A stretch of 64,000 bases of DNA from Escherichia phage phiP4. The position numbers and the translations under genes were made by a program. Of this stretch, positions 1-64,000 are shown one piece after another (within the stretch, counting starts at the first letter, position 1; each line of letters starts with the position of its first letter). Under the pieces are notes generated by a model, which saw only the letters and a list, made by a program, of their open reading frames with translations, was not told the DNA's origin and searched no databases. The stretch lies in the sequence record PP993145.1; one strand, written 5' to 3'.

Positions 1-12
1 ATTTCATCACGA

Positions 13-150
13 TTAAACTGCACAAAAGAACCCCCCAATCCCCACAGAAGAAACTATTCTCTTTTTAACATACTTATATGGTTTCTTTCTGCTATTAAGA
101 AGTGCAGCTCTATTTATCCTGGCTAAACGTTTTGCTTGTTCCGCTAACAT
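13..150 (-). CDS. small hypothetical protein (about 46 aa)
   Basis: ATG preceded by GGAGG-type RBS; sits directly downstream of a TTGCTA-N17-TATAAT promoter (minus strand, 155-200). Below ORF-track size cutoff. Confidence 0.3.
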   Translation of the reverse strand: MLAEQAKRLARINRAALLNSRKKPYKYVKKRIVSSVGIGGFFCAV

Positions 151-212
151 TTAATCCTCCAATCAATTTATATAACTATTATACCAAAATTTTTAGCAAA
201 AAGCAAGTAAAA

Positions 213-245
213 TAAAAGCCTGATCAGCTAAGATCAGGCTTTGTT
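213..245 (-). terminator. rho-independent terminator
   Basis: Perfect hairpin agcctgatc/gatcaggct followed on minus strand by a T-run; lies just downstream of gene 248..538. Confidence 0.6.
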
Positions 246-247
246 TA

Positions 248-538
248 TTAGTCCTCTGGATTATCATCCAGGAAATTTTTAATAGCTTCGTGCATAGTTT
301 CTTTACGAAGCTGACGTCCAATCAGAATATGATTAGCTTCTACTCGACCATTGGGTAAACGATCCGCCAGAACTACTACAGGAACTTGGCGCACACCAAA
401 TTTCTGCATTAATTCTGTATTATCAGTCTCTTTATGGATTTCCAAATTATAGTCACTGACTACTTTATCAAATACTGGCTCAAACATTTTGCAAGGGTTG
501 CAAGTGGAACCTTTCAATAGATATACTAATTTACTCAT
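248..538 (-). CDS. thioredoxin/glutaredoxin-like redoxin
   Basis: 96 aa; CNPC (CxxC) near N-terminus followed by a VPVVV segment as in the thioredoxin fold. Confidence 0.5.
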   Translation of the reverse strand: MSKLVYLLKGSTCNPCKMFEPVFDKVVSDYNLEIHKETDNTELMQKFGVRQVPVVVLADRLPNGRVEANHILIGRQLRKETMHEAIKNFLDDNPED

Positions 539-962
539 AGTTATTAATGGCCTCTAAGAAGTTTTTCATAGTTTTTACGGTTGCGGTGCTTAGATCAAGA
601 TTTACACCCAAACACTCGGTTAATGCTTCCTGATAAGGAGCCTTCAATCTGCCTTCTGGGACTTCTACCTTTTTATACTCTTTATTTTTGACCTTTTTAA
701 TCATAGTCTCTAGTACAAGAAGCGGTAATTTAGCACCTTCAATATCAGTACCCAAAAGTTCAGTTAAAATTTTATTAAGATCAAGACGAGTTAACTTTTT
801 GCCCTTAGACATAGATGCACCTACCTTTGTATCAATAGATTTTTCCGCTTTCTTTTCGAGCTTTTTGTACTCAGGAGAGTCATGATCACGGAGTGCAATG
901 TTTAGCTCGTAATGTGGTATACGAAAATGTTCCGCCATTTGAGTATAGAAACGATCAGACAT
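531..962 (-). CDS. hypothetical protein
   Basis: 143-aa ORF, ATGA overlap with downstream gene, phage-like codon usage. Confidence 0.5.
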   Translation of the reverse strand: MSDRFYTQMAEHFRIPHYELNIALRDHDSPEYKKLEKKAEKSIDTKVGASMSKGKKLTRLDLNKILTELLGTDIEGAKLPLLVLETMIKKVKNKEYKKVEVPEGRLKAPYQEALTECLGVNLDLSTATVKTMKNFLEAINNYE

Positions 963-1037
963 AATATATACCTCTCTTAACTAATTTATGTATATATTAT
1001 ATAATAACTAGGGCTAAAAGTCAACTACTTTTTTATC

Positions 1038-1454
1038 TTAATCTACTACATGTATAAATCTTTTCCTAACTAGATACATAGTTATTGGGTAAATTGAGTA
1101 CATAAGTATCGGGGAGAAAAGGGTGAAATACGCTGTAACTCCCCCAGCTAACATCAAAGGTATTAATGCTAGAGTAAGGGCCATAAGAATCATGCCGAAT
1201 GAAACAGCCAAAGCTATGGATATAGGATTCTCTAGTTCCATCCATAACCAACAATATTTCGTATCTCTATGGCAATTGCATTTACAAACGCCGAATGAAC
1301 CCATAATTATATACTCTAGTCCGTGAATAACCTTTATTAATAAGCTATTTCGGGTAGTTAATGCAAGGATAGTAAAGACTATCATTAAAACGAATACTAC
1401 TAGACTTATTTTCCAGATACCTAGCAGCATCATAGTGAATAGTTCTGCAAACAT
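1038..1454 (-). CDS. small multi-pass membrane protein
   Basis: 138 aa with several hydrophobic helices; adjacent to endolysin. Confidence 0.45.
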   Translation of the reverse strand: MFAELFTMMLLGIWKISLVVFVLMIVFTILALTTRNSLLIKVIHGLEYIIMGSFGVCKCNCHRDTKYCWLWMELENPISIALAVSFGMILMALTLALIPLMLAGGVTAYFTLFSPILMYSIYPITMYLVRKRFIHVVD

Positions 1455-1493
1455 GGCTTTCTCCTATCTTTAAAAATTATTAAAGCCCCCTTT

Positions 1494-1520
1494 GCCTAAA
1501 AAGGCGGGAATATTCCCGCC
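1494..1520 (-). terminator. rho-independent terminator
   Basis: Hairpin ggcggg-aatatt-cccgcc with T-run on minus strand, immediately downstream of endolysin stop. Confidence 0.55.
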
Positions 1521-1531
1521 TCAGTTATTAA

Positions 1532-1945
1532 TTAAACTAGTTCGACATGACCGCCATCATAGGTACCACGTTTTATTTCATCGTGGTAATCTCCCGAAGC
1601 ATTCCAATCAGCACCAAAACGAAGTTTAATGCCTAGTTCTTTACCAGCTTGTTCAAAAGCCTTTTTAACTGCCCAAAATGCTTCTAAATCATTCCAATCA
1701 ATTTTGCCATTAATGTATGGAGCAAAATCAAGGGCATCCCCAGTAATATGCTTGCTTTTACTAGGATCTTTTAAAAATGAAGTACCATTAGCAATATTCT
1801 GGGCACTTTGTGCTACTGTACGAATACCCTGTACGATTGTGAAATCATATGGAGATAATTCTAAAGCTCTACGAGCTACTTTTTGTAGCTCTGGCTTAAC
1901 GGTAGCTAATTGTTTTTCGCTATTTTTACCAAATTTAAAACTCAT
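1532..1945 (-). CDS. lys: endolysin, L-alanyl-D-glutamate peptidase (M15-type)
   Basis: 137 aa; resembles the zinc peptidase-type endolysin of T5 (same length as I recall); overlaps upstream holin-like gene by 4 nt. Confidence 0.8.
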   Translation of the reverse strand: MSFKFGKNSEKQLATVKPELQKVARRALELSPYDFTIVQGIRTVAQSAQNIANGTSFLKDPSKSKHITGDALDFAPYINGKIDWNDLEAFWAVKKAFEQAGKELGIKLRFGADWNASGDYHDEIKRGTYDGGHVELV

Positions 1946-2598
1946 ATTGATCTACCTAAAGATCTCTGTTGTGGGGAACAGAGCTTTGTTAAATACTCGT
2001 TAAATTTCTCAGAATCGGCTGCATCTACAGGATTATCTTTCCAAGCAATACCAATATATCCAGCATAGATATTGTTTAGATTGAAATACGGACAAGTGTA
2101 TATGTAATTAAAAGTAACGTTCTTAAACGCAGGTATATTTAACCCCATATATTTATTTACTTTTACACTTAAATCCGATGCGTAGTTAAAGCCTTCCAAG
2201 TGACGTCTATATAGCTCAGACGTTTTATTTACCGCTTTATCGGCCAAGTCAGCCCTATCTAATTGCGCATTGCTTTCCCATGCAATAATGTTAGAATAAT
2301 CATTAATGGCATCGGGTTTATACTTGACGACAAAAACAGCATCCGCACCCGTTTGAGAAAAGAGTACCATGCTCTTTTCTCTAGCTACATTAGGAAAGTT
2401 ATCTATCCTTTGAGTTTGAACATCCTGTAGAACCGCAGACGTGGAGAAAGTCTTTAAGAATGACATCACCTCGCTAGTATTACTAACAAATAAGAAAATA
2501 ATGACAGCAACTAAGATAGTTAGCAGACGTTTAAGAAGCGATGCTGGATCTTTCGCTTCTTGGAGCAGTACCGTTAATAATTGTAAGAACTTTTCCAA
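1942..2598 (-). CDS. holin-like membrane protein
   Basis: 218 aa with N-terminal hydrophobic segment; translationally coupled to the endolysin. Confidence 0.5.
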   Translation of the reverse strand: MEKFLQLLTVLLQEAKDPASLLKRLLTILVAVIIFLFVSNTSEVMSFLKTFSTSAVLQDVQTQRIDNFPNVAREKSMVLFSQTGADAVFVVKYKPDAINDYSNIIAWESNAQLDRADLADKAVNKTSELYRRHLEGFNYASDLSVKVNKYMGLNIPAFKNVTFNYIYTCPYFNLNNIYAGYIGIAWKDNPVDAADSEKFNEYLTKLCSPQQRSLGRSI

Positions 2599-2711
2599 TT
2601 GTAACCTCCTCTAACCAGTACCATTATACTAATTTTGGAGGAAAATTACAATGTGTTTTTAAAGATCACTTCTGGAGCATAAAATTTTGTCGTTGTCAAG
2701 AAGAATTTTAG

Positions 2712-2745
2712 ATAAAAGAAAAGCCAGGGTCGTTAAACCCTGGCT
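2712..2745 (-). terminator. rho-independent terminator
   Basis: Hairpin agccagggt/accctggct with T-run on minus strand downstream of 2755..3354. Confidence 0.55.
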
Positions 2746-2754
2746 TAAAACTAC

Positions 2755-3354
2755 TTACTCTTCTTTATGCTCCTCTGATTGAGGTAACTGGGCTTTATTA
2801 TATTGCTCAGATCGATATTTTGCCAAGATTTCAATACGCTTATGGATTTCTTTGCTATCTAGATAGATATTTTTGTTGTCTTTTACCATCTCGTCGATTT
2901 CGTCTATTGAGAAGAACGGATAGTAGACATCTAGCATCATATCTTCTACGAACTTGTTGTAAGATTCATAGGCTTTCTTGATTTCTTGACCCTTCTCACA
3001 GAATCCGCCAGAGAACGTGTGTCCCATTAGCGTAGCATGTGGATGTACTACCCACCCATGGCAGGATAAGAAAATTGTGCAGTAAGCAGAAGCACTAGGA
3101 CCAACCAGATGTCCTATAACTGTTCCACGGCAATTAGCAATTAAGTTAGATAACTGTGCAGCAGTATCAACATAACCACCCGGGCCATTAATCATCAGAT
3201 TAATTTCGTCGTCCTCATGTGCCTGCATAAGTACCATTGATAAATCACGGTATTCATCAGGTGGACCTAATTCTTCATCAAAGAAAAAGGTATACTCATT
3301 AGATTGGCGAATGGAGTGAAACAGGTTAGTCTTTTCTTCTTTTTTATTAGTCAT
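2755..3354 (-). CDS. ClpP-like serine protease (S14 family)
   Basis: 199 aa; INGPGG, GPSAS and HPHA..H segments resemble ClpP catalytic core. Confidence 0.55.
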   Translation of the reverse strand: MTNKKEEKTNLFHSIRQSNEYTFFFDEELGPPDEYRDLSMVLMQAHEDDEINLMINGPGGYVDTAAQLSNLIANCRGTVIGHLVGPSASAYCTIFLSCHGWVVHPHATLMGHTFSGGFCEKGQEIKKAYESYNKFVEDMMLDVYYPFFSIDEIDEMVKDNKNIYLDSKEIHKRIEILAKYRSEQYNKAQLPQSEEHKEE

Positions 3355-3366
3355 AGCGATCCTTGA

Positions 3367-4119
3367 TTATCCAACTAGTGGTTCTAGCTCTAAGTCACAG
3401 AAGTTATAAACTTCTAGTTTAAGGTTATTGATACCATCGAATTTATTAACTAATTCGTGAGTAATATATTTTGCAGGAATACCACTTTCAGATGGATGAT
3501 CTGATTTAATAGTGAACTTCTGCTCAGCGGGCACTACATTTACTATCAAAGAATCCATATCTAAATGGTTTGTTTCTCTGAGTAACTCTCCTTCATTGGG
3601 GAATCTAACATCTGTTATTACGGCGACATCTGGGTCGTCTTTAGCGATGGATTGCTCCAGAATTATGAGCCAAATGCGTTCATGCACCAGCTGCCTTCCT
3701 AGCTCTGTCCCTACGAGCTGTAACATTTTTCTCGGAGAAATAAATAAACTATAAAGTCCGTCTTCTTTATTCTCTGAGATAAGTTGTTGAGGATTAAGGT
3801 ATTTTTCCTCAAAAATAGGCCAAACGTACGAGAAGTCTTCAAACTTATCGATACCGTACTTAAACCATACATCTCTGGCTCGCTCCAATTGAGATTGTGT
3901 GACCGTAAACCATTGGTCAATCTCTTTTCCTCTGCGCTCTCCTAGAAACTCTGGAGTTACACCGAGGATTACGGATGCAAGTTCATAAACTGGCTTAGCA
4001 AAACTATAACGACGAGAAAAACACGTTGGATACGTGTCATTACACCAATCGATAATTAATTTTGCAACGGTATCTTTTCCCGAACCAGCTTCACCATGTA
4101 AACCGACTAATACTGACAT
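3367..4119 (-). CDS. dnk: deoxynucleoside monophosphate kinase
   Basis: 250 aa; N-terminal P-loop GEAGSGKDT as in T4 gp1 / T5 dNMP kinase. Confidence 0.65.
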   Translation of the reverse strand: MSVLVGLHGEAGSGKDTVAKLIIDWCNDTYPTCFSRRYSFAKPVYELASVILGVTPEFLGERRGKEIDQWFTVTQSQLERARDVWFKYGIDKFEDFSYVWPIFEEKYLNPQQLISENKEDGLYSLFISPRKMLQLVGTELGRQLVHERIWLIILEQSIAKDDPDVAVITDVRFPNEGELLRETNHLDMDSLIVNVVPAEQKFTIKSDHPSESGIPAKYITHELVNKFDGINNLKLEVYNFCDLELEPLVG

Positions 4120-4472
4120 TAATCTTTCCTATTGTTAATTGGTGGATAATATACTAAACAACGTTTTTCTTGCAAATCTTGACGATAGAAGCAAACCATA
4201 CTTGTCAGTCGTGAAATATATGAATATTCTGCCTCACGGCATTTTGCCAACATATTCCAATCTTTATATGGTACAACAACTACTACGCCATCTTCTCCAT
4301 TTGTAGCTAATTTCTTTTCAAACTTAAAGTCAAAGCTACAAGGTTGAAGTCCTTTAGGCCAATCTACATGAGCTGTTGGTAACTCATGTGAGGGTTCTGA
4401 CTCTATTTCTTGTGCACAGCCTGTGATTGTGATTGCGGCTGCGAGCAGTATTCCAAGTTTCCAGTTAAACAT
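4119..4472 (-). CDS. lipoprotein (candidate outer-membrane spanin)
   Basis: Signal peptide with lipobox ITGC; overlaps the upstream membrane coiled-coil gene. Confidence 0.4.
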   Translation of the reverse strand: MFNWKLGILLAAAITITGCAQEIESEPSHELPTAHVDWPKGLQPCSFDFKFEKKLATNGEDGVVVVVPYKDWNMLAKCREAEYSYISRLTSMVCFYRQDLQEKRCLVYYPPINNRKD

Positions 4473-4852
4473 GCTAATCTTTCCTCGAACTCTTTACTCT
4501 GCTTTTTAGCAATTAATGTTACCAATCCAGGCTTTGCAGCTATAATGTCTTGACGACTAAGTGCTTTATCAAGCTGACTAATTTTCTTATCTAAGTCTGC
4601 TTGAGAAATATTATTCATCGTGAAATACTGATTCATTCTAGTCTCACGAAGTTCACTTTCAGCTTTCACCTTATTAAGGGAAGTCTCTAGAGAAGAAATC
4701 TTTTTAGTAGCTACTGCAAGATCTCCCGCTAAAGTCTCCACTTTATCTACTAAGTGATAAGCACCGAATCCGATGCCTATCGCTAGACCTGCTCCCAGGA
4801 TATACCACTTACCGTGCCATATTCCTGAAAGAAGTTTTTGTATCAAATCCAT
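4403..4852 (-). CDS. membrane-anchored coiled-coil protein (candidate inner-membrane spanin)
   Basis: N-terminal TM helix then heptad-like coiled coil; 3' end overlaps lipoprotein gene. Confidence 0.4.
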   Translation of the reverse strand: MDLIQKLLSGIWHGKWYILGAGLAIGIGFGAYHLVDKVETLAGDLAVATKKISSLETSLNKVKAESELRETRMNQYFTMNNISQADLDKKISQLDKALSRQDIIAAKPGLVTLIAKKQSKEFEERLACLTGNLEYCSQPQSQSQAVHKK

Positions 4853-5507
4853 GCGCTGCTAACCTGTCTTTATCTGATACTTTAATCATATCAGGCTCAC
4901 CAGTTCCTAGTACACCGAAGATATACTGTTCGAGAACTTGGTGTAAACGGTATAAGTTACTTTCAATTTCCTGCCACGGAATACCTGACTGATGGAAACG
5001 AATGTTAGTCTGAATTACGAAGTTACGAACATCATCGTTATCGTTCTTTTTAATACCTTTCACATATGCAATCGGTACGCGCAGTTCGGATAAGATACGT
5101 TCTGCTTTAGGTTTTGCTTCAGCTAGCAGATCACGCATTGTTTCACGAACATCTCCACGACTCTTATCCATTAAGTAAGAGCGAGCATGCAATCCCATCT
5201 CTTCCATTTTATCGAACATAGTGTCGAGATTAAACGTTTTGAAGCTAAATGCTGGATGCCAGCAGTACAGCTCGTGTAACCAGTAAACTTCACCTGCAAC
5301 AAACAGTGGATTTACGAAGTATTCGAAATCACCACGGAAAGATAGTGAACCATCACGAAATACCTGGCGAGTATGCACAATGTTCTTTTCTGCATCATCG
5401 GTTACTTTAACCAGCAACTCCTCAGTTTTACGTTCCCACACACGATCTGGGTCGAACAAACTGTTCTGCAAATCATACACATCGGCGAACTTAGAAATAA
5501 TCCTCAT
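4809..5507 (-). CDS. hypothetical protein
   Basis: 232-aa ORF, no recognised motif. Confidence 0.5.
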   Translation of the reverse strand: MRIISKFADVYDLQNSLFDPDRVWERKTEELLVKVTDDAEKNIVHTRQVFRDGSLSFRGDFEYFVNPLFVAGEVYWLHELYCWHPAFSFKTFNLDTMFDKMEEMGLHARSYLMDKSRGDVRETMRDLLAEAKPKAERILSELRVPIAYVKGIKKNDNDDVRNFVIQTNIRFHQSGIPWQEIESNLYRLHQVLEQYIFGVLGTGEPDMIKVSDKDRLAAHGFDTKTSFRNMAR

Positions 5508-5580
5508 ATTTAATCCTCTTGCCTCAATCTATAAACATATTATACAAAAGTTTGGGCATCTAAGCAACTAAAATTTTATT

Positions 5581-5617
5581 ATAAAAATAGCCCAGTCGCA
5601 AAAGTGCAGGCTGGGCT
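5581..5617 (-). terminator. rho-independent terminator
   Basis: Hairpin agcccag...ctgggct with T-run on minus strand after gene 5662..6042. Confidence 0.55.
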
Positions 5618-5661
5618 TTGTCATTATTTGCTTTTGCTAGTAAGTTGATTTAGTATCAATC

Positions 5662-6042
5662 TTATGTAATATTAGTTTCTCTAGCTTTGCGTAGTACCCC
5701 TGCGTTTCTCCACAATTTGATGTCAGCAACTGTTTCTTTATATGGAGCAATGGTAGAACCAATTGGGCCAGCAACTAATAACCCAAAGAACCCTACAATA
5801 CGCATGTAGAACAAGCATTCTTTGGCTGTCATATTATTTACTGCTTTTTTCTGCTTTTCATCTTTAAACTTCTGTTCTTGATCATCAATACGTAGATACT
5901 TAATAAACCATTCAGCAGAATATTCGTCCAAATGTCTAATAATAGCTATCGCATATACAGCACCGATTAAAAACCAAGTTGTAACAAGAATTAGTAATAT
6001 AGTCATATTATCTCCAGTTATGGCTAGCAGCCACCTCACCAC
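5662..6042 (-). CDS. membrane protein
   Basis: 126 aa with two hydrophobic helices. Confidence 0.45.
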   Translation of the reverse strand: MVRWLLAITGDNMTILLILVTTWFLIGAVYAIAIIRHLDEYSAEWFIKYLRIDDQEQKFKDEKQKKAVNNMTAKECLFYMRIVGFFGLLVAGPIGSTIAPYKETVADIKLWRNAGVLRKARETNIT

Positions 6043-6116
6043 TTACCGCACTAAGGGGCACGACTCCCTTATCCGTAACAGTTGCAGGTGACGCAACTCG
6101 GTCCTACGCGAGTTCT

Positions 6117-6401
6117 TTAAGTATTCTGCATTTCAGCTTTAAATTTTTTCATATTACGAGTTTTTCTATAAAAGAAAAACACAGATGTTGGGCCTAGAAG
6201 AATATCTACAATAAATATCATAGATCTAGCACATCTGAGTAATGTTTTATCATCAAGAGGTGGCAGATCTAACGGTCGAGTTTTATGTATAACGTATAAT
6301 ATTACATCTTTATTCTTAGAAATATACAGATCATCAACCAAGCTGTAAATAGCAACCACAGATCCAATGACGAACCAAAGAGCAAATGGAGAGATAATCA
6401 T
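6117..6401 (-). CDS. small membrane protein
   Basis: 94-aa ORF, hydrophobic N-terminus. Confidence 0.4.
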   Translation of the reverse strand: MIISPFALWFVIGSVVAIYSLVDDLYISKNKDVILYVIHKTRPLDLPPLDDKTLLRCARSMIFIVDILLGPTSVFFFYRKTRNMKKFKAEMQNT

Positions 6402-6694
6402 TTCAGATCCTTTTCATTAATTAGAATATTAGTAAACAGTGGAGTAAATCCTAGACTCATAGTGGGTCCAAAGGTTTTCATAGCTACCCATAACTGCAGG
6501 GTAATCATCCCATCTTTAATCTCTGGATCTTTATATTCACCAATACGTTTTTTGGCAAAGGCAACTACATCTGGGTTATTTTTATTTTCCTGAATATAGT
6601 CATGCCAAAACTGAGTATTCTCACTACGTAGGAATGTTAAAACATCCTTAGTTGCTGGGATCTGCACTGTGCTGTTGATGTTTAGTCTTTTCAC
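6398..6694 (-). CDS. hypothetical protein
   Basis: 98-aa ORF in tightly packed minus-strand array. Confidence 0.4.
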   Translation of the reverse strand: MKRLNINSTVQIPATKDVLTFLRSENTQFWHDYIQENKNNPDVVAFAKKRIGEYKDPEIKDGMITLQLWVAMKTFGPTMSLGFTPLFTNILINEKDLK

Positions 6695-7091
6695 GTTCTT
6701 CTCTCCGACGTTTACTTTCTTTCATCATATGAGCTGCTACAACTTCATGGTAGTAGTCATTAATGTTACCTTCTGGCAAGAAATGCTTAATAGTCTCTAA
6801 CTGACAAATAACTCGATGAAGATGGTTATTTGGTAGACACAATTTTATACCTGCAACAAATCCTGAGAAGCCTGGAATACTGAACATGGGTTTGGCTTCT
6901 ACTCTACCTTCAGAGTTGATGTTAAGCTCAATTGAAATACCCATTTTCATGCTATAAAGCTGGCAATATTCTCCATTACCAGACCTTGACCAAACAGTGA
7001 AGTCCTCATCAATTTGATCTTGGATTTCTGTAATTGCAAATTTAATTCTAGGGTCTAAATTATTCATCTTCACCTTCAAAGTCGCAATCAT
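6648..7091 (-). CDS. hypothetical protein
   Basis: 147-aa ORF. Confidence 0.4.
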   Translation of the reverse strand: MIATLKVKMNNLDPRIKFAITEIQDQIDEDFTVWSRSGNGEYCQLYSMKMGISIELNINSEGRVEAKPMFSIPGFSGFVAGIKLCLPNNHLHRVICQLETIKHFLPEGNINDYYHEVVAAHMMKESKRRREEREKTKHQQHSADPSN

Positions 7092-7365
7092 AACGACAAG
7101 TAAAAGAATCAGAACTATTAGTACGTTGAGTGGTTATTTCACCGCGTTTGCTAATAGTAACGGCTGGAGTAGAGAAGTTTTTATTAGTATATATTTCTAC
7201 TTTACCATTACGTTCCTTAACATCACGAACTTTACCATACTCGGTAATAATGCCGTTCTGTTGGACTTTAACATTACCATTTTTCATAGAAACTTTGGTA
7301 GACGCCAGAGAACCGAAACTAACTGCGGAGATCATCAGTGCAATAATAAACTTATTCATCTTCAT
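7060..7365 (-). CDS. secreted small protein
   Basis: Signal-peptide-like start MKMNKFIIALMISAVSFGSLAS; upstream part of the listed ORF is probably not translated. Confidence 0.4.
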   Translation of the reverse strand: MKMNKFIIALMISAVSFGSLASTKVSMKNGNVKVQQNGIITEYGKVRDVKERNGKVEIYTNKNFSTPAVTISKRGEITTQRTNSSDSFTCRYDCDFEGEDE

Positions 7366-7633
7366 CCTCCCCACTACAATCACGACATACATCATAATCG
7401 TTGAAAGAACGTTCGTGGGCTTCACACCACCAAGAACAAGAATCACAGAGAAACATTTCGGTTTTCTCCAGTGCTTGACCTAAAAGATCATCAGCTTCCT
7501 CAGCAGTAATCTTCAATCCGCACACATCTGCCACACGTTCTTTAATTAAACGACCTGCTTCGTGGTAAGACATACAGGTTCCCGCAACATCATGTTCAAG
7601 AACATGAACAGCACAGTCTAGACGAGTTTTCAT
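7352..7633 (-). CDS. Cys-rich small protein (putative Zn-binding)
   Basis: 93 aa with CDSCSWWC and CRDC pairs. Confidence 0.4.
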   Translation of the reverse strand: MKTRLDCAVHVLEHDVAGTCMSYHEAGRLIKERVADVCGLKITAEEADDLLGQALEKTEMFLCDSCSWWCEAHERSFNDYDVCRDCSGEDEDE

Positions 7634-7709
7634 TTCAAACCTCTCTCATCAATTTATAAACATATTATAGCAAGAAAAGAGAGGTTTAGCAAATGAATTA
7701 TTTCAGAAT

Positions 7710-8057
7710 TTAGTCATAGCACCACCATAACCCACGTTTACGCATGTCATGATCGCGATTATAATCATAATTTTCTGGATCTTTCATCACGCGGTGGAGT
7801 TCTTGACGATTCCCTTGACGAACCATTTTATTAGAATGCCACTTAACATTCTTACTAATAGAATTCCAGTTATAACCATCCTTTTTCTCATTACGAATGG
7901 TTGCTTCCTTCATTTCTTTTTTGATGTCGTCCCAGGATTTGGCATAAATAACACGAATCCAGTAGCCATTTTCTTTGAGGAAAGAATATTCTTGAGAGAA
8001 TTGTTCTTTAGACTTCCACCACTGATCACCAGATTGTCTACGATAAGTACGGCTCAT
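7710..8057 (-). CDS. hypothetical protein
   Basis: 115-aa ORF. Confidence 0.4.
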   Translation of the reverse strand: MSRTYRRQSGDQWWKSKEQFSQEYSFLKENGYWIRVIYAKSWDDIKKEMKEATIRNEKKDGYNWNSISKNVKWHSNKMVRQGNRQELHRVMKDPENYDYNRDHDMRKRGLWWCYD

Positions 8058-8134
8058 ATTACCTCCATTAAGTCTTTTAAATTAACCTAATGTGGATGAA
8101 TTTTATTATACATATATTATGTACCTTTATACAG

Positions 8135-8168
8135 AAAAACCCCAGACTACTTATTCAATAGCTGGGGT
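8135..8168 (-). terminator. rho-independent terminator
   Basis: Hairpin ccccag...ctgggg with flanking T-run on minus strand after 8179..8484. Confidence 0.55.
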
Positions 8169-8178
8169 TTGTTATTAA

Positions 8179-8484
8179 TTACAGATCGGGGCGTTCATCT
8201 TCGAACGCTACGAAGCCATCAAATTCATCATTTGAAATACCACCAGTATAGGTGATGTCCGCAATCATCGCTTCCATTTTCCTGATCTCCGAGGTTTTCA
8301 TACCTGCTTTACTATTCTTATAATATTTGCGAGGGTTCCCACACATCCAACAAGAACAGATGCAAGGAGTAGTAGTGATAATACCTAACCGCTTAGGGCT
8401 TTCTTCATGTGGAAAGACTGTCCAATACTTCTTACGGTTGTTCTTCACACGTTGCCGGTGATGGCGTCTTAATGCTCGATCCAC
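8179..8484 (-). CDS. hypothetical protein, Cys-rich
   Basis: 101-aa ORF with CICSCWMC cluster. Confidence 0.4.
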   Translation of the reverse strand: MDRALRRHHRQRVKNNRKKYWTVFPHEESPKRLGIITTTPCICSCWMCGNPRKYYKNSKAGMKTSEIRKMEAMIADITYTGGISNDEFDGFVAFEDERPDL

Positions 8485-8565
8485 ACATTTCTCCTAAAAC
8501 TTGGGAGATAAACGGAGTTTGCTCGACTACCTTGCGTAGCTGGGAGAAATCGTATCCAAACCCCA

Positions 8566-8934
8566 TTACATCGCCTGAGTAAATGTACGACTAATAACGT
8601 CGTTCTGTTGTTCACGAGTCAGTGCATTAAATCGAACAGCGTAGCCAGAGACACGGATGGTCAACTGAGGATATTTTTCAGGATGTTTCTGCGCATCCAA
8701 AAGCTGATCACGGCTTAACACATTGACATTTAGGTGCTGACCACCTTCGATTTGAGGGACGACTTCCACCTTAACTTCACGGAAGGATTCAGGATCGAAT
8801 TGCGGTGTGATACCTTCTAGATCTTCAACTAGAACTTTCTGTTTAAGTTCACCGTTGTCGGAGTATAGCTGAATAATCTGATTTTCATGAACAAGGTTAA
8901 TTACGCCAGATTTAAGATTTTGATATGCTTTCAT
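8566..8934 (-). CDS. grcA: GrcA/YfiD-like autonomous glycyl radical cofactor
   Basis: 122 aa; C-terminal half closely resembles E. coli GrcA including the glycyl-radical motif RVSGYAV ([10 protein letters not shown]...[20 protein letters not shown]). Confidence 0.75.
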
Positions 8935-8976
8935 TAGATCTCCCCGATGTTAGAATTTGGCTCAGCTTTTTATTCT

Positions 8977-9171
8977 TTATACTTTTCCATAGTATACGGA
9001 AACTGTCTTACCAGTTTGGTTCATGACATATGCTACTTCATCTTCTTTTAAAAAGATGGCTTGGTCTACTCCAACTATAGCCAATCTTTTATTTCTAGGA
9101 TTAAAGCTTACACTTTTGCCTGTATGAATCTGTTCCCCATTCTTGGCTGACATTATTTTAATTGTTAACAT
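8977..9171 (-). CDS. hypothetical protein
   Basis: 64-aa ORF. Confidence 0.35.
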   Translation of the reverse strand: MLTIKIMSAKNGEQIHTGKSVSFNPRNKRLAIVGVDQAIFLKEDEVAYVMNQTGKTVSVYYGKV

Positions 9172-9208
9172 AGCTGCTCCTAAATTTAGCTATCTCTAGC
9201 TATTTTAA

Positions 9209-9284
9209 TGGTAGTTAGTAGTGGATTTGAACCACTGTAATCGCTCCGTATGAAGGAGGTGCATAACCGCTCTGCCAACTAACT
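9209..9284 (-). tRNA. tRNA, anticodon CAU (Met-type; could be elongator Met or Ile-lysidine)
   Basis: Hand-folded cloverleaf: 7-bp acceptor, T-arm AGTGG-TTCAAAT-CCACT, anticodon loop TTCATAC, encoded CCA. Confidence 0.55.
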
Positions 9285-9380
9285 ATTATGTTTTACTAGA
9301 CTAAGTAAGTATTCTTTATACTCTTTAGTCCAATTAGCTTTTTTAAACTTTCCTGGACGCATAGTCTTAATTCCTAAATT

Positions 9381-9457
9381 TGGTACTCCGGGAGGGATTT
9401 AAACCCCCGATCTCTCGGTTATCAGCCGAGTGCTTTAGATCGCTAAGCTACCGAAGT
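9381..9457 (-). tRNA. tRNA-Ile (GAU)
   Basis: Acceptor ACTTCGG/CCGGAGT, anticodon arm CTCGG-CTGATAA-CCGAG, encoded CCA. Confidence 0.65.
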
Positions 9458-9458
9458 A

Positions 9459-9686
9459 TTAACATTTTACAGCAGAACGTTTGCCATTTCTAGGCGCACC
9501 TGGAAGTCGTGCACGTTCTGCCATTATTCGCTTAATCTTTGAGATATTTTCTAGTGTTTGTTTTTCAGGCTTAATACCTGAAACACTACACCACTGACTA
9601 CCATCCCATGCGGTAATGATCATAACACCATTACTCATGATCTTTTCTGTGAAAGTAATCCTCATTATAGCAACTCGTCTAAGCAA
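9459..9686 (-). CDS. hypothetical protein
   Basis: 75-aa ORF between tRNAs. Confidence 0.35.
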   Translation of the reverse strand: MLRRVAIMRITFTEKIMSNGVMIITAWDGSQWCSVSGIKPEKQTLENISKIKRIMAERARLPGAPRNGKRSAVKC

Positions 9687-9958
9687 GAGGTATATTTAAG
9701 TTTACCATCTTTATCTACTTTGATTTCGACTTCCGCTCGTGGTACTTGACGAACTACACCATGAATCATCTTATAGCGAATGCCTTTAGCTGGTTCATGC
9801 TCTTTTGGAAATACTTGCTTAACCGTTACTACCTTGAAACCCTCACGCGGTGTTAACACTACTACTTGATCACCTTTTTTGATCTTCCAAGAGCTAGGAA
9901 ATTCATAGGTATAGCGTTGACCACCAGTTTGGAACACAACAGAAAGATAACGTTTCAT
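9665..9958 (-). CDS. hypothetical protein
   Basis: 97-aa ORF. Confidence 0.4.
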   Translation of the reverse strand: MKRYLSVVFQTGGQRYTYEFPSSWKIKKGDQVVVLTPREGFKVVTVKQVFPKEHEPAKGIRYKMIHGVVRQVPRAEVEIKVDKDGKLKYTSCLDELL

Positions 9959-10025
9959 TTGGTTTCCCTCTCATTAATTTATATAAATATTATAACAAGA
10001 AATAAGAGAGAAAGCAAATGAATTT

Positions 10026-10193
10026 TTAATAGAGTTTAGTCACTTCATAAACTATACTACGAGATTCTTTATTACGTTCTATTAAATTAGCGTATGCTTT
10101 TTCAGCTTCGTTTTTAGTATTAAAGTCTATAACGTGGGAGGTATTAGCTCTGTTTGATTGACTATACCAGATAACTACTAGGAGTTTAAACAT
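10026..10193 (-). CDS. hypothetical small protein
   Basis: ORF trimmed to second Met to avoid overlap with the tRNA at 10208. Confidence 0.3.
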   Translation of the reverse strand: MFKLLVVIWYSQSNRANTSHVIDFNTKNEAEKAYANLIERNKESRSIVYEVTKLY

Positions 10194-10207
10194 ACTAGTC
10201 CTTAAAT

Positions 10208-10294
10208 TGGTGCTGGGCACAGGATTCGAACCTGCAGTGGGATTACTCCTCCTGATTACAAATCAGGTGCATTCAACCATTCTGCCAACCCAGC
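10208..10294 (-). tRNA. tRNA, anticodon UGU (Thr-type) with unusually long variable region
   Basis: Acceptor GCTGGGT/GCCCAGC, T-arm GCAGG-TTCGAAT-CCTGT, anticodon arm CCTGA-TTTGTAA-TCAGG; 87 nt. Confidence 0.5.
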
Positions 10295-10459
10295 AGAACC
10301 CGTTATTTCAACGGGATTTCTTTTTCAATAACAGGAGACTTATCAGTCATAACTGTCATTGCCATTTGTTGTAGAAATTCAAAGGTGAAGGCTACACGTT
10401 CTTCACCAATCTCTACTTCTACACGTTTCTTTTGTTTATCGATCTTGACTTTTAGGTTA

Positions 10460-10681
10460 TCAGCCATCTTCGGGTTCTCGTTGCTGTGCTACTTCTAGCC
10501 AGTCTGGTAGAAGAAACTTTGTACGAAATTCTTCGTAAGTTTCTTTGGGATAAAAGCTAAAACCTCCTTTCTCATCATTCAGGATAACAGAGCCGTCCGT
10601 TTGTTCGTATGCTCGGTATGTTTCTCCAATAACAATAACTCGTTTATCGGTACTTTTATTACGAAACTCAAAAACGTGCAT
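10460..10681 (-). CDS. hypothetical protein
   Basis: 73-aa ORF. Confidence 0.35.
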   Translation of the reverse strand: MHVFEFRNKSTDKRVIVIGETYRAYEQTDGSVILNDEKGGFSFYPKETYEEFRTKFLLPDWLEVAQQREPEDG

Positions 10682-10697
10682 AACGTTTCCTTAAAGT

Positions 10698-10773
10698 TGG
10701 AGCGGCTAGAGGGAATCGAACCCTACTCAGCGAGGCTTGGAAGGCCTGCGACACAACCCGTGTGCTTAACCGC
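10698..10773 (-). tRNA. tRNA-Gly (UCC)
   Basis: Acceptor GCGGTTA/TAGCCGC, T-loop TTCGATT, anticodon loop CTTCCAA. Confidence 0.5.
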
Positions 10774-10781
10774 TTATTATT

Positions 10782-10857
10782 TGGCTGGAGAAGGAGGAAT
10801 CGAACCTACCATTAACGGAGTCAAAGGCCGTTGTGCTAACCGTTACACTACTCTCCA
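10782..10857 (-). tRNA. tRNA-Gln (UUG)
   Basis: U1-A72 acceptor TGGAGAG/TTCTCCA with G discriminator as in bacterial tRNA-Gln; anticodon loop CTTTGAC. Confidence 0.55.
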
Positions 10858-10863
10858 ATTGTT

Positions 10864-10939
10864 TGGCTGGGATGCCACGGATCGAACGTGGAACCTTCGG
10901 AGTCAGAGGCCGACGATCTGCCAATTGATCTACATCCCA
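10864..10939 (-). tRNA. tRNA-Gln (CUG)
   Basis: Acceptor TGGGATG/CATCCCA, discriminator G, D-arm GATC-AATTGGCA-GATC, anticodon loop CTCTGAC. Confidence 0.55.
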
Positions 10940-10948
10940 AGAATGCTA

Positions 10949-11185
10949 TTAGCTAGATGCTGTTTCTACTGGCTGAGAAACAGCAGGCTGTTCTAACGTA
11001 TCTGGTGCTGATACAGAGAAAAGAGCTTGTAATGCTGCAATATCACGCTCGTAAGTATCAATACGAGTAGTAAGAGTATCTACCATCTGTTTATGGTAGG
11101 ATAAGTTATTCTGAGATTCATCTCGAAGAGTTTGCAGTTCTGCAAGACGTGTTAACATAATTTCACTAATTAAAGCATTACTCAT
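10949..11185 (-). CDS. hypothetical coiled-coil protein
   Basis: 78-aa ORF. Confidence 0.35.
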   Translation of the reverse strand: MSNALISEIMLTRLAELQTLRDESQNNLSYHKQMVDTLTTRIDTYERDIAALQALFSVSAPDTLEQPAVSQPVETASS

Positions 11186-11375
11186 TTGTTTCTCCTAAGT
11201 TTTCCTGTTCTTCTAAACGTTTGCCTTCATGATCTACTCGAATAACTCCGCATCCTTCGCAAATCACAACTGCACCATAACCTTCTTTGACCTCAGCTTC
11301 TGTAATCAAACCAGAAAGATCACCAGTATCTCTGCCCCACATATCAATGGAGCATTGTTTGCAGAAATCAGCCAT
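11178..11375 (-). CDS. small Zn-ribbon-like protein
   Basis: 65 aa with CKQC ... CEGC cysteine pairs. Confidence 0.35.
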   Translation of the reverse strand: MADFCKQCSIDMWGRDTGDLSGLITEAEVKEGYGAVVICEGCGVIRVDHEGKRLEEQENLGETNE

Positions 11376-11400
11376 ATTTTATTTCCTATTTAAGTTAATT

Positions 11401-11477
11401 TGGGGTGGCTAGTGGAATTCGAATCCACATAGGCCTGATTCACAATCAGGATCATTAACCAATTATGATATAGCCAC
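11401..11477 (-). tRNA. tRNA-His (GUG)
   Basis: Acceptor GTGGCTA/TAGCCAC, discriminator C, anticodon arm CCTGA-TTGTGAA-TCAGG, T-arm GTGGA-TTCGAAT-TCCAC. Confidence 0.65.
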
Positions 11478-11704
11478 AATTGAAAACTCGCAGGGTTAGC
11501 GAAACCTTCCTCAATTAGCATGTTCTAGAATACTAATCAAGTTATCTCCTATTGCACGCAGCTCAAGACGAGTACGAATTTTCAATTGTGGCGGCTCTCA
11601 GAAACTCTTCTACTCTAGCTTTAGCAGCTTACTCCCGAACGCATGTCGGGGAAGTCTTACCAAGAGCATCAAATAGCACCGTTACACTTTGAGCCATAGA
11701 TGTA

Positions 11705-11800
11705 TCAAGAAGCAGAAGGATTTGAACCTTCACGAGATAGACCAGTTATCTCAGCCGCTTTATGAGGTATGTTGCAGGGAGTGGATGTTCCCTATAAACC
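11705..11800 (-). ncRNA. tRNA-like element, not foldable as a canonical tRNA
   Basis: Perfect T-arm GAAGG-TTCAAAT-CCTTC at 11716-11732 but no complementary 5' acceptor strand found within 100 nt; bounds are a guess. Confidence 0.25.
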
Positions 11801-12040
11801 TTTTAGGCAGCCCCGTCTACCGATTCCGGCATACTTCAAGAATTTTTTATAAACCAGCAGAAGCCTCATTTAAAGCATCAACAATAGCTTCACGTTGGGT
11901 CATTCCATACCCGGTGGAATCTAGGTGTGGCAAATAAGCCATCCATCCCTTATCTGTTTCATGAAGACATGCTTTAAATTTTTTACCATCCTTCATTGTT
12001 ACAGTAACTGTTTTGCTCATAAGATTTCCTTATAGTTAAT

Positions 12041-12130
12041 TGGCAGAAGATAATGGAGTCGAACCATCACCGTATCGCTACAGCGGGCTGGTTTTCAAGA
12101 CCAGTTACGTACCACTACGTCCTATCTTCT
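12041..12130 (-). tRNA. tRNA-Ser (UGA), type II
   Basis: Acceptor AGAAGAT/ATCTTCT, anticodon arm CTGGT-CTTGAAA-ACCAG (as in E. coli tRNA-Ser UGA), long variable arm, 90 nt. Confidence 0.65.
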
Positions 12131-12143
12131 AGTATTTATTATA

Positions 12144-12491
12144 CTAATAGTCACTCGTACTAGTGAAGTTTTCTACTTTTCCACAGATTTTACAAGTCCT
12201 ACGATGATAGTAGGTAATTTTTACTTTAGACCAGCCATCGTGATCATTACCTAGGTTTTCTGTTACTCCCCAAGTATGAGAACACTCATTTTCAATTTGC
12301 TTAGTAAGAGCGTTATAGCGAGTATAAAACTCCTCCTGAGCAATAGCAAATTCTTTCTGTAGTTTATCACGAGCAATAATAGCACGTTCCAGATATGTTA
12401 AATCAGGCATTCCAGCTTTTTCAGCAACATCTATAATCTTATCTTCATCTAAAGATGCTAAAAACTCTAGAGCTTTATCTTTTGTTAGCAT
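12144..12491 (-). CDS. hypothetical protein with C-terminal Zn-ribbon-like motif
   Basis: 115 aa; CSHTWG ... CKICGK. Confidence 0.4.
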   Translation of the reverse strand: MLTKDKALEFLASLDEDKIIDVAEKAGMPDLTYLERAIIARDKLQKEFAIAQEEFYTRYNALTKQIENECSHTWGVTENLGNDHDGWSKVKITYYHRRTCKICGKVENFTSTSDY

Positions 12492-12510
12492 TATTATTAC
12501 CTCAAGTGTT

Positions 12511-12601
12511 TGGCGGAAGAGGAGAGATTTGAACTCTCAAGCCGTTTTACCAGTCAGCCACTTTCCAAGCGGTTTTCGTCACCAATTCGATTTGCTCTTC
12601 C
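12511..12601 (-). tRNA. tRNA-Ser (GGA), type II
   Basis: Acceptor GGAAGAG/CTCTTCC, anticodon region CCGC-TTGGAAA-GTGG resembling E. coli tRNA-Ser GGA, long variable arm, 91 nt. Confidence 0.55.
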
Positions 12602-12611
12602 AATAATAAGA

Positions 12612-12706
12612 TGATGCCTCTATCACACCAGGCAGTTACGCCTCGCTGGGATTCGAACCCATTAAAACAGCTCAACCGAGATAGTAGGTTTAATTTACTC
12701 TGACCA
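12612..12706 (-). ncRNA. tRNA-like element / degenerate tRNA
   Basis: T-arm-like TGGG-TTCGAAT-CCCA at 12646-12662 without an adjacent acceptor stem; distal ends (12612-12618 and 12700-12706) are partly complementary. Confidence 0.25.
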
Positions 12707-12713
12707 TCAAATT

Positions 12714-12790
12714 TGGTGCGTGACAAGGGATTCGAACCCTCAAAACCCGACTTCTAAGGACGGTATGTATGCCAATTCCATCAATCACGC
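12714..12790 (-). tRNA. tRNA, anticodon UAG (Leu-type anticodon, short variable arm)
   Basis: Acceptor GCGTGAT/GTCACGC, T-arm GAGGG-TTCGAAT-CCCTT, anticodon loop CTTAGAA; anticodon stem has one mismatch. Confidence 0.45.
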
Positions 12791-12795
12791 ATATT

Positions 12796-12874
12796 TGGTG
12801 GAGAATAACGGAATCGAACCGTTCTGATGTCCTCGGTGCAAGCGAGGTGTCCACTCCATGCAGACCCATTCCCC
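12796..12874 (-). tRNA. tRNA-Ala (UGC)
   Basis: Acceptor GGGGAAT/ATTCTCC with G3-U70 pair, anticodon arm CCTCG-CTTGCAC-CGAGG. Confidence 0.65.
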
Positions 12875-12887
12875 AAATTCTTTAGTT

Positions 12888-13072
12888 TACTAAGGCTATT
12901 AGCTCGGCGTAACTACAGCACCTTCGCTTCGAGCGGAAGGAACTGCGTCATCTCGCAAACCCAATACACTATTCAGTTGCCGCTGAATCTAGTGGACCAA
13001 TCTAGAACTTCTCCCGAATCAGGGGGATCGTGCTTTTTGGCAGCCAGTCCTAGGTCGAGCTAATACCTTAGT
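12888..13072 (-). ncRNA. structured ORF-free element closed by terminal inverted repeat (candidate small RNA)
   Basis: About 16-nt inverted repeat taaggctattagctcg (12890-12906) / cgagctaatacctta (13055-13070) enclosing a GC-rich stretch with internal hairpins; strand not determined. Confidence 0.3.
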
Positions 13073-13159
13073 GAACTATGATGAGGATTTCTCCTCATCA
13101 ATTTATATAAATATTATAACAAGAAATTAAGCATCAAGCAACTGCGTTTTTTCTTGAAA

Positions 13160-13239
13160 TTGGTAGATCGCCTGGGACTCGAACCCAGAACCTTCCGATT
13201 AAAAGTCGGATGCTACTAAACCTATTGAGCTAGCGATCT
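13160..13239 (-). tRNA. tRNA-Lys (UUU)
   Basis: Acceptor AGATCGC/GCGATCT, anticodon arm TCCGA-CTTTTAA-TCGGA, T-arm CTGGG-TTCGAGT-CCCAG. Confidence 0.7.
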
Positions 13240-13428
13240 ATTAGTAACCATTATACACTTCTTTAATAGAGTGGACTTTTAAGTAAGGGTGATTAGTACT
13301 AAACTCTACCATTACTTCATCCCAATTTTTACCATAATGAGCAAGTAAGGATTTTGATGTATTCTTACCTAATCGTTTATCACTTACTACTAATCGAAAT
13401 ACTTTCATTTCGAAATCCTCTATTAAAA

Positions 13429-13506
13429 TGGAAGCGGGTGCAGGAATCGAACCTACCTCTTTCTAGCTTATGAGACTAGCGATCTCTACCAGAGATCTAA
13501 CCCGCG
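13429..13506 (-). tRNA. tRNA-fMet-like (CAU), initiator-type
   Basis: Anticodon loop CTCATAA; 5' end CGCGGGT with unpaired position 1-72 (C1/U72), the hallmark of bacterial initiator tRNA. Confidence 0.55.
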
Positions 13507-13512
13507 ATTATT

Positions 13513-13588
13513 TGGTCAGTGCGGCAGGACTCGAACCTGCGACCCGAAGCATCCAAGGCTCCCACGCTACCAACTGCGCTACGCACTG
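13513..13588 (-). tRNA. tRNA-Pro (UGG)
   Basis: Acceptor CAGTGCG/CGCACTG, D-arm GCGC-AGTTGGTA-GCGT, anticodon loop CTTGGAT. Confidence 0.65.
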
Positions 13589-13797
13589 TTAATTTTTGTT
13601 AACTCACTTTATAAGATATATTATACAGAGAATTAAGCAGAATAGCAAATGAATTTTTAATAAATTTACTTATTGTGTAGGCCACCTAGAGGCTATGAAC
13701 CCCACGGCTGACAAAGAAGTTTGCGAGACTTCTCTTAAATGCCAGAATAGACCCGCCGATCTATCGGAACCTACATAATAAGTAAACTTTATAGTGT

Positions 13798-13918
13798 CAT
13801 TCTAGACAGGACTCGAACCTGTTATCACTTGTGCGGACTTACGAGAACCATTCTTTCACTCGAATCGAACGAGCTTCTGCCCTCGCCAAGCTGGTTTCCC
13901 CATCAACCACGCTAGAAT
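13798..13918 (-). ncRNA. unusual tRNA-like RNA of about 120 nt (tRNA with large insertion or novel tRNA-like ncRNA)
   Basis: Perfect 7-bp acceptor pairing between 13799-13805 and 13912-13918, perfect T-arm ACAGG-TTCGAGT-CCTGT, D-arm-like TGGT-loop-ACCA, but about 45 extra nt between D-arm and T-arm including a second T-arm-like hairpin. Confidence 0.4.
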
Positions 13919-14040
13919 GTTTGATTGTTTTCAGTGCAAGAGTCCGAGTCTTGGACACGACCGCTTCGCAAGTACATAGGCAGCTTATCATGAGTCAGCA
14001 CTTCCGAATTGCTAGCTCCGTGTTCTGCACTGAAATTTTA

Positions 14041-14388
14041 TTAGTTTAACCGTAAAGTATTATCTACTTCACCATTAATTGTTCGGCATTCTTCTGGGAT
14101 TGCCGGGGTAGCCTTATATTCCCACCACTCAGCACCATCATATTCCCCACGTTCTAACCAAGTTCCATCGGCAAACCATACATTACCATAAAGTAATTGT
14201 CCACCGTATCCAGAATCATATTCAAAGTCTAGGTTATTAAGAAAATCCTCAATATCTTCTTCTGTATAACCTAAAGGTAATACCCAAACTTTTTTATCCC
14301 CATAATACCCGAATTCTATTTTAATACACTTAACTTCAGAATTAGTATTTTTTAAGGCAAGTAACAACTCTTCTTTAGCATTACGCAT
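14041..14388 (-). CDS. hypothetical protein
   Basis: 115-aa ORF. Confidence 0.4.
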   Translation of the reverse strand: MRNAKEELLLALKNTNSEVKCIKIEFGYYGDKKVWVLPLGYTEEDIEDFLNNLDFEYDSGYGGQLLYGNVWFADGTWLERGEYDGAEWWEYKATPAIPEECRTINGEVDNTLRLN

Positions 14389-14413
14389 AATATATTCTCA
14401 TACTGAATTAATT

Positions 14414-14490
14414 TGGCGCGACCGATGGGATTCGAACCCACATTCTCTCCCGTGACAGGGGAGTACCATTACCAAGCCAGCCCCGGTCGC
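14414..14490 (-). tRNA. tRNA-Asp (GUC)
   Basis: Acceptor GCGACCG/CGGTCGC, anticodon arm CTCCC-CTGTCAC-GGGAG. Confidence 0.7.
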
Positions 14491-14499
14491 ATGATCTGT

Positions 14500-14685
14500 T
14501 TATTCAGCTTTGAGTTTTTCAATAGCTGCATTAAGTTCTTTAAGAAACTCTTTTCGTACATTAAGACGATTGAGACTTACTAGTATATCATGTTTAAGTT
14601 CTTCGATGTATTTCTTCTCAACTTCAATATTGTTGATAGTGCTATCACGATGAACTTCTAACTGTGCAATTACATTCTTGGACAT
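14500..14685 (-). CDS. hypothetical coiled-coil protein
   Basis: 61-aa ORF. Confidence 0.35.
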   Translation of the reverse strand: MSKNVIAQLEVHRDSTINNIEVEKKYIEELKHDILVSLNRLNVRKEFLKELNAAIEKLKAE

Positions 14686-14787
14686 GCTTATTTCCTCAGT
14701 TATTAATGAAAATGGTATCTGTGGCTGAATTCGATGTCAGCAATGATAGCTGGTTGGCTACCGGTTTACTTAACTCTACACAGAATT

Positions 14788-14870
14788 TGGCGGGCCGTGT
14801 AGGATTCGAACCTACGTTGTCTTTCGACATGGATTAACAGTCCACCGCCAAACCGCTTGGCTAACGACCC
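14788..14870 (-). tRNA. tRNA-Asn (GUU) with extended variable arm
   Basis: Anticodon arm TGGA-CTGTTAA-TCCA as in E. coli tRNA-Asn; extra GTC-GAAA-GAC hairpin in the variable region; 83 nt. Confidence 0.55.
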
Positions 14871-15022
14871 TAAATTTATATTGCTGACTAGGATTTTCAC
14901 CTAGACGGAGTTAGCACCGTAGCGTGTAGCGGCATACCTCTCCAAACCGTGCCTCATCTTTCAATTACGGAGACAGTGTTCCTACGCGTGCCTGAATTGA
15001 TTTAACAATTCTTTCAGCAAAT

Positions 15023-15098
15023 TGGACGACCGCATGAGATTTGAACTCACATAAAAAGGATTTGCAATCCTTCGCCTAAGCCATTCAGCCAACGGTCG
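15023..15098 (-). tRNA. tRNA-Cys (GCA)
   Basis: Acceptor CGACCGT/GCGGTCG, anticodon arm AAGGA-TTGCAAA-TCCTT. Confidence 0.65.
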
Positions 15099-15165
15099 AT
15101 TTATTATCTTTCATAACGTGCAGCTACATGGTCGGAACCACAACACTTAAATCTAACTAATCGTT

Positions 15166-15408
15166 TCATTTAACACGCTCCGGTAGATCTTCTAGTTTAT
15201 ATTCAGTAGCCACATTAGCAGCATCTAAAAGTAATCCCATGTGTTTAAGGATTTTAGTGATAGATTCGCCTTTGGCTTCTTCTACGAAAGAACGTAGATG
15301 AACAAAGTCAATTCCACCGTCCATACCAGAGAAAATATTTAGTAAGCGAAGCATTACCAGCTTACGTTCATTCAATTCTTGTTCTGTCATGTTGCTTCTC
15401 CAGTTCAA
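15166..15408 (-). CDS. hypothetical protein
   Basis: 80-aa ORF. Confidence 0.35.
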   Translation of the reverse strand: MNWRSNMTEQELNERKLVMLRLLNIFSGMDGGIDFVHLRSFVEEAKGESITKILKHMGLLLDAANVATEYKLEDLPERVK

Positions 15409-15440
15409 TTTATATAATTATTATACAGAACTTTTGGAAA

Positions 15441-15728
15441 CTAAGCAACTACATTTTTTAAGAATTTGATGCCTTTCTTTTTCTTCTTATATTTCCACGT
15501 TAAGGGATTCTGTCGATTATGAACGCTTGAGATCTTCGTCTCGTCAAAGTTCTTCAATATCATGTAATCACAAGATAATTGTTCTAGTGGAATGTGATCA
15601 CCGTCAAAAGCGTATACATAAGGCTGTTGACTAGCACGATAATGATAGACTTTGTTAATTCTACGTTTCAGCGACTTATCCGCGCAGTAAATAAAGAAGT
15701 TTTCAGGATGCATCAGCAGCTCCTTCAA
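15441..15728 (-). CDS. hypothetical protein
   Basis: 95-aa ORF with TTG start. Confidence 0.35.
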   Translation of the reverse strand: MKELLMHPENFFIYCADKSLKRRINKVYHYRASQQPYVYAFDGDHIPLEQLSCDYMILKNFDETKISSVHNRQNPLTWKYKKKKKGIKFLKNVVA

Positions 15729-15730
15729 TT

Positions 15731-15805
15731 TGGTGCACCCTGTTCGTATCGAACGAACCTCTCAAGCTCTTCAGGCAAGCGCTAATCCATCTCAGCTAAA
15801 GGTGC
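15731..15805 (-). tRNA. tRNA-Phe (GAA)
   Basis: Acceptor GCACCTT/AGGGTGC, D-arm GCTG-AGATGGAT-TAGC, T-arm GTTCG-TTCGATA-CGAAC, anticodon loop CTGAAGA; anticodon stem has two U-U mismatches. Confidence 0.45.
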
Positions 15806-15812
15806 AAATTTT

Positions 15813-15888
15813 TGGCAAACCTACTAGGACTCGAACCTAGACCGTACGGTTTTGGAGACCGACATGCTGTCCAGTAACACTCTAGGAA
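15813..15888 (-). tRNA. tRNA-Trp-like (CCA anticodon arm), acceptor not resolved
   Basis: Anticodon arm TCGGT-CTCCAAA-ACCGT matches E. coli tRNA-Trp, T-arm CTAGG-TTCGAGT-CCTAG, but no complementary 5' acceptor strand; 5' bound is a guess. Confidence 0.35.
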
Positions 15889-15897
15889 TGCAGGAAT

Positions 15898-15974
15898 TGG
15901 CGTCCTGTGAGGGGATCGAACCCGCAAATCCTACCTTGAAAGGGTAGTGACTTTACCAGTTTGTCTAACAGGAC
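15898..15974 (-). tRNA. tRNA-Glu (UUC)
   Basis: Acceptor GTCCTGT/ACAGGAC, anticodon arm CTACC-CTTTCAA-GGTAG. Confidence 0.65.
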
Positions 15975-15980
15975 TTAAAT

Positions 15981-16068
15981 TGGTGGGGAAAGATGGAGTC
16001 GAACCACCCGAGTCGCAATGACAACTGATTTACAGTCAGCTCTGCTACCACTTACAGAATATTTCCCC
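15981..16068 (-). tRNA. tRNA-Tyr (GUA), type II
   Basis: Acceptor GGGGAAA/TTTCCCC, anticodon arm GCTGA-CTGTAAA-TCAGT as in E. coli tRNA-Tyr, long variable arm, 88 nt. Confidence 0.65.
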
Positions 16069-16199
16069 ATATTTAGAAGTATTCAAAAAATTCTCATTTA
16101 AACACTTTTAAATATGTTTCCAAATTAGATAAATATTATATCAAGTTTTATAGCACTGAGCAAGTCAAATTTTAAAGAACTTGCTCAGTGCTGTATTAG

Positions 16200-16475
16200 T
16201 TAGTCGAACTTAGGAGTGACAGTTAAGGAGAATGGAAGTTCGAAAACTTCTTCACCCTCATCACTAACAGTAATTACACGACCTTTAAGTTCAGACATTG
16301 AAATATCAATATCAGCTTTTGCATCTGGAGCCATGCCAGCTTCAACACATTTAGCTTTAATTTCCGGTAGAAGTTCTACATCGTAGAAATAAAGCCATTC
16401 AATCTCACCTTCCCAGCCTTCCCAGGATTTACAGATTGCACTTTCAATACCAGCTGCTATAACACGATTTTGCAT
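16200..16475 (-). CDS. hypothetical protein
   Basis: 91-aa ORF. Confidence 0.4.
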   Translation of the reverse strand: MQNRVIAAGIESAICKSWEGWEGEIEWLYFYDVELLPEIKAKCVEAGMAPDAKADIDISMSELKGRVITVSDEGEEVFELPFSLTVTPKFD

Positions 16476-16565
16476 TCGTTAACTCCTCCATCAATTTATA
16501 TAACTATTATACCAGAAATTTAAAGCAAAAGGCAAGTACATTTTTAAAAATTCTGTTTGGAAGAG

Positions 16566-16772
16566 CTAAACTCCAGACTCTTCAGCCAAGTCTAGACTAA
16601 TAAGAGATATAGCCATAATTGCTGCTCCATGTTCTTTTTCTCCAGTTTCTTTAGCTAGAGTTATAATATCAAGAAATTGCTTATGAAAATCTGCAACCTC
16701 TTGAGTTAAACCCGCCTCAGCAATCATACCTTTAAGCATGAAACGTTGTGCGGTAATTTCAGGATTAGCCAT
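16566..16772 (-). CDS. hypothetical protein
   Basis: 68-aa ORF. Confidence 0.35.
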   Translation of the reverse strand: MANPEITAQRFMLKGMIAEAGLTQEVADFHKQFLDIITLAKETGEKEHGAAIMAISLISLDLAEESGV

Positions 16773-16947
16773 GTTGTTTCTCCAGTTTCATCTTTAATAG
16801 TCTACAAATAAAATCAATGTCTTCATCCGTGCCTAGATCTCTATCTTCAAGAGTTGCCTTGAAGTTTTTAGTCAATTCCATGAGAATAACTTCTCTAGAA
16901 CGACGTGTTGGCGGAGGTGGATGTCTATACATCTTATTTCCTTAATT

Positions 16948-17024
16948 TGGTAGGGGTGGTGGGATTCGAACCCACAAAACCTGAATTTTAAGTCCAGTAC
17001 CTATGCCAATTCGATTACACCCCC
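16948..17024 (-). tRNA. tRNA, anticodon UAA (Leu-type anticodon, short variable arm)
   Basis: Acceptor GGGGGTG/CACCCCT, T-arm GTGGG-TTCGAAT-CCCAC, anticodon arm GGAGT... CTGGA-CTTAAAA-TTCAG. Confidence 0.5.
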
Positions 17025-17125
17025 ATGTAATCAGTTTATTAGTTGATACATATTATAGCCTAGTGAAAATCCTACTACTAATCCCACAAACCAACCAATA
17101 TAATAATCTTTTAGTTTCACAGGTA

Positions 17126-17311
17126 TTATCCTCGTTCAATATCTAGGGAAATACCGCAGTTAGGATTAATACCTGTACCATTGCAATTTGCGCAAACCCA
17201 GATATTGCAAAAAGTATCTCCTGCTTCTGCATCAGAACTTTCACCAATTCCCCTACACTCAGGGCAGGCACATTCCTCTAGCTCTTGCTTGAGTTCTTGA
17301 AACTTGGACAT
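17126..17311 (-). CDS. Cys-rich small protein (putative Zn-binding)
   Basis: 61 aa with CACPEC and CANCNGTG clusters. Confidence 0.35.
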   Translation of the reverse strand: MSKFQELKQELEECACPECRGIGESSDAEAGDTFCNIWVCANCNGTGINPNCGISLDIERG

Positions 17312-17319
17312 ATAGTCTC

Positions 17320-17508
17320 CTAGTTAATTACTTTTGAGGCTTCTAAAGCATTGACGTAGTAAACATCTTCTACATTATACATATAGTCTACTACTTTGTC
17401 CATAGCATGGAGTTCAGATGTAGCCTTTACTAGTCTGTACCCTTGCTTAAACTCGTCCGAATGTTCTCTATCTTGTGCAAATTTAACAGAAACTATGAAT
17501 AATTCCAT
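17320..17508 (-). CDS. hypothetical protein
   Basis: 62-aa ORF. Confidence 0.35.
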   Translation of the reverse strand: MELFIVSVKFAQDREHSDEFKQGYRLVKATSELHAMDKVVDYMYNVEDVYYVNALEASKVIN

Positions 17509-17527
17509 TAGTTGTCCTTATTTAATT

Positions 17528-17605
17528 TGGTGGCTCCCCGAGGATTCGAACCTACGTACCTTCCGGTTATGAGCCGGGTGCTCATACCATATGAGCTTGA
17601 GAACC
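17528..17605 (-). tRNA. tRNA, anticodon CAU (Met-type)
   Basis: Acceptor GGTTCTC/GGGAGCC, D-arm GCTC-ATATGGTAT-GAGC, anticodon arm CCGG-CTCATAA-CCGG; T-stem weak. Confidence 0.5.
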
Positions 17606-17611
17606 AAAATC

Positions 17612-17700
17612 TGGCGGAAGAAGTGGGAATCGAACCCACAAGGCTATATTTCAAGCCGACAGATTAGCAATCTGCTGCAATACCGTTATGCTATTCTTCC
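17612..17700 (-). tRNA. tRNA-Ser (GCU), type II
   Basis: Acceptor GGAAGAA/TTCTTCC, anticodon loop TTGCTAA, long variable arm hairpin GGCT...AGCC, 89 nt. Confidence 0.65.
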
Positions 17701-17721
17701 GAATTTATAAGATATATTATA

Positions 17722-18291
17722 TTAGAAATTTAGCTTCATAGCAAGAAAATTTTTCAAGTTTTCGGTAGACATCTCATCCACATCTACAGGAGAAACAAAG
17801 CCGTTTAATTTTCTAGCAAATTTTTCACCTGCAGGGTCATTATCCCCGACAGCTACCAATTTAAAAGGTAATAATTTCAGTTGCTTTAATAACGCTTTTC
17901 CTGGAGAAGAACCCAACATTGCCAGGGCTGGATAACCAGCGTTATGTAACGCAACTGCCTTAAATACAGATTCAGCAATCAATACTACTTTTTCATCTCC
18001 ATTGAGAGTTTCTAGTCCCCATACACACTGGATAGTAGAATAAGTAAAATATTTAGCTTCAAATGGGCACTTACCATGACCTTTTGGAGCAGAAGGATTA
18101 TACGTCTGATAGCCTCTCAACATCCCAGAGAAGTCATACAACGGGACTGTTAGCCATCCTTCCGGACTTAACCAGCAATGATATTTATCTGTATCAAATC
18201 CTCTAGATAAGAGGTGCTGTGTTAGCTCATCAACATTCATATTTGGTTCCTCTCTCAAATTTATAGATATATTATACAGAGAATTTAGCAT
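17722..18291 (-). CDS. Toprim-domain protein (primase-core-like)
   Basis: 189 aa; conserved Glu segment VVLIAESVFKAVAL and DxD segment VAVGDNDPAGE typical of Toprim folds. Confidence 0.45.
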   Translation of the reverse strand: MLNSLYNISINLREEPNMNVDELTQHLLSRGFDTDKYHCWLSPEGWLTVPLYDFSGMLRGYQTYNPSAPKGHGKCPFEAKYFTYSTIQCVWGLETLNGDEKVVLIAESVFKAVALHNAGYPALAMLGSSPGKALLKQLKLLPFKLVAVGDNDPAGEKFARKLNGFVSPVDVDEMSTENLKNFLAMKLNF

Positions 18292-18409
18292 TCAAGCAAT
18301 CAAATTTTTTAACTTTTTAGAGGAAAATCATATGGCACTTAAGGGTAGCAGATAAGTGGTGAGGACCAAAATTTGTGACCCCACTAAAAATCCGGGGGTA
18401 ATTTTTAAA

Positions 18410-18450
18410 GACCCCTTGACATTTTCTCGGGGGTAGTGTAAAGTATACGT
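18410..18450 (+). promoter_or_regulatory. sigma70-type promoter
   Basis: TTGACA (18416-18421), 17-bp spacer, TAAAGT (18439-18444), upstream of the plus-strand three-gene unit. Confidence 0.5.
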
Positions 18451-18506
18451 TATGGATGAGTGATCAAAGAGACACACATTTTCTATATACTAGGAGGTGT
18501 CAAAAA

Positions 18507-19493
18507 ATGACAGAAGAAGTAGCTAAGAGTCCTGAGACCGTCGCTAGCGTTGCAGCAGAACTGCACCGTCACGAGGAATCGGATAAGAAAAAGTGGGAGA
18601 AGGTCAGAGCCTACGAAGAGAAACATCGCGAACACGACGATGAAGAAGATGACGATGATGAACATTGTCATAAATATGGAAAACATAAAATGCAAGAACC
18701 AGTAAACGTATTCACTAGTGGCTTCCCTGGCCTACTGGGTGGTTACCCAGCAAACGCAGGTGCTTTCGGTGGTGAAGGTATGGGACTATTCGGAGCTATC
18801 CTAATCGGTGCTCTATTAACAGGCGGATTCGGTGGTTTCGGTGGATTCGGTGGACGTGGTGTAGTTGGTGATGGTACCGCAGTTGATGCAGTACTTCAGA
18901 ACCAAGATACCGCTAGTATTCTAGCAGCTATTAACACTACTCGTACAGAAGCTAACCAGGGTACTGGAGCTGTTTTAAGCGCAGTTAACAATGGTTTTAG
19001 CCAGACATCCCAAAACCAGAGCCGTGATACTCAGTCTGTACTAACTACGATCTATGGTACAGGTGCTAATCTGTCTAATCAGATCTGCCAGGAAACTCGC
19101 AACGTTATTCAGGGTCAGTTCGATCTTTCTCGCCAGATTGATCAATCTTTCGCAGCTAACCAGATAGCTCGTGCACAAGATAAGTTTGATTCTGCACAGA
19201 TCGCTTTCCAGCAGACTTTACAAACTAATAACCAGTTTGCCGCTGTTCAGGCTCAGATGTGTGCTAACCAGAACTCTCTGGAACGTCAGATCGCTGAATG
19301 TTGCTGTGAACTTCAGACTGCGATCGCTGGTGTAACTACTGCGCGTATCCAGGATGAGTTAGACGCATGTCGCCTACGTGAAGCAATCGCTGCTGGTAGC
19401 GGTGCTAACGGTCAGGTAATTAATCAAATCGCTTTAAGTCTTGGTGCTATCACTCAGACTCTGGCTGGTCTGCAGGCTAAACTGCCGGCTTAA
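18507..19493 (+). CDS. Gly-rich membrane protein with Gln/Asn-rich C-terminal region
   Basis: Start ATG after AGGAGG; charged N-terminus, glycine-zipper TM (GLFGAILIGALLTGGFGGFGGFGG), long Q/N/A/T-rich domain; host-like codon usage. Confidence 0.6.
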   Translation: MTEEVAKSPETVASVAAELHRHEESDKKKWEKVRAYEEKHREHDDEEDDDDEHCHKYGKHKMQEPVNVFTSGFPGLLGGYPANAGAFGGEGMGLFGAILIGALLTGGFGGFGGFGGRGVVGDGTAVDAVLQNQDTASILAAINTTRTEANQGTGAVLSAVNNGFSQTSQNQSRDTQSVLTTIYGTGANLSNQICQETRNVIQGQFDLSRQIDQSFAANQIARAQDKFDSAQIAFQQTLQTNNQFAAVQAQMCANQNSLERQIAECCCELQTAIAGVTTARIQDELDACRLREAIAAGSGANGQVINQIALSLGAITQTLAGLQAKLPA

Positions 19494-19514
19494 TATTAAG
19501 GGGAGGAGCCCATT

Positions 19515-19919
19515 ATGAGTAAATATGGTTTTGTAAATAACGGACTTAATCAAAGTATGGGCTCCCAGCAGCCCATGCCGGGTCTGGATAACCCCTACTT
19601 ACAACAGTTGCAACAGCGTTTAGCAGAAGCGCAACAGATGCAGCAACAACTCCAGCAAAACCCTGGAAGTGTGAGTCCTATGCAAATGATGCAGCAAATG
19701 AGCGGGCAGTCGCAAATGCCTCAACAAATGCAGCAACAGGTGCCGCAGCAGCAAACCCAACAACCGCAGGTTTCTGCGGAAGGACAGGCAGTACTAGCCC
19801 TTTTCGAAGACTTCGCAAAGACAGAGGATGGGAAACAGCTTGTATCACTTATGGGTAAGTTTAATAGCTTCTGCCAAAGCCAAGTTGCAAAAGCTCAAAA
19901 TGGTGGTAATAACTCCTAA
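19515..19919 (+). CDS. Gln-rich low-complexity protein
   Basis: 134 aa, MQQ/QQL repeats; strong RBS GGGGAGGAG. Confidence 0.5.
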   Translation: MSKYGFVNNGLNQSMGSQQPMPGLDNPYLQQLQQRLAEAQQMQQQLQQNPGSVSPMQMMQQMSGQSQMPQQMQQQVPQQQTQQPQVSAEGQAVLALFEDFAKTEDGKQLVSLMGKFNSFCQSQVAKAQNGGNNS

Positions 19920-19928
19920 GGAGGAATT

Positions 19929-20123
19929 ATGTGTTGCAGAAAATCTGTTTCGTGCTGCCCAATGCCTGTAACACGTTGTTGCTCTCCAGCAATGTTTACG
20001 CAAATACCGGCGTTCAATCCGTTTGCCTTTAAACCTATTCTTATCCTGCCCCCTAGAGTAGATTTTCAGTCAAGATTGGCCTCCCGTATGGGTGGTTGCT
20101 GTACACCGAGAGTGTGGTTCTAA
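19929..20123 (+). CDS. small Cys-rich protein
   Basis: 64 aa with CC pairs (MCCRK..CC..CC..GGCC); RBS AAGGAGG. Confidence 0.45.
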   Translation: MCCRKSVSCCPMPVTRCCSPAMFTQIPAFNPFAFKPILILPPRVDFQSRLASRMGGCCTPRVWF

Positions 20124-20137
20124 ACCAAAAAACAAAA

Positions 20138-20170
20138 GCCCCTGCCGAAAGGTAAGGGGCTTTTTCTTTT
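20138..20170 (+). terminator. rho-independent terminator (plus-strand unit)
   Basis: Hairpin gcccct-gccgaaaggta-aggggc followed by TTTTTCTTTT. Confidence 0.65.
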
Positions 20171-20184
20171 GCCTTAAATACAGA

Positions 20185-20220
20185 AAAGCCCGCGCTCTCG
20201 GAGGAAACGCGGGCTTGGTT
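20185..20220 (-). terminator. rho-independent terminator (SPFH gene)
   Basis: Hairpin agcccgcg...cgcgggct with T-run on minus strand, downstream of 20240..21187. Confidence 0.6.
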
Positions 20221-20239
20221 CGAAGATTACGTGTAACTA

Positions 20240-21187
20240 TTACTTGTTACGCATATCCATGATCATTTGACCATCGTAGCCAGTACCTACCACAGTCTGA
20301 GGCACACCACCTTGATACTTCTGAGCACGAATCATTTCAACTTCCAGTTGCTTCCAGCGAATCATCTCAGGAGTAATGGTACGTTGCAATGCGGCGTTAG
20401 CTTCAGCTTCTTTTTTAGCTGCGTACAGTTTAGCATCTGCGTCACGTTCGTTAGCAATAGCCTGGTTATTACGGGCTTCACGGTCTGCTTCTGCCTGTTT
20501 AACTTTTTGCTGTGCTTCTTGTTCAACACGAGCCAACTCAGCTTTTGCAGCATTAACTTGCTCTTCACGAACTTTGGTATTCTGTACCTGTTCCATGATT
20601 ACTGGTGGCAGAGTAATATCCTGAAGGAATACCTGCTTAACTGTGTAACCATATGGGCGTGCATACTCTTCAACTTCTTGTTGAATTGCAGTTTGCAATT
20701 GAGCCTGAATTTTAGCATCAAACAAATCTTGTGCTTTAGGTACAGACTTACCAAACTCACGAATAGTAGACAGTAATTTTTCAGTTACATATTTGTCTAA
20801 CGCTTGATCCTGAGTACCCGCATTAATACGGTTAATCGGTGCCTTAGAACCATCAAACTGCAACATAACAGTCAGGTCAACAGTGGATTTAAACTTATCC
20901 TGGCTAGGAACCTGAAGTTTATCTAATTTTACAGCAATATCTTTTGTACTAAAAGTATCGAAAGATGCAAATGGGTTTACAAGATGGAAACCCGGTAATA
21001 CTGGGTTAGGATCTACTTTACCCAGAAATGTTTGGGTTTTAACCGTACCATCAGAAACAATAGTATATGAATTAAAGGCTAGAATCAAGCCTGCTAAACC
21101 AACTACAGCACCAATACCCCAACGTTTAATAGTACGAATTACTTTCTGCTCAGAAGTCAGTTCTTTCATATTTTTAGTATTAAACAT
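20240..21187 (-). CDS. SPFH/band-7 (stomatin-prohibitin-HflK/C-like) membrane protein
   Basis: 315 aa; N-terminal TM helix, SPFH-like core, C-terminal coiled coil rich in A/E/Q/K/R (AEADREARNNQAIANERDADAKL). Confidence 0.65.
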   Translation of the reverse strand: MFNTKNMKELTSEQKVIRTIKRWGIGAVVGLAGLILAFNSYTIVSDGTVKTQTFLGKVDPNPVLPGFHLVNPFASFDTFSTKDIAVKLDKLQVPSQDKFKSTVDLTVMLQFDGSKAPINRINAGTQDQALDKYVTEKLLSTIREFGKSVPKAQDLFDAKIQAQLQTAIQQEVEEYARPYGYTVKQVFLQDITLPPVIMEQVQNTKVREEQVNAAKAELARVEQEAQQKVKQAEADREARNNQAIANERDADAKLYAAKKEAEANAALQRTITPEMIRWKQLEVEMIRAQKYQGGVPQTVVGTGYDGQMIMDMRNK

Positions 21188-21221
21188 ATATTTCCTTTGT
21201 TTTAGTTACAGTTAATAAAAT

Positions 21222-21296
21222 TGGCCGAGGTGACAGGATTCGAACCTGCATAAAGGAATTTAGAAGACTCCTGCCTCTCCCTTAGACTACACCCCG
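21222..21296 (-). tRNA. tRNA-Arg (UCU)
   Basis: Acceptor CGGGGTG/CACCTCG, T-arm GCAGG-TTCGAAT-CCTGT, anticodon arm GGAGT-CTTCTAA-ATTCC. Confidence 0.6.
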
Positions 21297-21798
21297 TTTA
21301 AGTATTTTTAAGAACTCTCGTAAAAACTCTTAAAAATACAGACGATACCGGGAGAGTCATAAGTCTCACTCATTAAGTATTTCAAGACAAAATACAGTAA
21401 CGTCTATTATTTTCCAGTTTAAGTCAAGGTGACTTAGTGGTTATGTCCTGCGGTATATTGAGGACTCGGTTAGGCTTGGGGTCATGACTTCCCGCCTTTT
21501 GCTGCTACTCAACAGGAGTTATCGCGAATTACCTGTGCTATTGTGCACCATTAGTGACATCTCTCATGTCAGCATTTCCCACTTTGTGGATAGCTTGAAA
21601 AACTACTCCGATATGGAGAAAGAACTTCACTATCCTAGAATACCTTCTAAAGTTCTTCTTTAGCCTGGACATAGTTAAATCGTAATAAAACTATTCAGCA
21701 GACTGGTTGGTTAGTCTGGAACCAACTACCGCGTGGTTTAGGCAGTGCGCAACTAACCTCGGAAGCTTTTACGTTAAAAGCATCAGTTATCCAGTTCT

Positions 21799-21870
21799 TA
21801 CCGACCGTAGGATTCGAACCTACATCTTCCACCAGTTACGGCTTGATAATACCAATTATACTAGGACGGC
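21799..21870 (-). ncRNA. tRNA-like element (possible pseudo-tRNA)
   Basis: T-arm GTAGG-TTCGAAT-CCTAC and near-complementary acceptor strands, but the anticodon arm does not fold. Confidence 0.3.
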
Positions 21871-22089
21871 AGTGTTACTACATAAGTGATTTCCACACCC
21901 CACTATTTATAAATTAGAGAAGAGTTTAAGGGAGAGGTTTCAGACGCCTCATTTTACACGTTCTAGCCACTAACCGGGATTGCCGCCCCCTGTGTACTAG
22001 TTTTACAACTAACCCACCGACTCTATTCAATGCGCTCCGGTTGGGATTCTGCACTCAGCGTAATCGGCTCGCTGTTCCCTAATTTATGA

Positions 22090-22125
22090 ATATATTATAC
22101 ATAATTTATAAGCATTTAGCAAATG
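22090..22125 (-). promoter_or_regulatory. T5-type early promoter driving leftward transcription into the tRNA region
   Basis: Minus-strand TTGCTA (22117-22122), 17-bp spacer, TATAAT (22094-22099). Confidence 0.5.
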
Positions 22126-22130
22126 AATTT

Positions 22131-22565
22131 TTAGAAAAATTCACTAGCAATCAAAGCAGTTGTTTTACCGTCATAACGTCCAGGAAATTCTGCCTTAATA
22201 GTTTTCATTAAAAGAGCTTTGGTAATTCCTGGATTTAATTTAACCAGTTCTGCAAAATACTCACGAATTTCAGTTTCAGTCAGTTGACTTGGCTGATACT
22301 CTTGCAGCATGGAATAAAGCAGTTGCTCATAGTCTACATCAGTAGGAACTTTCATACCAACTTTAATAGCGCGCTGTTTTGCATTTTCTAGAGCCTTAAT
22401 CTGAGCTTTCAGATAGGCTACGAACTCGGTTCGAGTAACAATGTCTTTATCAATACGTTGCAGATCACCAATCATGGTCTGAAGATTAAGTGCCCGCTCT
22501 TTATCACCGTGAGTACGTGCTAGACTAAGCAGTCCACGAAGGGTCATTAGGATATTTTCACCCAT
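22131..22565 (-). CDS. hypothetical protein
   Basis: 144-aa ORF. Confidence 0.45.
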   Translation of the reverse strand: MGENILMTLRGLLSLARTHGDKERALNLQTMIGDLQRIDKDIVTRTEFVAYLKAQIKALENAKQRAIKVGMKVPTDVDYEQLLYSMLQEYQPSQLTETEIREYFAELVKLNPGITKALLMKTIKAEFPGRYDGKTTALIASEFF

Positions 22566-22803
22566 TATTTCATCCCCAATGCTTGGTTAAAAGATTGTTC
22601 TGTCATAACTGCTGAGACTTTGGCGAAATCAAACTTTTTAGGGTTCGTAGTGATTTCAGCAACGTTAGAAGTTTTAACAGTTTTCGTAGTACGAATACCG
22701 CGAGTGTTAACACCAATAATTACAACTGATTTCATATTTCGCTTCCTCTCATTAATTTATGAAAGTATTATACAGAAATTTAAGTAGTTAAGCAAGTAAA
22801 TTT

Positions 22804-23271
22804 TTAAGTTTTAGTGACAACAGGTTTATAGAATGTATGTCCCTTAATCTTAGTTGTTTTCTTAAATTTCTTTGTCCAGTAAGGTTTATCTTTACCACTA
22901 TGGAAGTATAGTGCTCCATGTGTAGGATCTTGTGGTAAATCAACGTAGTATATCACTCTAGCTAAATTCTTAGCTGTTTGCCAAGCCTCATCAGTTTTAT
23001 CAACTTTTGGTCTCTTAGATACCCAAGAGAACTGGTTAGACTGATATACTACTTTACAGTAGGAATCTGGGAATTTACCGGAGTTTACACGGTTTTTAGT
23101 AACATGTGCAATCGCCGTCATTCCCTTTATGCCCTCACCACGACTTTCGAAATAGATATTTTTAGCAATGCAATCTATTTCTTTTGCATCGTGCGATGCC
23201 TGACTACTAAAGCTGAAGGTAAGGGCAGCTACTAAAAGCAAAGCTGCCTTCATTCTTTTTACTCCTGCCAA
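22804..23271 (-). CDS. secreted cell wall hydrolase (SleB/Hydrolase_2-like)
   Basis: 155 aa; signal peptide, conserved segments NIYFESRGE, AIAHVTKNR, YCKVVYQSNQFSW. Confidence 0.6.
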   Translation of the reverse strand: MAGVKRMKAALLLVAALTFSFSSQASHDAKEIDCIAKNIYFESRGEGIKGMTAIAHVTKNRVNSGKFPDSYCKVVYQSNQFSWVSKRPKVDKTDEAWQTAKNLARVIYYVDLPQDPTHGALYFHSGKDKPYWTKKFKKTTKIKGHTFYKPVVTKT

Positions 23272-23576
23272 TCATATTCAACACGATTGGGATTTTCTTT
23301 ATACCCTAAGTCAAGCAAATCATTACGCATATTTTGCTTAGCTACTGGGTTCGAGGTTACTAGTACCACTTTCTTTGGTCTCTGCCCAAATTCTAAGAGT
23401 AAACGAAGAATTTGATAACCTTCCATACCATCTACAGCCAAGTCATTATCCATATAAACGAAATGGCCTGTGGTATCAGTTTTATTCAGAAACTCTACAG
23501 CGGCTTCTGGGGTTCGAATGATAATGTCCATTCCGTGAAGATTACGCACATCATCAATCAAAATATGAAAAGTCAT
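23259..23576 (-). CDS. standalone CheY-like receiver (REC) domain protein
   Basis: 105 aa; acidic pair ILIDDV, putative phospho-acceptor context YMDNDLAVDGMEG, VVLVTS and conserved Lys region. Confidence 0.5.
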   Translation of the reverse strand: MTFHILIDDVRNLHGMDIIIRTPEAAVEFLNKTDTTGHFVYMDNDLAVDGMEGYQILRLLLEFGQRPKKVVLVTSNPVAKQNMRNDLLDLGYKENPNRVEYDWQE

Positions 23577-24018
23577 AATAGCCTCGTTTCATCAATTTAA
23601 AAATATATTATACAGATAACTTAGTAAATTAGCAAATACATTTTTAAATTGTGAAACTAGTAAACCGATAAACAGCCTAGAGGCGCCACAGGCCATATCT
23701 TATGAGCCATGTACCTTTGATCTAGGGTTTGAATCATCAACGAATACTTTGCATCTTTTAGCTTTAGAAGTTTAGAAGTTTGAGTTCTTTAAACTTTTCA
23801 GCTTTCATACTTAAATGTTGATCTTTGAAGTTGTGTCGGTAATATCAACGACGCTTTGTTTTTACGTGTCAGATTAAATGTCTGATGTAATAAACATAAT
23901 CTCCAATAGATTATACTTTATAGTATGGTCAGCGGTCTTATTTAACCTCGTATTTCAACCGCTGCTGCGAGGTAAGATGCTTGGGCTTTCGTCTACCGAT
24001 TTACTAGCTTTTAAATTA

Positions 24019-24657
24019 TTACTCTACTTCAATGAAGGTAGAGGCGTTAGACTCGGACAGAACAAAGTCAACATTTGTTGCAAAGTCCTGGTATTCCTCG
24101 TCATGCTGCTTAATCAGCTTCTCCAGTTCCAGCGGATCAATCAAGAATGGAGTATTCTTGAGTTCCAGCAGATTGAGCTGCATTTTAACTTCATCTTCGG
24201 AAGTTTTCTTATCGCGGGTAGCCATGCTATCCTGCAAACGCTCATATTTAGCATCAAACTGTGCTTTCTGCGTATTAAACTTAACCGTAGCGGCATGGAA
24301 CTGCTTACGCATGTTAGCCAGCAGTTGAGCTTTAAGCTCCATAGAACGCTTAGCTTCAATTGCTTCCGCAACAGTCATTTTACGAGAACCGATCTCAACG
24401 ATTGTTTCTGCATTGCTCTTAATCAGAGCAGACTTGATACGATCACGCTGAGACATCATATCCAGCAGAGATTGGAAATCAGTCTTAATACGAGTAGACA
24501 GGTCATCTACTTCGATTGCAGCTCCAACTACAACCTGGTTTTTATCCTTACCTTCACCAACAGCAATCAGAAGCTGCTGTTCAGTAGCTTTACGGATTTT
24601 AGCTTCCAGAGATTTGATAGTTGCCAGAGCGCGAGTTTTAGAGATACGAGTAGTCAT
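24019..24657 (-). CDS. hypothetical protein, probably highly expressed
   Basis: 212 aa; strongly E. coli-optimal codons (ctg, cgt, ggt, aaa, gaa); antisense ORF 23878..24690 judged spurious. Confidence 0.55.
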   Translation of the reverse strand: MTTRISKTRALATIKSLEAKIRKATEQQLLIAVGEGKDKNQVVVGAAIEVDDLSTRIKTDFQSLLDMMSQRDRIKSALIKSNAETIVEIGSRKMTVAEAIEAKRSMELKAQLLANMRKQFHAATVKFNTQKAQFDAKYERLQDSMATRDKKTSEDEVKMQLNLLELKNTPFLIDPLELEKLIKQHDEEYQDFATNVDFVLSESNASTFIEVE

Positions 24658-24710
24658 TATTTGCTTCCTTATATGAAGTTTGAGATTTGAATTTATTTAA
24701 AGTTGGTCTA

Positions 24711-24905
24711 TTACAGACCAATTGCCAGCAGAGTGCGCAGAACAGTATCGTTACTGTTATCAATTTTAGGATTAGCACGATTTAGCAGATCAAAGATTTT
24801 CTGGACACCTGATTGACGTTCAGCCATACGACGGATACCCAGATTACGAGTAGCTTTCTTACCATTTTTACGAACATTTTTACGAACATTTTTAGATACT
24901 GGCAT
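24711..24905 (-). CDS. small basic protein
   Basis: 64 aa, Lys/Arg-rich N-terminus with KNVRKNVRKN repeat. Confidence 0.4.
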   Translation of the reverse strand: MPVSKNVRKNVRKNGKKATRNLGIRRMAERQSGVQKIFDLLNRANPKIDNSNDTVLRTLLAIGL

Positions 24906-24975
24906 ATTTGTTTTCCTTTTATTGTTTTCTCAAATTTATGAATATATTATACAGAATTTTGGAGCCGGAAGCAAA

Positions 24976-25677
24976 TCAAATTTTCATTTTTTCGATCATA
25001 GCTGCAACACAATAGCTCTCAACTAAGGCATCGAATGCTGGATCATGCTTAACTGGATAGATTCCATAACGAATAGTGTCCATTTTCTCCATTTTAGCGG
25101 TTGCCCAGCTAATACCTTCAGCCTCTAGCTCTTTGTAACTATATCCAGCTTGCATCCAGAGATTACGAAGAGATCGAACATTGCCCAAATTCCAGAATTT
25201 CCACGGAACTACCTCTTCATTGGTTCCAGCATGGAAAGTGTTTGCAGAGTAGATAGTCATATCAAACTCTGGGCCATTGCCATAATACAAAGCATTATCG
25301 CCTAGAGCCAACTCCATAATATTTTGAGCCATAGAGTAGGCAGCATAGTTAGAGCCGAGTTTATTAGTACAATGATGTTTACCGTTTTGGAATGCAATCA
25401 GCTTTGGATTACGCTCGTTCATAGCTTGCATAATGTGGATAGCAGACGGGCTGTCTTTAGCTTGATCCATCCAGAATGCTAGAGTAGATGCTGTAACTTT
25501 AGCACCAGAGTTAAGCTGATCTTGTACATCCAAAGTAACAAATACTAGATCAGGGTCTTTATCAATTCCATGCATAGCCACAAAAGCGAAAGAAGGCATT
25601 GCGATATGAGTAGTACCACAATCTCCTGGAGTTCCTAGAGATTCAATATCTAGCATACCAAATGGTTTTACTTTCAT
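24976..25677 (-). CDS. DEDD-type 3'-5' exonuclease-like protein
   Basis: 233 aa; N-terminal DxE motif MLDIESLG and C-terminal HDPAFD (H-x4-D) motif. Confidence 0.45.
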   Translation of the reverse strand: MKVKPFGMLDIESLGTPGDCGTTHIAMPSFAFVAMHGIDKDPDLVFVTLDVQDQLNSGAKVTASTLAFWMDQAKDSPSAIHIMQAMNERNPKLIAFQNGKHHCTNKLGSNYAAYSMAQNIMELALGDNALYYGNGPEFDMTIYSANTFHAGTNEEVVPWKFWNLGNVRSLRNLWMQAGYSYKELEAEGISWATAKMEKMDTIRYGIYPVKHDPAFDALVESYCVAAMIEKMKI

Positions 25678-25705
25678 AACTTATCCTTTATTGTGTAGAA
25701 AACTA

Positions 25706-25942
25706 TTAAAGAGCTGTCTCTTTAATAGACTCCCACTTCTTGGGGTCTTTAAAACCAGGAAGCATATCCTCACTGACATCCCAGTTCTCTTCCATAGAGA
25801 AGTCGGGCCATTCATTCCAGCTACCTTCCAGCTCTTCATAACAGGTGTCCATTACCTCATGACTAGAAAGTCGTGTATAATCCCTAGCTGACTTATGGGT
25901 GCTAGCACGGTTAAAATCATTCTTTGCCACAAAATTACGCAT
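25706..25942 (-). CDS. hypothetical acidic protein
   Basis: 78-aa ORF. Confidence 0.4.
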   Translation of the reverse strand: MRNFVAKNDFNRASTHKSARDYTRLSSHEVMDTCYEELEGSWNEWPDFSMEENWDVSEDMLPGFKDPKKWESIKETAL

Positions 25943-25983
25943 AGTTTCTCCAAATAAGAGGGGCTTTCGCCCCCTGATTTAAA

Positions 25984-26199
25984 TCACTTGCCCAGCAGTT
26001 TAAAGATATTTTCCATAATAGTTTGGGCAGATTTTTCACTCTTGTTGGTTTCAGCCAACTTTAAAGCGAGTTCTTCCTGCTGTTTCTGAATATCAGCTGC
26101 GATTTTTTGATCAGCCTCAATACGAGCTTGAAGCTCATCAGTGATAGTGGTAAAGGAAGCAACGATTTCAGTAACGGAACGTGGTTTCTTAGAGAACAT
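25984..26199 (-). CDS. hypothetical protein
   Basis: 71-aa ORF. Confidence 0.4.
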   Translation of the reverse strand: MFSKKPRSVTEIVASFTTITDELQARIEADQKIAADIQKQQEELALKLAETNKSEKSAQTIMENIFKLLGK

Positions 26200-26262
26200 A
26201 AAAATATCCTTGATTAGTTAGAGAATTAGTAGATTGTAGGGGCTTCTGCCCCTATTTATCTA

Positions 26263-26778
26263 TTACTTCGCTTTACGCTTGCTAGCTGGTTTAGCAGATT
26301 TACGAGCAGAATCACCCGTGAACTTAATGCCTACACCGTAACACAGAGCGCGAACGTTATCTTTACTATACTCTACGCCAAAGATATTTGGCTTAACAGA
26401 ACCAAACTGTCCACGAGCATCACGTAGTACGTCTGCCGTTGGTTTACGCTTCTGGTTAACTGCTTTCTCATAGTCTTTCATAGCCATACCATTACGAGAG
26501 AACAATTCAGCCCCAGCGTTGAAGCTCAGGGAAACTGGGGCAGATTTGTGGCCGTAATTTTCTACATACATAACCATTTTGTAGGATTTACGGGTGGCAT
26601 TTTTAGCTTTAGGCTTCTGACGAATCGGAGCCGGATTATTCAGTGCTTGTGCAGCCTGAGCATCGGTAGGATGCTTACGCAGGTGGCGTTCCAGACGAGC
26701 TTTGCGATTAGCTTCGGTCTGCGGGAAAGTTTTAACTGCCGGAGCTGCTTGAGTTTTTGCGTTTTTCTGTTTAGCCAT
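26263..26778 (-). CDS. basic protein, probably highly expressed
   Basis: 171 aa, Lys/Arg/Ala-rich termini, host-optimal codons. Confidence 0.5.
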   Translation of the reverse strand: MAKQKNAKTQAAPAVKTFPQTEANRKARLERHLRKHPTDAQAAQALNNPAPIRQKPKAKNATRKSYKMVMYVENYGHKSAPVSLSFNAGAELFSRNGMAMKDYEKAVNQKRKPTADVLRDARGQFGSVKPNIFGVEYSKDNVRALCYGVGIKFTGDSARKSAKPASKRKAK

Positions 26779-26853
26779 TATTTGTTTTCCTTTTTGTTTA
26801 TCAATTTATGAAGTATATTATACGAGAATTTGAAGCGTTTAGCAAATGAATTT

Positions 26854-27303
26854 TTAATTTATTAACTGTAAGCTTCTTTTAATTTCAGACCTTACCTGCA
26901 TCAAAAGAACTCCTAAAGTATTATCCCCGATGCCTCGGCAAACACCCCAATATGTATCTCCCCAGGTATTTCCTTCGATCAAAGTTGCATTTTTTGTTGC
27001 TAACAGTTTGTCTCTCAAATCAGGGATTGCAAACTTTAACCGTAAAAGCTCTAGCATTACATCATCTTTTACCTTATCCCAGTCAGAGCGCAGAGTTAAT
27101 TTACGTCCTCTACGTTTGGCAACACCTGCATTTAGGGAGCGCAGTACATGAGCTACATCATCTTTTTGGTCGGATTTCATAGCCTGAAAAGCGTGTTCTA
27201 CAGTATCAGCATGCCATATTTCATTTAGATATTCGAAAGTAATTGGTGATAAATAAAAGTTTGATAAGAAACTATAAGCACCTTTAAATTCAGTAATCTT
27301 CAT
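26854..27303 (-). CDS. NADAR-domain protein (YbiA-like)
   Basis: 149 aa; FLSNFY ... EHAFQAMK ... WGVCRGIGDNTLGVLLM segments as in the NADAR/YbiA family. Confidence 0.7.
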   Translation of the reverse strand: MKITEFKGAYSFLSNFYLSPITFEYLNEIWHADTVEHAFQAMKSDQKDDVAHVLRSLNAGVAKRRGRKLTLRSDWDKVKDDVMLELLRLKFAIPDLRDKLLATKNATLIEGNTWGDTYWGVCRGIGDNTLGVLLMQVRSEIKRSLQLIN

Positions 27304-27584
27304 TTTTTACGCCCCGCATCTTTAGCCTCTTCGGCTGTATAGATATACTGATAAGCCCCTTTGGAGTAGGCTGGAGCAGTACACATTTTCTTACGCTCAA
27401 TCTCTTCTTGAGCTTTTCTTTCGCGTTCAGCTAATTCTTCGTCCAGATAAACTAAACGTTGTTCTGGAGGGGGTGGAAGACGTGTTTCTGGCTCACCAAT
27501 ATTAGCCTTTCTTATTTGACGAGGTGATTGTGCACGTTTTCTCAATGGTTTAAATCCTAATGAATTTGAGTTATAAATCCGCAT
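27300..27584 (-). CDS. hypothetical protein
   Basis: 94-aa ORF coupled to NADAR gene. Confidence 0.4.
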   Translation of the reverse strand: MRIYNSNSLGFKPLRKRAQSPRQIRKANIGEPETRLPPPPEQRLVYLDEELAERERKAQEEIERKKMCTAPAYSKGAYQYIYTAEEAKDAGRKK

Positions 27585-27661
27585 AAAGCCCTCCTCACTT
27601 TCAATACGAATATTATACTAAATTAGAGGGCTTTAAGCAAGAGAATTTTTTAATTTATTTA

Positions 27662-28150
27662 TCACATCTCAGCCATTTCAGCTTCAGTAATAACTGTATT
27701 ACATAAGGCATCTACAGCTTCATTACCACTAATACCAGAATGTCCTTTAACCTTAATAAAGGTAGGGTTAGTATTATGAAAGTTGATATACTGCTGTGTT
27801 AATTTAAATGCTTCCTGCCAAAGTTCTAGATTAAGAGGAACTTCACCATCTGCTTTCTTCCAGCCTTTCCTTTGCCAAGAAAACATCCAACTTTCCATGC
27901 CATTTTTGCAATAAGCAGAGTCAGTATAGATAGCAATTGGTCTATTATCTTTTTTAACAGACCAACGTAGAGCTTCTACAATAGCTGTGAGTTCCATCTC
28001 ATTATTTGTAGTTTTAGGACTATAACCAGATTTAGAGCCTAAACGATCGTCGTTATCATCATAGACAATAAAACCCCAAGCACCTGGACCCGGGTTAGCC
28101 TTACAAGCACCATCTGTGTAAATGTGGAAAACCGACATTATACCTCCCAA
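27662..28150 (-). CDS. rnhA: ribonuclease H
   Basis: 162 aa; N-terminal YTDGACKANPGPGAWG as in RNase HI. Confidence 0.8.
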   Translation of the reverse strand: MGGIMSVFHIYTDGACKANPGPGAWGFIVYDDNDDRLGSKSGYSPKTTNNEMELTAIVEALRWSVKKDNRPIAIYTDSAYCKNGMESWMFSWQRKGWKKADGEVPLNLELWQEAFKLTQQYINFHNTNPTFIKVKGHSGISGNEAVDALCNTVITEAEMAEM

Positions 28151-28419
28151 CTAATTTTAAGACCCATGTCTACAAAGGCGGCTTCTCGGTAGTATTGTGA
28201 GAGATGATACCCCTTATCCGATAAGGTTTTTAGTACCGATTTAGCTGCTCCTGGCATTTCTCTAGGATTATATAGCCACCTAGCGTAAGGATTATCTCGA
28301 ATAATTACTTCTGTATTTCCAGACTTAGCAGCTTCTACAATCTTTTCTTCTATAAACTTTAGAAGTGCGGGGACTTCTGTTAATCCTGCAAGTTCTTGAG
28401 CTTCTTTGGCTGAAATCAT
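28138..28419 (-). CDS. hypothetical protein
   Basis: 93-aa ORF. Confidence 0.4.
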   Translation of the reverse strand: MISAKEAQELAGLTEVPALLKFIEEKIVEAAKSGNTEVIIRDNPYARWLYNPREMPGAAKSVLKTLSDKGYHLSQYYREAAFVDMGLKISWEV

Positions 28420-28435
28420 GGCTTTTCACCTTCTG

Positions 28436-28618
28436 CTACACTTCTAGTTTTTGATGGAATGGGGGGTTAGGTTTTATAGCCTCTAATTCTCTATCTAAGA
28501 ATTCCTCTATTGCTCTATCTACAAAGTAGTCATAGGGTAAATGATAATATTCTGATAGAGTAAGAAGTTTGTGTTCTTGCCCTTCTGTTAAATAAACTTT
28601 CTTTCTAAAGAGTCCCAT
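28436..28618 (-). CDS. hypothetical protein
   Basis: 60-aa ORF. Confidence 0.35.
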   Translation of the reverse strand: MGLFRKKVYLTEGQEHKLLTLSEYYHLPYDYFVDRAIEEFLDRELEAIKPNPPFHQKLEV

Positions 28619-28712
28619 ATGTGTATCTCCAATTTATAAAATATATTATATTTAAATTTCACTAAATAAGCAAATGAAATTTAAATATAATAGCCCCGAA
28701 GGGCTACTTAAG

Positions 28713-29552
28713 TTAAGAGGACATTTTAGCTTTAAGAGCTGGATGTGGGTCATATCCTTCAAGGTGGAAGGACCAAGCCGCAGTATTATTCTCTAATAAA
28801 TCATAGAGATCTACAAATTCTGGCATTACTAGAGTTGGCAAAGGACGTGGTTTACGTTTCATTTGCTCCTCTACTTGCTCTATATGATCACTGTAAATAT
28901 GTGTATCTCCACCACTAAAGATGAGATAACGAGGTTTTAATCCAGTCAATTTTGCTAGGATATGTGTTAATAAAGCATAACTAGCAATATTGAAAGGTAG
29001 GCCTAGAAAACAGTCTACAGAACGTTGTGTCCATTTAAGATCTAAGTATCCATCATTACTTACGTAACACTGGAAACCATAGTGACATGGTGGTAATGCC
29101 ATCTTATCTAGTTCGGCAACGTTCCATGCAGATACTAGGTGTCTACGACCATGTGGATTATTCTTGAGACCCTCAATGAGTTCTAGGATCTGATCTCGTC
29201 CACCAAAGTTGCGCCATTGTTTACCATATACTGGTCCTAGATTACCGTTGTCATAGCCCATACTTATAGCTTGGTCTTCATAATTTGGAGTCCAGATAGT
29301 CCACTGTCCTTCGTCACGCCCAAATGTGAATACTCGCAGATCATGGAGATTTGTAGATCCAGATAAAAACCACAGGAGTTCTCCAACTACTGATTTCCAA
29401 GCTAGACGTTTAGTGGTTACGGCGGGGAATCCCTCACGTAGGTCGAACTTAGCATAGGAATCAAAAATTGAAACTGTGCCTGTTCCTGTACGATCGTTAC
29501 GTGGTTCACCCAGTAAAATTACATCTGTTAGAATTTTTAAATATTGTTGCAT
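28713..29552 (-). CDS. thyA: thymidylate synthase
   Basis: 279 aa; NDRTGTGT, FPAVTTKR, ELLWFLSG conserved blocks. Confidence 0.95.
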   Translation of the reverse strand: MQQYLKILTDVILLGEPRNDRTGTGTVSIFDSYAKFDLREGFPAVTTKRLAWKSVVGELLWFLSGSTNLHDLRVFTFGRDEGQWTIWTPNYEDQAISMGYDNGNLGPVYGKQWRNFGGRDQILELIEGLKNNPHGRRHLVSAWNVAELDKMALPPCHYGFQCYVSNDGYLDLKWTQRSVDCFLGLPFNIASYALLTHILAKLTGLKPRYLIFSGGDTHIYSDHIEQVEEQMKRKPRPLPTLVMPEFVDLYDLLENNTAAWSFHLEGYDPHPALKAKMSS

Positions 29553-30085
29553 TAATAAGTAACCAATTCCTGTACAAATCGCAGGCTGTTATCACTGTTT
29601 GCGCCAGTTGCGTAAACTAAACGAGTAGATTCATAGTTGTAATCTAGAATCGTATTATCTAGATGTACATCTGCCTCTAGTTTTTGATCACTAAAGATTG
29701 TGGATACAAAAGCACTTTCAATATGTCCATGAATATACATTTCGTACAGTAATGTTGCACCACCTAAAACCACTGTCTGTTGATCTTTCAGAAATGTAGG
29801 TAAAGCATCCCCAATCTTAGAAATTGGAGTGTAAATATCATGTGTAATATCGTCTGGTAGTGGACGATCAGCACGAATAAATAGGTCAGAAGCTCCAATC
29901 ATACGTTCCCTAACGGCGTATGGAAGAGCTAAATAAGTACCCGCACCAATGATGATGTTATCTGGATTCAACACGTCCAGTTGAGAATAGAAAGCATCTA
30001 GTTCTTCTTTGAAGGAACCCCATGGAAGTTTACCGCGGAGGCCGAACTCCCCATTCGGCCCAACTGCATACATTGCTGTAATCAT
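29552..30085 (-). CDS. folA: dihydrofolate reductase
   Basis: 177 aa; LPW and VLGGATLLYE segments; translationally coupled to thyA and nrdB. Confidence 0.75.
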   Translation of the reverse strand: MITAMYAVGPNGEFGLRGKLPWGSFKEELDAFYSQLDVLNPDNIIIGAGTYLALPYAVRERMIGASDLFIRADRPLPDDITHDIYTPISKIGDALPTFLKDQQTVVLGGATLLYEMYIHGHIESAFVSTIFSDQKLEADVHLDNTILDYNYESTRLVYATGANSDNSLRFVQELVTY

Positions 30086-31227
30086 AAGAAATCTCCAAAT
30101 TCATTACCCAGATCTTTCAGAGTATCAGTAGAGGTCTCAGTTACCTGACCTACACGGTAAGCTGCACCAATCTGGATTTCTTGCGGAGCAGGCTGTAGAG
30201 AAGTAGTATCCAACCAGTTCATGATCCACGGAATAGGGTTTTTGGTGATTACTGGTAAGTGACTAGGCCATTCTACACCGATGTGCATAAATGCATTACG
30301 CCCCACAAAGTACAGATATTCTTCTAGAAGTTCTGCATTCAAGCCAATCAGACTACGACCTTTGAAAATGAAATGACCCCATTCAATTTCAGTTTTCAGA
30401 GTTTTCAGGAGCTGTGCTGGTGCTTTAGCCACTGCTTCATCTACCAGATCTTTGTCAAACTGCTGGAACATAATCTGGATGATTGCTTTAGACATCTGAG
30501 TGTGTAGAGCTTCATCTTTAGCAATTAATTGTAGGTTTTTAGCAATACCTTGCAGAATATCGTTCTCTGCTAATGCAAAGGTACATGCAAAGGATGCATA
30601 AAACTGCATTGCTTCCAGACCATAGATCGCAAAGTAAGCGTCTAATAGTTTAGCCTGAGTTTCACGTTTAACTTCAGGGAACTCAGTTTCTGGATATGTA
30701 TTGTCGCCACGATGATCGCGTACTGCGATGAAATACTGACCTAACTGGTACAGTTCATCGAATAGTTCAACAGAATCAGCGATGCGTGCGAATGCTTCTT
30801 GGTTTTTGGTTACAGAATCAATAAATTCTGCTGGATCAGTTAGCACATTACGAATAATATTGCTATAAGCACGACTATGCAGATCTTCGAAGTAGCTCCA
30901 CTGCTTGAGCATACCTTCCAATTCTGGACGACTTACAAGCGGCATAATAGCTGCTTCAGGAGCACGACTGATAAAGGAATCTGTTTGAGTTTGCCATGCT
31001 AAGTTCAGGAGTGTAATTTCCTGAATTTCCCGTGGGAGATTAGGCCATTGTTTCTTATCTGCTTCCAGACTGATTTCAGTTTCAGTCCAAAATTGAGAGC
31101 GTTGCAGAAGTGCCAGACGTTCTAGTTCTGGATGTGCTACACGTACATAATCTGCGATACCGAGAGAATCGCCCAGGAAAAGATCAGCGTTAGTATGGTC
31201 CCAATTCAGGTTTAGTAAAGTAGTCAT
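30082..31227 (-). CDS. nrdB: ribonucleotide reductase class I beta subunit
   Basis: 381 aa; diiron-site EALHT and conserved C-terminal region. Confidence 0.9.
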   Translation of the reverse strand: MTTLLNLNWDHTNADLFLGDSLGIADYVRVAHPELERLALLQRSQFWTETEISLEADKKQWPNLPREIQEITLLNLAWQTQTDSFISRAPEAAIMPLVSRPELEGMLKQWSYFEDLHSRAYSNIIRNVLTDPAEFIDSVTKNQEAFARIADSVELFDELYQLGQYFIAVRDHRGDNTYPETEFPEVKRETQAKLLDAYFAIYGLEAMQFYASFACTFALAENDILQGIAKNLQLIAKDEALHTQMSKAIIQIMFQQFDKDLVDEAVAKAPAQLLKTLKTEIEWGHFIFKGRSLIGLNAELLEEYLYFVGRNAFMHIGVEWPSHLPVITKNPIPWIMNWLDTTSLQPAPQEIQIGAAYRVGQVTETSTDTLKDLGNEFGDFL

Positions 31228-31333
31228 TGATTTTCCTCTTTCTCACTATTTCAGGAATATTATAGCAAATCTGGTAGCGATTAGCAAGTAAAATTTCAAA
31301 GAAAAAGGAGACCCGAAGATCTCCTTGTTTTTA

Positions 31334-33664
31334 TTAAATAGTACAACCACCGGATGCACAACCTGCTGCTTCTTCTCCAGCACCTCCACCATTTGCAGTA
31401 TTGAAGTTAGCATAGTAGAAAGTTTTCCACCCATACTTAACAGCAGTCATGAAATCACGAACTACTACTGGGCCAGGAATGATTTCATTCTCAAACTTGG
31501 TGTAGTCATAGTACATATTCGTACTGATAGACTGGCTGAAGAATTTCTGCATAGTTGCTACCCACTTGATCCACTCGATACGATCTACATCATAAGCCAG
31601 TTTATAGCTCATTAACGTTTCCCAATCGGTTGCACCTGGAGCAATTGCAATTACTTTATTCACTGCACTACCCTTGATAGATACAATCTTACGAGGCGGT
31701 TCAATAGAGTTAGTAACACCTAACAGAACAGAAGAACTTTCTCCTGGCATCTGAGCAGTCAGAACAGAGTTACGCATACCATATTTCAGAATATCTGCAC
31801 GCAGAGACTCCCAATCCATTTCTAGACCTACGGATACCAGTTCATCAACAGTTTTCTTGTAAGTGTCGATTACCAGAATTCCTTTAGATGGTTTAGTACG
31901 ATCAAACCACTCACATGCACCCTGTTCTTTAGCTAGGCGTACAGAGGCTTTATGCAGAAAGTAAGACAGTTTTTCAGCCTCACGGTGAATCCAGTTACGG
32001 GCTTCAATACCTTCATAAGCCAGACCTTCTGCTGCCATTGCACCTGCTGCGTTCATCAGGCCAATACCAACATTACGACGTTTCTTAGCCGTATATTCCA
32101 TAGTTGGGAACGGATAATCCTGAATTTCAATAATTGTATCAACGAATTTCAGGAGGATGTAGCAAGTTTTTTCCCACTCAGCCAGAGATTCCATGCGTCC
32201 AAGTACAACACCACCTAAGTTACACAGAGATACTTCACCAATATCCTCCGGCTTCATTTGATCAAGCTGCTCTTTTGTCTTATACAGCTCTGTGATATGA
32301 TGGAACGGGCGTGTAGGCTGAGTAATTTCAACACAAAGGTTTGTCATACGGATCGGATCAAGGAAGTTACCGTGACGGTTAGATTCCCCGATGTGATGAG
32401 CGTACATACGTCCTGTTTCCATTCGGATACGTAGCCAAGTATCTAGGATTTCTTTTGCAGAGACTTTAGGAGCTGCAGGAACTGTTTTTCCTTCGTGGTC
32501 GATCTTTGTAAGAGATGCCACACGTTTCTCCGCTGCCACGTAGATTTCTTCAAATTTAGCCTCGTCATCACTATAAAACGCTTCATGAACTTCTGGAGCA
32601 TAGAAGTATGACATTAGCGTAATATCTTCGTTTTTAAGATAACGTTTTAACAAAAGATTGTTAAAGCTCAGAGAATAATCCATCTTATCGATTTTATTCT
32701 CATCTGTAGCACGTTGTTGCTTAACCTGCATCAATTGAATGATTTCAGGGTCGAAGTACGGATAAGACACTGTGGCAGAACCACCACGAGTTTGCTGAGT
32801 ATTGGCCTTTACTGAGCGGTCAATGTGTCGATAATATGGCAGTTTTCCGGAATGCGGGAATGCCCCATTTCGCACCGGATCAGCAATTGATCGGCTTTCA
32901 AGATGATACCCGATTCCCGCTCTGGCTGCGACCATTTTGAAGACGATGTGCTCGGCGGTGTCGATTGAATCCAACGTGTCAGTGGAATCCACGAGGCAGC
33001 AACTAGCAAATCCACGGTCACTAGAGCGCAGACCAACCAGTGGCGGCGTAGGAACGTTGATTTTGTGGAGTGACATTGCATTGTAGAGGTCGATTGCATC
33101 TAGAATTGTCCAGTTAGGTTGAGATAACATCGCCATTGCCATACCCATGTAGGCAAACTGCGGGGTTTCATAAATTTCACCAGTGGCTATGTTACGACGG
33201 GAATACTTATCAAAGAACTGTTTCAGCCCACCACTAGTAAAAAGACGGTCACGATCGTGGTCTATAACCTGATTCAGAGCTTCAAATTGCTCATCGGTAA
33301 TCCATGCACTCATGTCTTCCCATGCACCTACGCTAACCATATGGTCATGGAAGAAGCGTAGAGAGGGTGGTTCGAAAGAATCATAAAGGCGTTTACGCAT
33401 TTGCGCAAGACGTAATTCCTTTGCTGGCACATCGTATGCTGGATTATCTTTGATAAGACTTTCAGCAGCTTTAATTAATGCATCCATCAGAGTGTCGGAA
33501 TCTACAACCCCTTTAGGCAGAGTTTTTTGAGCAGCCATAGTAATGGCTGACCAACTTACATCAACTGTTTTGCAACCATACTCTGCCCAACCATTGAGTT
33601 TTTCAGGAGCAAAGTCTTCTACAGTACCGTCACGTTTAATTACTTTTTCAATGCGATGGCTCAT
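31334..33664 (-). CDS. nrdA: ribonucleotide reductase class I alpha subunit
   Basis: ATP-cone start MSHRIEKVIKRDG with RBS AAGGAAA; catalytic core including NLCVEI; upstream in-frame Met codons of the 811-aa ORF probably not used. Confidence 0.9.
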   Translation of the reverse strand: MSHRIEKVIKRDGTVEDFAPEKLNGWAEYGCKTVDVSWSAITMAAQKTLPKGVVDSDTLMDALIKAAESLIKDNPAYDVPAKELRLAQMRKRLYDSFEPPSLRFFHDHMVSVGAWEDMSAWITDEQFEALNQVIDHDRDRLFTSGGLKQFFDKYSRRNIATGEIYETPQFAYMGMAMAMLSQPNWTILDAIDLYNAMSLHKINVPTPPLVGLRSSDRGFASCCLVDSTDTLDSIDTAEHIVFKMVAARAGIGYHLESRSIADPVRNGAFPHSGKLPYYRHIDRSVKANTQQTRGGSATVSYPYFDPEIIQLMQVKQQRATDENKIDKMDYSLSFNNLLLKRYLKNEDITLMSYFYAPEVHEAFYSDDEAKFEEIYVAAEKRVASLTKIDHEGKTVPAAPKVSAKEILDTWLRIRMETGRMYAHHIGESNRHGNFLDPIRMTNLCVEITQPTRPFHHITELYKTKEQLDQMKPEDIGEVSLCNLGGVVLGRMESLAEWEKTCYILLKFVDTIIEIQDYPFPTMEYTAKKRRNVGIGLMNAAGAMAAEGLAYEGIEARNWIHREAEKLSYFLHKASVRLAKEQGACEWFDRTKPSKGILVIDTYKKTVDELVSVGLEMDWESLRADILKYGMRNSVLTAQMPGESSSVLLGVTNSIEPPRKIVSIKGSAVNKVIAIAPGATDWETLMSYKLAYDVDRIEWIKWVATMQKFFSQSISTNMYYDYTKFENEIIPGPVVVRDFMTAVKYGWKTFYYANFNTANGGGAGEEAAGCASGGCTI

Positions 33665-33806
33665 TTGGCTTTCCTTTTTATAGTTATCAGGATTTAAGGA
33701 ATATTCTACTTTATTATCGGTCATTAGGCAAATAAAATTTTCTGATAGAAAAGGCCCGAGTATTTTCATACCCAGGCCCTGTATATTACCAGTCTAGCTT
33801 TTTAGC

Positions 33807-34028
33807 TTATTCAATTACTTTAGCTCTAGCTACTTCTTTTAATAGAATATCTATGGAGGTGCTCAGCTCGTTATAGTTGAATGGTTTATTTGGATTTGAG
33901 GTTACAATTTTCCACGCTAGGGTTGTCTTAGGACTTTCTTCCCCTTCCTTACGTGTAATCATATTAGCAGCACTCAGTGAAGTACGATGTATTTTAGTTT
34001 TACGGCTCAGATGAACGACGTTTCCCAT
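33807..34028 (-). CDS. hypothetical protein
   Basis: Trimmed to Met overlapping phoH stop (ATG/TAA overlap). Confidence 0.3.
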   Translation of the reverse strand: MGNVVHLSRKTKIHRTSLSAANMITRKEGEESPKTTLAWKIVTSNPNKPFNYNELSTSIDILLKEVARAKVIE

Positions 34029-34029
34029 A

Positions 34030-34791
34030 TTACACCTTCCCCATGTCTTTAAAAATATCATAGAATGCTTTAGACTCAACAGAACGAACGTTATCAATCA
34101 ATTCGATCATTGAGAATGGGGCATTTTCGTATTTTTCATAGACTTCCATAAGGAGTGCTAGACCTGAGTCACCTTTAATGTCTTTCTGAGCTATATCTCC
34201 GCAGATAATTAAACGGCAGTCTTGTCCTACACGAGTTAGGAGACAAATCATTGCCTCAACGGAAATATTCTGAGCTTCATCGACAATTACATAGGAGTTG
34301 TTGAAAGTTCTGCCACGAGCATGTTCGATAGCCAAAAATTTAATTTTCTGACGTTCGACATATCCTTTATATGCATGATCGCCGATGGCCCATTTCATAC
34401 CATCAGCTATTGGCTCCAACCAAGGCTCTAGCTTTTCCGCTAGATCACCAGGAAGCATACCAAGAGACTTACCTAGAGGTTCATTAGGACGTACGAGAAT
34501 CACTTGCTCAATATCTGAGTGAATGTCTACGAGTTCCTGAGCTGCAAGAACGGACGGAATAAAGGTTTTACCAGTACCTGGCTCGCCGATACCCACAGTC
34601 ACTGTGTTGTTCTTGATCATATTGATATATGATTTTTGCTCGCGGTTTTTACCTACTAGGGATTTAGCAACTGGGTTAGCGTAATCATTAGAAAAATCAG
34701 CCTGAATTACGTTGTTCTCATATTTGTTGCCACGCTTTCTTGAACCATTGCGGTTCTCTCTTTTTTGACGTGCTTTTCCCATAAATAACAC
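34030..34791 (-). CDS. phoH: PhoH-like ATPase
   Basis: 253 aa; Walker A GEPGTGKTF and DEAQN Walker B. Confidence 0.85.
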   Translation of the reverse strand: MLFMGKARQKRENRNGSRKRGNKYENNVIQADFSNDYANPVAKSLVGKNREQKSYINMIKNNTVTVGIGEPGTGKTFIPSVLAAQELVDIHSDIEQVILVRPNEPLGKSLGMLPGDLAEKLEPWLEPIADGMKWAIGDHAYKGYVERQKIKFLAIEHARGRTFNNSYVIVDEAQNISVEAMICLLTRVGQDCRLIICGDIAQKDIKGDSGLALLMEVYEKYENAPFSMIELIDNVRSVESKAFYDIFKDMGKV

Positions 34792-35069
34792 TCCTATAGT
34801 GTACTTCGCTAACAGAGGATCAACAAAAAGATCTTGTTTATCAACTTACAAATATATTATACCAATATATACAGTAAAAAGCAACTACAATTTTAAATAA
34901 GCCTATGATATTGCATTTAAATAAAAAATTTGCTTGCTTTTAACGTGAGATGTGTGATACTAGATAATCATTTTATATCGCGTGCACGAGTGCGTGATTA
35001 TACAATTTTTAATAGAGATTGGCAAATAAAATTTTTTGACTCAGATCATGTTACAGAACTTTATAGTAA

Positions 35070-35110
35070 AATATTGTTGACATCCGCCCTCGAATGAGTT
35101 ATAATAGTAG
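35070..35110 (+). promoter_or_regulatory. sigma70-type promoter for nrdD
   Basis: TTGACA (35077-35082), 17-bp spacer, TATAAT (35100-35105). Confidence 0.55.
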
Positions 35111-35134
35111 TCTTAGTTAGAGAAGGAGAGTATA

Positions 35135-37009
35135 ATGAATCGCAATGAAGAACTAAAGTATAAAGAAATGCAGGCGTTAATTAGAAACTGCAAAGAGATT
35201 ATCGAAGGGTCAGCAGATGAAGAGCTGCTGTTTAATAATGCTAATAAACCCTCAGAACGTTTCCCTACACAAAGGGATATGCTTGCAGGTGAGTTGAGTA
35301 AGTATCTGATTCTAGAAGAAATGCCAATTCAGATTCGAAATGCTCATATGATTGGGGATATTCATTTCCATGATGCTGATTATGCTGCATTAGGCATGAC
35401 TAACTGTTGCCTGGTAGCTCTGGAAGATATGTTAAAGAATGGTATGAAGGTTGGTAATGCTGAAATTAGCACTCCAAACTCTATCACTACTGCGGCGGCT
35501 ATCACTGCTCAGATTATCACTCAAGTTAGCTCCCATCAGTATGGTGGTACTTCTGTAGATCGCCTTGATGAAGTATTAGCCCCTTATGTTCGTAAATCCT
35601 ATGACAAAAATCATGCGTTTGCAAAACGTTGGACTAAGGATGAAGCCAAAGCATCTGTAATGGCTACGGAGATGACTGAAAAAGAAGTCTATGACGCTTG
35701 TCAGGGTTTAGAATATGAAATCAATACCATGTTTAACTCTAATGGTCAGAGTCCATTTATTACCTTTGGTTTTGGTCTAGGAACTTCCTGGGAAGCACGT
35801 CTAGTACAGAAAGCAATACTGAAAGTACGCATGGATGGTTTAGGTATCAATAAACGTACAGCTATCTTCCCAAAACTGGTATTTGTACTTCGTGATGGCG
35901 TAAATATGAAACCAGGAGATGTTAATTATGACATCAAGAAGTTAGCTATGAAATGTACTGCTGAACGTATGTATCCAGATTATATCAGCTATGACAAAGT
36001 TGTAGAAGTTACTGGAGACTACAAAGTTTCTATGGGCTGCCGTTCATTCCTAGCTGCTACAGAAGATGGTGAAACTGCCGGTCGTAATAACTTAGGTGTT
36101 GTTTCTGTAAACTTGCCTAGAATTGCTATCGAAGCTGAAGGAAATATTGACCTATTCTTTGATTTGCTTGAGCTACGTGTGGATACAGCATTAAAAGCGT
36201 TGGAGTGGAGAGTTGATCGCTTAAAATATATCCAAGCTAAAGCTGCACCCATCCTCTATATGTCAGGAGCTTTTGGGTTACGCTTGGAGCCTGATGAATA
36301 TGTATTCGATCATTTCTATAACCGTGCTTCTGTATCCCTAGGGTATATTGGTTGCCATGAAATGCTACAGTTCATGTTTGGCAAAGATGTAGACACAATG
36401 TCCGAGACCTGCATCAAGTTTGTTCAGCGTGTATTGCAGTACATGCGAGATAGGGTAGATCAGAAGAAGGAAGAAACTAAGTTAGGTTATAGCCTATATG
36501 CTACACCATCGGAATCCCTATGCGATCGTTTTTGTCGTCTAGACCGTGAGTATTTCCCGGAGCATGAAGATATTCTGTCCAAAGGATACTACACTAACTC
36601 GCACCACCTTGATGTAGAACGTAAAGTTGCTCCTAACGTCAAATTTGATTATGAATCTAACTTTACTCCGATTGCTTCTGGTGGGTGCATTTCCTATGTA
36701 GAACTACCAGATATGAAACGATTCCCAGATGCACTGGAATGGGTTATTAATTATGCCGCTAGTAAAGTTCATTACTTCGGTATCAATACTCCAGTGGATT
36801 CTTGTGGTAAATGTGGATTCTTAGGTGAAACAATAGCATCCGAGGATGGATTTAAGTGCCCTATCTGTGGTAATCATGACCCCGAAACTCTTGAAGTAAC
36901 TCGTCGAGTTTGTGGGTATCTTGGAAATCCGGGTGCTCGTCCCTTTAACCCCGGCAAACAGCACGAGGTGATGGGCAGAGTGAAACATCAGGATATTCGA
37001 GCTAAATAA
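35135..37009 (+). CDS. nrdD: anaerobic ribonucleotide reductase class III
   Basis: 624 aa; C-terminal glycyl radical motif RVCGYLG and Cys-rich Zn site. Confidence 0.9.
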   Translation: MNRNEELKYKEMQALIRNCKEIIEGSADEELLFNNANKPSERFPTQRDMLAGELSKYLILEEMPIQIRNAHMIGDIHFHDADYAALGMTNCCLVALEDMLKNGMKVGNAEISTPNSITTAAAITAQIITQVSSHQYGGTSVDRLDEVLAPYVRKSYDKNHAFAKRWTKDEAKASVMATEMTEKEVYDACQGLEYEINTMFNSNGQSPFITFGFGLGTSWEARLVQKAILKVRMDGLGINKRTAIFPKLVFVLRDGVNMKPGDVNYDIKKLAMKCTAERMYPDYISYDKVVEVTGDYKVSMGCRSFLAATEDGETAGRNNLGVVSVNLPRIAIEAEGNIDLFFDLLELRVDTALKALEWRVDRLKYIQAKAAPILYMSGAFGLRLEPDEYVFDHFYNRASVSLGYIGCHEMLQFMFGKDVDTMSETCIKFVQRVLQYMRDRVDQKKEETKLGYSLYATPSESLCDRFCRLDREYFPEHEDILSKGYYTNSHHLDVERKVAPNVKFDYESNFTPIASGGCISYVELPDMKRFPDALEWVINYAASKVHYFGINTPVDSCGKCGFLGETIASEDGFKCPICGNHDPETLEVTRRVCGYLGNPGARPFNPGKQHEVMGRVKHQDIRAK

Positions 37010-37016
37010 GCTAATC

Positions 37017-37050
37017 AGCCGGGTTGCTAGTCGACCTGGCTTTTATTTTA
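37017..37050 (+). terminator. rho-independent terminator
   Basis: Hairpin after nrdD stop followed by TTTTATTTTATTT. Confidence 0.5.
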
Positions 37051-37088
37051 TTTGCTTTCAGCCAAAAATTTATATATAATAGATTTAT
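37045..37088 (+). promoter_or_regulatory. T5-type early promoter
   Basis: TTGCTT (37052-37057), 17-bp spacer, TATAAT (37075-37080), A/T-rich upstream. Confidence 0.55.
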
Positions 37089-37108
37089 AAATTTGATGAG
37101 AGAAAGAT

Positions 37109-37321
37109 ATGAGAGTTCACAAGGTAGATAAAGAACGTATCTATTTTATTATGGATTCTGGGGCGTATGGTTCCATTCTCCGTGGGGATATAACTAAATT
37201 ATGTTTAGTAAATACTTGGATGAACGAAGGGAAGATTGATCCTAGGGTGGGATTGTGCTTATCCGAACCCGCCCTTTCTATTGCTAATGCAGAAATTGAA
37301 ATGTTTGAGGAACAAGAATGA
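37109..37321 (+). CDS. hypothetical protein
   Basis: 70-aa ORF with RBS. Confidence 0.4.
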   Translation: MRVHKVDKERIYFIMDSGAYGSILRGDITKLCLVNTWMNEGKIDPRVGLCLSEPALSIANAEIEMFEEQE

Positions 37322-37521
37322 AAAACGTAAAACATCTTAAATATCGCTTAATTTACAACGGACGTATGGAAACAGAAGATCTGGCCCAGTTAGCTATTAA
37401 TTCTAATGAGGTTACAGTGCGTGCGCTGGCAATTGAAAAGTTGCGTGCCTCTTATGAAAATCGTGTTATGGAACTAGAGGAGAAACTTTATGGCATTCTC
37501 GAAGCTGATGCTACCAGATAA
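37318..37521 (+). CDS. hypothetical protein
   Basis: 67-aa ORF, ATGA overlap. Confidence 0.4.
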   Translation: MKNVKHLKYRLIYNGRMETEDLAQLAINSNEVTVRALAIEKLRASYENRVMELEEKLYGILEADATR

Positions 37522-37711
37522 GGGTTTAAACGACGCTTTGGAAAACGCATTAATGCAGCAGTGGGAAACTGGCTATAAGGATGGTGTTGAATCCTGTGCT
37601 ACTATGCTAGAAGTTATTGCTAATACCTTAATGGAGAAAGGCAATAAAGAATTAGCTGAGCTATTAGACAGTATTGGGCAAAACTTCAGAGAACAGGTGA
37701 AAAATGCGTAG
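37490..37711 (+). CDS. hypothetical protein
   Basis: 73-aa ORF. Confidence 0.4.
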   Translation: MAFSKLMLPDKGLNDALENALMQQWETGYKDGVESCATMLEVIANTLMEKGNKELAELLDSIGQNFREQVKNA

Positions 37712-38519
37712 ATTAATTATTATTAGTGGTGCAGGTTTGAGTGTTGAAAGTGGTGTACGAGCTTTTCGTACTGATACTGCTAGTGGTAAAGCATTGTGGG
37801 ATGATTATGATCTAGAAGAGGTATGTAATATTCATGCCTTTCGTGGTAATTTTTATCATAAAACCCATATGTTTTACAACAAGCGTCGTGAAGAGCTAAA
37901 AACTGTTGAACCCAATCTTGCGCATTTGCGTATTGGTGAATGGTATAAACAATATCCAGGCCAAGTAGTAAACTTGACTACCAACGTTGATGACCTTATT
38001 GAGCGTGCTGGCGTTCCACATAGTGACATTCTGCACATTCACGGATATTTAAAAGAGGTTGTTGTAGCTGATAGCTACAATAGTAGCAATAAACGGATTA
38101 TTGATGTAGGGTACAATTCTATTGATCCAGACGATTATAAATGGGTTAAACCTAATGTAATCTTTTTTGGGGAGCATGCTCCAGCGTACGCAGAAATGTA
38201 CAATGTTTTTGATGGTATTACCAGTCAAGATATGATCGTTGTGGTTGGTTGCTCTAACCAAGTAATTAACTTCTACTGGGAATTATTTCCTGTTCTTAAT
38301 TTGACTGCTGCCAAGCTAATGGTTGTTAACTACTATGATAGTGCCCTAGCGGCGGAACCGAGCTATCAAGGTATGACTCGTAGTGAGATGTACCAGCTGG
38401 AAGAACGCGGTATCCCTTACTGGAGTAAAGGTGCGGTAGATGCTTTCAGTGATCCTGATTTTATTGCTCGTGTAGAAGCTCATTTAGAGGGTAGACCTTA
38501 TGTGTCAGGAAATAAGTAA
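37704..38519 (+). CDS. Sir2-family (sirtuin-like) NAD-dependent protein
   Basis: 271 aa; N-terminal GAGLSVESGVRAFR matches the sirtuin NAD-binding signature; HIHGYL catalytic-His context. Confidence 0.6.
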   Translation: MRRLIIISGAGLSVESGVRAFRTDTASGKALWDDYDLEEVCNIHAFRGNFYHKTHMFYNKRREELKTVEPNLAHLRIGEWYKQYPGQVVNLTTNVDDLIERAGVPHSDILHIHGYLKEVVVADSYNSSNKRIIDVGYNSIDPDDYKWVKPNVIFFGEHAPAYAEMYNVFDGITSQDMIVVVGCSNQVINFYWELFPVLNLTAAKLMVVNYYDSALAAEPSYQGMTRSEMYQLEERGIPYWSKGAVDAFSDPDFIARVEAHLEGRPYVSGNK

Positions 38520-39012
38520 TACTCCAATTATTTTTCTAGACATTGATGGGGTGCTCAATTCGAGCATCTCCCAATATCATGCGCCTGATGATGAAAAGAT
38601 TTTCTTTGGAAGTGATTGGGTTTTCAAACCGCTTCTCAAGGCTTTTCAGGACTTTATTCGTCCTTCTCCAATAATGATTGTTGGAGTATCATCTTGGTTC
38701 TCTGTCAGAAATGAGATGGAGAACGTTCAGATTATGACCGGATTAGGTCTTATCGATCGTTTTCTTGGTACAACGGATTTTACTGGGGGTGGATTATCTA
38801 GGGGTAATTCTGTTCTTCGCTTCGTTGAAAAGCATAAGCTCAAACATTGGTGTGTGCTTGATGATGCGGGTGCTATGATGTATCAGTATCCAACGGTTAT
38901 AGTCAACGGTAGGACTGGAATAAATCTTCAAGATTTAAGAGCTGTTAGCTATATGTTAGAATTTAGTCCGGATCTTGAAATGTGTAAATCCTTACAACAA
39001 TTTAAGGTGTAA
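38500..39012 (+). CDS. HAD-superfamily phosphatase-like protein
   Basis: 170 aa; N-terminal FLDIDGVLN resembles HAD motif I. Confidence 0.4.
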   Translation: MCQEISNTPIIFLDIDGVLNSSISQYHAPDDEKIFFGSDWVFKPLLKAFQDFIRPSPIMIVGVSSWFSVRNEMENVQIMTGLGLIDRFLGTTDFTGGGLSRGNSVLRFVEKHKLKHWCVLDDAGAMMYQYPTVIVNGRTGINLQDLRAVSYMLEFSPDLEMCKSLQQFKV

Positions 39013-39014
39013 AT

Positions 39015-39443
39015 ATGTTCAACAATGTATTCTCTAAAGAAGCTAACCCAATTTTGGTTAACTTTTGGCGTACTCTCCCAGCTAGCCTGTATAATGAGAC
39101 TATTAACTCTTTGAAAATATGGTGTGAGAATAACGAAATCTCCTTTGCTTTTAAAGATGATATTGATGAGGCTCCCTGTATTGGTTTAATTGTTCAGGTA
39201 GAGGAGGGTCTTGAAGAGATTGTCGGCTGGAAAGAGTTAGATGAAATGGGCTTAGTTTTTGCATTAAACTATAAGCTGTTTATGCCTGCTAAGCATCGCC
39301 TCGTTGTTAACTATAAAACTAGTGAATCTCCTGGTTTTCAGGTTAATGAACGTTATGGTTGGTCTTACTCACCGGAAGAAGTAAATGAGGGGATTCAGAA
39401 ACTTCGACGTTTCGGGTATATGATCCCAGGTTTAACTGCTTAA
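39015..39443 (+). CDS. hypothetical protein (paralog 1 of tandem pair)
   Basis: 142 aa; shares W..L.EMGL.FALN..LF.P and C-terminal G(Y/I)..PGL with the next ORF. Confidence 0.5.
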   Translation: MFNNVFSKEANPILVNFWRTLPASLYNETINSLKIWCENNEISFAFKDDIDEAPCIGLIVQVEEGLEEIVGWKELDEMGLVFALNYKLFMPAKHRLVVNYKTSESPGFQVNERYGWSYSPEEVNEGIQKLRRFGYMIPGLTA

Positions 39444-39452
39444 GGAGGCAGA

Positions 39453-39845
39453 ATGGAACAAGTATATTGGCGTCAGATTGATCCTAGTTTGGTGAAACGT
39501 GCGGAGAAGCTGCTACAACGTTGGTTGGGGGTAAGACAAGCCTCCTTCACTTTTCCGGAGCAGCAAATAGATGATCCCTGTGTTGGTGTTTTCCTATCCG
39601 GCTACGCGGGGGGATGGGAGTTGGATTGGAATGAATTGTCTGCTATGGGCTTGATTGTTGCCCTAAACTTCTCTTTGTTCCATCCACGTGGTTTGGCCAT
39701 ATGTCGTGTGCCGGATGATGGTTGTTCGCCATATCTTTTACAGGTGGAAGATGATATTTGGGAGTACACTCCAGATATTCTCGCAGAAGCTAAAGAACAA
39801 TTAAATCGTGTTGGGATTTATGTTCCGGGCCTAAATGATGAATGA
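39453..39845 (+). CDS. hypothetical protein (paralog 2 of tandem pair)
   Basis: 130 aa; same conserved blocks as 39015..39443. Confidence 0.5.
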   Translation: MEQVYWRQIDPSLVKRAEKLLQRWLGVRQASFTFPEQQIDDPCVGVFLSGYAGGWELDWNELSAMGLIVALNFSLFHPRGLAICRVPDDGCSPYLLQVEDDIWEYTPDILAEAKEQLNRVGIYVPGLNDE

Positions 39846-39875
39846 TTTTTATTAGCTCAACTCTGATTACCGAGT

Positions 39876-39906
39876 CATTTTGGCTCGGTTTTATCCGTAC
39901 TCAAGA
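39876..39906 (+). terminator. rho-independent terminator
   Basis: Hairpin accgag-tcattttgg-ctcggt followed by TTTTAT. Confidence 0.5.
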
Positions 39907-39929
39907 CCAATGATAGCACCATCCGGAAA

Positions 39930-39972
39930 ATTTTACTTGCAGGATGCCCAAAATCTTGATATAATATTTATA
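39930..39972 (+). promoter_or_regulatory. early promoter
   Basis: TTGCAG (39937-39942), 17-bp spacer, TATAAT (39960-39965). Confidence 0.5.
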
Positions 39973-39974
39973 TT

Positions 39975-40464
39975 GAATTGAGAGACATTAGTAAAAATTG
40001 ATTTTGCTAATTTTTCTTGTTTACAATCCGCGATACGGAACAGTTAGGCTGCCCCATTAAGGGTTGTTTTAACTGTTACGTGTTAGTTTTTAAACAAATA
40101 GTTAATAGAATACTTAGCGATCTACATCCCGTAGGAACCCTGGTAAGGCCTCGAAGCAACCTAGTGTGAGGTGGTTGTGAAGTGAGACGGGAGGAGTGAA
40201 AAACTCCGAGAAGTGATGACGTAAGGTATACTGCATCTAGTATGAGCTAGTACATGAAGCATTAGGTGAGCAAATCTGGCTTAGCGGCCATCCTCAAGGA
40301 TTTGTGCGGTATAGTGAAGCGGCAGTGTAGCGTGAAAGTGGAAGTTGCCACCCCACTTCAGTATTTGCAATTAATTTGTTGAGAAATTGACAGTAACAGT
40401 TGTTCTATTCTTTCTGAATAGTCCTAAAGAAAACTTATTTCATTTCCAACACAGGAGTATTGTT
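39975..40464 (+). other. long ORF-free leader with repeated GTGAAG-like motifs (candidate origin/iteron array or structured 5' UTR)
   Basis: About 490 nt without an ORF of 60 aa or more on either strand; purine-rich, GC-richer than surroundings; repeated (A)GTGAAG / GTGAAA units. Confidence 0.4.
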
Positions 40465-43254
40465 GTGTTCTCAATCCTACAAGGTCATGCAGGATTTCAT
40501 CGCGACTTAGCCACAGGCATTTGGCGAGAAGTTAAAGCAGAAGACTATCTTTTTGCTAAAAGATTTTCCTCAAAGCATCCTGAAGGTAAACCAGCTTCAA
40601 TGCCCTTCAAGTTTGATGTAATTGATGAAGTTGATCCTCAAACCCTAGTAGAAATGCTCCCTCTTATGAGACGTTTAACGTCTGACCCTCATATCGTTGC
40701 GGTACGAGGTCGATGTCTTGCACCTAAAAATAATGTGCGACGTAAGAAGGGCAACTTTAATGTATCTAATCCAAGTCATATAATTGCAATGGATGTGGAT
40801 GGTATTGTAGATACAGGTGGTTGTAACAAGTTTGATCTTGTTGGCATGGCTCGACATATTATTAGAATGTTAAATAGTATTAGTGAGGATATGTTTCCTC
40901 TTGATGCAGGGTTTATCGCTCATGCATCGTCTTCGGCTGGGCTAAAACCAGGTATCCGAATGCACTTAATACTAGAATCTAATGTTAAGGTAACTCAGGG
41001 TCAAATCAAGTTCTTATTTACATCTATCAACGAAAGTAGTAGACAAAAGTATGGCTTTGATATTGCCGACTTAGCTTATTACTCTTCCGTACAGCTCCAT
41101 TATTTCGCAGATCCGTTATTTACTGATGGTATAGTAGATCCGTTTAAAGCGGAGGGTGCTTCACGTCTGGTATTTGTTAAGGGTTCTAAAGTAAATTTAC
41201 CAAATAATCTGGTTGACTATGAAACAACTAGAGGTGAGTTTAAGGAGGAGTTTTACTCTTTACTCGATCAAATTAAAGGTAAAAAAGCTGCCTCTGATAA
41301 AGTAGAGGAAACTATCAGCGAACTAGAAGAAGCTGAGGATGGAGTGTATCTACGTATCATACCTAAACTCTATCACAGAGCTTTAGAGGATGGTGTTGAT
41401 TTTGCATGGCTAGAAAAAGAAATCCGTCCAGCCTTATCAGAATATATTGCAACTAAAGATAATAGTCGTAATATTCAAGATTACTTTAATAATGGTCGTA
41501 AACAGGCTCTGAAGGCGTTTGTTAATAATTCTAAACGCGATATACCTGATGTTTTAAAAGGTATTCCACTTAAAAAGCTAGAAACTAATTCTCTAGAAAC
41601 TGATAACTTCTTGAAATTAAATACTGTACCACCAGAAGGTTATATGACTTTTGTAAAAGCAAGTCTAGGTACAGGTAAAACTACGGCGGTTGTGCGTTGG
41701 TTAGATTCAGGAGTTATTAAAGGTAATTTCTTAGCAATTACCAACACTCGAGCACTGGTATCTTCAAATGCTAAGAAATTTAGTGCAGGACAATATGATA
41801 AGTCTGTAGATATGCTTAATTTTAAGCGTGGCGCTATTGACCGTATGTCCACAACTATTCACTCTTTGCATAAGTTCAAGAGTTTTATTGGTCAAATTGA
41901 TGCAATCTTTATCGATGAATGTGATGCTGTAATGAATGACCTATTATTCGCCCCGGTTGTTAAACAACGTCGTGAATGTATTCAGGTTCTTCGGGATATT
42001 CTTGCAACTGCAAAAATTATTATATTATCTGATGGGGATATTAGTGCAGAAACAATTGAAGCATATGGTTCTTTGATTGAGTTCGATAAACCGGTTGCAT
42101 TTTATAATCATCACCGTAAAATGCTATCAAAAGCTCATGCTTATGAGTTCCCGGATGAATCCAGTATTTGGGTTGCACTTCAGACTTCTCTAGAAATGGG
42201 TGAGAAATCTATTCTGGTATCTGATTGTGGTCCTGATGAACTGAATGAGAAGGGTATGGCACTGCGTCGTAATACGGGTGCATTAGTTAAGGAAATCCAC
42301 TCAAACTCTACGTCTGATGTAGATATTCGACGTATTCTGGATTACACAACTAATGAGCTAATTGACCAACAAATTGATTGCTTATTATGTAGTCCATCCG
42401 TAACGAGTGGTGTTGACTTCAACTACTTTGATAACGTATTCGTTATTACTAGAACTAGTAATCAAGCGCCAAACATGCGTTTCCAAGCAATCAGGCGCGA
42501 CCGTGGCGCTCAGAACATTTATTATTTTATTGATAAATCTACTAGTGGATTCTCTGCAGGTTCTGAACAATATAACATTGATGAAGGTTGGCTGGAGTTA
42601 GCACAGCAATTATACGCACGTCGTAGGGAGCTGGAGTCTAGGAACTATACTAGTACTTTACGTTATTACTTGCTTGATCAGGGTGCAACTATTGATATTT
42701 TCAGTGAAAGCTGGGGAACTATCGAAGGTGCAGGAAAAGAGTATACGGAAGAGCGAATCAAAGCTATTTTGTATTCAACTCCTGATTATTGTGCTCCACG
42801 CCATGCAGATGCGTATGAAGCTAAACTACTTCTTGTTCGCTATTATCATCTTGAGTCTATTAAAGATGTAACAGTTGAGCACGTTGAACAATATATCAAG
42901 GATAAACCGAATGATCGAGCGGCATTCTTCCATAAAATGCACGAGATGTTCTGGGAAGATATTAAGAAGTGTTCAAATGTCACTATCAAACCATTCATAG
43001 AAGCTCTGAAAGGTAAGAAGAAAGATTTCTTCCTTAAAACAGGCCAGAGTGCTAACCCAAAATATGCAAGAATGTATCTTGGTATGATGGGTATTGGTAA
43101 GGATATGAACACGGAGAATATTGTAGACTGGTACAGAACCTATTGTAAAATCGAGTGTATGCCAATCCCGTATAAGTTTATGACTGATGAGGAGAAACAT
43201 ATGCATGATGAAGCAATGGCAGAGCTAGGTGCTAGAAATGACAGTGAAGAATAA
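40465..43254 (+). CDS. putative replication origin-binding helicase with N-terminal primase-polymerase-like region
   Basis: GTG start after AGGAG (in frame with the 40387 ORF); Walker A SLGTGKTT, Walker B IFIDECD; N-terminal IIAMDVDG and SSAGLKPGIRMHLIL resemble AEP prim-pol motifs I/II. Confidence 0.55.
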   Translation: MFSILQGHAGFHRDLATGIWREVKAEDYLFAKRFSSKHPEGKPASMPFKFDVIDEVDPQTLVEMLPLMRRLTSDPHIVAVRGRCLAPKNNVRRKKGNFNVSNPSHIIAMDVDGIVDTGGCNKFDLVGMARHIIRMLNSISEDMFPLDAGFIAHASSSAGLKPGIRMHLILESNVKVTQGQIKFLFTSINESSRQKYGFDIADLAYYSSVQLHYFADPLFTDGIVDPFKAEGASRLVFVKGSKVNLPNNLVDYETTRGEFKEEFYSLLDQIKGKKAASDKVEETISELEEAEDGVYLRIIPKLYHRALEDGVDFAWLEKEIRPALSEYIATKDNSRNIQDYFNNGRKQALKAFVNNSKRDIPDVLKGIPLKKLETNSLETDNFLKLNTVPPEGYMTFVKASLGTGKTTAVVRWLDSGVIKGNFLAITNTRALVSSNAKKFSAGQYDKSVDMLNFKRGAIDRMSTTIHSLHKFKSFIGQIDAIFIDECDAVMNDLLFAPVVKQRRECIQVLRDILATAKIIILSDGDISAETIEAYGSLIEFDKPVAFYNHHRKMLSKAHAYEFPDESSIWVALQTSLEMGEKSILVSDCGPDELNEKGMALRRNTGALVKEIHSNSTSDVDIRRILDYTTNELIDQQIDCLLCSPSVTSGVDFNYFDNVFVITRTSNQAPNMRFQAIRRDRGAQNIYYFIDKSTSGFSAGSEQYNIDEGWLELAQQLYARRRELESRNYTSTLRYYLLDQGATIDIFSESWGTIEGAGKEYTEERIKAILYSTPDYCAPRHADAYEAKLLLVRYYHLESIKDVTVEHVEQYIKDKPNDRAAFFHKMHEMFWEDIKKCSNVTIKPFIEALKGKKKDFFLKTGQSANPKYARMYLGMMGIGKDMNTENIVDWYRTYCKIECMPIPYKFMTDEEKHMHDEAMAELGARNDSEE

Positions 43255-43471
43255 AAAATGGGAAACAAGGAAGTTCCCAGTAAAAGAGCGTAAAGTTCCT
43301 GTTTACGACACTTCGGAAAAGCTATGTAGGGTGGTACCACATAGATTAGCTGGCATCCCTAACATATCCGAGTGGTTACTTAAACAACGGAAAACAAACG
43401 TGTCTCTTCGCATCGGCTTTGAGTTAGATAAAGTCTATGCTGAACTTGCTTCTTTGCTCAAGGAATCGTAA
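43229..43471 (+). CDS. hypothetical protein
   Basis: 80-aa ORF overlapping the 3' end of the preceding gene. Confidence 0.3.
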   Translation: MLEMTVKNKKWETRKFPVKERKVPVYDTSEKLCRVVPHRLAGIPNISEWLLKQRKTNVSLRIGFELDKVYAELASLLKES

Positions 43472-43516
43472 AAATTTATTTGCTTTCAGGAAAATTTTTC
43501 TGTATAATAGATTCAT
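43470..43516 (+). promoter_or_regulatory. PN25-like strong early promoter
   Basis: AAAAATTTATTTGCTTTCAGGAAAATTTTTCTGTATAATAGATTCATAAATTTGAGAGAGGAG matches the T5 PN25 promoter as I recall it; TTGCTT 43480-43485, TATAAT 43503-43508. Confidence 0.8.
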
Positions 43517-43539
43517 AAATTTGAGAGAGGAGTTTAAAT

Positions 43540-44244
43540 ATGGCTGGTTCTCGTAGAAAGAAACACATTCATGAAATCCCGGATGAGGTCTTTAAAAAGG
43601 TTATAGAGCATCTGGAGAACGGGGGCACTAAGAAAGCAGCATGTGAAATGCTCGGCGTATCATCCAATCCAACTATGGAAAGGATGATTGAAGAATGGCA
43701 AGACCGCCAGATTCAAGTTGCCGAAATGAAGAAAAAGAAACGTGGCACACTTATTGAGGGCATCGAGTTAGCTAACGTTATTGAGCAGTATTTATCTGGT
43801 GATTCTTTCGAAGAAATTGCCGATCGTAATTACCGCTCTGTAGCAATGGTTAAATCTGTTCTGGAACGATATGGTGCTCTACTTCGTTTGAACGATATTG
43901 TAGATCCATTGAATCCCCCAATTATTCCTGATGATGCTGTAGCAGAAGAATTTGCAGTTGGTGAGCTTGTTTGGGTTCCTGGATACCAGTGTATCGGTGA
44001 AATCAAAAAAGCAATGGATAATCCTGTTGGTTGTTACCGTGTATGGCTTCTATCGGAAGGCAAACAACAGAACGTCCATTATATGAATTACGAGCTGGCC
44101 TCTGTTAAACATCTGGAAAAGCTAGGGGTTGACGTAAAGTCTCTGGGATATAAATGGACTCGTGAAGAAATTATTACGTTGATTAACGAAGCTGTTAAGG
44201 CTGCCCTGAAACTTGATAAAGAAAAAGGAAAACGCCGTGAGTAG
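43540..44244 (+). CDS. HTH DNA-binding protein
   Basis: 234 aa; N-terminal helix-turn-helix-like segment GGTKKAACEMLGVSSNPTMER; first gene downstream of the PN25-like promoter. Confidence 0.45.
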   Translation: MAGSRRKKHIHEIPDEVFKKVIEHLENGGTKKAACEMLGVSSNPTMERMIEEWQDRQIQVAEMKKKKRGTLIEGIELANVIEQYLSGDSFEEIADRNYRSVAMVKSVLERYGALLRLNDIVDPLNPPIIPDDAVAEEFAVGELVWVPGYQCIGEIKKAMDNPVGCYRVWLLSEGKQQNVHYMNYELASVKHLEKLGVDVKSLGYKWTREEIITLINEAVKAALKLDKEKGKRRE

Positions 44245-44488
44245 GCTAACTGATTTGCTTAAAGATGGGGAAGTAAAAACTCTCTATCGTAGAAGCTGGG
44301 ATAATGATAATAATGGCTTAGTATTACTAACTCTAGATGCTGACTCAGATGTAGTTACCCAACATACCTGGGTAGCTGGTAATTATCCCTATAGTGAGGT
44401 TGTTACGTTAACAGTATGCGAAGCTATTGCCGACGATTGGGAGGTTGCCAGCATCGATGATATGCTCGCTGTTGGCCTGGTGGAGTAA
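44213..44488 (+). CDS. hypothetical protein
   Basis: 91-aa ORF. Confidence 0.4.
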   Translation: MIKKKENAVSRLTDLLKDGEVKTLYRRSWDNDNNGLVLLTLDADSDVVTQHTWVAGNYPYSEVVTLTVCEAIADDWEVASIDDMLAVGLVE

Positions 44489-44499
44489 CTACAGAAAAA

Positions 44500-44542
44500 T
44501 TTCAGTTGCTTAATCCTATAATTCTTGATATAATATTCTCAT
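44500..44542 (+). promoter_or_regulatory. T5-type early promoter
   Basis: TTGCTT (44506-44511), 17-bp spacer, TATAAT (44529-44534). Confidence 0.55.
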
Positions 44543-44591
44543 AGTTTGAAAGAACTATTCTGTTTAATTCTTAATTAAGGAAATATAAAAT

Positions 44592-45002
44592 ATGACTACT
44601 CCAACTCAGTGGACTGATGAACTGTTCGAAAAAATGTCTTCCGAATACGTTGCTCGTATGGAGCAATTCCCCGAGGATGAACGTCCGGGTGTTAGCATGG
44701 AAATTGTTAGCGAAATTGCCCAGGAAAATGGTGTAACTCCGAACGGTTTTCGTATGAAGCTGACTAAAGCAGGTTTGTATATCAAGAAAGCTGCTGGCTC
44801 CGCTTCTAAATCTAGCGCATCTACTGGAGAAAAAGCTTCTGGTGGTTCTCGTACTTCCAAAGCTCAAGCTCATGCCGATCTTCGTTCAGCATTCTCTGAT
44901 GCTGGCCTAGCACCAGATTTTCTGGATGATGCAATTATCGACAAACTGACCGGTAAAGCGGCCGCTCATCTGGCAGAAGCAATCCGAGCTATCACTAAGT
45001 AA
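44592..45002 (+). CDS. hypothetical protein, probably highly expressed
   Basis: 136 aa; strong RBS, host-optimal codons. Confidence 0.55.
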   Translation: MTTPTQWTDELFEKMSSEYVARMEQFPEDERPGVSMEIVSEIAQENGVTPNGFRMKLTKAGLYIKKAAGSASKSSASTGEKASGGSRTSKAQAHADLRSAFSDAGLAPDFLDDAIIDKLTGKAAAHLAEAIRAITK

Positions 45003-45039
45003 TTTTTAGATAAATCCACCAACAAAAGGAACTACAGTT

Positions 45040-45336
45040 ATGACCAAAGCTGAAATTATCGCACAATGTGAAAAATTTGGTGAGTTTTATCTTCATTACG
45101 AGAAACTTCGTCAGAAAGGAACCACGTACCTTCAGGGTACGATGGAATTTGATCCAGCCCAAGATAAATATCTGGCTGAGCGTATTAAACGTGAACGTAT
45201 TCGTAAAGCGAAAGATGATGAGATCCTTGTCTTCTCTCGTACTAATGATAGCTTCCGTTTTATTCCTGTCGAGAAAGTCCGTCGTGTGACTAGCCTCCAA
45301 TCAGAGTTAGATCGTGCTTCTCCAGTAGGCCGATAA
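45040..45336 (+). CDS. hypothetical protein
   Basis: 98-aa ORF. Confidence 0.45.
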   Translation: MTKAEIIAQCEKFGEFYLHYEKLRQKGTTYLQGTMEFDPAQDKYLAERIKRERIRKAKDDEILVFSRTNDSFRFIPVEKVRRVTSLQSELDRASPVGR

Positions 45337-45345
45337 GAAACCAAT

Positions 45346-45376
45346 TAGCCCCTATATGGGGCTTTTTGTGTATTTG
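45346..45376 (+). terminator. rho-independent terminator
   Basis: Hairpin agcccc-tatat-ggggct followed by TTTTTGTGT. Confidence 0.6.
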
Positions 45377-45386
45377 GGATATGTAA

Positions 45387-45695
45387 ATGAGCGAACAGGT
45401 AAATCAAAACTATGAAGGACACGTTGATGACCAGTCCATCATACTTTGGGAGAAGGAGGGAGAACAAGTAAGATTAACAGTATCTGAATTTCGTGGGAAT
45501 CTATACATGGGTATTCGTTACTGGCTTCTTGATATTAATGATGAATGGTTTCCAACGAAATCTGGCTTCTCTTTTCCTTACACCCTAGAAACAACATCAC
45601 AGCTTTTCTACGCGTTTACACAGATTCTTAGCGAATCTGAGGTTTTGCATGAAGTACAGAAACGAGCTGAAGAACTCAAAGCCAAGAATGCCTAG
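45387..45695 (+). CDS. hypothetical protein
   Basis: 102-aa ORF. Confidence 0.45.
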   Translation: MSEQVNQNYEGHVDDQSIILWEKEGEQVRLTVSEFRGNLYMGIRYWLLDINDEWFPTKSGFSFPYTLETTSQLFYAFTQILSESEVLHEVQKRAEELKAKNA

Positions 45696-45712
45696 TTCTT
45701 GGCTTTTTCTTT
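45681..45712 (+). terminator. rho-independent terminator
   Basis: Hairpin gccaagaa...ttcttggc followed by TTTTTCTTT. Confidence 0.55.
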
Positions 45713-45714
45713 AT

Positions 45715-45760
45715 AAATGTATTTGCTTTCAACTCAGTTTTGTTATATAATATTTATATA
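45715..45760 (+). promoter_or_regulatory. T5-type early promoter
   Basis: TTGCTT (45723-45728), 17-bp spacer, TATAAT (45746-45751). Confidence 0.55.
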
Positions 45761-45782
45761 AATTAATGAGAGATATAAATAA

Positions 45783-46754
45783 ATGACTAATGTAAAAGAA
45801 TTTATTAAACGCTGTCAAGAAGCATATTATCAAGGCATGTCTTTAATCTCTGATGAAGAATATGATCGTCTTATTAAAAGATTCCCACTAGAGGAAGAGA
45901 TTGGGCCTAAGGGTGATATTCCACATCTGTATCGTATGTATTCTTTACAGAAAGTTTATTATAATCGTGGAGATAAACCTCCGTTTAACCCATTAGGTCA
46001 GGTAGAAACTGATAAGTTAGATGGTTGTGCGATTTCTCTGCTATATATTAATGGAGAATTTGTTCAAGCATTAACTCGTGGTAATGGTATTCTAGGGAAT
46101 GATGTCACAAGCAACGTAAGATTGCTGAACATCCCTAAAAAGATCTCCCAAAAAGTACCTACTCAAATCACTGGTGAAGTTCTAATTACAAAAGAAGTAG
46201 AAAATAAACGTAACTTTGCCTCTGGTGCTATTAACCTCAAAGATAGTGATGATTTCGTACAACGTATCGGAGAAGGTGGTTTAATCTTCGTTGCATACGG
46301 TATCCAGTGTTCTGCTGAATCTGTAGGTATTACAGAAGCATATTTAAAAGATATGCTTTGGCTGGAGAATGAGAACTTCTTAACAGTTGTTAATGTGCGT
46401 TCCTTCTTTAAATGGATTCCGACGGACGGTAAAGTTGTTCGTATTAATGATAACAACAAATTCTTTCGTGAAGGCTGGACTAATAAATTTCCTCGTGGCG
46501 CATTCGCTATTAAAGAAGATGAAGAAGGCGAAATTACAACTCTTACTAAAGTTGAATGGCAGGTAGGGGCTTCTGGTAAAGTAACTCCAGTTGGTTATTT
46601 CGAACCGGTAATTATTGATGATGCTACAATTGTTAAAGCGACTCTTAATAACGTTGATTATATTAACTCTCTTGATCTAGAGATCGGTTGCCAGATTCGA
46701 GTAATTCGTGCTGGTGGTGTAATCCCGTGTATAGTAGAGCGAGTATACGATTAA
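45783..46754 (+). CDS. ligA: NAD-dependent DNA ligase, N-terminal portion (adenylation and OB domains)
   Basis: 323 aa; KxDG adenylation motif DKLDGCAISLLY and TRGNGILGNDVTSNV block; ORF ends before the Zn-finger region. Confidence 0.75.
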   Translation: MTNVKEFIKRCQEAYYQGMSLISDEEYDRLIKRFPLEEEIGPKGDIPHLYRMYSLQKVYYNRGDKPPFNPLGQVETDKLDGCAISLLYINGEFVQALTRGNGILGNDVTSNVRLLNIPKKISQKVPTQITGEVLITKEVENKRNFASGAINLKDSDDFVQRIGEGGLIFVAYGIQCSAESVGITEAYLKDMLWLENENFLTVVNVRSFFKWIPTDGKVVRINDNNKFFREGWTNKFPRGAFAIKEDEEGEITTLTKVEWQVGASGKVTPVGYFEPVIIDDATIVKATLNNVDYINSLDLEIGCQIRVIRAGGVIPCIVERVYD

Positions 46755-46799
46755 TACATAACCCTTTGCTACCCATCTACCATATCGGAATTATAAAGT

Positions 46800-46842
46800 G
46801 GTTATTGACATTTTCGCCGCTTAGGTATATACTATTATCATT
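46800..46842 (+). promoter_or_regulatory. sigma70-type promoter inside the ligase gap
   Basis: TTGACA (46805-46810), 17-bp spacer, TATACT (46828-46833). Confidence 0.5.
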
Positions 46843-46889
46843 CAGTTGAGGGATAGAAAGTTATGGCGAGGGTAAGCAAAGTTAGTTAA

Positions 46890-46935
46890 AATTGTAGTTG
46901 CTAAATGCTTAAATACTTGCTATAATATTTATATA
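46890..46935 (+). promoter_or_regulatory. T5-type early promoter inside the ligase gap
   Basis: TTGCTA (46898-46903), 17-bp spacer, TATAAT (46921-46926). Confidence 0.5.
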
Positions 46936-46953
46936 AATTGATAAGGAAGAAAT

Positions 46954-47727
46954 TTGATGAAAATCGAAATTCCAACACAATGTCCCTCTTGTGGTTCTAA
47001 GCTAGATCTTGTCAACGGACAATTATTCTGTCGGAATAAGTCCAACTGTCCAGCGCAATCAAGTAAGTTAATTGAGAACTTCTGTACAAAAATGAAGTTA
47101 AAGGGCTTTGGTCCGAAAACTATTGAGAAGCTGGAGCTGACGAAGATTTCAGAACTATTTTACCTAACCGAAGAAGATTTGGTTAGAGCCGTGGGTAGCA
47201 AGGTTGCCGCTAAGTTAATTAGCGAATTAAATACTAAAGTTCGCGGAGACATTGACTTTGGTTCAGTTCTCGGTTCTTTAGGAATCCCTCTAATCGGAGA
47301 GGTTGCAGCAAAGAAATTATCCCAAAATTGCACTAGCTTCCACGATGTGAAGGCTGACGGCAAGGCTGGAGAAAACTACAAAGCCTGGCTAAATTCCCCA
47401 CAAGGCAAGGATGTTATCGAACTACCGTGGAAATTCTCAACTGGTGCTAAAGCTAAAACCGTCGTTACTGATGATTTAGTTGCCCAGCCAAATGGAATCG
47501 TGGTATGTATTACCGGATCTTTGCAAGATTTTGCAAATCGAACGGATGCAACAAACTATTTAGAAAGTCTAGGATATACGGTTAAGAAATCCGTTACCAA
47601 AGACGTCAAATACCTAATCTGTGAGGATGAATCAAAACGTTCCTCCTCATCTTATAAGAAAGCCGAAACGAATGGGATAGAAATCCTGTCGATTAAAGAA
47701 CTATTGGAGAAAAATAATAATGTCTAA
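46954..47727 (+). CDS. ligA: NAD-dependent DNA ligase, C-terminal portion (Zn finger, HhH, BRCT-like)
   Basis: 257 aa; Cys4 Zn finger CPSCGS...CRNKSNCPAQ directly at the N-terminus as in LigA domain 3. Confidence 0.7.
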   Translation: MMKIEIPTQCPSCGSKLDLVNGQLFCRNKSNCPAQSSKLIENFCTKMKLKGFGPKTIEKLELTKISELFYLTEEDLVRAVGSKVAAKLISELNTKVRGDIDFGSVLGSLGIPLIGEVAAKKLSQNCTSFHDVKADGKAGENYKAWLNSPQGKDVIELPWKFSTGAKAKTVVTDDLVAQPNGIVVCITGSLQDFANRTDATNYLESLGYTVKKSVTKDVKYLICEDESKRSSSSYKKAETNGIEILSIKELLEKNNNV

Positions 47728-48487
47728 ACTGAACTGGAACGTAGAAGGTGTAACCGAGTCTCTGAAAGCAAAAGCCACTGCTCTGGGTGTTGCTGTAATC
47801 TCTCAAGAACAAGTAGCTGCTATCGCTGCTGAACTGGCCGCTGAAACTGGCAAAGATGTTACCGCTCGCTCTGTTGGCTCTAAACTGCGTAAAGAAGGTT
47901 TTGAAGTACAGAAAGCTAATGAAGTACAGAAATCTCCGTGGACTCCTGAGCAGGAAGCTGAACTGGTTGATTTCCTGAACGCTCATGCTGGTCAGTATAC
48001 CTATGCTGAAATCGCTGCTGCTGTAGCTGGTGGTCAGTTCGGTGCTAAGCAGGTACAGGGTAAGATCCTGAGTCTGGAAATGACCGCTTCTGTTAAGCCA
48101 ACCGAAAAAGCTGCTGCTGTTCGTTCCTTCACTCCGGATGAAGAAACTGATTTTGTTAATCAGGTTGTTGCCGGTGCTACTATTGAAGCTATCGCTGCTC
48201 ACTTCGGTCGCAATATTAAGCAGATCCGTGGTAAAGCTCTGAGCCTGCTTCGTGAAGGTCGTATCGCTGCTATGCCGGTACAGGAAACTTCAAGTGCTAA
48301 AACTCGTGAAGATCTGTTAGAAGGTCTGGATCTGGTTAACATGACTGTTGCTGAGATCGCTGAGAAAACTGGTAAGTCTGAGCGTGGTGTTAAATCTATG
48401 CTGTCTCGTCGTGGTCTGGTTGCTAAGGACTATGATGGTGCCGCTAAGCGTGCTAAACTGGATGCAAAAGCTGCGGCTGCTGAATAA
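47720..48487 (+). CDS. abundant repeat-containing protein (possible DNA-binding protein)
   Basis: 255 aa; four internal repeats of an (E/A)IAxxxGxx...K.LSL..G unit; extreme host-optimal codon bias. Confidence 0.55.
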   Translation: MSKLNWNVEGVTESLKAKATALGVAVISQEQVAAIAAELAAETGKDVTARSVGSKLRKEGFEVQKANEVQKSPWTPEQEAELVDFLNAHAGQYTYAEIAAAVAGGQFGAKQVQGKILSLEMTASVKPTEKAAAVRSFTPDEETDFVNQVVAGATIEAIAAHFGRNIKQIRGKALSLLREGRIAAMPVQETSSAKTREDLLEGLDLVNMTVAEIAEKTGKSERGVKSMLSRRGLVAKDYDGAAKRAKLDAKAAAAE

Positions 48488-48503
48488 TCTGGTAAATTAA
48501 ACC

Positions 48504-48540
48504 TAAGGGGAGGGGGCTATGCTCCTTCCCCTTTTTGCAT
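48504..48540 (+). terminator. rho-independent terminator
   Basis: Hairpin aggggaggg...ccttcccct followed by TTTTGC. Confidence 0.5.
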
Positions 48541-48569
48541 TTAGAAGGCACGAAAGCGTGCAAAGGAGA

Positions 48570-50042
48570 ATGACCTTGTTTAACGTGCAAGCTGTAGTGT
48601 TGAAGATGCTTCTAGCTTCCGAACAGAAGCAAATAGCATTGGAAACATTCTCAAAACTGCATAAAGATCATTTTAATGACGCTTTCTCCTCAATTTACCA
48701 AGCCGTCCAGAATTATTATAAAAAATATAACACAATGCCGTCCATTGACGCACTTATGCTTGAAGCTAATAGGAACGCCCGCCTTTCTCAAGCCCTAGTC
48801 GTCTTAGCTAACACTCAAATTCCAGAAGTGAGCATGGAACAGGCACTTGAAGTCCTAGAGGCCGAATATACACAGGATTTATTCCTGAAGCTTCTAGAAA
48901 CAGACGTGCTTCAAGATTTAACAATGCTGGATCAGGGAGAAATTCTCAACCGAGTTGCCTCCCTTCACTTAAAATTAGAAGAGAAAGTAACGAATACTGG
49001 AAAAGTATTCAACGCAGATAACATGCGTATTTTCCAGAGAGAAGAAGATACCAAACTGAACTTAATCGCTCTTGGTATTTGTAATGAGTTCGACGCTCAA
49101 ATTGGTTTAGCTCGCACAGAAACGTTACTGCTTGGTGGTTGGCGTGGTACTGGTAAATCCATTATCTGTTCAAACATACAGGTTCAGCAATATTTGAATG
49201 GGGATATTGCTCCATACTTCTCAATTGAGATGAAAGAACATGAAGTATTTAGACGTAATCTAGCCATGTTAGCTGGTGTATCAGCATTAGCAATGCGTAA
49301 TAATACTCTAGAAGGTGCAGCTCTATTGAGATTAGCCAGAACTAGAGCTAGAATGTTTAATGGGGGTGAAGAGCTTTTCGATAACTTCGTTAAACAGTAT
49401 ACAATGGCTAAGATGAGTGATTTCTACGATATGGAGAGTAAGCTAATAGAAGGGTATGAGCTACATACTCCTATGATTATTGTTTATGACCCTGAGCTGT
49501 CTATTACAACAGTTGACGTAGAATTAAATAAATTAGTTGCTAGATATGGAGATAAAGTTACAGTAGCTTTACTGGACTATATTAACCAAACCCGACTTCC
49601 AGACTCTAAAACCATTGATATGTATGACTGGAAAGAACAGATGGTTGTTAGCTCGTCTTTCAAATCTATCTGCCAGAAACATAACGTGGCTGGTGTAGCT
49701 CCTTACCAGATCGATCAAGATGGTAGAACACGTATGTCAAAGGGGATTCTTGATTCCGCAGACATGGCTGCTAATCTTAATGCTGCAAAAGCTGATAATG
49801 GTCAAGGTGCCATTATGTTTGACTTCGTTAAGACTCGTTCTTCTGATAGCGTGAAGTTTATGCCTAAAATGAACTGGGAAACTCTGCGAATGGATAACAC
49901 TACCAACCTAGCAATGGAAGATATATCTCAAATGGAAGCTGAGTTCGTTATCCCTATTGAGAAGGATAAGCCGGCTCAACCTAAACGTGCTAAGAAAGAC
50001 AAAACTGAAAATTCAACAGGTGAACAGGCCAGCGATATATGA
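48570..50042 (+). CDS. DnaB-like replicative helicase
   Basis: Start at MTLFNVQ after AAGGAGA; RecA-like core with Walker A GWRGTGKS. Confidence 0.65.
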   Translation: MTLFNVQAVVLKMLLASEQKQIALETFSKLHKDHFNDAFSSIYQAVQNYYKKYNTMPSIDALMLEANRNARLSQALVVLANTQIPEVSMEQALEVLEAEYTQDLFLKLLETDVLQDLTMLDQGEILNRVASLHLKLEEKVTNTGKVFNADNMRIFQREEDTKLNLIALGICNEFDAQIGLARTETLLLGGWRGTGKSIICSNIQVQQYLNGDIAPYFSIEMKEHEVFRRNLAMLAGVSALAMRNNTLEGAALLRLARTRARMFNGGEELFDNFVKQYTMAKMSDFYDMESKLIEGYELHTPMIIVYDPELSITTVDVELNKLVARYGDKVTVALLDYINQTRLPDSKTIDMYDWKEQMVVSSSFKSICQKHNVAGVAPYQIDQDGRTRMSKGILDSADMAANLNAAKADNGQGAIMFDFVKTRSSDSVKFMPKMNWETLRMDNTTNLAMEDISQMEAEFVIPIEKDKPAQPKRAKKDKTENSTGEQASDI

Positions 50043-50929
50043 GTAGAATAACAGAACTACTTGATCTGAAAGGCATTGAATATAAAGACACAGGTGGGGA
50101 CATCCTCATCTGTTGTCTCAATCCAGATCATGACGATAAACACCCAAGTTTGCGTATTGATCCTGAAACAGGTATTATGCACTGCTTGAGTTGTGGCTTC
50201 GGTAAAGGTATACCGAGCATTTACCATTATTTTAATGAGACTCAGTACCGACAGTCTCCAAGACTATCGCAGGTACGTAAAAAGATTTCAGAGATTAGGA
50301 ATGGATCTACGAATCTTGCAATTCCTGAATCTGCTTACCTTTTCGAAGGTGATTTCCGAGGTATAAGTTCTAAGACCTTGAAGAAATATTTTGCTTTCCA
50401 ACATCAAGCAGACTGGGAAGGCAGAATTGTATTCCCAATCACAGATGCTGTTGGACGCAATATCCTATTTTTGGGTCGTTCTATAAACAGTTCTGCCCCT
50501 CCTAAATACTTAGTAAAACCAAAACAAGTTTCACCACCGATTTTCCCTGTACGATATAATACTCCAGTTCTTATTCTAGTTGAAGGTATCTTTGATATGC
50601 TGAACCTAGAGGATAATGGTATAGACTATGCTTCTTGCTGCTTTGGTACACATCAGTTTACTTCGGATAACATTGCAGATAAGTTCAGTCCTTATATTAT
50701 TGCTGGTGTAAAAGTTGTTGTTATCTTACTAGATAATGATGCTTCTGGTAATAAAGCTGCACAAGCATTGGCCAAGTTAATTCGTACAAAAACGCGTTTA
50801 ACACCTGTAGTTGCTAACTTTCTTCTGCCCGAAGGCAAAGATCCTGGTGATTTAAACAAAGATGAAATTGATATGTTAGCAAAACGTATTGAAATTTTAG
50901 TTGCTGAATCGCTTAAAGATTTGGTATAA
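50039..50929 (+). CDS. DnaG-like DNA primase
   Basis: 296 aa; CHC2-type Zn finger (C..H..HCLSCG) and Toprim segments LVEGIFDM / LLDNDASG. Confidence 0.8.
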   Translation: MSRITELLDLKGIEYKDTGGDILICCLNPDHDDKHPSLRIDPETGIMHCLSCGFGKGIPSIYHYFNETQYRQSPRLSQVRKKISEIRNGSTNLAIPESAYLFEGDFRGISSKTLKKYFAFQHQADWEGRIVFPITDAVGRNILFLGRSINSSAPPKYLVKPKQVSPPIFPVRYNTPVLILVEGIFDMLNLEDNGIDYASCCFGTHQFTSDNIADKFSPYIIAGVKVVVILLDNDASGNKAAQALAKLIRTKTRLTPVVANFLLPEGKDPGDLNKDEIDMLAKRIEILVAESLKDLV

Positions 50930-50991
50930 TATATTGGTAAGTTAGAGAAGAAACACTGAAGTTATACTTACTTACCAAGAGGAGATTAAAT

Positions 50992-53559
50992 TTGAAAATC
51001 GCAGTAGTTGATAAAGCTCTAAATAACACTCGTTACGATAAACATTTCCAGCTATACGGCGAGGAAGTTGATGTATTCCATATGTGTAATGAGAAGTTAT
51101 CCGGTCGTTTGCTCAAAAAGCATATTACTATCGGGACTCCGGAAAACCCATTTGATCCGAATGATTATGATTTTGTTATACTGGTAGGTGCCGAACCTTT
51201 CCTGTACTTTGCTGGTAAGAAAGGCATTGGTGACTATACTGGTAAACGTGTAGAGTATAATGGATATGCTAACTGGATTGCGAGCATCAGCCCAGCCCAG
51301 TTACACTTCAAACCTGAAATGAAACCAGTTTTCGATGCAACAGTAGAGAATATCCACGATATTATCAATGGTCGTGAGAAGATTGCAAAAGCTGGTGATT
51401 ACCGTCCTATTACTGACCCTGACGAGGCGGAAGAATATATCAAGATGGTGTATAATATGGTTATCGGACCTGTAGCATTTGACTCCGAAACCTCAGCACT
51501 ATACTGTCGAGATGGTTATCTGCTTGGTGTTTCTATGTCTCACCAAGAATATCAGGGTGTATATATCGATTCTGATTGTCTCACAGAGGTTGCAGTATAT
51601 TATCTCCAGAAAATTCTGGATAGTGAAAACCACACTATTGTTTTTCACAACCTGAAGTTTGATATGCACTTTTATAAGTACCATCTGGGACTTACTTTTG
51701 ATAAAGCACATAAAGAACGCAGGCTCCATGATACAATGTTGCAGCATTATGTTCTAGATGAGCGTCGTGGTACTCATGGCTTGAAATCTCTAGCAATGAA
51801 GTATACCGATATGGGTGACTATGATTTTGAACTAGATAAGTTCAAGGAGGATTATTGCAAAGCACATAAAATCAAGAAAGAAGATTTCACCTATGATTTA
51901 ATTCCGTTTGATATTATGTGGCCTTACGCTGCAAAAGATACCGATGCCACCATACGTTTGCACAACTTCTTCTTACCAAAAATTGAGAAGAATGAAAAAC
52001 TTTGCAGTCTGTATTATGATGTTCTAATGCCTGGTTGCGTGTTCCTGCAACGTGTTGAGGATCGTGGTGTACCTATTTCTATTGATCGTTTAAAAGAAGC
52101 TCAGTACCAGTTAACCCATAATCTGAATAAAGCTCGTGAGAAACTGTATACTTATCCAGAAGTCGTTCAGCTAGAGAAAGACCAGAACGAAGCGTTTAAC
52201 CCAAACTCTGTTAAGCAGCTACGTGTTCTTCTGTTTGATTATGTTGGGTTAACTCCAACAGGTAAATTGACAGATACTGGAGCGGACTCTACAGATGCAG
52301 AAGCTCTGAACGAATTGTCTACGCAGCATCCAATTGCTAAGACCCTACTAGAGATTCGTAAGCTGACTAAGCTGATCTCTACTTACGTTGAGAAGATTCT
52401 TCTGAGCATTGATGCTGATGGTTGCATTCGTACTGGCTTCCATGAGCATATGACTACTTCTGGTCGTCTGAGTTCTTCTGGTAAACTGAACCTGCAACAG
52501 TTACCTCGTGATGAATCCATTATCAAGGGTTGTGTAGTAGCCCCTGTAGGATACCGTGTAATTGCATGGGACTTAACAACTGCGGAAGTTTATTATGCTG
52601 CTGTTCTATCTGGTGATAGAAATATGCAACAGGTATTTATCAACATGAGAAATGAACCTGATAAATACCCTGACTTCCACTCTAACATCGCACACATGGT
52701 GTTTAAACTCCAATGCGAGCCTCGTGATGTTAAAAAGTTATTCCCAGCTCTGCGTCAGGCTGCTAAGGCAATTACCTTCGGTATTTTGTATGGTTCTGGC
52801 CCGGCTAAAGTAGCTCATTCTGTTAATGAAGCTCTTCTGGAACAAGCTGCTAAGACAGGTGAACCGTTTGTAGAGTGTACTGTTGCAGATGCTAAAGAGT
52901 ACATTGAAACTTACTTCGGTCAGTTCCCGCAGCTTAAGCGTTGGATTGATAAATGTCATGACCAGATCAAGAATCATGGGTTTATCTATAGTCACTTTGG
53001 TCGTAAACGTCGTCTGCATAATATCCATTCCGAAGACCGTGGTGTTCAGGGTGAAGAAATCCGTTCTGGATTTAACGCAATCATTCAGTCTGCTTCTTCT
53101 GACAGTCTCCTTTTAGGTGCTGTAGATGCAGATAATGAGATCATTTCTCTTGGCCTAGAACAAGAGATGAAGATTGTTATGCTGGTTCATGACTCCGTAG
53201 TTGCTATTGTTCGTGAGGATTTGATCGACCAATACAATGAAATCCTGATTCGTAATATCCAAAAAGACCGTGGTATCAGTATTCCTGGCTGTCCGATTGG
53301 TATTGATTCAGATTCTGAAGCCGGAGGTTCTCGTGACTATTCTTGTGGTAAGATGAAGAAACAGCACCCATCAATCGCTTGTATTGATGATGATGAATAT
53401 ACTCGTTATGTCAAGGGTGTATTACTTGATGCAGAGTTCGAGTATAAGAAACTAGCTGCAATGGATAAAGAGCATCCAGATCATAGCAAATACAAGGATG
53501 ATAAGTTTATTGCTGTATGTAAAGATTTGGATAACGTGAGAAGGATTCTCGGTGCTTGA
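50992..53559 (+). CDS. DNA polymerase, family A, with 3'-5' exonuclease domain
   Basis: 855 aa (TTG start); exo motif FDSETSAL, Pol A motif B RQAAKAITFGILYGSG, motif C LVHDSVV. Confidence 0.95.
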   Translation: MKIAVVDKALNNTRYDKHFQLYGEEVDVFHMCNEKLSGRLLKKHITIGTPENPFDPNDYDFVILVGAEPFLYFAGKKGIGDYTGKRVEYNGYANWIASISPAQLHFKPEMKPVFDATVENIHDIINGREKIAKAGDYRPITDPDEAEEYIKMVYNMVIGPVAFDSETSALYCRDGYLLGVSMSHQEYQGVYIDSDCLTEVAVYYLQKILDSENHTIVFHNLKFDMHFYKYHLGLTFDKAHKERRLHDTMLQHYVLDERRGTHGLKSLAMKYTDMGDYDFELDKFKEDYCKAHKIKKEDFTYDLIPFDIMWPYAAKDTDATIRLHNFFLPKIEKNEKLCSLYYDVLMPGCVFLQRVEDRGVPISIDRLKEAQYQLTHNLNKAREKLYTYPEVVQLEKDQNEAFNPNSVKQLRVLLFDYVGLTPTGKLTDTGADSTDAEALNELSTQHPIAKTLLEIRKLTKLISTYVEKILLSIDADGCIRTGFHEHMTTSGRLSSSGKLNLQQLPRDESIIKGCVVAPVGYRVIAWDLTTAEVYYAAVLSGDRNMQQVFINMRNEPDKYPDFHSNIAHMVFKLQCEPRDVKKLFPALRQAAKAITFGILYGSGPAKVAHSVNEALLEQAAKTGEPFVECTVADAKEYIETYFGQFPQLKRWIDKCHDQIKNHGFIYSHFGRKRRLHNIHSEDRGVQGEEIRSGFNAIIQSASSDSLLLGAVDADNEIISLGLEQEMKIVMLVHDSVVAIVREDLIDQYNEILIRNIQKDRGISIPGCPIGIDSDSEAGGSRDYSCGKMKKQHPSIACIDDDEYTRYVKGVLLDAEFEYKKLAAMDKEHPDHSKYKDDKFIAVCKDLDNVRRILGA

Positions 53560-54049
53560 TTTCAAATTGCCCGTATATGCTTTACGGGCGTTTGTATCAA
53601 TTGAGCAAGAAGGTGATTATTCCGTAATTACAACAAGGTATAATAAATATGTGCTAGATAACAGGAAGTTGCCCGGCACTTTTTCTCAACGTAGGCTTAT
53701 TCTATTTGAGAAACGGAAAGAATTACCATACAAGCTCTACCCTATTAGAGGTAGAATATCAATGTTGTCTCAATTAGTTGGGTCAAAGCGTAGCCAATTT
53801 ATAGATTCTGATGGAAATCTTATTAACTGGAAGAAAACTACGTTCTATGATGTTGTCACCTCTAAAGTTTTGCATTCAGCTAGAATTTATAACGGAAAAT
53901 ACCAATGCTATGTAGCTAAAGTTCCATATCCATTTGTATTATCCTATGTTCCAGCTTATATAAGCTATATTCTGGTAAATAATAGCCCTGTTATTTATCA
54001 AGTCCATCAAGAGGAGCCTGAAATTCCTAGACTTAGAATAAAATTATGA
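53552..54049 (+). CDS. hypothetical protein
   Basis: 165-aa ORF coupled to polymerase gene. Confidence 0.45.
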   Translation: MLDFKLPVYALRAFVSIEQEGDYSVITTRYNKYVLDNRKLPGTFSQRRLILFEKRKELPYKLYPIRGRISMLSQLVGSKRSQFIDSDGNLINWKKTTFYDVVTSKVLHSARIYNGKYQCYVAKVPYPFVLSYVPAYISYILVNNSPVIYQVHQEEPEIPRLRIKL

Positions 54050-55398
54050 AGGTTGTTATATCTAATAAAGCCTATTTCAAGCCCGATGATGAACTTTGGG
54101 ATTACTGTAGTAAGCAAACCACTTATCACATAGAGACAATGACTAGTAAATACCCTATTATGTATAAGAATAGTGGTGTTGTTGCTAAAGAGATTAAGTG
54201 GATTCCTATCACGCGTCTGGATTTATTAGATGCTAAAGGAGTAAAATACGAATTAGTTGATAAACGCACATTAGCTCCGGTAGATATACCAAAACCTAAG
54301 TTCAAGCTGCGTGAAGAAGACCAGCTCCCAATATATGAAGAGTGTGATGATACCTGTATTATTAATGGTAAGCCCGGATTTGGCAAAACTATCCTAGCTC
54401 TTGCACTTGCATATAAATTTGGTCAGAAAACTCTGGTAATATGTACGAATACATCCATTCGTGAGATGTGGGCAGCAGAAGTTCGTAAATGGTTTGGGTT
54501 TGAACCAGGCATCATAGGTTCTGGGAAATATAACATTGATCCACCAATTGTGGTCAGTAATATTCAAACAGTGAATAAACATGCGAATAATCTTTCTAAA
54601 GTATTCGGTACTGTTATAGTTGATGAGGTTCACCATTGTGTGGCTACAACTTTCACTAACTTCCTAGAAATATCATGTGCTCGCTATAAGATTGGATTAT
54701 CCGGTACATTAAAACGAAAAGATGGTCTACAAGTTATGTTCAAAGATTTCTTTGGATATAAGATCTTTAGCCCACCGGTTAATAATACTGTTGCACCTAC
54801 AATCCATAGGTACTCCGTACCTGTTGAGTTATCAGGAAACCAAAACGTACCGTGGGCATTACGTGCTAACGATGTGTATAATCATCCTGAATATCGAGAG
54901 ACTATTATAAATCTAGCACATTTATACGTGAATATGGGGCATAAAGTACTCATTGTAAGTGACAGAACAGAGTTAATCCAAACAGTACTAGAAGCTCTTG
55001 CACAGCGTGGTGTTACAACATATGAAATTATAGGGGCAACCCACTTGGATGACCGATTAAAAATTCAGGAAGATATAGCAAAAGGTGGCCCTTGTGTACT
55101 TGCAGCAGCTCAAAGTATCTTCTCTGAAGGTATTTCCCTTAATGAGCTGTCTTGTTTAATAATGGGAAGTCTCATTAATAATGAATCTCTCATTGAACAG
55201 CTTGCAGGACGTGTTCAACGTATTGTCGATGGTAAACTCGACCCTATTGTTGTGGATCTAATTATGAAAGGTGGCACTGGACTAAGACAGGCTTCTGGAC
55301 GTATGGCAGTATATCGTAACAACGGGTGGAAAACTATTACCATGACTCCGGAGAAAGCAGTTCAATTAGCTAAAATTGCATTTGGCAACAGCCCATAA
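54046..55398 (+). CDS. SF2 DNA helicase (DEAH-like)
   Basis: 450 aa; Walker A GKPGFGKT, motif II VIVDEVHH. Confidence 0.7.
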   Translation: MKVVISNKAYFKPDDELWDYCSKQTTYHIETMTSKYPIMYKNSGVVAKEIKWIPITRLDLLDAKGVKYELVDKRTLAPVDIPKPKFKLREEDQLPIYEECDDTCIINGKPGFGKTILALALAYKFGQKTLVICTNTSIREMWAAEVRKWFGFEPGIIGSGKYNIDPPIVVSNIQTVNKHANNLSKVFGTVIVDEVHHCVATTFTNFLEISCARYKIGLSGTLKRKDGLQVMFKDFFGYKIFSPPVNNTVAPTIHRYSVPVELSGNQNVPWALRANDVYNHPEYRETIINLAHLYVNMGHKVLIVSDRTELIQTVLEALAQRGVTTYEIIGATHLDDRLKIQEDIAKGGPCVLAAAQSIFSEGISLNELSCLIMGSLINNESLIEQLAGRVQRIVDGKLDPIVVDLIMKGGTGLRQASGRMAVYRNNGWKTITMTPEKAVQLAKIAFGNSP

Positions 55399-55475
55399 AT
55401 GATGTATAATATATACATAAATTTGAGAGAGAAAGTTTCGGATTAATAAGAAAGTCCGAAGCAGAAAAATAAAAA

Positions 55476-55520
55476 TTTTAGTTGCTAAATTCTCTCGAAA
55501 TCTAGTATAATATATACATA
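55476..55520 (+). promoter_or_regulatory. T5-type early promoter
   Basis: TTGCTA (55482-55487), 18-bp spacer, TATAAT (55506-55511); -10/leader segment is a direct repeat of 55405-55431. Confidence 0.5.
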
Positions 55521-55619
55521 AATTCGAGGAGAAAACAAAAAATTAAATTCTTCGATTATGAAAAGCTATACTTACTAGCTAGAGGAAATTCCGACCTAAT
55601 TATTAAGCTATTCAAAAGA

Positions 55620-55904
55620 ATGCTTACAGAGCCTGATGCTCACCAATTATTGGTCGGTTCCTCATTCATTTTGAATGAATCAACAATAGTTGATAATCCA
55701 AATAAATTGTCTAATAGACAACTGGCAGAATATCTAGGAATTTTAAGTCTACGAAATTATGCCGAATACAAGTTTACAAACGATCCTAGTTTGGACATAC
55801 AATATGTTCCAGTATGGATACCACGTTTAGTAATCGACACTAACCCACTAATCGCAATTAACAAATCGAAATTAATCTTTAAAGAGGAAATAAAATATGG
55901 CTAA
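55620..55904 (+). CDS. hypothetical protein
   Basis: 94-aa ORF. Confidence 0.4.
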   Translation: MLTEPDAHQLLVGSSFILNESTIVDNPNKLSNRQLAEYLGILSLRNYAEYKFTNDPSLDIQYVPVWIPRLVIDTNPLIAINKSKLIFKEEIKYG

Positions 55905-56670
55905 GTCTTGGGGCGAAACTACTGGCGGTTCTAACGATAAAATCGAATTCCTGAAGTTCAACAACGGCATCACTCGTGTTCGTATCGTTTCTGGTGTTCT
56001 TCCACGTTATGTCTATTGGCTGACTAATAAAGAGGGTAATGTAGCTCCTTTCGAATGTCTCCGTTTTAACCGTGACAAAGAGAGTTTTGTTCGTGGTAAA
56101 GCTGATCCGGTTCATGAGATGGGCTTCTTCGAGAAAGAGCTGGATAAAGATGGTAATCGTGTTCCACTGAAGCCGAAGAAAAACTATATCGCTTTTGTTA
56201 TCGACCGTTCTGATAACAAACTGAAAGTAATGGAAGTCAAGGCTACTATCCTGAAAGGCATTCAGTCTATCATGAAGCAGTTGAGTCTGGCAACTCCGTT
56301 TGATATTGATATTTCTATCGAGAAAAAAGGTAAAGGTTTCGATACTGAGTATGATGTACAGCAGATTGCTGCTATGCAGTTCCAGATTAAGCTGCAAGAT
56401 CCTAACAGTGCAGAATCTAAGCAATATGCTGCAGATGTAGATCTGATCGGTGAAGCTATGTGTGATGAAGATGGCGACATCATTAAGTTCGAAAAAGTTC
56501 CTTCTCTGGAACAAACCTATCCGGTTCCTACCTATGAAGAGCAGAAAGAAGCAATTCTAGCCTTCATGGAGGGTCGTGAGAATAAAGATGATGATGCCAA
56601 ATCTGGTAATAGCAATGCAGGTTCCCAGAAAGGTATTGACTCAGAAGCTGCAAGCGATCTGGACGACTAA
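55897..56670 (+). CDS. putative ssDNA-binding-like protein (acidic C-terminal tail)
   Basis: 257 aa; host-optimal codons; C-terminus GIDSEAASDLDD is acidic like SSB tails. Functional call is inference. Confidence 0.35.
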   Translation: MAKSWGETTGGSNDKIEFLKFNNGITRVRIVSGVLPRYVYWLTNKEGNVAPFECLRFNRDKESFVRGKADPVHEMGFFEKELDKDGNRVPLKPKKNYIAFVIDRSDNKLKVMEVKATILKGIQSIMKQLSLATPFDIDISIEKKGKGFDTEYDVQQIAAMQFQIKLQDPNSAESKQYAADVDLIGEAMCDEDGDIIKFEKVPSLEQTYPVPTYEEQKEAILAFMEGRENKDDDAKSGNSNAGSQKGIDSEAASDLDD

Positions 56671-56676
56671 TAAATA

Positions 56677-56700
56677 GAGGGGCTTCGGCCCCTTTCTTTT
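56677..56700 (+). terminator. rho-independent terminator
   Basis: Hairpin gaggggc-ttcg-gcccct followed by TTCTTTT. Confidence 0.6.
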
Positions 56701-56706
56701 TAACCA

Positions 56707-57684
56707 ATGAGAATATTATTTAGTGCTGATCATCATATCAAACTGGGACAAGATAAAGTTCCAAAGGAATGGCAGAAGCGTCGCTTCCTGATGCTAGGAG
56801 AACGGTTAAATGATATATTCCATAATCATAACTGTGATCTTCATATTGCTGGTGGTGATATACTTGATGTTGCCGACCCGTCGTCAGAAGAAATAGAACT
56901 GCTTGAACAGTTCATGTCAAGACTTGACCACCCAGGCAAAATCTTTACTGGAAATCATGAAATGTTAACTAAAACCATTTCATGTCTATATCATTATGCA
57001 GGAGTTATTAATAAAGTAACGAGTGGTAAGTGGGAAGTAATTACCAAACCATATCGTTCCCCTGAATTTGATATTGTTCCGTATGATGAAATCCATAAAT
57101 CTAAGTGGAAACCATCTGAATCAAAACTATGTTTCACGCATGTTCGTGGTGAAATCCCTCCACATGTAAAACCAGAAATTGATCTAACTAAGTATAACTG
57201 TTATGATACTGTAATTGCTGGCGATTTACATTCTTATACTAATAGCCAGACTATCGGATCTACTAGACTTCTCTACCCAGGGTCTCCATTAACTACATCG
57301 TTCCATAGAGAACGCACAAAAGGTACAAATGGTTGTTTTATCGTTGATACCGACACATTAAAAGTAGAATGGATTGAACTCGGTGATTTACCACAACTGA
57401 TTCGTAAAACAATCGGAGCCGGTGAAGAGATGGAACCTAGTGATTATGATCGTGTAGTCTATGAAGTTACTGGTGACGTTGTTCAATTAAAGTCTATCAA
57501 AGACTCTGATTTATTAGATAAGAAGATTAACCATCGAGTTACTAAAGACGCTAAGTTAAATCTTGTTGATCTTGATATGTTAGGCGAACTTGAACTTTAC
57601 TTCCGTGAAGTCGAGAAGCTATCTCAAGGCGACATTGATAGAATCTTGGCTAGAGCTGCGAAATATGTCAAAGATTACAATTAA
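56707..57684 (+). CDS. Mre11/SbcD-like nuclease
   Basis: 325 aa; calcineurin-like phosphoesterase motifs (SADHH, GDILD, GNHE). Confidence 0.75.
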   Translation: MRILFSADHHIKLGQDKVPKEWQKRRFLMLGERLNDIFHNHNCDLHIAGGDILDVADPSSEEIELLEQFMSRLDHPGKIFTGNHEMLTKTISCLYHYAGVINKVTSGKWEVITKPYRSPEFDIVPYDEIHKSKWKPSESKLCFTHVRGEIPPHVKPEIDLTKYNCYDTVIAGDLHSYTNSQTIGSTRLLYPGSPLTTSFHRERTKGTNGCFIVDTDTLKVEWIELGDLPQLIRKTIGAGEEMEPSDYDRVVYEVTGDVVQLKSIKDSDLLDKKINHRVTKDAKLNLVDLDMLGELELYFREVEKLSQGDIDRILARAAKYVKDYN

Positions 57685-59503
57685 GACACTAAAATTTAGT
57701 AACGTTATGTCTTACGGTAAGGACATCGTAATTCATTTCGATAAGAATCCAGTTACTCAACTAATTGGTGGCAATGGGTTAGGAAAATCCACCATCGCCA
57801 CTGTTATTGAAGAACTCTTTTATAATAAGAACTCACGCGGTATTAAGAAGGATGCTCTGTTCTCCTGGTCTTCTCCGAAAAAAGAATACGATATGCACGC
57901 TTACTTCTCGAAAGATGAAGATGAGTACGAACTGCATAAAGTAGTTAAATCAACTGCTAAAGTAACTCTTATTAAGAATGGAGAAGATATTAGTGGGCAT
58001 ACGGCAACCCAAACATACAAGATGATTGAAGAGATTATGGGTGGTGACTTCCAAACATTCACCAAACTAATTTATCAATCAGTGGGTTCCAACCTAGATT
58101 TTCTAAAAGCAACAGATGCAACACGTAAGGCTTTTCTTGTTAACTTGTTCAATCAAGAACAGTATAAAGAAATGTCAGAAACTATTAAGGCTGACCGTAA
58201 AGAAATAGCAAATACCTTAAATAATTTGCAAGGCCAAATGGCTGTAATTACGAAAATCCTTAATGGAAAGAATAATCTGGGAACTTTGCAGGAACCTGTA
58301 GAAGTACCAGAGTTTGATGAAGAGCCATTAGCACAAGAACTTACTGAATCGAAAATTAAGGCGGCATTAGCCAAGTCTCAAGAGGCTAATATTACTAAAT
58401 TGCGTAATTTGGACAAAGCTGTACAAGTTGCCGAACAATCTTTCGAGCCTTTCAAAAATTTACCCGCGCCCACTGACCAAAACGAAGAGATCTCAAGTGT
58501 TACGCGTGACCTAACGATTGTGACCTCACGTGCGGGAGAAGTTAAGAAACGTTATCAGAAGTTCAAGCAAGAGGCTTCAAATACTGAATGTCCTACTTGC
58601 GGTACTCATCTGGATACAACTGCTGCTCAAAAAGCAATGGATATGGCTAGAACAGAATATGATCCTCTGTTCAAAGAGAAGCAATCTCTTGAAGCTAAGT
58701 TAGAACAGTTGAAGAAAGAACAATTTGAGTACGTTGCGTATACTAGAGCAAAGGATGCTTTGGATAAAGCAGTGGTAGCTAGAGACGAGTTCAAAAATTC
58801 AATGAGTGATGCTTATTTTGAAGAACTCAATGTGCAAATCCTACAGGTGCAAATCCGACAATTAGAACAGGAAATCGCTGATGGCCGTTCTAAGGTTGCA
58901 ATTGCCAAAGAACATAATGCAAATGTAGAATTAGCCAATGCAAAATATAAAGCGAAACTAGAACAGATTGAGAAAGCTGAGGCAGAACTGTCTGAGATTA
59001 CTTCCAAACTGGATGAGGTATCAGAGGCTGTTGCTGATCTCGATATTCTGATCGCTGCACTAAAGAATCTAGTAGGATATAAACTAGAGCATAGTGTGAA
59101 AGTATTTGAAGAGCTTATCAATAAATACCTTTCCATTATGACTGGCGGTAAGTTCGCACTTGGATTCGAACTTGATGAAACGAAATTACAAGTAGTAATC
59201 TTCAATGATGGAAATCGTACCAGTATGGAGAATTGCTCTACTGGTCAGCAAAGTCGAATCAACCTAGCAACTCTGTTAGCTATTCGAATGTTACTAACAT
59301 CTATTAGTAAAGTTAATATTAATCTTCTATTCCTTGATGAAGTAATTAGCTTTATTGATACTAAAGGACTTGACACCCTTGTTGAATTATTAAATGAGGA
59401 AGAAAGTCTAAATTCTATCATTGTTTCTCATGGGCATACGCATCCATTAGCTCATAAGATTACTGTTAAAAAAGATGCAGAAGGATTTTCCTACTTAGAA
59501 TAA
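57665..59503 (+). CDS. Rad50/SbcC-like ATPase
   Basis: Start MSKITIK overlapping upstream stop; Walker A GGNGLGKST, long coiled coil, central CPTC hook-like motif, C-terminal signature and Walker B (LLFLDE). Confidence 0.75.
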   Translation: MSKITIKTLKFSNVMSYGKDIVIHFDKNPVTQLIGGNGLGKSTIATVIEELFYNKNSRGIKKDALFSWSSPKKEYDMHAYFSKDEDEYELHKVVKSTAKVTLIKNGEDISGHTATQTYKMIEEIMGGDFQTFTKLIYQSVGSNLDFLKATDATRKAFLVNLFNQEQYKEMSETIKADRKEIANTLNNLQGQMAVITKILNGKNNLGTLQEPVEVPEFDEEPLAQELTESKIKAALAKSQEANITKLRNLDKAVQVAEQSFEPFKNLPAPTDQNEEISSVTRDLTIVTSRAGEVKKRYQKFKQEASNTECPTCGTHLDTTAAQKAMDMARTEYDPLFKEKQSLEAKLEQLKKEQFEYVAYTRAKDALDKAVVARDEFKNSMSDAYFEELNVQILQVQIRQLEQEIADGRSKVAIAKEHNANVELANAKYKAKLEQIEKAEAELSEITSKLDEVSEAVADLDILIAALKNLVGYKLEHSVKVFEELINKYLSIMTGGKFALGFELDETKLQVVIFNDGNRTSMENCSTGQQSRINLATLLAIRMLLTSISKVNINLLFLDEVISFIDTKGLDTLVELLNEEESLNSIIVSHGHTHPLAHKITVKKDAEGFSYLE

Positions 59504-59506
59504 AAC

Positions 59507-59989
59507 ATGGCTGTAGATAGTAGAGAGAAAGGTAAACGTGGTGAATATCAGGTAAGAGATATTTTACGTGAACGTACAGGTCTTGAGTGGGAACGTGTTC
59601 CTGGCTCTGGTGCTTTTGGCCAGAGCCACGGGCTGAAAGGTGACATCTACCTTCCACCACAAAGTGGACACATTAGTAAATACTGCTTCGAAGTTAAGTG
59701 GTATAAAGATGATAATATATCAAGTAATTTATTTAATGTTGGTGAATCCACTCTAGAGAAGTGGTGGCAGCAATGCTCACGTGAAGGTGAGCAGATGAAC
59801 TCCAAACCTGCATTAATATTCAAGAAAGACAGAGGACAGTGGTTAATAGCTTTGGATAGCTCAGACCCGATGGTTGACAACTTAATGAGTCGTACCCATA
59901 TGGTGTTAAATAAGAAAGACATGGAAATCGTAATTGGTTTATTTGAGCCGTGGCTACATCATGCATCTGTTGAGGACTTAATTAAATAA
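59507..59989 (+). CDS. hypothetical protein
   Basis: 160-aa ORF between recombination ATPase and flap endonuclease. Confidence 0.5.
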   Translation: MAVDSREKGKRGEYQVRDILRERTGLEWERVPGSGAFGQSHGLKGDIYLPPQSGHISKYCFEVKWYKDDNISSNLFNVGESTLEKWWQQCSREGEQMNSKPALIFKKDRGQWLIALDSSDPMVDNLMSRTHMVLNKKDMEIVIGLFEPWLHHASVEDLIK

Positions 59990-60864
59990 TGAGTAAATCC
60001 TGGGGAAAATTTATTGAAGAAGAGGAAGCTGAAATGGCTTCCCGTCGTAACCTAATGATTGTCGATGGAACTAACTTAGGCTTTCGCTTCAAGCATAACA
60101 ATAGTAAAAAACCATTTGCCTCAAGTTATGTTTCCACTATTCAATCTCTTGCAAAATCTTATTCTGCTAGAACTACAATAGTTTTAGGAGATAAAGGGAA
60201 GTCCGCATTCCGCCTAGAGCATCTCCCCGAGTATAAAGGGAACCGAGATGAGAAATACTCGCAGCGTACGGAAGAGGAGAAAGCGTTAGATGAGCAGTTC
60301 TTCGAGTATTTGAAAGATGCTTTCGAGTTATGTGAAACTACATTCCCAACTTTCACTATTCGTGGTGTAGAAGCAGACGACATGGCAGCTTATATTGTTA
60401 AGCTCATCGGGCATCTATATGATCACGTTTGGTTGATTTCTACTGACGGTGACTGGGATACCTTATTAACTGATAAAGTTTCTCGCTTCTCTTTCACAAC
60501 ACGTCGTGAATATCATCTTCGTGATATGTATGAGCATCATAATGTTGACGATGTAGAGCAGTTTATCTCTCTGAAAGCAATTATGGGTGATTTAGGGGAT
60601 AATATCCGAGGTGTTGAAGGTATTGGGGCAAAACGCGGGTATAATATTATTCGTGAATTTGGTAACGTTCTGGATATTATTGATCAGCTTCCACTACCTG
60701 GAAAACAGAAATATATACAGAATTTAAATGCTTCGGAAGAATTGCTTTATCGAAATTTAATTCTGGTTGATTTACCAACCTACTGTGTAGACGCTATTGC
60801 TGCGGTAGGTCAAGACGTATTAGATAAGTTTACAAAAGATATTTTGGAGATTGCAGAACAATGA
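59989..60864 (+). CDS. 5'-3' exonuclease / flap endonuclease
   Basis: 291 aa; N-terminal LMIVDGTNLGFRF and acidic metal-binding clusters typical of FEN/5'-exo family. Confidence 0.85.
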   Translation: MSKSWGKFIEEEEAEMASRRNLMIVDGTNLGFRFKHNNSKKPFASSYVSTIQSLAKSYSARTTIVLGDKGKSAFRLEHLPEYKGNRDEKYSQRTEEEKALDEQFFEYLKDAFELCETTFPTFTIRGVEADDMAAYIVKLIGHLYDHVWLISTDGDWDTLLTDKVSRFSFTTRREYHLRDMYEHHNVDDVEQFISLKAIMGDLGDNIRGVEGIGAKRGYNIIREFGNVLDIIDQLPLPGKQKYIQNLNASEELLYRNLILVDLPTYCVDAIAAVGQDVLDKFTKDILEIAEQ

Positions 60865-61307
60865 TTAAAATTAAATTAACTCATCCAGATTGTATGCCTA
60901 AGATTGGTTCCGAAGATGCTGCAGGTATGGATCTGCGAGCATTCTTTGGTACTAATCCAGCTGCAGACTTACGCGCTATTGCACCAGGCAAATCCCTAAT
61001 GATTGACACCGGTGTCGCGGTAGAAATTCCGCGAGGTTGGTTCGGTTTGGTAGTTCCTCGTAGCTCCTTAGGTAAGCGTCATCTGATGATTGCAAACACC
61101 GCAGGAGTGATCGACTCAGACTATCGCGGAACTATTAAGATGAACCTTTATAACTATGGTTCTGAAATTCAAACTCTGGAGAATTTTGAAAGACTCTGTC
61201 AGCTAGTAGTAGTACCACACTACTCAACTCATAATTTTGAAATCGTTGACGAACTAGGGGAGACTAATCGTGGGGAAGGCGGATTTGGAAGTTCAGGAAG
61301 CAAATAA
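60861..61307 (+). CDS. dut: dUTP pyrophosphatase
   Basis: 148 aa; dUTPase motifs AGMDLR, RSSLG, GVIDSDYRG. Confidence 0.9.
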   Translation: MIKIKLTHPDCMPKIGSEDAAGMDLRAFFGTNPAADLRAIAPGKSLMIDTGVAVEIPRGWFGLVVPRSSLGKRHLMIANTAGVIDSDYRGTIKMNLYNYGSEIQTLENFERLCQLVVVPHYSTHNFEIVDELGETNRGEGGFGSSGSK

Positions 61308-61530
61308 TTTTACCGATCCTAATATAGTAGGTATTGATACTAGTACATCAACTTATCAGATTAAAACTACTAAACCAGAAACAGTTGTACTAAAAACAGA
61401 TAAAGAAGGTAATGTTATTTTCTGGGATCCTGAAGGTTTTGTAGAGCTTTGTACTAATAGCGACAATGAGCATTTAAAAATACTGTTAACCATTTATAAT
61501 CTTGGTATTATAGAGGGTTGTAGAAGCTAA
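61270..61530 (+). CDS. hypothetical protein
   Basis: 86-aa ORF. Confidence 0.4.
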   Translation: MGKADLEVQEANNFTDPNIVGIDTSTSTYQIKTTKPETVVLKTDKEGNVIFWDPEGFVELCTNSDNEHLKILLTIYNLGIIEGCRS

Positions 61531-61537
61531 TAATAGA

Positions 61538-61575
61538 AAAACCCCAGTGGATTTTGTCCACCGGGGTTTCTTTTT
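61538..61575. terminator. bidirectional rho-independent terminator
   Basis: Hairpin cccagtgg...ccaccgggg flanked by A-run and T-run, between convergent plus-strand replication genes and minus-strand tail fibre gene. Confidence 0.6.
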
Positions 61576-61580
61576 ATATT

Positions 61581-64000
61581 TTAACTATTTTTCATGGTAG
61601 TCAACAGATGCTCTACTACAGTTTTCAAGTCTTCCACATCTTTCTCAAGTTTATTAATACGTTCGGTTTTCTCCTCATCCCGTTGTGCTAATACTTTTAT
61701 AGCACATAGCGCGTCTAGTAAAAGCACGTTATTATCTAGAACAATCCTTTCCTTTGTATCAGTATACCCTTGAACAACCCCCTCATCATCAACAATAGGC
61801 TCTCCACATGGTTCATACGTATGTTTAACGTATGTAGGATCTATCTGCTCAATCTGCTGAGCAATAACCCCCCTGCGAGTACGTTTTTTCTCATCATCCT
61901 TAAATACAAAAGTAACAAGATCCATAGCCTTAATATTTTCTATGGAATGAATACCGTCATATTCTTCTATATTAGTCTTGTAGTTAATATCTGATGTACC
62001 ACTAAGTGCTAGGGTACCTCCCGCTGTAGGGAAGTGTATGATCCATTGTCCAGTAAGGTTACTTCTATTACGTCGAGCCAAGTAAAAACTATTGTCTGGT
62101 GCAACCTCAAATTGGTTACGTGCACCAACACTATCAGTTGAGGATGTTGTAATAAAAGAAATGCCACTATACCCTGAAGTAGTTACATCTACAGAACCTC
62201 TAGATGTCCAGCCTTGTTCAAATCTTGTGTTTAACGTGAAATACGAGCTTACTCCCAGCTTTAAATTGTTTTGGGATCGGCTGTAGTTAAATATTTCCGC
62301 ACCTCCAGTATTATCCCTATTAAGTCTAAAACCACCCCCATCTGCTACAAACATGTACGTAGAGTTATTCACGTCAGACTCTACAAAAGATAATGTAGGG
62401 TTTGCAGACGTAAGAGTAAGCGGATTGGCAGCACTACATAGAATATCTCCAATAAAGGTATTAGTACCAGTAAAGCGGTTATCCAGCTCCAACATAGCAG
62501 CACTTTTCCAGGGAACATCAGTTTTCGAAGTTGTAGGCTGATTAGTTGTTAGAAATCTGCTGTAGAGTCTTCCAGCGGCATCAATCCAGCTCTGCATAAT
62601 GCGGTTTTCAGCGTAACTAGACTGAAAACCCCCACCATTGCTAGGTGCCCAAGAGGTATCTCCTGCGTTATCACTGATGAAACCATCTCGTGCATCCGTA
62701 GGAATTTTAGGGGCTAATGTAGCAGTAATAAGTTTTAACCATTCTTTACTTTCCCCAGATTCGATACTTCTTACCCAAAATCTGGAATTACGTCCTGCAA
62801 GTTGAGTAGCATAACTTTCACTAAAACTGGTGTGAAAACCAGCATAAACAATTCCATTTTCCGGTGAGTTTACTTGTCCAGCAATAGGTTTAAACTTATT
62901 TACTCCATCTGTATGTTGAGTATTCCAATCTTGGTTTAAGTATGTTGCAACACCATTTGCCGGCTGGATAGTGCCATTTGCTGATATTACTGAGTAAGGA
63001 TCTCCATACTTATTACGATATGTATCAGAGCAATAAAACCCTGCTGCACCCGATGTAAAATCAAGTAAATTTCCGTATATACCTAGACCACCGTCAATGC
63101 CGTCATTTGCATCTGAGATACCCCATTTATAAACAGGAGCATCACTTGCAGTTGCTGGCGACCAATCTGCTGTAGGAATGGTGATAGTAGATCCTACTGT
63201 TGCAGCAAGTCTAATTGGAAAAGCGTCACCGCGAACATAGATCGCGTTATGTGGATAGTATGCCTTGTCAGTACCACGCACACAAAGTATAGCTACCTCA
63301 CCAGAATCATAGCAATGGTAGTGCCCAAAAGCTCCCTGACCCATATCAGACCAACCAGCATCACGAATCCACATATGTATCATGTTACAGTTTGGCTCTT
63401 GTGATCCACTAAGAGATCGTGTACGCATTGACACTTCTACAAATGCATCGCCATTCCATCCTGCCGGATGACTAATAATTACTGGGTAATATTTTTTAGC
63501 TTCAGCTCCTGCAGGGGCGTTATAGTCATACCAACGAGATAATCCAGTATTAGGAATTAATAGACTATCTTTTGTTTGTTGCAATCTTGCTTTGGGAACA
63601 GATAGGAGATTAGCCCGTACATTTGGTAAGTCAATCTGGTCATCCCTATAACTGTAACCTATTACGTATTCACCATTATACCCGTCTCCATCTTTTTGTA
63701 TACGCCAGTTACCACCATCAAAAATGAAGTTGTAGTAAGGGGCATCAGATGGACGATCACTTTCATCAAACTTAATAGTAGGATGCTGGCTTGTCAGAGT
63801 TAATGGATTATTTACATTAGACCTTAAGTTAGCACTAGAACCAATGAACTTTCCATAAGTAGCAACGTTACCATCTTCATCCAGTCCAAGATACTGATTT
63901 TTATCACCTGTTTGCAGGTGCAGTGTAGCCCACCCTCTATTATCTCCTCGAAATTCTGGGTATACTCGGAGCCGCATTCTTTGTGAACCAGCACCGTCAT
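61581..64000 (-). CDS. tail fibre protein, 3' portion (gene continues beyond window end), with C-terminal chaperone-like domain
   Basis: ORF runs to the window edge; Gly/Ser/Thr/Asn-rich beta-type sequence; C-terminal about 130 aa end in a coiled-coil segment, resembling intramolecular-chaperone domains of phage fibres. Confidence 0.6.
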   Translation of the reverse strand, partial: DGAGSQRMRLRVYPEFRGDNRGWATLHLQTGDKNQYLGLDEDGNVATYGKFIGSSANLRSNVNNPLTLTSQHPTIKFDESDRPSDAPYYNFIFDGGNWRIQKDGDGYNGEYVIGYSYRDDQIDLPNVRANLLSVPKARLQQTKDSLLIPNTGLSRWYDYNAPAGAEAKKYYPVIISHPAGWNGDAFVEVSMRTRSLSGSQEPNCNMIHMWIRDAGWSDMGQGAFGHYHCYDSGEVAILCVRGTDKAYYPHNAIYVRGDAFPIRLAATVGSTITIPTADWSPATASDAPVYKWGISDANDGIDGGLGIYGNLLDFTSGAAGFYCSDTYRNKYGDPYSVISANGTIQPANGVATYLNQDWNTQHTDGVNKFKPIAGQVNSPENGIVYAGFHTSFSESYATQLAGRNSRFWVRSIESGESKEWLKLITATLAPKIPTDARDGFISDNAGDTSWAPSNGGGFQSSYAENRIMQSWIDAAGRLYSRFLTTNQPTTSKTDVPWKSAAMLELDNRFTGTNTFIGDILCSAANPLTLTSANPTLSFVESDVNNSTYMFVADGGGFRLNRDNTGGAEIFNYSRSQNNLKLGVSSYFTLNTRFEQGWTSRGSVDVTTSGYSGISFITTSSTDSVGARNQFEVAPDNSFYLARRNRSNLTGQWIIHFPTAGGTLALSGTSDINYKTNIEEYDGIHSIENIKAMDLVTFVFKDDEKKRTRRGVIAQQIEQIDPTYVKHTYEPCGEPIVDDEGVVQGYTDTKERIVLDNNVLLLDALCAIKVLAQRDEEKTERINKLEKDVEDLKTVVEHLLTTMKNS

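What the first reader, a model, noticed from the sequence alone, without database searches (positions are those of the whole stretch)
39846..43254. Iteron-like ORF-free leader upstream of a large prim-pol/helicase-like protein: candidate replication origin module
About 500 nt contain no ORF of 60 aa or more on either strand, which is rare in this otherwise tightly packed genome. The stretch is purine- and GC-rich and carries repeated GTGAAG-like units. It sits between a promoter (39930-39972) and a 929-aa protein with Walker A/B ATPase motifs and an N-terminal region resembling AEP primase-polymerase motifs. Iterons next to an initiator helicase is the layout of the phage P4 alpha/ori system and of herpesvirus UL9-type origin-binding proteins. 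This genome also encodes separate DnaG-like primase and DnaB-like helicase, so this would be a second initiator system.
Basis: partly seen in the sequence, partly recalled or inferred. Interest (0 to 1): 0.7.

Follow-up and report, generated by a model that had tools for sequence, protein, structure and literature searches.

The report
Large structured leader RNA before T5 D2
The gene-free stretch in front of the phage T5 D2 primase-helicase gene holds no origin-type repeats; it encodes a roughly 400-nt folded RNA, conserved across T5-like phages and matching no known RNA family, whose function is still unknown.

Summary
The window is a T5-like phage. The gap at 39846-40464 is real: it is the longest stretch without an ORF of 60 aa or more outside the tRNA cluster. 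The iteron reading fails, because no 8-mer occurs twice, GTGAAG occurs only twice, and the GTGA bias is absent from the T5 version of the region.

A conserved extended -10 promoter (39937-39965) transcribes a leader of about 495 nt for the D2 gene (GTG 40465). About 390 nt of that leader form a conserved multi-helix RNA:
- two 5' hairpins;
- a 30-40-bp long-range stalk;
- a purine-rich core of about 260 nt with an invariant UUAGCG hexaloop;
- a terminal hairpin.

Covariation is strong: 42 of 66 pairs show compensatory changes, and 89.7% of cells pair against 38-46% in slid controls. It favours the + strand. Rfam has no match.

The element is single-copy. A long gene-free leader lies upstream of nearly all D2 homologues examined. 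Its core comes in at least two ancient sequence classes that are exchanged between lineages.

The protein claim holds. D2 combines an N-terminal AEP primase-polymerase fold with a UL9-like SF2 helicase.

The RNA's function is inferred only. Candidates are a processed stable RNA, a leader that controls D2 expression, or an origin transcript.

The parts
39869..39894 (+). Terminator hairpin plus T-run that ends the upstream operon (ACCGAGTCA...TGGCTCGGT TTT)
   Evidence: Inverted repeat I11. Annotated as a terminator at the equivalent place in T5 and Lindwurm.
39937..39965 (+). Early promoter: -35 TTGCAG (39937-42), extended -10 TG (39957-58), -10 TATAAT (39960-65). The transcription start is inferred at about 39970-39972.
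   Evidence: Sequence. The stretch is invariant in five relatives. T5 record promoter feature. The covarying hairpin SL1 lies downstream of it, so transcripts must start upstream of 39982.
39970..40464 (+). 5' leader of the D2 mRNA, about 495 nt, with no conserved ORF
39982..40016 (+). SL1, the 5' hairpin (GAGACAUUAGUAAAA / UUUUGCUAAUUUUUC)
   Evidence: Helix 1: 7 of 13 pairs have changes on both sides.
40032..40058 (+). Hairpin presenting the near-invariant sequence ACGGAACAGUUAGGCUGCCCC (40035-40055)
   Evidence: Helix 2, 99% paired, with G-C to A-U changes. The motif occurs once per T5-like contig and nowhere else above chance.
40066..40105 (+). 5' arm of the AU-rich long-range stalk
   Evidence: Pairs with 40366-40402. 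Every class has 36-52 bp, dG -30 to -44 kcal/mol. AACUGUUAC/GUAACAGUU changes from G-C through G-U to A-U.
40106..40365 (+). Purine-rich multi-junction core of about 260 nt. This is the segment that exists as divergent 'W' and 'T' classes.
   Evidence: Only 48-58% identical to T5 while the flanks are 85-100% identical. Helices 4-11 covary.
40270..40305 (+). Two-part helix capped by a 3-bp stem and the invariant hexaloop UUAGCG (40281-40286)
   Evidence: The stem and the outer helix covary in 12 or more lineages.
40338..40356 (+). Hairpin GUGG/CCAC with the conserved loop AAGUUGCCACC
   Evidence: Helix 11. A U-A to G-C swap is seen in the near-identical L026. A similar motif is present in Vibrio phage locus L047.
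40366..40402 (+). 3' arm of the long-range stalk
40405..40421 (+). Small terminal hairpin CUAUUC-UUUCU-GAAUAG, with no U-tract after it
   Evidence: Equivalent hairpins with different sequences are seen in other classes.
40453..40457 (+). Shine-Dalgarno sequence AGGAG for D2
40465..43254 (+). D2 gene, 929 aa: AEP primase-polymerase fold (about aa 1-250), helical bundle (about aa 260-360), UL9-like SF2 helicase (about aa 385-700), helical C-terminal region

Best explanation
The ORF-free stretch is the template for a large, conserved, structured RNA that forms most of the 5' leader of the mRNA for the T5 D2 primase-helicase.

Shown:
- A conserved promoter and a leader of about 495 nt.
- About 390 nt fold into at least 11 helices that are kept by compensatory changes on the + strand.
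- A stalk of 30-40 bp closes a core of about 260 nt that carries near-invariant loops (ACRGAACRGUYNGGCYGC, UUAGCG, GUUGCCAC).
- There is one copy per genome. A long gene-free leader lies upstream of nearly all D2 homologues examined, and the RNA's motifs can be traced in most of them.
- Rfam has no match.
- The core exists in at least two ancient sequence classes with one architecture, and these move between lineages by recombination.

Inferred:
- The RNA is made with the early D2 transcript.
- The stalk, which resembles an rRNA processing stalk, is a likely RNase III site. Cleavage there would separate the folded core from the D2 message.
- The core then acts as a stable RNA linked to D2 and replication initiation, or the leader sets expression of the D2 operon.

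My split, given that the RNA is real: processed stable RNA or leader control about 0.55, origin transcript about 0.2, RNA cofactor of D2 about 0.12, other about 0.13.
For: - Divergent centre between near-identical flanks.
- Long gene-free gaps upstream of D2 homologues of 33-100% identity.
- RNAalifold predicts 66 pairs, 42 of them with compensatory changes.
- 89.7% of cells pair against 38-46% in slid controls. The covariation score is 0.462 against 0.085-0.120 in slid controls. None of 500 shuffles reaches the observed values.
- G.U 100 cells against A.C 18, and the + strand folds with more pairs than the - strand.
- The stalk is present in every class.
- The UUAGCG hairpin covaries in 12 or more lineages.
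- A covariance model built only from W-class sequences finds T-class RNAs full-length at the homologous position.
- The motif is restricted to T5-like contigs.
- No conserved ORF. No Rfam hit.
Against: - No transcript data were available, so the start site, the processing and the stability of the RNA are all inferred.
- Folding of the single window sequence is not exceptional (z -1.6).
- The cross-class evidence from the covariance model is weak (E 0.017-0.06), and other classes were not retrieved.
- The consensus structure was derived from the same alignment on which the pairs were counted.
- One clade with D2 at about 51% identity has an AT-rich upstream region with no recognisable RNA.
- Nothing computed here separates the candidate functions.
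Confidence: 0.78

Rival explanations
1. Transcription-activated origin. The leader transcript forms a persistent RNA-DNA hybrid or is processed into a primer, as in ColE1 RNA II or the T4 R-loop origins. D2 (primase plus helicase) then opens and primes there.
For: - A strong early promoter lies directly upstream of the presumed initiator gene.
- The non-template strand is G- and purine-rich in all classes.
- The arms flanking the core are AT-rich.
- The locus sits near the middle of the T5 genome, at 59.5 of 121.75 kb.
- T5 origins have not been mapped at sequence level.
- ColE1 RNA II is also a large structured RNA (own knowledge).
Against: - The GC-skew minimum is at about 34 kb, not 40 kb, and is confounded with gene orientation.
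- Extensive self-pairing of the RNA competes with hybrid formation.
- No origin has been mapped here.
Confidence: 0.2
2. Double-stranded iteron origin bound by D2, as in P4 alpha/ori or UL9/OriS.
For: UL9-like helicase with an AEP domain next to a long non-coding stretch. Distant D2-like loci carry long direct repeats upstream.
Against: - No repeated 8-mer, no repeat family, and no UL9, P4 or DnaA boxes.
- The central sequence is unalignable between phages whose D2 proteins are about 93% identical.
- What is conserved is strand-specific pairing.
Confidence: 0.04
3. Single-stranded DNA structure: an ssi-like priming signal or an OriS*-like hairpin form, recognised by the D2 primase or helicase once the + strand is exposed.
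For: Covariation cannot by itself tell RNA from ssDNA of the same strand. D2 unwinds DNA in both directions (PMC3632103).
Against: - 14% of paired cells are G.U (G.T in DNA), which are weak in DNA.
- The element always lies just downstream of a promoter, in the sense of D2.
- Its size and complexity exceed those of known ssi signals (own knowledge).
Confidence: 0.06
4. A highly divergent RNase P-like ribozyme that serves the phage's many tRNAs.
For: Short local resemblances to RNase P conserved regions (GGAACAGUYNGGCUG compared with GGAAAGUCCGGGCU; GGCUUAGCGG compared with GGCUUAUCGG; AAGAG and AAUAGG motifs in the same order). There are 22 tRNA genes in the window.
Against: - No RNase P model matches, even at E up to 10.
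- Both 'P4 strands' are local hairpins with covarying stems, not partners of a long-range pseudoknot.
- The overall order of helices differs from that of RNase P.
Confidence: 0.02
5. The gap hides small protein genes, or D2 starts upstream at TTG 40387.
For: An in-frame TTG lies at 40387. Some automatic annotations place small ORFs here.
Against: - All six frames are full of stops, and no ORF is shared between classes.
- The N-terminus MFSIL, preceded by a Shine-Dalgarno sequence, is conserved in homologues that start with ATG, GTG or TTG at the same position.
- Protein cloned from this start was active as a helicase.
Confidence: 0.02

Closest known systems
Large structured bacterial and phage RNAs of unknown function (GOLLD, ROOL, OLE, raiA)
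   Same: Several hundred nucleotides, many covarying helices, conserved loops, phage-borne (GOLLD and ROOL), and no assigned function when first found.
   Different: No Rfam model matches. This RNA is tied to one gene, D2, and lies in that gene's leader. It is restricted to T5-like phages.
rRNA and phage early-mRNA processing stalks cut by RNase III
   Same: A long-range duplex of 30-40 bp, formed by the sequences on either side, encloses a folded RNA.
   Different: Cleavage was not tested. The stalk is AU-rich and interrupted.
ColE1 RNA II and the T4 R-loop origins
   Same: A promoter-driven structured transcript next to replication functions, with a G-rich RNA strand.
   Different: No mapped origin, no antisense promoter found, no sequence similarity.
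Retron ncRNA plus reverse transcriptase
   Same: An ncRNA closed by long flanking inverted repeats lies directly upstream of, and is co-transcribed with, a polymerase-family gene.
   Different: The enzyme is an AEP-SF2 fusion and not a reverse transcriptase. There are no retron hits and no evidence of templated synthesis.
HSV-1 UL9 and AEP-helicase initiators (P4 alpha, pRN1 ORF904, vaccinia D5)
   Same: D2 shares the UL9-type SF2 helicase and an AEP fold with a helical bundle. AEP fusions to UL9-like helicases have been noted before (PMC5862659).
   Different: In herpesviruses the primase and UL9 are separate proteins. P4, pRN1 and D5 use SF3 helicases. No origin boxes lie next to D2.

Membership tests
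Iteron-type replication origin | Three or more direct repeats of about 17-22 bp | tested here: not met
   No repeat family above chance, no tandem repeat, and no 8-mer present twice.
Iteron-type replication origin | Repeat motif conserved in relatives | tested here: not met
   GTGA occurs 8 times in the window and 2 times in the T5 allele. The centres are unalignable.
Iteron-type replication origin | Initiator binds the site and replication starts there | not testable with these tools
   Needs footprinting and origin mapping.
UL9/OriS-type origin | UL9 box (CGTTCGCACTT) flanking an AT-rich palindrome | tested here: not met
   No match with up to 1 mismatch.
UL9-like SF2 helicase (Pfam PF02399) | Profile match above the curated cut-off, with Walker A and Walker B | tested here: met
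   29.2 bits against a cut-off of 20, over aa 394-533. G402/K405/T406 and D484/E485 are invariant. K405E was used as a Walker A mutant.
UL9-like SF2 helicase (Pfam PF02399) | Fold closest to UL9 | tested here: met
   Foldseek top four hits are 9hgi/9hgj, E 3.5e-15 to 2.4e-13, about 560-610 aligned columns.
AEP primase-polymerase superfamily (D2 N-terminus) | AEP catalytic fold | tested here: met
AEP primase-polymerase superfamily (D2 N-terminus) | Motif I DxD and motif II sxH invariant | tested here: met
   D110, D112, S155, S157, G159 and H167 are invariant in 24 homologues.
AEP primase-polymerase superfamily (D2 N-terminus) | Sequence-profile match to a curated AEP family or to a solved AEP | tested here: not met
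   No AEP family in Pfam at E up to 1. No PDB hit with the N-terminal profile.
AEP primase-polymerase superfamily (D2 N-terminus) | Primer synthesis activity | not testable with these tools
   Only helicase activity has been published (PMC3632103).
Any Rfam 15 family, including RNase P, GOLLD, ROOL, riboswitches and ribozymes | Covariance-model match | tested here: not met
   Only tRNAs reach the gathering score. Nothing relevant appears at E up to 10 in the window or in ten relatives.
RNase P RNA | P4 pseudoknot between the CR-I and CR-V strands | tested here: not met
   Both candidate strands form local covarying hairpins, unlike the consensus.
Riboswitch or translational operator | Expression platform coupled to the ribosome-binding site or to a terminator | tested here: not met
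   The distance to the start codon varies from 65 to about 330 nt. A small ORF is inserted in L078. There is no U-tract terminator.
RNase III processing stalk | Duplex of 20 bp or more formed by the flanking sequences | tested here: met
   36-52 bp in ten lineages.
RNase III processing stalk | Cleavage in vivo | not testable with these tools
   Needs Northern blots or end mapping in rnc+ and rnc- hosts.
Retron | Adjacent reverse transcriptase | tested here: not met
   The downstream gene is an AEP-SF2 fusion.

The most novel reading that the evidence does not exclude
The RNA is a dedicated partner of the D2 AEP-SF2 initiator: a primer, template or guide that directs where or how T5 replication starts. 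The layout mirrors retrons, with a stem-closed ncRNA directly upstream of, and co-transcribed with, a polymerase-family gene. That would make it an RNA-dependent replication-initiation particle in a classic phage.
Probability: 0.12. Interest if true: 0.9.

Novelty: new variant of a known kind. Interest (0 to 1): 0.68.

Why it matters
T5 is a classic model phage, yet its origins and its initiation mechanism are unmapped. Large, complex RNAs kept over this much evolution are rare, and they have repeatedly turned out to be ribozymes, ribonucleoprotein scaffolds or regulators.

This one is short enough to probe and sits in a phage that can be manipulated genetically. It has natural swap variants: two classes on near-identical genetic backgrounds. 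It is also physically tied to the presumed initiator gene. Its function, and possibly how T5 replication starts, can therefore be tested directly.

The work also shows that D2, published as a helicase, carries an AEP primase-polymerase fold.

Tried and rejected
- **Iterons and tandem repeats:** none.
- **Known RNA families:** none.
- **RNase P-like idea:** it arose from motif resemblance. I rejected it on the covariance models and on the two covarying local hairpins.
- **Small ORFs or an upstream D2 start:** rejected.
- **GC skew as a pointer to the origin:** the minimum is at about 34 kb, at the divergent promoters.
- **Alternative pairing of AACAGUU with AACUGUU as a switch:** not conserved, because there is a C.A mismatch in the other classes.
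- **Weak hairpin plus U-run at 40051-40069 as an attenuator:** not conserved.
- **MAFFT alignment across classes:** poor for the T-class set and for the 3' domain.
- **Covariance model R1:** it did not retrieve the more distant classes.
- **Metagenome scan:** only 10 loci.
- **Bacterial genome scan:** hits at the chance level, 35 observed against about 35 expected.
- **Sequence profile of the D2 N-terminus against the PDB:** nothing.
- **Literature:** no description of this RNA. The 1976 origin-mapping paper is not held.
- **Co-variation of RNA class with the D2 5' end:** none seen in three comparisons.
Full report
**Identity of the window and the locus.** The region matches 523 T5-like phage records at 80-99% identity. 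The window carries the T5-type cluster of 22 tRNA genes. The 929-aa ORF (GTG 40465 to 43254) is annotated as 'putative replication origin binding protein' (T5.108). It is the protein characterised as the bipolar SF2 helicase 'D2', cloned from this same start, with K405 in the Walker A motif (PMC3632103). The T5 record AY543070 gives the name D2 to a different, 234-aa gene.

**Check of the observation.**
- The stretch 39846-40386 has no ORF of 60 aa or more on either strand. It is the second-longest such gap in 64 kb. The others are tRNA genes or the divergent promoter region.
- GC reaches 0.45-0.50 with GC skew +0.3 to +0.4 in 40100-40350, and the core is 57% purine.
- The promoter is TTGCAG (39937-42), 17 nt, TATAAT (39960-65), with an extended -10 TG. 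It is invariant in five relatives and annotated in T5. The simple promoter scan missed it because of its weak -35.
- The 'GTGAAG-like repeats' do not stand. GTGAAG occurs twice. There are no repeat families or tandem repeats. No 8-mer is present twice, and there are no UL9, P4 or DnaA boxes.
- GTGA is enriched in this allele (8 copies, P about 0.002), but the T5 allele has only 2.

**What is there.** Many relatives, T5 included, match only the two ends of the gap.
- Alignment shows near-identical flanks around a centre of about 300 nt. That centre has the same length in the different phages but is unalignable.
- Window against T5 is 85-100% identical outside 40064-40363 and 48-58% identical inside it.
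- Locus L014 carries the window-type centre at 90-98% identity, while its upstream genes are only 58-79% identical. The centre therefore behaves as an exchangeable cassette.
- Nearly every D2 homologue examined, from 100% down to 33% identity, has a gene-free stretch of 370-880 nt upstream.

**Evidence for a structured RNA.**
- Each class folds into the same plan.
- An 11-sequence alignment that adds Klebsiella, Pectobacterium and metagenomic relatives gives 66 consensus pairs, 42 of them with compensatory changes.
- On that structure 89.7% of cells pair, against 38-46% when the partners are slid. The covariation score is 0.462 against 0.085-0.120 in slid controls. None of 500 shuffles reaches the observed values.
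- G.U cells outnumber A.C cells 100 to 18. The + strand alignment folds with 66 pairs and the - strand with 34. The folded strand is therefore the sense strand of D2.
- Near-identical genomes show paired swaps: CUACAU/GUGUAG against CUGCGU/GCGCAG, and GUGG/CCAC against GGGG/CCCC.
- The hairpin with the invariant UUAGCG hexaloop keeps its 3-bp stem (GGC/GCC, GCC/GGC, GAC/GUC, UGC/GCA, AGC/GCU) and a 7-9-bp outer helix in 12 or more lineages, with unrelated sequences.
- A second near-invariant sequence, ACRGAACRGUYNGGCYGC, sits in a hairpin whose stem also covaries.
- A long-range stalk of 36-52 bp (dG -30 to -44 kcal/mol) closes the core in all ten lineages tested.
- A covariance model built from window-class sequences alone finds the window once (148 bits). 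It also finds T5-class RNAs full-length at the homologous position, though weakly (E 0.017 and 0.062).
- Vibrio T5-like loci share several of the motifs.
- All six frames are full of stop codons, and no ORF is shared between classes.
- Folding of the single window sequence is unremarkable (z -1.6), so the case rests on the comparative data.

**Distribution and novelty.**
- Rfam 15 gives nothing but tRNAs, even at E up to 10 in the window and in ten relatives.
- The hairpin motif occurs in 32 IMG/VR contigs, all T5-like, once in each.
- In 596 Gb of bacterial and archaeal genomes it occurs 35 times, which is the number expected by chance.
- Four literature searches found no description of this RNA.

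**The RNase P lead.** Several motifs resemble RNase P conserved regions and appear in the same order. However, no RNase P model matches. The two would-be P4 strands are local covarying hairpins, and the helix order differs from the consensus. I reject this reading.

**The protein.**
- Pfam Herpes_ori_bp matches aa 394-533 above its cut-off.
- The full model (pLDDT 86.7) is closest to HSV-1 UL9, with E 3.5e-15.
- D110, D112, S155, S157, G159 and H167 are invariant.
- Curated sequence profiles do not detect the AEP domain.
- Fusions of AEP domains to UL9-like helicases have been noted before (PMC5862659).
- T5 also has a DnaB-like helicase (D6) and a separate primase.

**Mechanism.**
- *Shown:* the promoter, the leader, the fold, its strand, and its linkage to D2.
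- *Inferred:* co-transcription with D2, cutting at the stalk by RNase III, and a role tied to D2.
- The distance from the RNA to the start codon varies from 65 to about 330 nt. One lineage has a small ORF in between, and there is no terminator. This argues against a classical riboswitch or an operator that acts on the ribosome-binding site.
- An origin transcript remains possible. T5 origins are unmapped, and the locus is close to the middle of the genome. However, the GC-skew minimum lies at about 34 kb, at the divergent promoters.
- RNA class does not track the D2 5' end in three comparisons.

**Verdict.** This is a real and unusual feature whose nature was misread. It is a new family of large structured leader RNA, not an iteron origin. 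The protein reading was right.

Noticed in passing
window 40465-41214 (D2 aa 1-250): D2 was published only as a helicase. It has an AEP primase-polymerase fold with an invariant DxD and S..H, followed by a pRN1-like helical bundle.
   Followed up: yes
L085 (T5 AY543070) 11123-11827; window 43540-44244: Naming clash. The T5 record calls a 234-aa downstream protein 'D2', while the helicase paper uses 'D2' for the 929-aa protein.
   Followed up: partly
L051:732-913 and 1133-1275; L057:855-1105: The most distant D2-like loci (33% identity) carry long direct repeats upstream: 78 nt twice, 38 nt twice at a spacing of about 105 nt, and 42 nt twice. These could be true iteron-like modules or duplicated RNA units.
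   Followed up: partly
L039:1132-1500, L040, L048, L061: A clade with D2 at about 51% identity has an AT-rich upstream region and no recognisable structured RNA. In L039 the neighbouring gene is divergently oriented.
   Followed up: no
L004 (Shivani) 1002-1454; L001 (Lindwurm) 7622-8080; L085 10319-10837: HNH homing-endonuclease genes are inserted next to this locus in several relatives. That may explain why the RNA core is exchanged between lineages.
   Followed up: no
L078:1082-1252 and L080: In L078 a 56-aa ORF lies between the RNA and D2. L080 has a similar extra insert there, although no gene was called in it. L034 has about 130 extra nt there.
   Followed up: partly
L032/L033/L075 upstream region: This class has a UUAGCG-type hairpin in the 5' part and a UUAGCC variant near the 3' end, in a longer leader of about 800 nt. 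The domains may be rearranged or duplicated.
   Followed up: no
window 40114-40119: The window class has a second UUAGCG, but its flanks do not form the hairpin stem.
   Followed up: partly
L026:1011-1060: One otherwise window-type phage has a different sequence in place of the 5' hairpin SL1.
   Followed up: no
window 33000-35200: The cumulative GC-skew minimum coincides with the switch from - strand to + strand genes and with an ORF-free promoter region at 34792-35134.
   Followed up: partly
L045, L047, L052, L053 upstream of D2: Leaders of Vibrio T5-like phages are about 600 nt or longer. Three of them (L045, L052, L053) share their own motif, GUGACUAACCAA.
   Followed up: partly

What the first reader, a model, noticed from the sequence alone, without database searches (positions are those of the whole stretch)
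45783..47727. NAD-dependent DNA ligase split into two ORFs by a 200-bp promoter-containing spacer
The adenylation/OB portion (45783-46754) ends with a stop codon. After a spacer containing two promoters (TTGACA-17-TATACT and TTGCTA-17-TATAAT) a second ORF begins exactly with the LigA Zn finger and continues through HhH/BRCT-like sequence. So the ligase is either a two-subunit enzyme or interrupted by an intervening element, and the C-terminal half has its own transcription signals.
Basis: partly seen in the sequence, partly recalled or inferred. Interest (0 to 1): 0.55.

Follow-up and report, generated by a model that had tools for sequence, protein, structure and literature searches.

The report
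T5 phage two-gene DNA ligase
This is the already-annotated two-subunit NAD-dependent DNA ligase (ligA + ligB) of a T5-like phage, with the classical T5 early promoters P-K28b and P-K28a sitting between the two genes; it is real and functional but not new.

Summary
ORF A (45783-46754, 323 aa) carries the LigA domain Ia, adenylation and OB domains. A 202-nt spacer follows. ORF B (46957-47727, 256 aa) starts eight residues before the four-Cys zinc finger and continues through HhH and BRCT.

The window is a T5-like phage. The spacer is 100% identical to phage T5, whose RefSeq record annotates ligA, promoters "P-K 28b" and "P-K 28a", ligB, then D5. It is not a sequencing error, pseudogene, intron or intein:
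- About 440 phage genomes share the arrangement.
- Both halves are under purifying selection (dN/dS 0.01-0.2).
- The spacer has stops in all frames and no Rfam match.
- PDB 9HU3/9I5I holds both chains of the homologous ligase of the T5-like Providencia phage PR1.

Added here:
- The A | promoter | B | D5 module is conserved in about 100 loci. The gap is never under 64 nt, and every gap scanned (27 divergent loci) holds a near-consensus promoter.
- Single-chain (~560 aa) versions of the same compact ligase occur in the same synteny, so the arrangement most likely arose by gene fission at the OB-Zn linker.
- A GIY-YIG endonuclease occasionally occupies the gap.

Verdict: already known; low interest.

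The parts
45678..45706 (+). Terminator-like hairpin ending the upstream unit (after the T5.115 homolog)
   Evidence: 12-bp stem followed by a T run; the AKFV33 record annotates a terminator at the equivalent place.
45703..45777 (+). T5-type early promoter for ligA (-35 TTGCTT at 45723-45728, -10 TATAAT at 45746-45751)
   Evidence: 100% identical to an annotated, unnamed promoter of T5 RefSeq. Its -10 and initial transcribed region is a 25-nt direct repeat (92%) of the same part of P-K28a.
45783..46754 (+). ligA: ligase subunit A, 323 aa. Short domain Ia (YYQGMSLISDEEYDRL, aa 15-30), nucleotidyltransferase domain (KLDG with Lys78; motifs III, IIIa, IV, V) and OB fold
   Evidence: Pfam; PDB hits 9hu3_A at E 5.6e-104 and E. 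coli LigA 2owo at E 4e-26; alignment A2; motif coordinates; 99.7% identical to T5 LigA.
46755..46956 (+). 202-nt intergenic spacer between the two ligase genes
   Evidence: Stops in all frames; no Rfam hit; no terminator-like site; 100% identical to T5; diverges far less than synonymous sites of the flanking genes.
46785..46859 (+). Promoter P-K28b (-35 TTGACA at 46805-46810, -10 TATACT at 46828-46833)
   Evidence: 100% match to T5 'promoter P-K 28b'; scan hit 11 of 12; core and first ~30 transcribed nt invariant even in a Klebsiella phage.
46878..46952 (+). Promoter P-K28a (-35 TTGCTA at 46898-46903, TG-extended -10 TATAAT at 46921-46926) with the ligB leader
   Evidence: 100% match to T5 'promoter P-K 28a'; scan hit 10 of 12 with TG; also annotated as a promoter in AKFV33.
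46943..46949 (+). Ribosome-binding site AAGGAAG, 7 nt before the ligB ATG
   Evidence: Read directly from the sequence.
46957..47727 (+). ligB: ligase subunit B, 256 aa. Cys4 zinc finger (C9, C12, C25, C31), HhH region and BRCT domain
   Evidence: Pfam; PDB hits 9hu3_B at E 1.8e-81 and T. filiformis LigA 1dgs residues 400-653 at E 1.3e-10; alignments A2 and A3; 95.4% identical to T5 LigB.
47720..48487 (+). D5 gene (DNA-binding early protein). Its ATG overlaps the end of ligB by 8 nt (ATGTCTAA), so it is in the same transcription unit and probably translationally coupled
   Evidence: and the T5 annotation. A D5 homolog directly follows ligB in all 27 divergent loci tested and in 11 more.
48505..48533 (+). 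Terminator-like hairpin closing the ligB-D5 unit
   Evidence: 13-bp stem with 8 GC pairs, then a T run; annotated as a terminator in AKFV33.

Best explanation
The window is from a T5-like phage (Tequintavirus, Demerecviridae). Region 45783-47727 holds the phage's NAD-dependent DNA ligase, encoded as two separate genes.

Subunit A (ligA, 323 aa) has everything needed for chemistry: a short NMN-binding domain Ia, the nucleotidyltransferase domain with the adenylated Lys78, and the OB fold. Subunit B (ligB, 256 aa) has the DNA-holding parts: the Cys4 zinc finger, the HhH region and BRCT. The break lies inside the flexible OB-to-zinc-finger linker, so no domain is damaged.

Inferred mechanism: A self-adenylates with NAD+. 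A and B then assemble non-covalently, through the native OB/Zn interface and/or on nicked DNA, into the usual LigA clamp and seal nicks during T5 replication.

The 202-nt spacer is not an intron or a relic. It holds the tandem strong early promoters P-K28b and P-K28a, which add transcription of ligB and the overlapping D5 gene on top of read-through from the ligA promoter; no terminator lies between A and B. The unit ends at the terminator at 48505-48533.

The arrangement most likely arose by fission of a compact single-chain (~560 aa) phage LigA at the site where a promoter for the downstream genes sits.

Shown: gene structure, domain content, identity to T5, conservation and selection, and the existence of a solved two-chain homolog. 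Inferred: heterodimer assembly for this particular protein, promoter activity in this phage, unequal subunit expression, and the direction of evolution.
For: Identity and annotation
- T5 RefSeq lists ligA (T5.116), P-K28b, P-K28a, ligB (T5.117) and D5 in that order.
- The window's spacer and both promoters are 100% identical to T5.
- PMC3632103 cites T5 ligA and ligB as ligase subunits.

Domains
- Pfam hits.
- Alignment to E. coli LigA shows KxDG, motifs III-V, the OB fold, Cys4, HhH and BRCT split cleanly at the linker.

Two-subunit enzyme
- PDB 9HU3/9I5I hold chain A (339 aa, E 5.6e-104) and chain B (248 aa, E 1.8e-81).
- These chains are 100% identical to the two ORFs of Providencia phage vB_PreS_PR1, which are separated by a 192-nt gap with two promoter-like sites.

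Function retained
- dN/dS is 0.01-0.13 for ligA and 0.08-0.20 for ligB.
- Spacer mismatch is 0-9% against synonymous divergence of 6-52%.

Generality
- In 90 loci A lies directly upstream of B as a separate ORF, with gaps of 64-1360 nt; 11 more loci show the same.
- Every one of 27 divergent gaps has a 9-12 of 12 sigma-70 match; 19 of 27 were reached by at most 5% of shuffles.
- D5 always follows B.
- More than 100 clusters (50% identity) of stand-alone ~250-aa B proteins exist.

Fission
- Ten clusters of 555-578-aa single-chain proteins have the same compact A-type and B-type halves.
- Two of them lie in the same D3 / T5.114 / T5.115 / ligase / D5 / D6 synteny.
Against: - No biochemical test of this protein was possible, and no paper describing 9HU3/9I5I or T5 ligase reconstitution was found in the library. 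Heterodimer formation is therefore inferred from a homolog about 55% identical.
- Neither subunit carries an obvious extra dimerisation element at the break, so how tightly they associate off DNA is unknown.
- The motif IV lysine (E. coli K290) is arginine in all T5-type sequences; the consequence is unknown.
- The promoter scan count for the region is not above chance, so promoter function rests on annotation and conservation.
- The NJ tree used for fission versus fusion is star-like and unreliable.
Confidence: 0.93

Rival explanations
1. The two proteins work independently. Subunit A is a self-sufficient minimal ligase. Subunit B (Zn-HhH-BRCT) is a separate DNA-binding or scaffold protein that works with D5 rather than as part of the ligase.
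For: B has its own strong promoters and is translationally coupled to D5, not to A. No added dimerisation element is visible at the break. GC3 and synonymous divergence differ between the two genes.
Against: A and B are adjacent and in the same order in every one of about 100 loci. Single-chain versions exist in the same synteny. Both chains were deposited together in two PDB entries. From established knowledge of LigA, recalled rather than tested here, fragments lacking the HhH region are poor at nick sealing.
Confidence: 0.04
2. The ligase gene is interrupted by an intervening genetic element (group I/II intron, intein, or homing-endonuclease cassette) that is removed or bypassed to give one polypeptide.
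For: The break falls exactly between domains. In Salmonella phage SP3 and one relative, a GIY-YIG endonuclease gene does sit in the same gap.
Against: In the window the spacer is only 202 nt and has no Rfam match at E<=1. It has stops in all frames, with B in a different frame, and B has its own RBS and ATG. The spacer is fully accounted for by two annotated promoters. No endonuclease or intron ORF is present, and the inter-subunit ORFs of distant relatives are not endonucleases. The PDB entries hold two separate chains.
Confidence: 0.01
3. It is a decaying pseudogene or a sequencing/assembly error that broke a single ligase ORF.
For: A stop codon inside what is normally one gene is the classic signature of either.
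Against: The same stop and spacer occur in about 440 independently sequenced genomes. dN/dS is far below 1 in both halves. The split persists to about 40% protein identity in environmental phages. A 202-nt insertion carrying promoters is not a frameshift error.
Confidence: 0.01

Closest known systems
Bacteriophage T5 ligA (T5.116, YP_006944) / ligB (T5.117, YP_006945), with promoters P-K28b and P-K28a
   Same: Same gene pair, order and spacer. LigA is 99.7% and LigB 95.4% identical, and the spacer and both promoters are 100% identical.
   Different: Essentially nothing differs. The window is another Tequintavirus isolate (best match Salmonella phage EH1, 98.3% over 2.5 kb). Its LigB is 256 aa, against 259 aa in T5.
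Two-subunit ligase of Providencia phage vB_PreS_PR1 (PDB 9HU3, 9I5I)
   Same: Same two-gene architecture with a ~190-nt two-promoter gap. The chains match the window proteins at E 5.6e-104 and 1.8e-81, about 55% identity.
   Different: It comes from a different genus of T5-like phages, with divergent sequence. Its primary publication was not found in the library, so what was measured is unknown to me.
Canonical bacterial LigA (E. coli LigA, PDB 2OWO; T. filiformis 1DGS)
   Same: Same domain set and order (Ia, NTase, OB, Zn, HhH, BRCT). The catalytic KxDG lysine and the four zinc-binding cysteines are conserved.
   Different: Canonical LigA is one 671-aa chain, against 323 + 256 aa on two chains here. 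The T5 type is compact, with a shortened Ia-NTase linker, deletions in the NTase domain and a shorter HhH region. The motif IV Lys is replaced by Arg.
Single-chain compact T5-type ligases (P0031 and P0094, 555-578 aa, metagenomic)
   Same: Same compact A-like and B-like halves, 33-38% identical, in the same D3...ligase-D5-D6 neighbourhood.
   Different: These are one continuous ORF with a ~14-aa linker where the window has stop + promoters + start.
Genes-in-pieces created by mobile endonucleases in T4-like phages (e.g. nrdA split by mobE in Aeromonas phage Aeh1). This comparison is recalled from memory and was not tested here
   Same: An essential phage enzyme is encoded as two adjacent ORFs that still make an active enzyme.
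   Different: Here the universal occupant of the gap is a promoter, not an endonuclease gene. A GIY-YIG gene is found in the gap in only 3 records (2 phages) of about 440.

Membership tests
NAD-dependent DNA ligase (LigA) family | Nucleotidyltransferase (adenylation) domain with the motif I KxDG lysine and motifs III, IIIa, IV and V | tested here: met
   PF01653 E 2.2e-23. KLDG at aa 78-81, GEV at 131-133, RNFASG at 143-148, DGKVVR at 215-220, AIKED at 242-246. The E. coli K290 equivalent is Arg.
NAD-dependent DNA ligase (LigA) family | N-terminal domain Ia (NMN-binding signature YY..ISD.EYD.L), which confers NAD+ specificity | tested here: met
   YYQGMSLISDEEYDRL at aa 15-30 aligns with the E. 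coli LigA Ia motif. This is sequence-level only, and the Ia-NTase linker is shorter than in E. coli.
NAD-dependent DNA ligase (LigA) family | OB-fold domain following the NTase domain | tested here: met
   PF03120 E 3.8e-22, aa 252-321. Aligned to E. coli residues 284-390.
NAD-dependent DNA ligase (LigA) family | Cys4 zinc finger | tested here: met
   C9, C12, C25 and C31 of subunit B are invariant in 32 homologs and align to the four E. coli zinc-finger cysteines.
NAD-dependent DNA ligase (LigA) family | HhH DNA-binding domain and C-terminal BRCT | tested here: met
   BRCT PF00533 scores 35.1 bits against a cut-off of 21.3. The HhH hits are below cut-off (24.4 against 27). However, the whole of B aligns to 1DGS residues 400-653 at E 1.3e-10.
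NAD-dependent DNA ligase (LigA) family | All domains on one polypeptide | tested here: not met
   Two ORFs separated by 202 nt with stops in all frames. This is the known two-subunit variant.
NAD-dependent DNA ligase (LigA) family | NAD+-dependent nick-sealing activity | not testable with these tools
   Needs biochemistry.
T5-type two-subunit ligase (LigA/LigB of Demerecviridae) | Separate A (Ia-NTase-OB) and B (Zn-HhH-BRCT) genes, adjacent on the same strand, followed by D5 | tested here: met
T5-type two-subunit ligase (LigA/LigB of Demerecviridae) | Promoter(s) in the A-B gap (P-K28b and P-K28a in T5) | tested here: met
   100% identity to the T5 annotated promoters. A promoter-like site is present in all 27 divergent gaps. 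Activity was not measured here.
T5-type two-subunit ligase (LigA/LigB of Demerecviridae) | A and B form one enzyme | not testable with these tools
   Only indirect support: both chains of the PR1 homolog are present in PDB 9HU3/9I5I.
Intron- or intein-interrupted gene | Self-splicing RNA structure, or an in-frame Hint/endonuclease insert | tested here: not met
   No Rfam hit at E<=1 in 45600-47900. The frames differ and stops occur in all frames. The alignment-based fold gave 0 conserved pairs.
Gene split by a free-standing homing endonuclease | Endonuclease ORF between the two halves | tested here: not met
   None in the window. One is present only in Salmonella phage SP3 and one relative (GIY-YIG, PF01541 at 26.1 bits).

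The most novel reading that the evidence does not exclude
The ligase fission is not a neutral accident. It is maintained because a strong promoter for ligB-D5 must sit exactly at the OB/Zn linker: every scanned gap among about 100 split loci holds one. Subunit B would then be made with D5, in excess over subunit A, and would have a second, ligase-independent role. One candidate role is as a nick-binding BRCT scaffold at T5's site-specific nicks or at the replisome. The structured P-K28b leader (z = -3.96) could tune this expression. None of this appears in the annotation or in any paper I could find.
Probability: 0.12. Interest if true: 0.45.

Novelty: already known. Interest (0 to 1): 0.15.

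Why it matters
For annotation, it confirms that the stop codon is genuine and that the locus should be called ligA/ligB, not a pseudogene or frameshift.

Biologically, the T5-type ligase shows that the covalent OB-Zn link of LigA is dispensable. This is of some interest for ligase engineering, and a solved structure of a relative already exists. The family-wide pairing of the break point with a promoter, together with fused forms in the same synteny, gives a tidy natural example of gene fission at a domain linker. It does not open a long-standing question.

Tried and rejected
- Literature searches for a paper on the two-subunit ligase, the 9HU3 entry, PR1 ligase or the P-K28 promoters found nothing usable beyond PMC3632103 naming ligA and ligB.
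- Rfam search of 45600-47900 gave only a chance miRNA hit at E 0.34 on the upstream terminator, so an intron or known RNA is rejected.
- The ~270-bp length difference in some relatives is an extra small ORF upstream of ligA, not in the spacer.
- The inter-subunit ORFs of Vibrio and Proteus relatives gave no endonuclease hits. One is DprA-like and one belongs to an unknown PHROG.
- The 8-codon mini-ORF after P-K28b (46864-46890) is not conserved in the Klebsiella phage, so it is rejected as coding.
- A conserved RNA structure in the leader is not supported: RNAalifold found 0 pairs. The hairpin near the second promoter is significant in only 3 of 6 lineages and absent in the window's own sub-window, so it is left unresolved.
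- The search for related loci failed with the 32-sequence alignment, and with P0098 it found nothing.
- The NJ tree of B regions is too star-like to decide how many fission or fusion events occurred.
Full report
**What is in the sequence**

Region 45783-47727 holds two plus-strand ORFs.
- ORF A (45783-46754, 323 aa) matches the LigA adenylation domain (PF01653, E 2.2e-23) and the LigA OB domain (PF03120, E 3.8e-22).
- ORF B ends at 47727. The mechanical ORF list starts it at TTG 46954. ATG 46957, which lies 7 nt after AAGGAAG, is the start used in T5 and in the solved homolog.
- ORF B (256 aa) matches BRCT above the Pfam cut-off and HhH families more weakly. It aligns over its whole length to residues 400-653 of Thermus filiformis LigA.

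In an alignment with E. coli LigA, subunit A ends "...RAGGVIPCIVERVYD*" and subunit B starts "MKIEIPTQCPSCGS...". Together these bracket the E. coli OB-to-zinc-finger linker "...[34 protein letters not shown]". The break is therefore inside a linker, and no domain element is missing.
- Subunit A has the Ia signature (aa 15-30), KLDG (Lys78) and motifs III-V.
- Subunit B has four cysteines (9, 12, 25, 31) that are invariant in 32 diverse homologs.

The spacer 46755-46956 is 202 nt.

**Where it comes from and what is already known**

The 2.5-kb region matches 441 phage records, and 428 of them cover at least 80% of it. All are T5-like phages (Tequintavirus, Epseptimavirus and relatives). [quoted passage not shown]

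The T5 RefSeq record lists, in order: ligA (T5.116), "promoter P-K 28b", "promoter P-K 28a", ligB (T5.117), then D5 (T5.118).
- The window's spacer is base-for-base identical to T5.
- Window 46785-46859 matches T5's annotated P-K28b at 100%, and 46878-46952 matches P-K28a at 100%.
- LigA is 99.7% and LigB 95.4% identical to T5.
- A T5 helicase paper cites ligA and ligB as the ligase subunits (PMC3632103).

From my own memory, not verified here: the P-N25, P-N26 and P-K28 promoters are the strong T5 early promoters characterised by Bujard's laboratory in the 1980s.

The Protein Data Bank holds two entries (9HU3, 9I5I) with a 339-aa "DNA ligase (NAD+)" chain and a 248-aa "DNA ligase subunit B" chain. 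These match the window proteins at E 5.6e-104 and 1.8e-81. I reconstructed the chain sequences from the printed alignments. They are 100% identical to the two ORFs of Providencia phage vB_PreS_PR1, another T5-like phage. There the genes are separated by 192 nt with two promoter-like sites. I found no paper describing these entries.

**Ruling out the trivial and the exotic**

- Sequencing error: excluded, because hundreds of independent genomes share the arrangement.
- Pseudogene: excluded. dN/dS is 0.01-0.13 for ligA and 0.08-0.20 for ligB, and the pair persists to about 40% protein identity.
- Intron or intein: excluded.
  - There is no Rfam match at E<=1.
  - The frames differ and stops occur in every frame of the spacer.
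  - B has its own RBS and ATG.
  - The spacer content is explained by the promoters.
- Terminator between A and B: none is predicted. Terminator-like hairpins lie at 45678-45706 and 48505-48533.

The likely transcription picture is therefore: P(ligA) drives ligA, with read-through joined by P-K28b and P-K28a, into ligB and D5, ending at the terminator. The D5 ATG overlaps the ligB stop (ATGTCTAA at 47720-47727).

**The spacer is under selection**

The 221-nt spacer query is at least 99% identical in 201 records, whereas only one record reaches 99% over the whole 2.5 kb.
- Pairwise spacer mismatch is 0-9%, while synonymous-site differences in the flanking genes are 6-52%.
- Against a Klebsiella phage the spacer differs by 28% while synonymous sites are saturated at about 75%.
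- The conserved block runs from about 46791 to the ligB ATG. It covers both promoter cores and their initial transcribed regions.

**How general the arrangement is**

The A and B genes are separate in Klebsiella, Proteus, Providencia and Vibrio T5-like phages. Their gaps range from 189 to 1360 nt, and the larger gaps contain 1-3 small ORFs: unknown proteins, plus a DprA-like gene in Vibrio phage Thalassa, but no endonucleases.

A whole-library HMMER search with subunit B found more than 100 clusters (50% identity) of stand-alone ~250-aa proteins.

In 80 viral-contig loci retrieved with a B alignment, plus the 10 annotated phage loci, A is always directly upstream of B on the same strand and never fused. 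The gap is never below 64 nt.

In 27 divergent loci:
- Every gap contains a 9-12 of 12 match to TTGACA-17-TATAAT, preceded by an A-rich tract.
- In 19 of them the score was reached by at most 5% of shuffles.
- A D5 homolog follows B immediately in all of them.

In many environmental phages the gap is little more than one promoter plus an RBS. The enteric T5-likes have two promoters in tandem.

**Fused relatives**

The same search returned ten clusters of 555-578-aa proteins whose C-terminal ~250 residues match subunit B. Their N-terminal halves have the T5-type compact features: a short Ia, KLDG, and "DG.V.R" in motif IV.

Two of them (P0031, P0094) were located on contigs. There they sit in the same neighbourhood as in T5: D3, T5.114 and T5.115 homologs upstream, and D5 and the D6 helicase downstream.

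So the same gene in the same place exists in one piece or in two. Canonical LigA is single-chain, and six of the ten fused forms branch near the canonical sequences. The NJ tree behind that placement is poorly resolved. Fission at the linker is the more economical reading, but the number and direction of events is not settled.

**How it most likely works**

Established LigA mechanism, from general knowledge:
- Domain Ia plus the NTase domain react with NAD+ to adenylate the motif I lysine.
- The NTase, OB and HhH domains encircle nicked DNA.
- AMP is transferred to the 5' phosphate and the nick is sealed.

Here subunit A carries the first set of functions and subunit B the DNA-clamping set. 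The PR1 entries show that both chains were deposited together. I infer that the window's A and B assemble through the native OB/Zn interface and on DNA. There is no extra interaction module at the break, so the affinity of the two subunits off DNA is unknown.

The separate promoters and the coupling of ligB to D5 suggest B may be made in excess of A. This is inference only.

**Side observations**

- The RNA that would start at P-K28b folds unusually well (z = -3.96). Relatives share no pairing register, and a short hairpin by the second promoter is significant in only 3 of 6 lineages. This is unresolved.
- In Salmonella phage SP3 and one relative, a GIY-YIG endonuclease gene is inserted exactly between the ligA stop and P-K28b. 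The gap is therefore occasionally colonised by mobile genes, but this is rare and absent from the window.

**Verdict**

The "two-subunit enzyme with its own promoters" reading is right, and the "intervening element" reading is wrong. The feature is already annotated in phage T5, and a related enzyme has a solved structure. Interest is low. The family-wide promoter-at-the-break pattern and the fused forms in the same synteny are modest additions.

Noticed in passing
window 43470-43534 and 44486-44560: These stretches match T5's annotated promoters P-N25 (100% over 65 nt) and P-N26 (96%), upstream of the D2 and D3 homologs. From memory, P-N25 is the 'T5 promoter' used in expression vectors.
   Followed up: partly
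L037:4199-4840 (Salmonella phage SP3, MG387042/NC_048001), equivalent to window ~46755-46790: A 213-218-aa GIY-YIG endonuclease ORF (PF01541, 26.1 bits) is inserted exactly between the ligA stop and P-K28b. It is found in only 3 phage records, representing 2 phages. Sporadic mobile-gene invasion of the inter-subunit gap.
   Followed up: yes
L009:3465-3659 (Salmonella phage 1-23): A 64-aa ORF of unknown function, overlapping the ligA stop, occupies an extra ~150 bp at the same insertion point. It has no Pfam or PHROG hit. Vibrio and Proteus relatives also have small ORFs that start at the ligA stop.
   Followed up: partly
L113:2151-3857 and L114:593-2263: Single-chain 568-aa and 556-aa T5-type ligases lie in the same D3...D5-D6 synteny, i.e. 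unsplit versions of this gene.
   Followed up: yes
window 46840-46975: The predicted P-K28b leader RNA folds to -32 kcal/mol, z = -3.96, pairing the leader with the P-K28a -10 region. No consensus structure is shared with relatives. Short hairpins at the second promoter are strong in the PR1, L040 and Proteus loci only. The function, if any, is unknown.
   Followed up: partly
window 45783-46754 versus 46957-47727: The two genes differ in GC3 (0.25 against 0.38) and in synonymous divergence (for example 0.19 against 0.09 versus T5). Identity is mosaic: LigA is 99.7% but LigB only 95.4% identical to T5, while other phages are about 99% for both. This suggests recombination with a breakpoint at the invariant spacer.
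   Followed up: partly
window 46425-46442 (subunit A aa 215-220, DGKVVR): The motif IV lysine of E. coli LigA (K290 by alignment) is arginine in all T5-type ligases, both split and fused.
   Followed up: no
L002:784-1056 (Escherichia phage Stokescottia, and other records with '2 pieces'): Many relatives carry an extra 273-nt ORF between the ligA promoter and ligA. It is absent from the window.
   Followed up: no
window 45746-45770 and 46921-46945: A 25-nt direct repeat (92%) covers the -10 and initial transcribed sequence of the ligA promoter and of P-K28a. This indicates paralogous T5-type promoters.
   Followed up: partly
GenBank OR847187.1 / OR846978.1 ('Listeria phage LM 4-11-1'), seen: A short record labelled as a Listeria phage encodes a LigA subunit 100% identical to the window's. 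It is probably a mislabelled or contaminating T5-like contig.
   Followed up: no

What the first reader, a model, noticed from the sequence alone, without database searches (positions are those of the whole stretch)
47720..48487. Highly codon-optimised protein built from four internal repeats
The gene uses almost exclusively host-preferred codons, unlike neighbouring AT-rich genes, and encodes four copies of a roughly 45-aa unit with an (E/A)IAxxxG ... K.LSL..G signature reminiscent of small helix-turn-helix modules. This suggests an abundant early DNA-binding or host-takeover protein. Several other genes share this codon bias (24019-24657, 26263-26778, 44592-45002, 55897-56670).
Basis: seen in the sequence. 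Interest (0 to 1): 0.35.

Follow-up and report, generated by a model that had tools for sequence, protein, structure and literature searches.

The report
Phage T5 D5 DNA-binding protein gene

Summary
The ORF 47720-48487 (+) encodes a 255-aa protein that is 254/255 identical to gene D5 of coliphage T5. D5 is an early double-stranded-DNA-binding protein needed for phage DNA replication and late transcription.

The observations were checked as follows.
- **Codon bias:** confirmed. Its codon adaptation index against E. coli ribosomal-protein and elongation-factor genes is 0.773, rank 1 of 94 ORFs, with z = 13.4 against re-encoding with the window's average codons.
- **Bias is gene-specific and tracks the host:** D5 orthologues in a Vibrio phage and a Proteus phage are also the most biased gene of their regions, each with different preferred codons.
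- **Expression:** in published RNA-seq of the close relative Bas33, the D5 orthologue has the highest transcript level of all phage genes I could read.
- **Four repeats:** real, but only the second and third are obvious from one sequence. Profile comparisons and a confident AlphaFold model show four small helix-turn-helix modules plus a conserved C-terminal helix.
- **Closest known domain:** the DNA-binding domain of Caulobacter GcrA.

The most likely mechanism is that one abundant polypeptide coats duplex phage DNA through four major-groove readers. The gene and its function are already known. The module-level architecture and the host-tracking codon bias are modest additions.

The parts
47720..48487 (+). 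D5 coding sequence (255 aa, 27.0 kDa, pI 6.8; 45 Ala). It is the most codon-adapted gene of the window.
   Evidence: ORF. It is 254/255 identical to T5 D5 and matches PHROG 323 'transcriptional regulator, D5-like' at E = 1.5e-71. CAI is 0.773 and ENC is 30.8.
47706..47709 (+). GGAG ribosome-binding site, 10 nt before the ATG. The D5 start overlaps the ligB stop by 8 nt (ATGTCTAA).
   Evidence: Read directly from the sequence and the ORF coordinates.
47729..47911 (+). HTH module 1 (residues 4-64): helices 11-22, 29-43 and 49-58. Conserved W6 and helix-3 motif R50-S-V-G-S-K55-L-R57.
   Evidence: AlphaFold model, pLDDT 91-95 over these residues. Invariant columns. Profile alignments to modules 2-4.
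47930..48091 (+). HTH module 2 (residues 71-124): helices 76-88, 95-101 and 109-118. Begins with W74-T-P-E; helix-3 motif Q113-G-K-I-L-S-L.
   Evidence: R2-R3 hhalign gives 96% probability and E = 4e-9. Smith-Waterman z = 7.8.
48119..48277 (+). HTH module 3 (residues 134-186): helices 139-150, 155-162 and 166-179. Helix-3 motif R170-G-K-A-L-S-L-L-R-E-G.
   Evidence: This is the module shown aligned to the GcrA DNA-binding domain.
48296..48439 (+). HTH module 4 (residues 193-240), the most divergent. Helices 210-217 and 221-231 form the HTH; the model gives no N-terminal helix. Motif G223-V-K-S-M-L-S-R-R-G232.
   Evidence: Pfam Sigma70_r4_2 scores 28.7 bits against a cut-off of 25.7, at residues 204-230.
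48437..48481 (+). Conserved C-terminal helix (residues 240-254, GAAKRAKLDAKAAAA), preceded by invariant D237 and G240. By inference, a possible protein-protein contact site.
   Evidence: Helix in the model. Conservation. The function is inferred, not tested.
46805..46926 (+). Two strong sigma-70 promoter matches: TTGACA-17-TATACT at 46805-46833 and TTGCTA-17-TATAAT with an upstream TG at 46898-46926. They lie before ligB, at the position of T5 promoters P-K28b and P-K28a, and probably drive the ligB-D5 transcript.
   Evidence: Scan. T5 record annotation. High ligB and D5 transcript levels in Bas33.
46954..47727 (+). ligB (NAD-dependent DNA ligase subunit B). It is co-transcribed with D5 but has ordinary codon usage (CAI 0.32).
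   Evidence: The Bas33 orthologue has 10,850 / 7,448 TPM.
48505..48543 (+). Intrinsic-terminator-like hairpin (13-bp stem, 8 G-C pairs, then TTTGCATTT) 18 nt after the D5 stop.
   Evidence: In Bas33 the transcript level falls about 20-fold after D5, from 22,868 to 860 and 1,103 TPM for the next two genes.

Best explanation
The gene encodes the D5 protein of a T5-like phage (genus Tequintavirus).

**Expression.** It is transcribed with ligB from two strong early promoters and is followed by a terminator. It has its own ribosome-binding site. Its codons are those of the host's most highly expressed genes, so it is made in very large amounts soon after the second-step DNA transfer.

**Architecture.** The protein is a string of four small helix-turn-helix modules. 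Three are three-helix bundles and the fourth is divergent. Their nearest structural and profile relative is the GcrA DNA-binding domain. The modules are joined by 10-15-residue linkers and end in a conserved helix.

**Proposed mechanism (inferred).** Each module places its basic third helix, which carries the conserved (R/Q)-G-K-x-L motif, in the major groove. One monomer then contacts several successive turns of duplex DNA with little sequence preference. At high copy number the protein coats the phage genome.

**Known consequences.** These come from T5 genetics and were not retested here. Replication can proceed, early genes are shut off and late genes are turned on.

**What is shown and what is inferred.**
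- Shown here: identity, expression signals, codon adaptation, four-module architecture and conservation of the third helices.
- Inferred: the coating mode and how it switches transcription.
For: **Identity and context**
- The protein is 254/255 identical to T5 D5.
- It matches PHROG 323 at E = 1.5e-71.
- The gene order ligA, ligB, D5, helicase, primase, polymerase is kept in T5, Vibrio phage River4 and Proteus phage PM135.
- The family occurs in 902 phage records.
- The T5 record describes D5 as a DNA-binding protein required for DNA replication and late transcription, and involved in shutoff.

**High expression**
- CAI is 0.773, rank 1 of 94, z = 13.4. ENC is 30.8, the lowest of 57.
- D5 orthologues are rank 1 of 39 (River4) and rank 1 of 31 (PM135) by ENC. 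Their preferred Leu codons differ: CTA 70% and TTA 64%, against CTG 89% here.
- The Bas33 orthologue bas33_0040 has 22,868 / 16,641 TPM, about twice any other Bas33 gene I read.
- Promoters and a terminator bracket ligB-D5.

**Architecture**
- The AlphaFold model has mean pLDDT 92 and shows four helical modules.
- Profile-profile repeat tests support four units. The unit profile finds four stretches per D5-like protein.
- The unit profile hits GcrA in a search of all PDB sequences at E = 0.0097. A direct hhalign comparison gives 95.4% probability and E = 1.7e-8.
- Non-D5 proteins found by the unit profile carry strong Pfam GcrA matches.
- 23 of the 44 invariant or nearly invariant columns lie in the four third-helix regions, which make up 25% of the sequence (p = 1.6e-5).
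- The conserved G-K aligns with GcrA G38-K39. G38 and its neighbours contact DNA in the GcrA-DNA crystal structures (PMC5887438).

**DNA binding by experiment (others' work)**
- D5 is a 26-kDa monomer. AlphaFold3 predicts that it binds retron msDNA through an HTH, and in vitro it remodels the retron-Kva2 complex (bioRxiv 10.64898/2026.07.11.737809).
- From my own memory and not verified here: Rice et al. 1979 (J Biol Chem) and Fujimura & Roop 1983 (J Virol) reported abundant, cooperative binding to duplex DNA and inhibition of T5 polymerase at nicks.
Against: - No experiment in reach shows that all four modules touch DNA, or that binding is non-specific.
- The relative orientation of the modules is not predicted with confidence (pTM 0.49).
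- The whole chain has no significant match in the PDB by Foldseek.
- The protein is near neutral overall (pI 6.8), and modules 1-3 have net charge 0, -2 and 0. That is unusual for a pure DNA-coating protein.
- Module 4 lacks the first helix in the model.
- The Bas33 data measure RNA at one time point (20 min), not protein.
- I read only 7 of the roughly 17 pre-early Bas33 genes.
- One retron escape phage is reported to carry a W74 stop codon in D5 and still forms plaques. That sits uneasily with an essential gene.
Confidence: 0.7

Rival explanations
1. D5 is mainly a sequence-specific transcription factor. It would work as a late-gene activator or an RNA-polymerase cofactor in the manner of GcrA or sigma region 4, recognising late promoters rather than coating DNA.
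For: - Module 4 passes the Pfam Sigma70_r4_2 cut-off (28.7 against 25.7 bits).
- The unit is closest to the GcrA DNA-binding domain.
- GcrA is a sigma-70 cofactor (PMC5887438).
- D5 is required for late transcription, and many records annotate it as a 'transcription factor'.
Against: - There is no sigma region 2 and no GcrA sigma-interacting domain.
- The extreme codon adaptation and top transcript level exceed what a site-specific regulator needs.
- From memory and unverified: the early biochemistry reported cooperative binding to duplex DNA in general.
Confidence: 0.2
2. The codon bias does not reflect expression. It would instead come from recent transfer of the gene from the host, or from the Ala-rich amino-acid composition and local base composition.
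For: GC content is 47.5% against about 39% for the window. Ala makes up 45 of 255 residues.
Against: - The CAI re-encoding null keeps the amino-acid sequence and still gives z = 13.4.
- D5 codons fit E. coli ribosomal-protein usage (-1.10 bits per codon) better than weakly expressed E. coli genes (-1.53) or the rest of the phage (-1.31).
- The flanking genes are ordinary.
- In the phage collection the family was found in phages of about 104-128 kb, and every record whose taxonomy I fetched is Demerecviridae.
- Orthologues in Vibrio and Proteus phages are equally biased, but toward other codons.
- RNA-seq shows top expression.
Confidence: 0.02
3. The four-repeat appearance is a by-product of low-complexity, Ala-rich helical sequence rather than of duplicated domains.
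For: - Two of six single-sequence pair tests are not significant.
- The short DNA repeats are only GCT-rich fragments.
Against: - Profile alignments put all modules in one register.
- The model gives four discrete helix-turn-helix modules with pLDDT above 90.
- The unit matches an independent solved domain, GcrA, over its full length.
- Conserved residues recur at the same helix-3 positions.
Confidence: 0.03

Closest known systems
Bacteriophage T5 gene D5 product (T5.118, YP_006946.1; PHROG 323 'transcriptional regulator, D5-like')
   Same: It is 254/255 identical, with the same length, the same position between ligB and the D6 helicase, and the same upstream promoters.
   Different: One substitution (A25 here, D25 in T5). 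This is the same protein in a close relative of T5.
Caulobacter crescentus GcrA, N-terminal DNA-binding domain (PDB 5YIU; Pfam PF07750)
   Same: - It has the same sequence pattern: W-T/S-x-E ... I-A ... G ... G-K-x-x-x-L.
- The profile match covers the whole domain.
- GcrA binds duplex DNA as a monomer in the major groove.
   Different: - D5 has four such domains in tandem, where GcrA has one.
- D5 lacks the GcrA linker and its sigma-70-interacting C-terminal domain.
- D5 does not reach the Pfam GcrA threshold.
- Nothing is known about any preference of D5 for methylated DNA.
Tandem Myb/SANT and homeodomain-like DNA-binding arrays (c-Myb R1R2R3, SNAPc4, Tc3/Mos1 bipartite domains)
   Same: - Several three-helix HTH units sit on one chain, each with a recognition helix, so one monomer spans several turns of DNA.
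- There are weak Pfam Myb and HTH_23 matches.
   Different: - D5 lacks the regularly spaced tryptophan triad of Myb repeats.
- The Pfam Myb score is below the cut-off (17.6 against 24.4 bits).
- Those proteins are sequence-specific and of low abundance, whereas D5 is expressed at very high level.
Abundant phage and bacterial duplex-DNA coating proteins (phi29 p6; HU and other nucleoid-associated proteins)
   Same: By analogy only: a very abundant early protein that binds duplex DNA and affects both replication and the early-to-late transcription switch.
   Different: The fold is unrelated. D5 uses four HTH modules on a monomer (26 kDa by mass photometry) rather than small dimers or multimers. 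No homology was tested or is claimed.

Membership tests
T5 D5 protein family (PHROG 323) | Full-length sequence match to the family profile and to T5 D5 | tested here: met
   PHROG 323 at E = 1.5e-71 over residues 1-253. 254/255 identical to T5 D5.
T5 D5 protein family (PHROG 323) | Position in the early replication module, between ligase subunit B and the replicative helicase | tested here: met
   Window ORF order. The same order is found in T5, River4, PM135 and Bas33.
T5 D5 protein family (PHROG 323) | Binds double-stranded DNA; required for replication and late transcription | not testable with these tools
   This rests on the T5 record note, the title of McCorquodale 1979 and the retron preprint.
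T5 D5 protein family (PHROG 323) | Very high early expression | tested here: met
   CAI rank 1 of 94. The orthologue bas33_0040 has the highest TPM of the Bas33 genes I read. Protein abundance itself was not measured.
GcrA family (Pfam PF07750) | N-terminal three-helix DNA-binding domain fold | tested here: met
   [not shown]
GcrA family (Pfam PF07750) | Match to the Pfam GcrA model above its gathering score | tested here: not met
   There is no GcrA hit for the whole protein at E up to 1. GcrA is not among the 25 families shown (of 52 matched) for the single units.
GcrA family (Pfam PF07750) | C-terminal sigma-70-interacting domain | tested here: not met
   The model shows four HTH modules plus one 15-residue helix, which leaves no room for that domain, and no Pfam match covers it.
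GcrA family (Pfam PF07750) | Preference for N6-methyladenine GANTC sites | not testable with these tools
   This needs binding assays.
Sigma-70 family | Region 4 helix-turn-helix | tested here: met
   Sigma70_r4_2 scores 28.7 bits against a cut-off of 25.7, at residues 204-230, covering only profile positions 23-49 of 54.
Sigma-70 family | Region 2 (core binding and -10 recognition) | tested here: not met
   There is no Sigma70_r2 match at E up to 1. D5 is therefore not a sigma factor.
Myb/SANT repeat proteins | Pfam Myb_DNA-binding match above cut-off, and the spaced tryptophan triad | tested here: not met
   The Myb score is 17.6 bits against 24.4. There is only one Trp each in modules 1 and 2 (W6, W74) and none in modules 3 and 4 (sequence).

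The most novel reading that the evidence does not exclude
D5 may do more than act as a replication and transcription accessory. It would be the unidentified non-specific factor that keeps replicating T5-like phage DNA free of host Dam, Dcm and restriction-modification methylation. In this reading, four GcrA-type major-groove readers on an extremely abundant protein occupy the groove and exclude methyltransferases and nucleases. The same coating would switch promoters from early to late. This fits three points:
- Methylation avoidance is reported for both Tequintavirus and Epseptimavirus, and its cause is unknown. A protecting DNA-binding protein had earlier been proposed, but for T5's insensitivity to restriction (PMC10644984).
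- D5 is the top-expressed gene.
- The D5 unit resembles a domain that reads adenine-methylation sites.

Nothing here tests it.
Probability: 0.1. Interest if true: 0.6.

Novelty: already known. Interest (0 to 1): 0.22.

Why it matters
The gene itself is textbook T5 biology, so the finding adds no new element. Three points are still useful.
- **Codon adaptation marks abundance.** It picked out exactly the five early genes that are among the six most highly transcribed genes of a close relative that I read.
- **Selection on expression is old and strong.** The bias follows the host's codon preference in distant D5 orthologues.
- **A concrete structural hypothesis.** D5 as four tandem GcrA-like HTH modules offers a testable model for a protein whose mechanism has been unclear since the 1970s. 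D5 has also recently been reported as a trigger of a retron defence system.

Tried and rejected
- **Whole-protein profile against PDB sequences.** It gave only a weak hit to a designed homeodomain (E = 0.002).
- **Pfam on the whole protein and on single units.** It gave only generic HTH families and no GcrA.
- **DNA-level repeats in the gene.** Only short GCT-rich fragments turned up, so there is no recent duplication.
- **Rfam on 45000-49500.** Nothing reached a family threshold.
- **Antisense ORF 47693-48202 (169 aa).** It has no PHROG match. I rejected it as a by-product of the sense strand's codon bias.
- **Horizontal transfer from the host, or amino-acid composition, as the cause of the bias.** Rejected.
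- **Sigma-factor identity.** Rejected for lack of region 2.
- **Literature.** McCorquodale 1979 (PMC353123) is not held. Searches for other D5 biochemistry papers found nothing usable. The DRT4 paper concerns T5 ORF55, not D5. No paper in the library links GcrA with T5-like phages.
- **Biopython's built-in E. coli codon index.** It is absent, so I derived weights from MG1655 genes. They correlate at r = 0.98 with the Sharp-Li table as I recalled it.

Full report
**What the window is.** The 768-base stretch matches 512 phage records, 424 of them at 95% identity or more, all T5-like phages of Escherichia, Salmonella, Klebsiella and relatives. The T5 reference record shows the same gene order as the window: D2, D3, ligA, ligB, D5, D6 helicase, primase, polymerase, D10, D11. 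The ORF 47720-48487 (+) is 254/255 identical to T5 gene D5. It matches PHROG 323 'transcriptional regulator, D5-like' at E = 1.5e-71. The T5 record describes D5 as a DNA-binding protein required for DNA replication and late transcription, and involved in shutoff.

**Codon bias.** I derived codon weights from 29 ribosomal-protein, EF-Tu, EF-G and rpoA genes of E. coli MG1655.
- D5 has a codon adaptation index (CAI) of 0.773. That matches E. coli rpsC (0.787) and rplB (0.766) and is far above the weakly expressed gsp genes (0.23-0.39).
- It ranks first of 94 non-overlapping ORFs in the window (mean 0.366, sd 0.104).
- Re-encoding the same protein with the window's average codon usage gives 0.411 +/- 0.027, so the observed value lies 13.4 sd above that null.
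- Leu is 89% CTG (16% elsewhere in the window), Ala 84% GCT, Gly 89% GGT and Arg 83% CGT.
- Measures that need no host reference agree. The effective number of codons (ENC) is 30.8, the lowest of 57 genes.
- The genes that touch D5 are ordinary: ligB 0.32 and D6 0.337. The bias therefore belongs to the gene, not to the region.
- D5 codons fit the E. coli ribosomal-protein set better than weakly expressed E. coli genes or the rest of the phage. This argues against simple transfer from the host.

**Does the bias mean expression?** Two independent tests say yes.
- *Orthologues in other hosts.* In Vibrio phage River4 (48% identity) and Proteus phage PM135 (55% identity), D5 is again the most biased gene of its 40-kb region (ENC 30.7, rank 1 of 39; ENC 36.8, rank 1 of 31). 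The favoured Leu codon changes to CTA and TTA respectively. In River4 the next most biased genes are D3, D11 and D2.
- *Published RNA-seq.* Data exist for Bas33 (phage HildyBeyeler) at 20 min after infection (PMC13250531, Dataset S1). Its D5 orthologue bas33_0040 is 99.2% identical and reaches 22,868 and 16,641 TPM. That is about twice the next genes and four to five times the major capsid gene. Of the pre-early genes I read seven, and the highest was 12,199.
- *The other named genes.* Their orthologues are also among the most transcribed: D3 10,586; bas33_0075 8,541; bas33_0071 7,677; D11 4,996.
- *Correlation.* Across 13 gene pairs CAI and TPM correlate (Spearman 0.57, p = 0.04). This is a selected set. 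The one outlier is ligB, which shares D5's transcript.

**Expression signals.** Two strong sigma-70 promoter matches lie before ligB (46805-46833 and 46898-46926), at the position of T5 promoters P-K28b and P-K28a. A 13-bp G+C-rich hairpin with a T tract follows D5 at 48505-48533. D5 has its own GGAG site, and its ATG overlaps the ligB stop codon. In Bas33 the transcript level drops about 20-fold after D5.

**The repeats.**
- From the single sequence, only modules 2 and 3 are plainly related (z = 7.8). Three other pairs are marginal and two are not significant.
- With a 38-sequence family alignment, profile-profile comparison aligns all four segments in one register. R2-R3 reaches 96% probability.
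- The AlphaFold model is confident locally (mean pLDDT 92) but not globally (pTM 0.49). This is what flexibly linked domains give.
- The model shows three three-helix bundles (residues 11-58, 76-118 and 139-179), a fourth HTH (210-231) without a first helix, and a C-terminal helix (240-254).
- Invariant residues concentrate in the third helix of each module: 23 of 44 conserved columns lie in 25% of the sequence, p = 1.6e-5.
- A profile of the unit finds four stretches in nearly every full-length D5-like protein among 1.8 billion representatives.

**What the unit is.**
- Proteins outside the D5 family that the unit profile finds carry strong Pfam GcrA matches. Several hold 5 to 22 units.
- The GcrA domain is a three-helix bundle that resembles sigma region 4 and binds duplex DNA as a monomer in the major groove. 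G38 and its neighbours contact the DNA (PMC5887438). These residues align with the conserved G-K of the D5 modules.
- That resemblance explains the Pfam Sigma70_r4_2 hit on module 4.
- D5 is not a GcrA family member. It fails the Pfam model and has no sigma-interacting domain. It is not a sigma factor either, because it has no region 2.

**Mechanism.** The best-supported reading is a very abundant monomer. A preprint reports 26 kDa by mass photometry, an AlphaFold3-predicted HTH contact with retron msDNA, and remodelling of the retron-Kva2 complex in vitro. Such a monomer would lay up to four recognition helices along duplex DNA and, at high copy number, coat the phage genome.
- From memory and not verified here, the 1979-1983 biochemistry (Rice et al.; Fujimura & Roop) described cooperative binding to duplex DNA and blocking of T5 polymerase at nicks.
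- How coating leads to early shutoff and late transcription remains inferred.
- The main rival is a site-specific late activator. It fits the fold but not the expression level or the missing polymerase-binding domain.

**Other strand and neighbours.** The 169-aa antisense ORF 47693-48202 has no family match. It is what a strongly biased sense strand produces. Rfam finds nothing in 45000-49500.

**Verdict.** The object is already known as T5 D5. Two points appear new, and I found neither in the searchable library:
- the explicit four-module, GcrA-like architecture;
- the host-tracking codon adaptation.

Interest is low to modest.

Noticed in passing
window 23878-24690 (+) versus 24019-24657 (-): The antisense ORF (270 aa) is longer than the real gene on the minus strand (212 aa). 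The real gene is 96% identical to bas33_0075, has CAI 0.645 and is highly transcribed in Bas33. The antisense ORF has no PHROG match and CAI 0.312. A length-based gene caller would pick the wrong strand.
   Followed up: yes
window 48505-48576: The terminator-like hairpin after D5 contains the ATG (48519) that corresponds to the D6 helicase start in the T5 reference record. Bas33 annotates a 488-aa helicase. That length fits a start at TTG 48576, preceded by AAAGGAGA at 48562-48569, or at ATG 48570. The T5 start is therefore probably annotated too far upstream.
   Followed up: partly
window 9209-21296 (-): There are 22 phage tRNA genes. The A-ending codons that these tRNAs read directly (ACA, CAA, TCA, CTA, GCA, CCA, TTA, AGA) make up 5.7% of the relevant codons in D5, against 32.7% (sd 7.6) in 52 other genes. 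The top-expressed early genes therefore lean on host tRNAs, and the rest of the genome on phage tRNAs.
   Followed up: partly
proteins P0174, P0184, P0190, P0198, P0201 (library hits of the D5 repeat profile): Outside the D5 family there are proteins with 5 to 22 tandem copies of the same GcrA-like HTH unit. Some end in a full-length GcrA match (P0184 and P0198). Their origin and function were not examined.
   Followed up: partly
window 24019-24657 (-): The matching PHROG 1491 is labelled 'tail fiber protein'. However, the gene sits in the early region, is codon-optimised, and its Bas33 orthologue is among the most transcribed genes I read at 20 min. The label is doubtful.
   Followed up: partly
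window 26263-26778 (-): A very basic 171-aa protein of unknown function (PHROG 4516). It has CAI 0.617, and its orthologue bas33_0071 reaches about 7,700 TPM. It is another abundant early protein with no assigned role.
   Followed up: partly
window 45783-46754 and 46954-47727 (+): The NAD-dependent DNA ligase is split into two genes, ligA and ligB, with two strong promoters in the 200-base gap, as in T5. As a result ligB is transcribed about five times more than ligA in Bas33 (10,850 against 1,966 TPM).
   Followed up: no
literature: bioRxiv 10.64898/2026.07.11.737809: A retron escape phage is reported with a premature stop (W74*) in D5, yet it still forms plaques. That is hard to square with D5 being essential. 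Possible explanations are read-through, a mixed phage population, or a functional N-terminal fragment.
   Followed up: no
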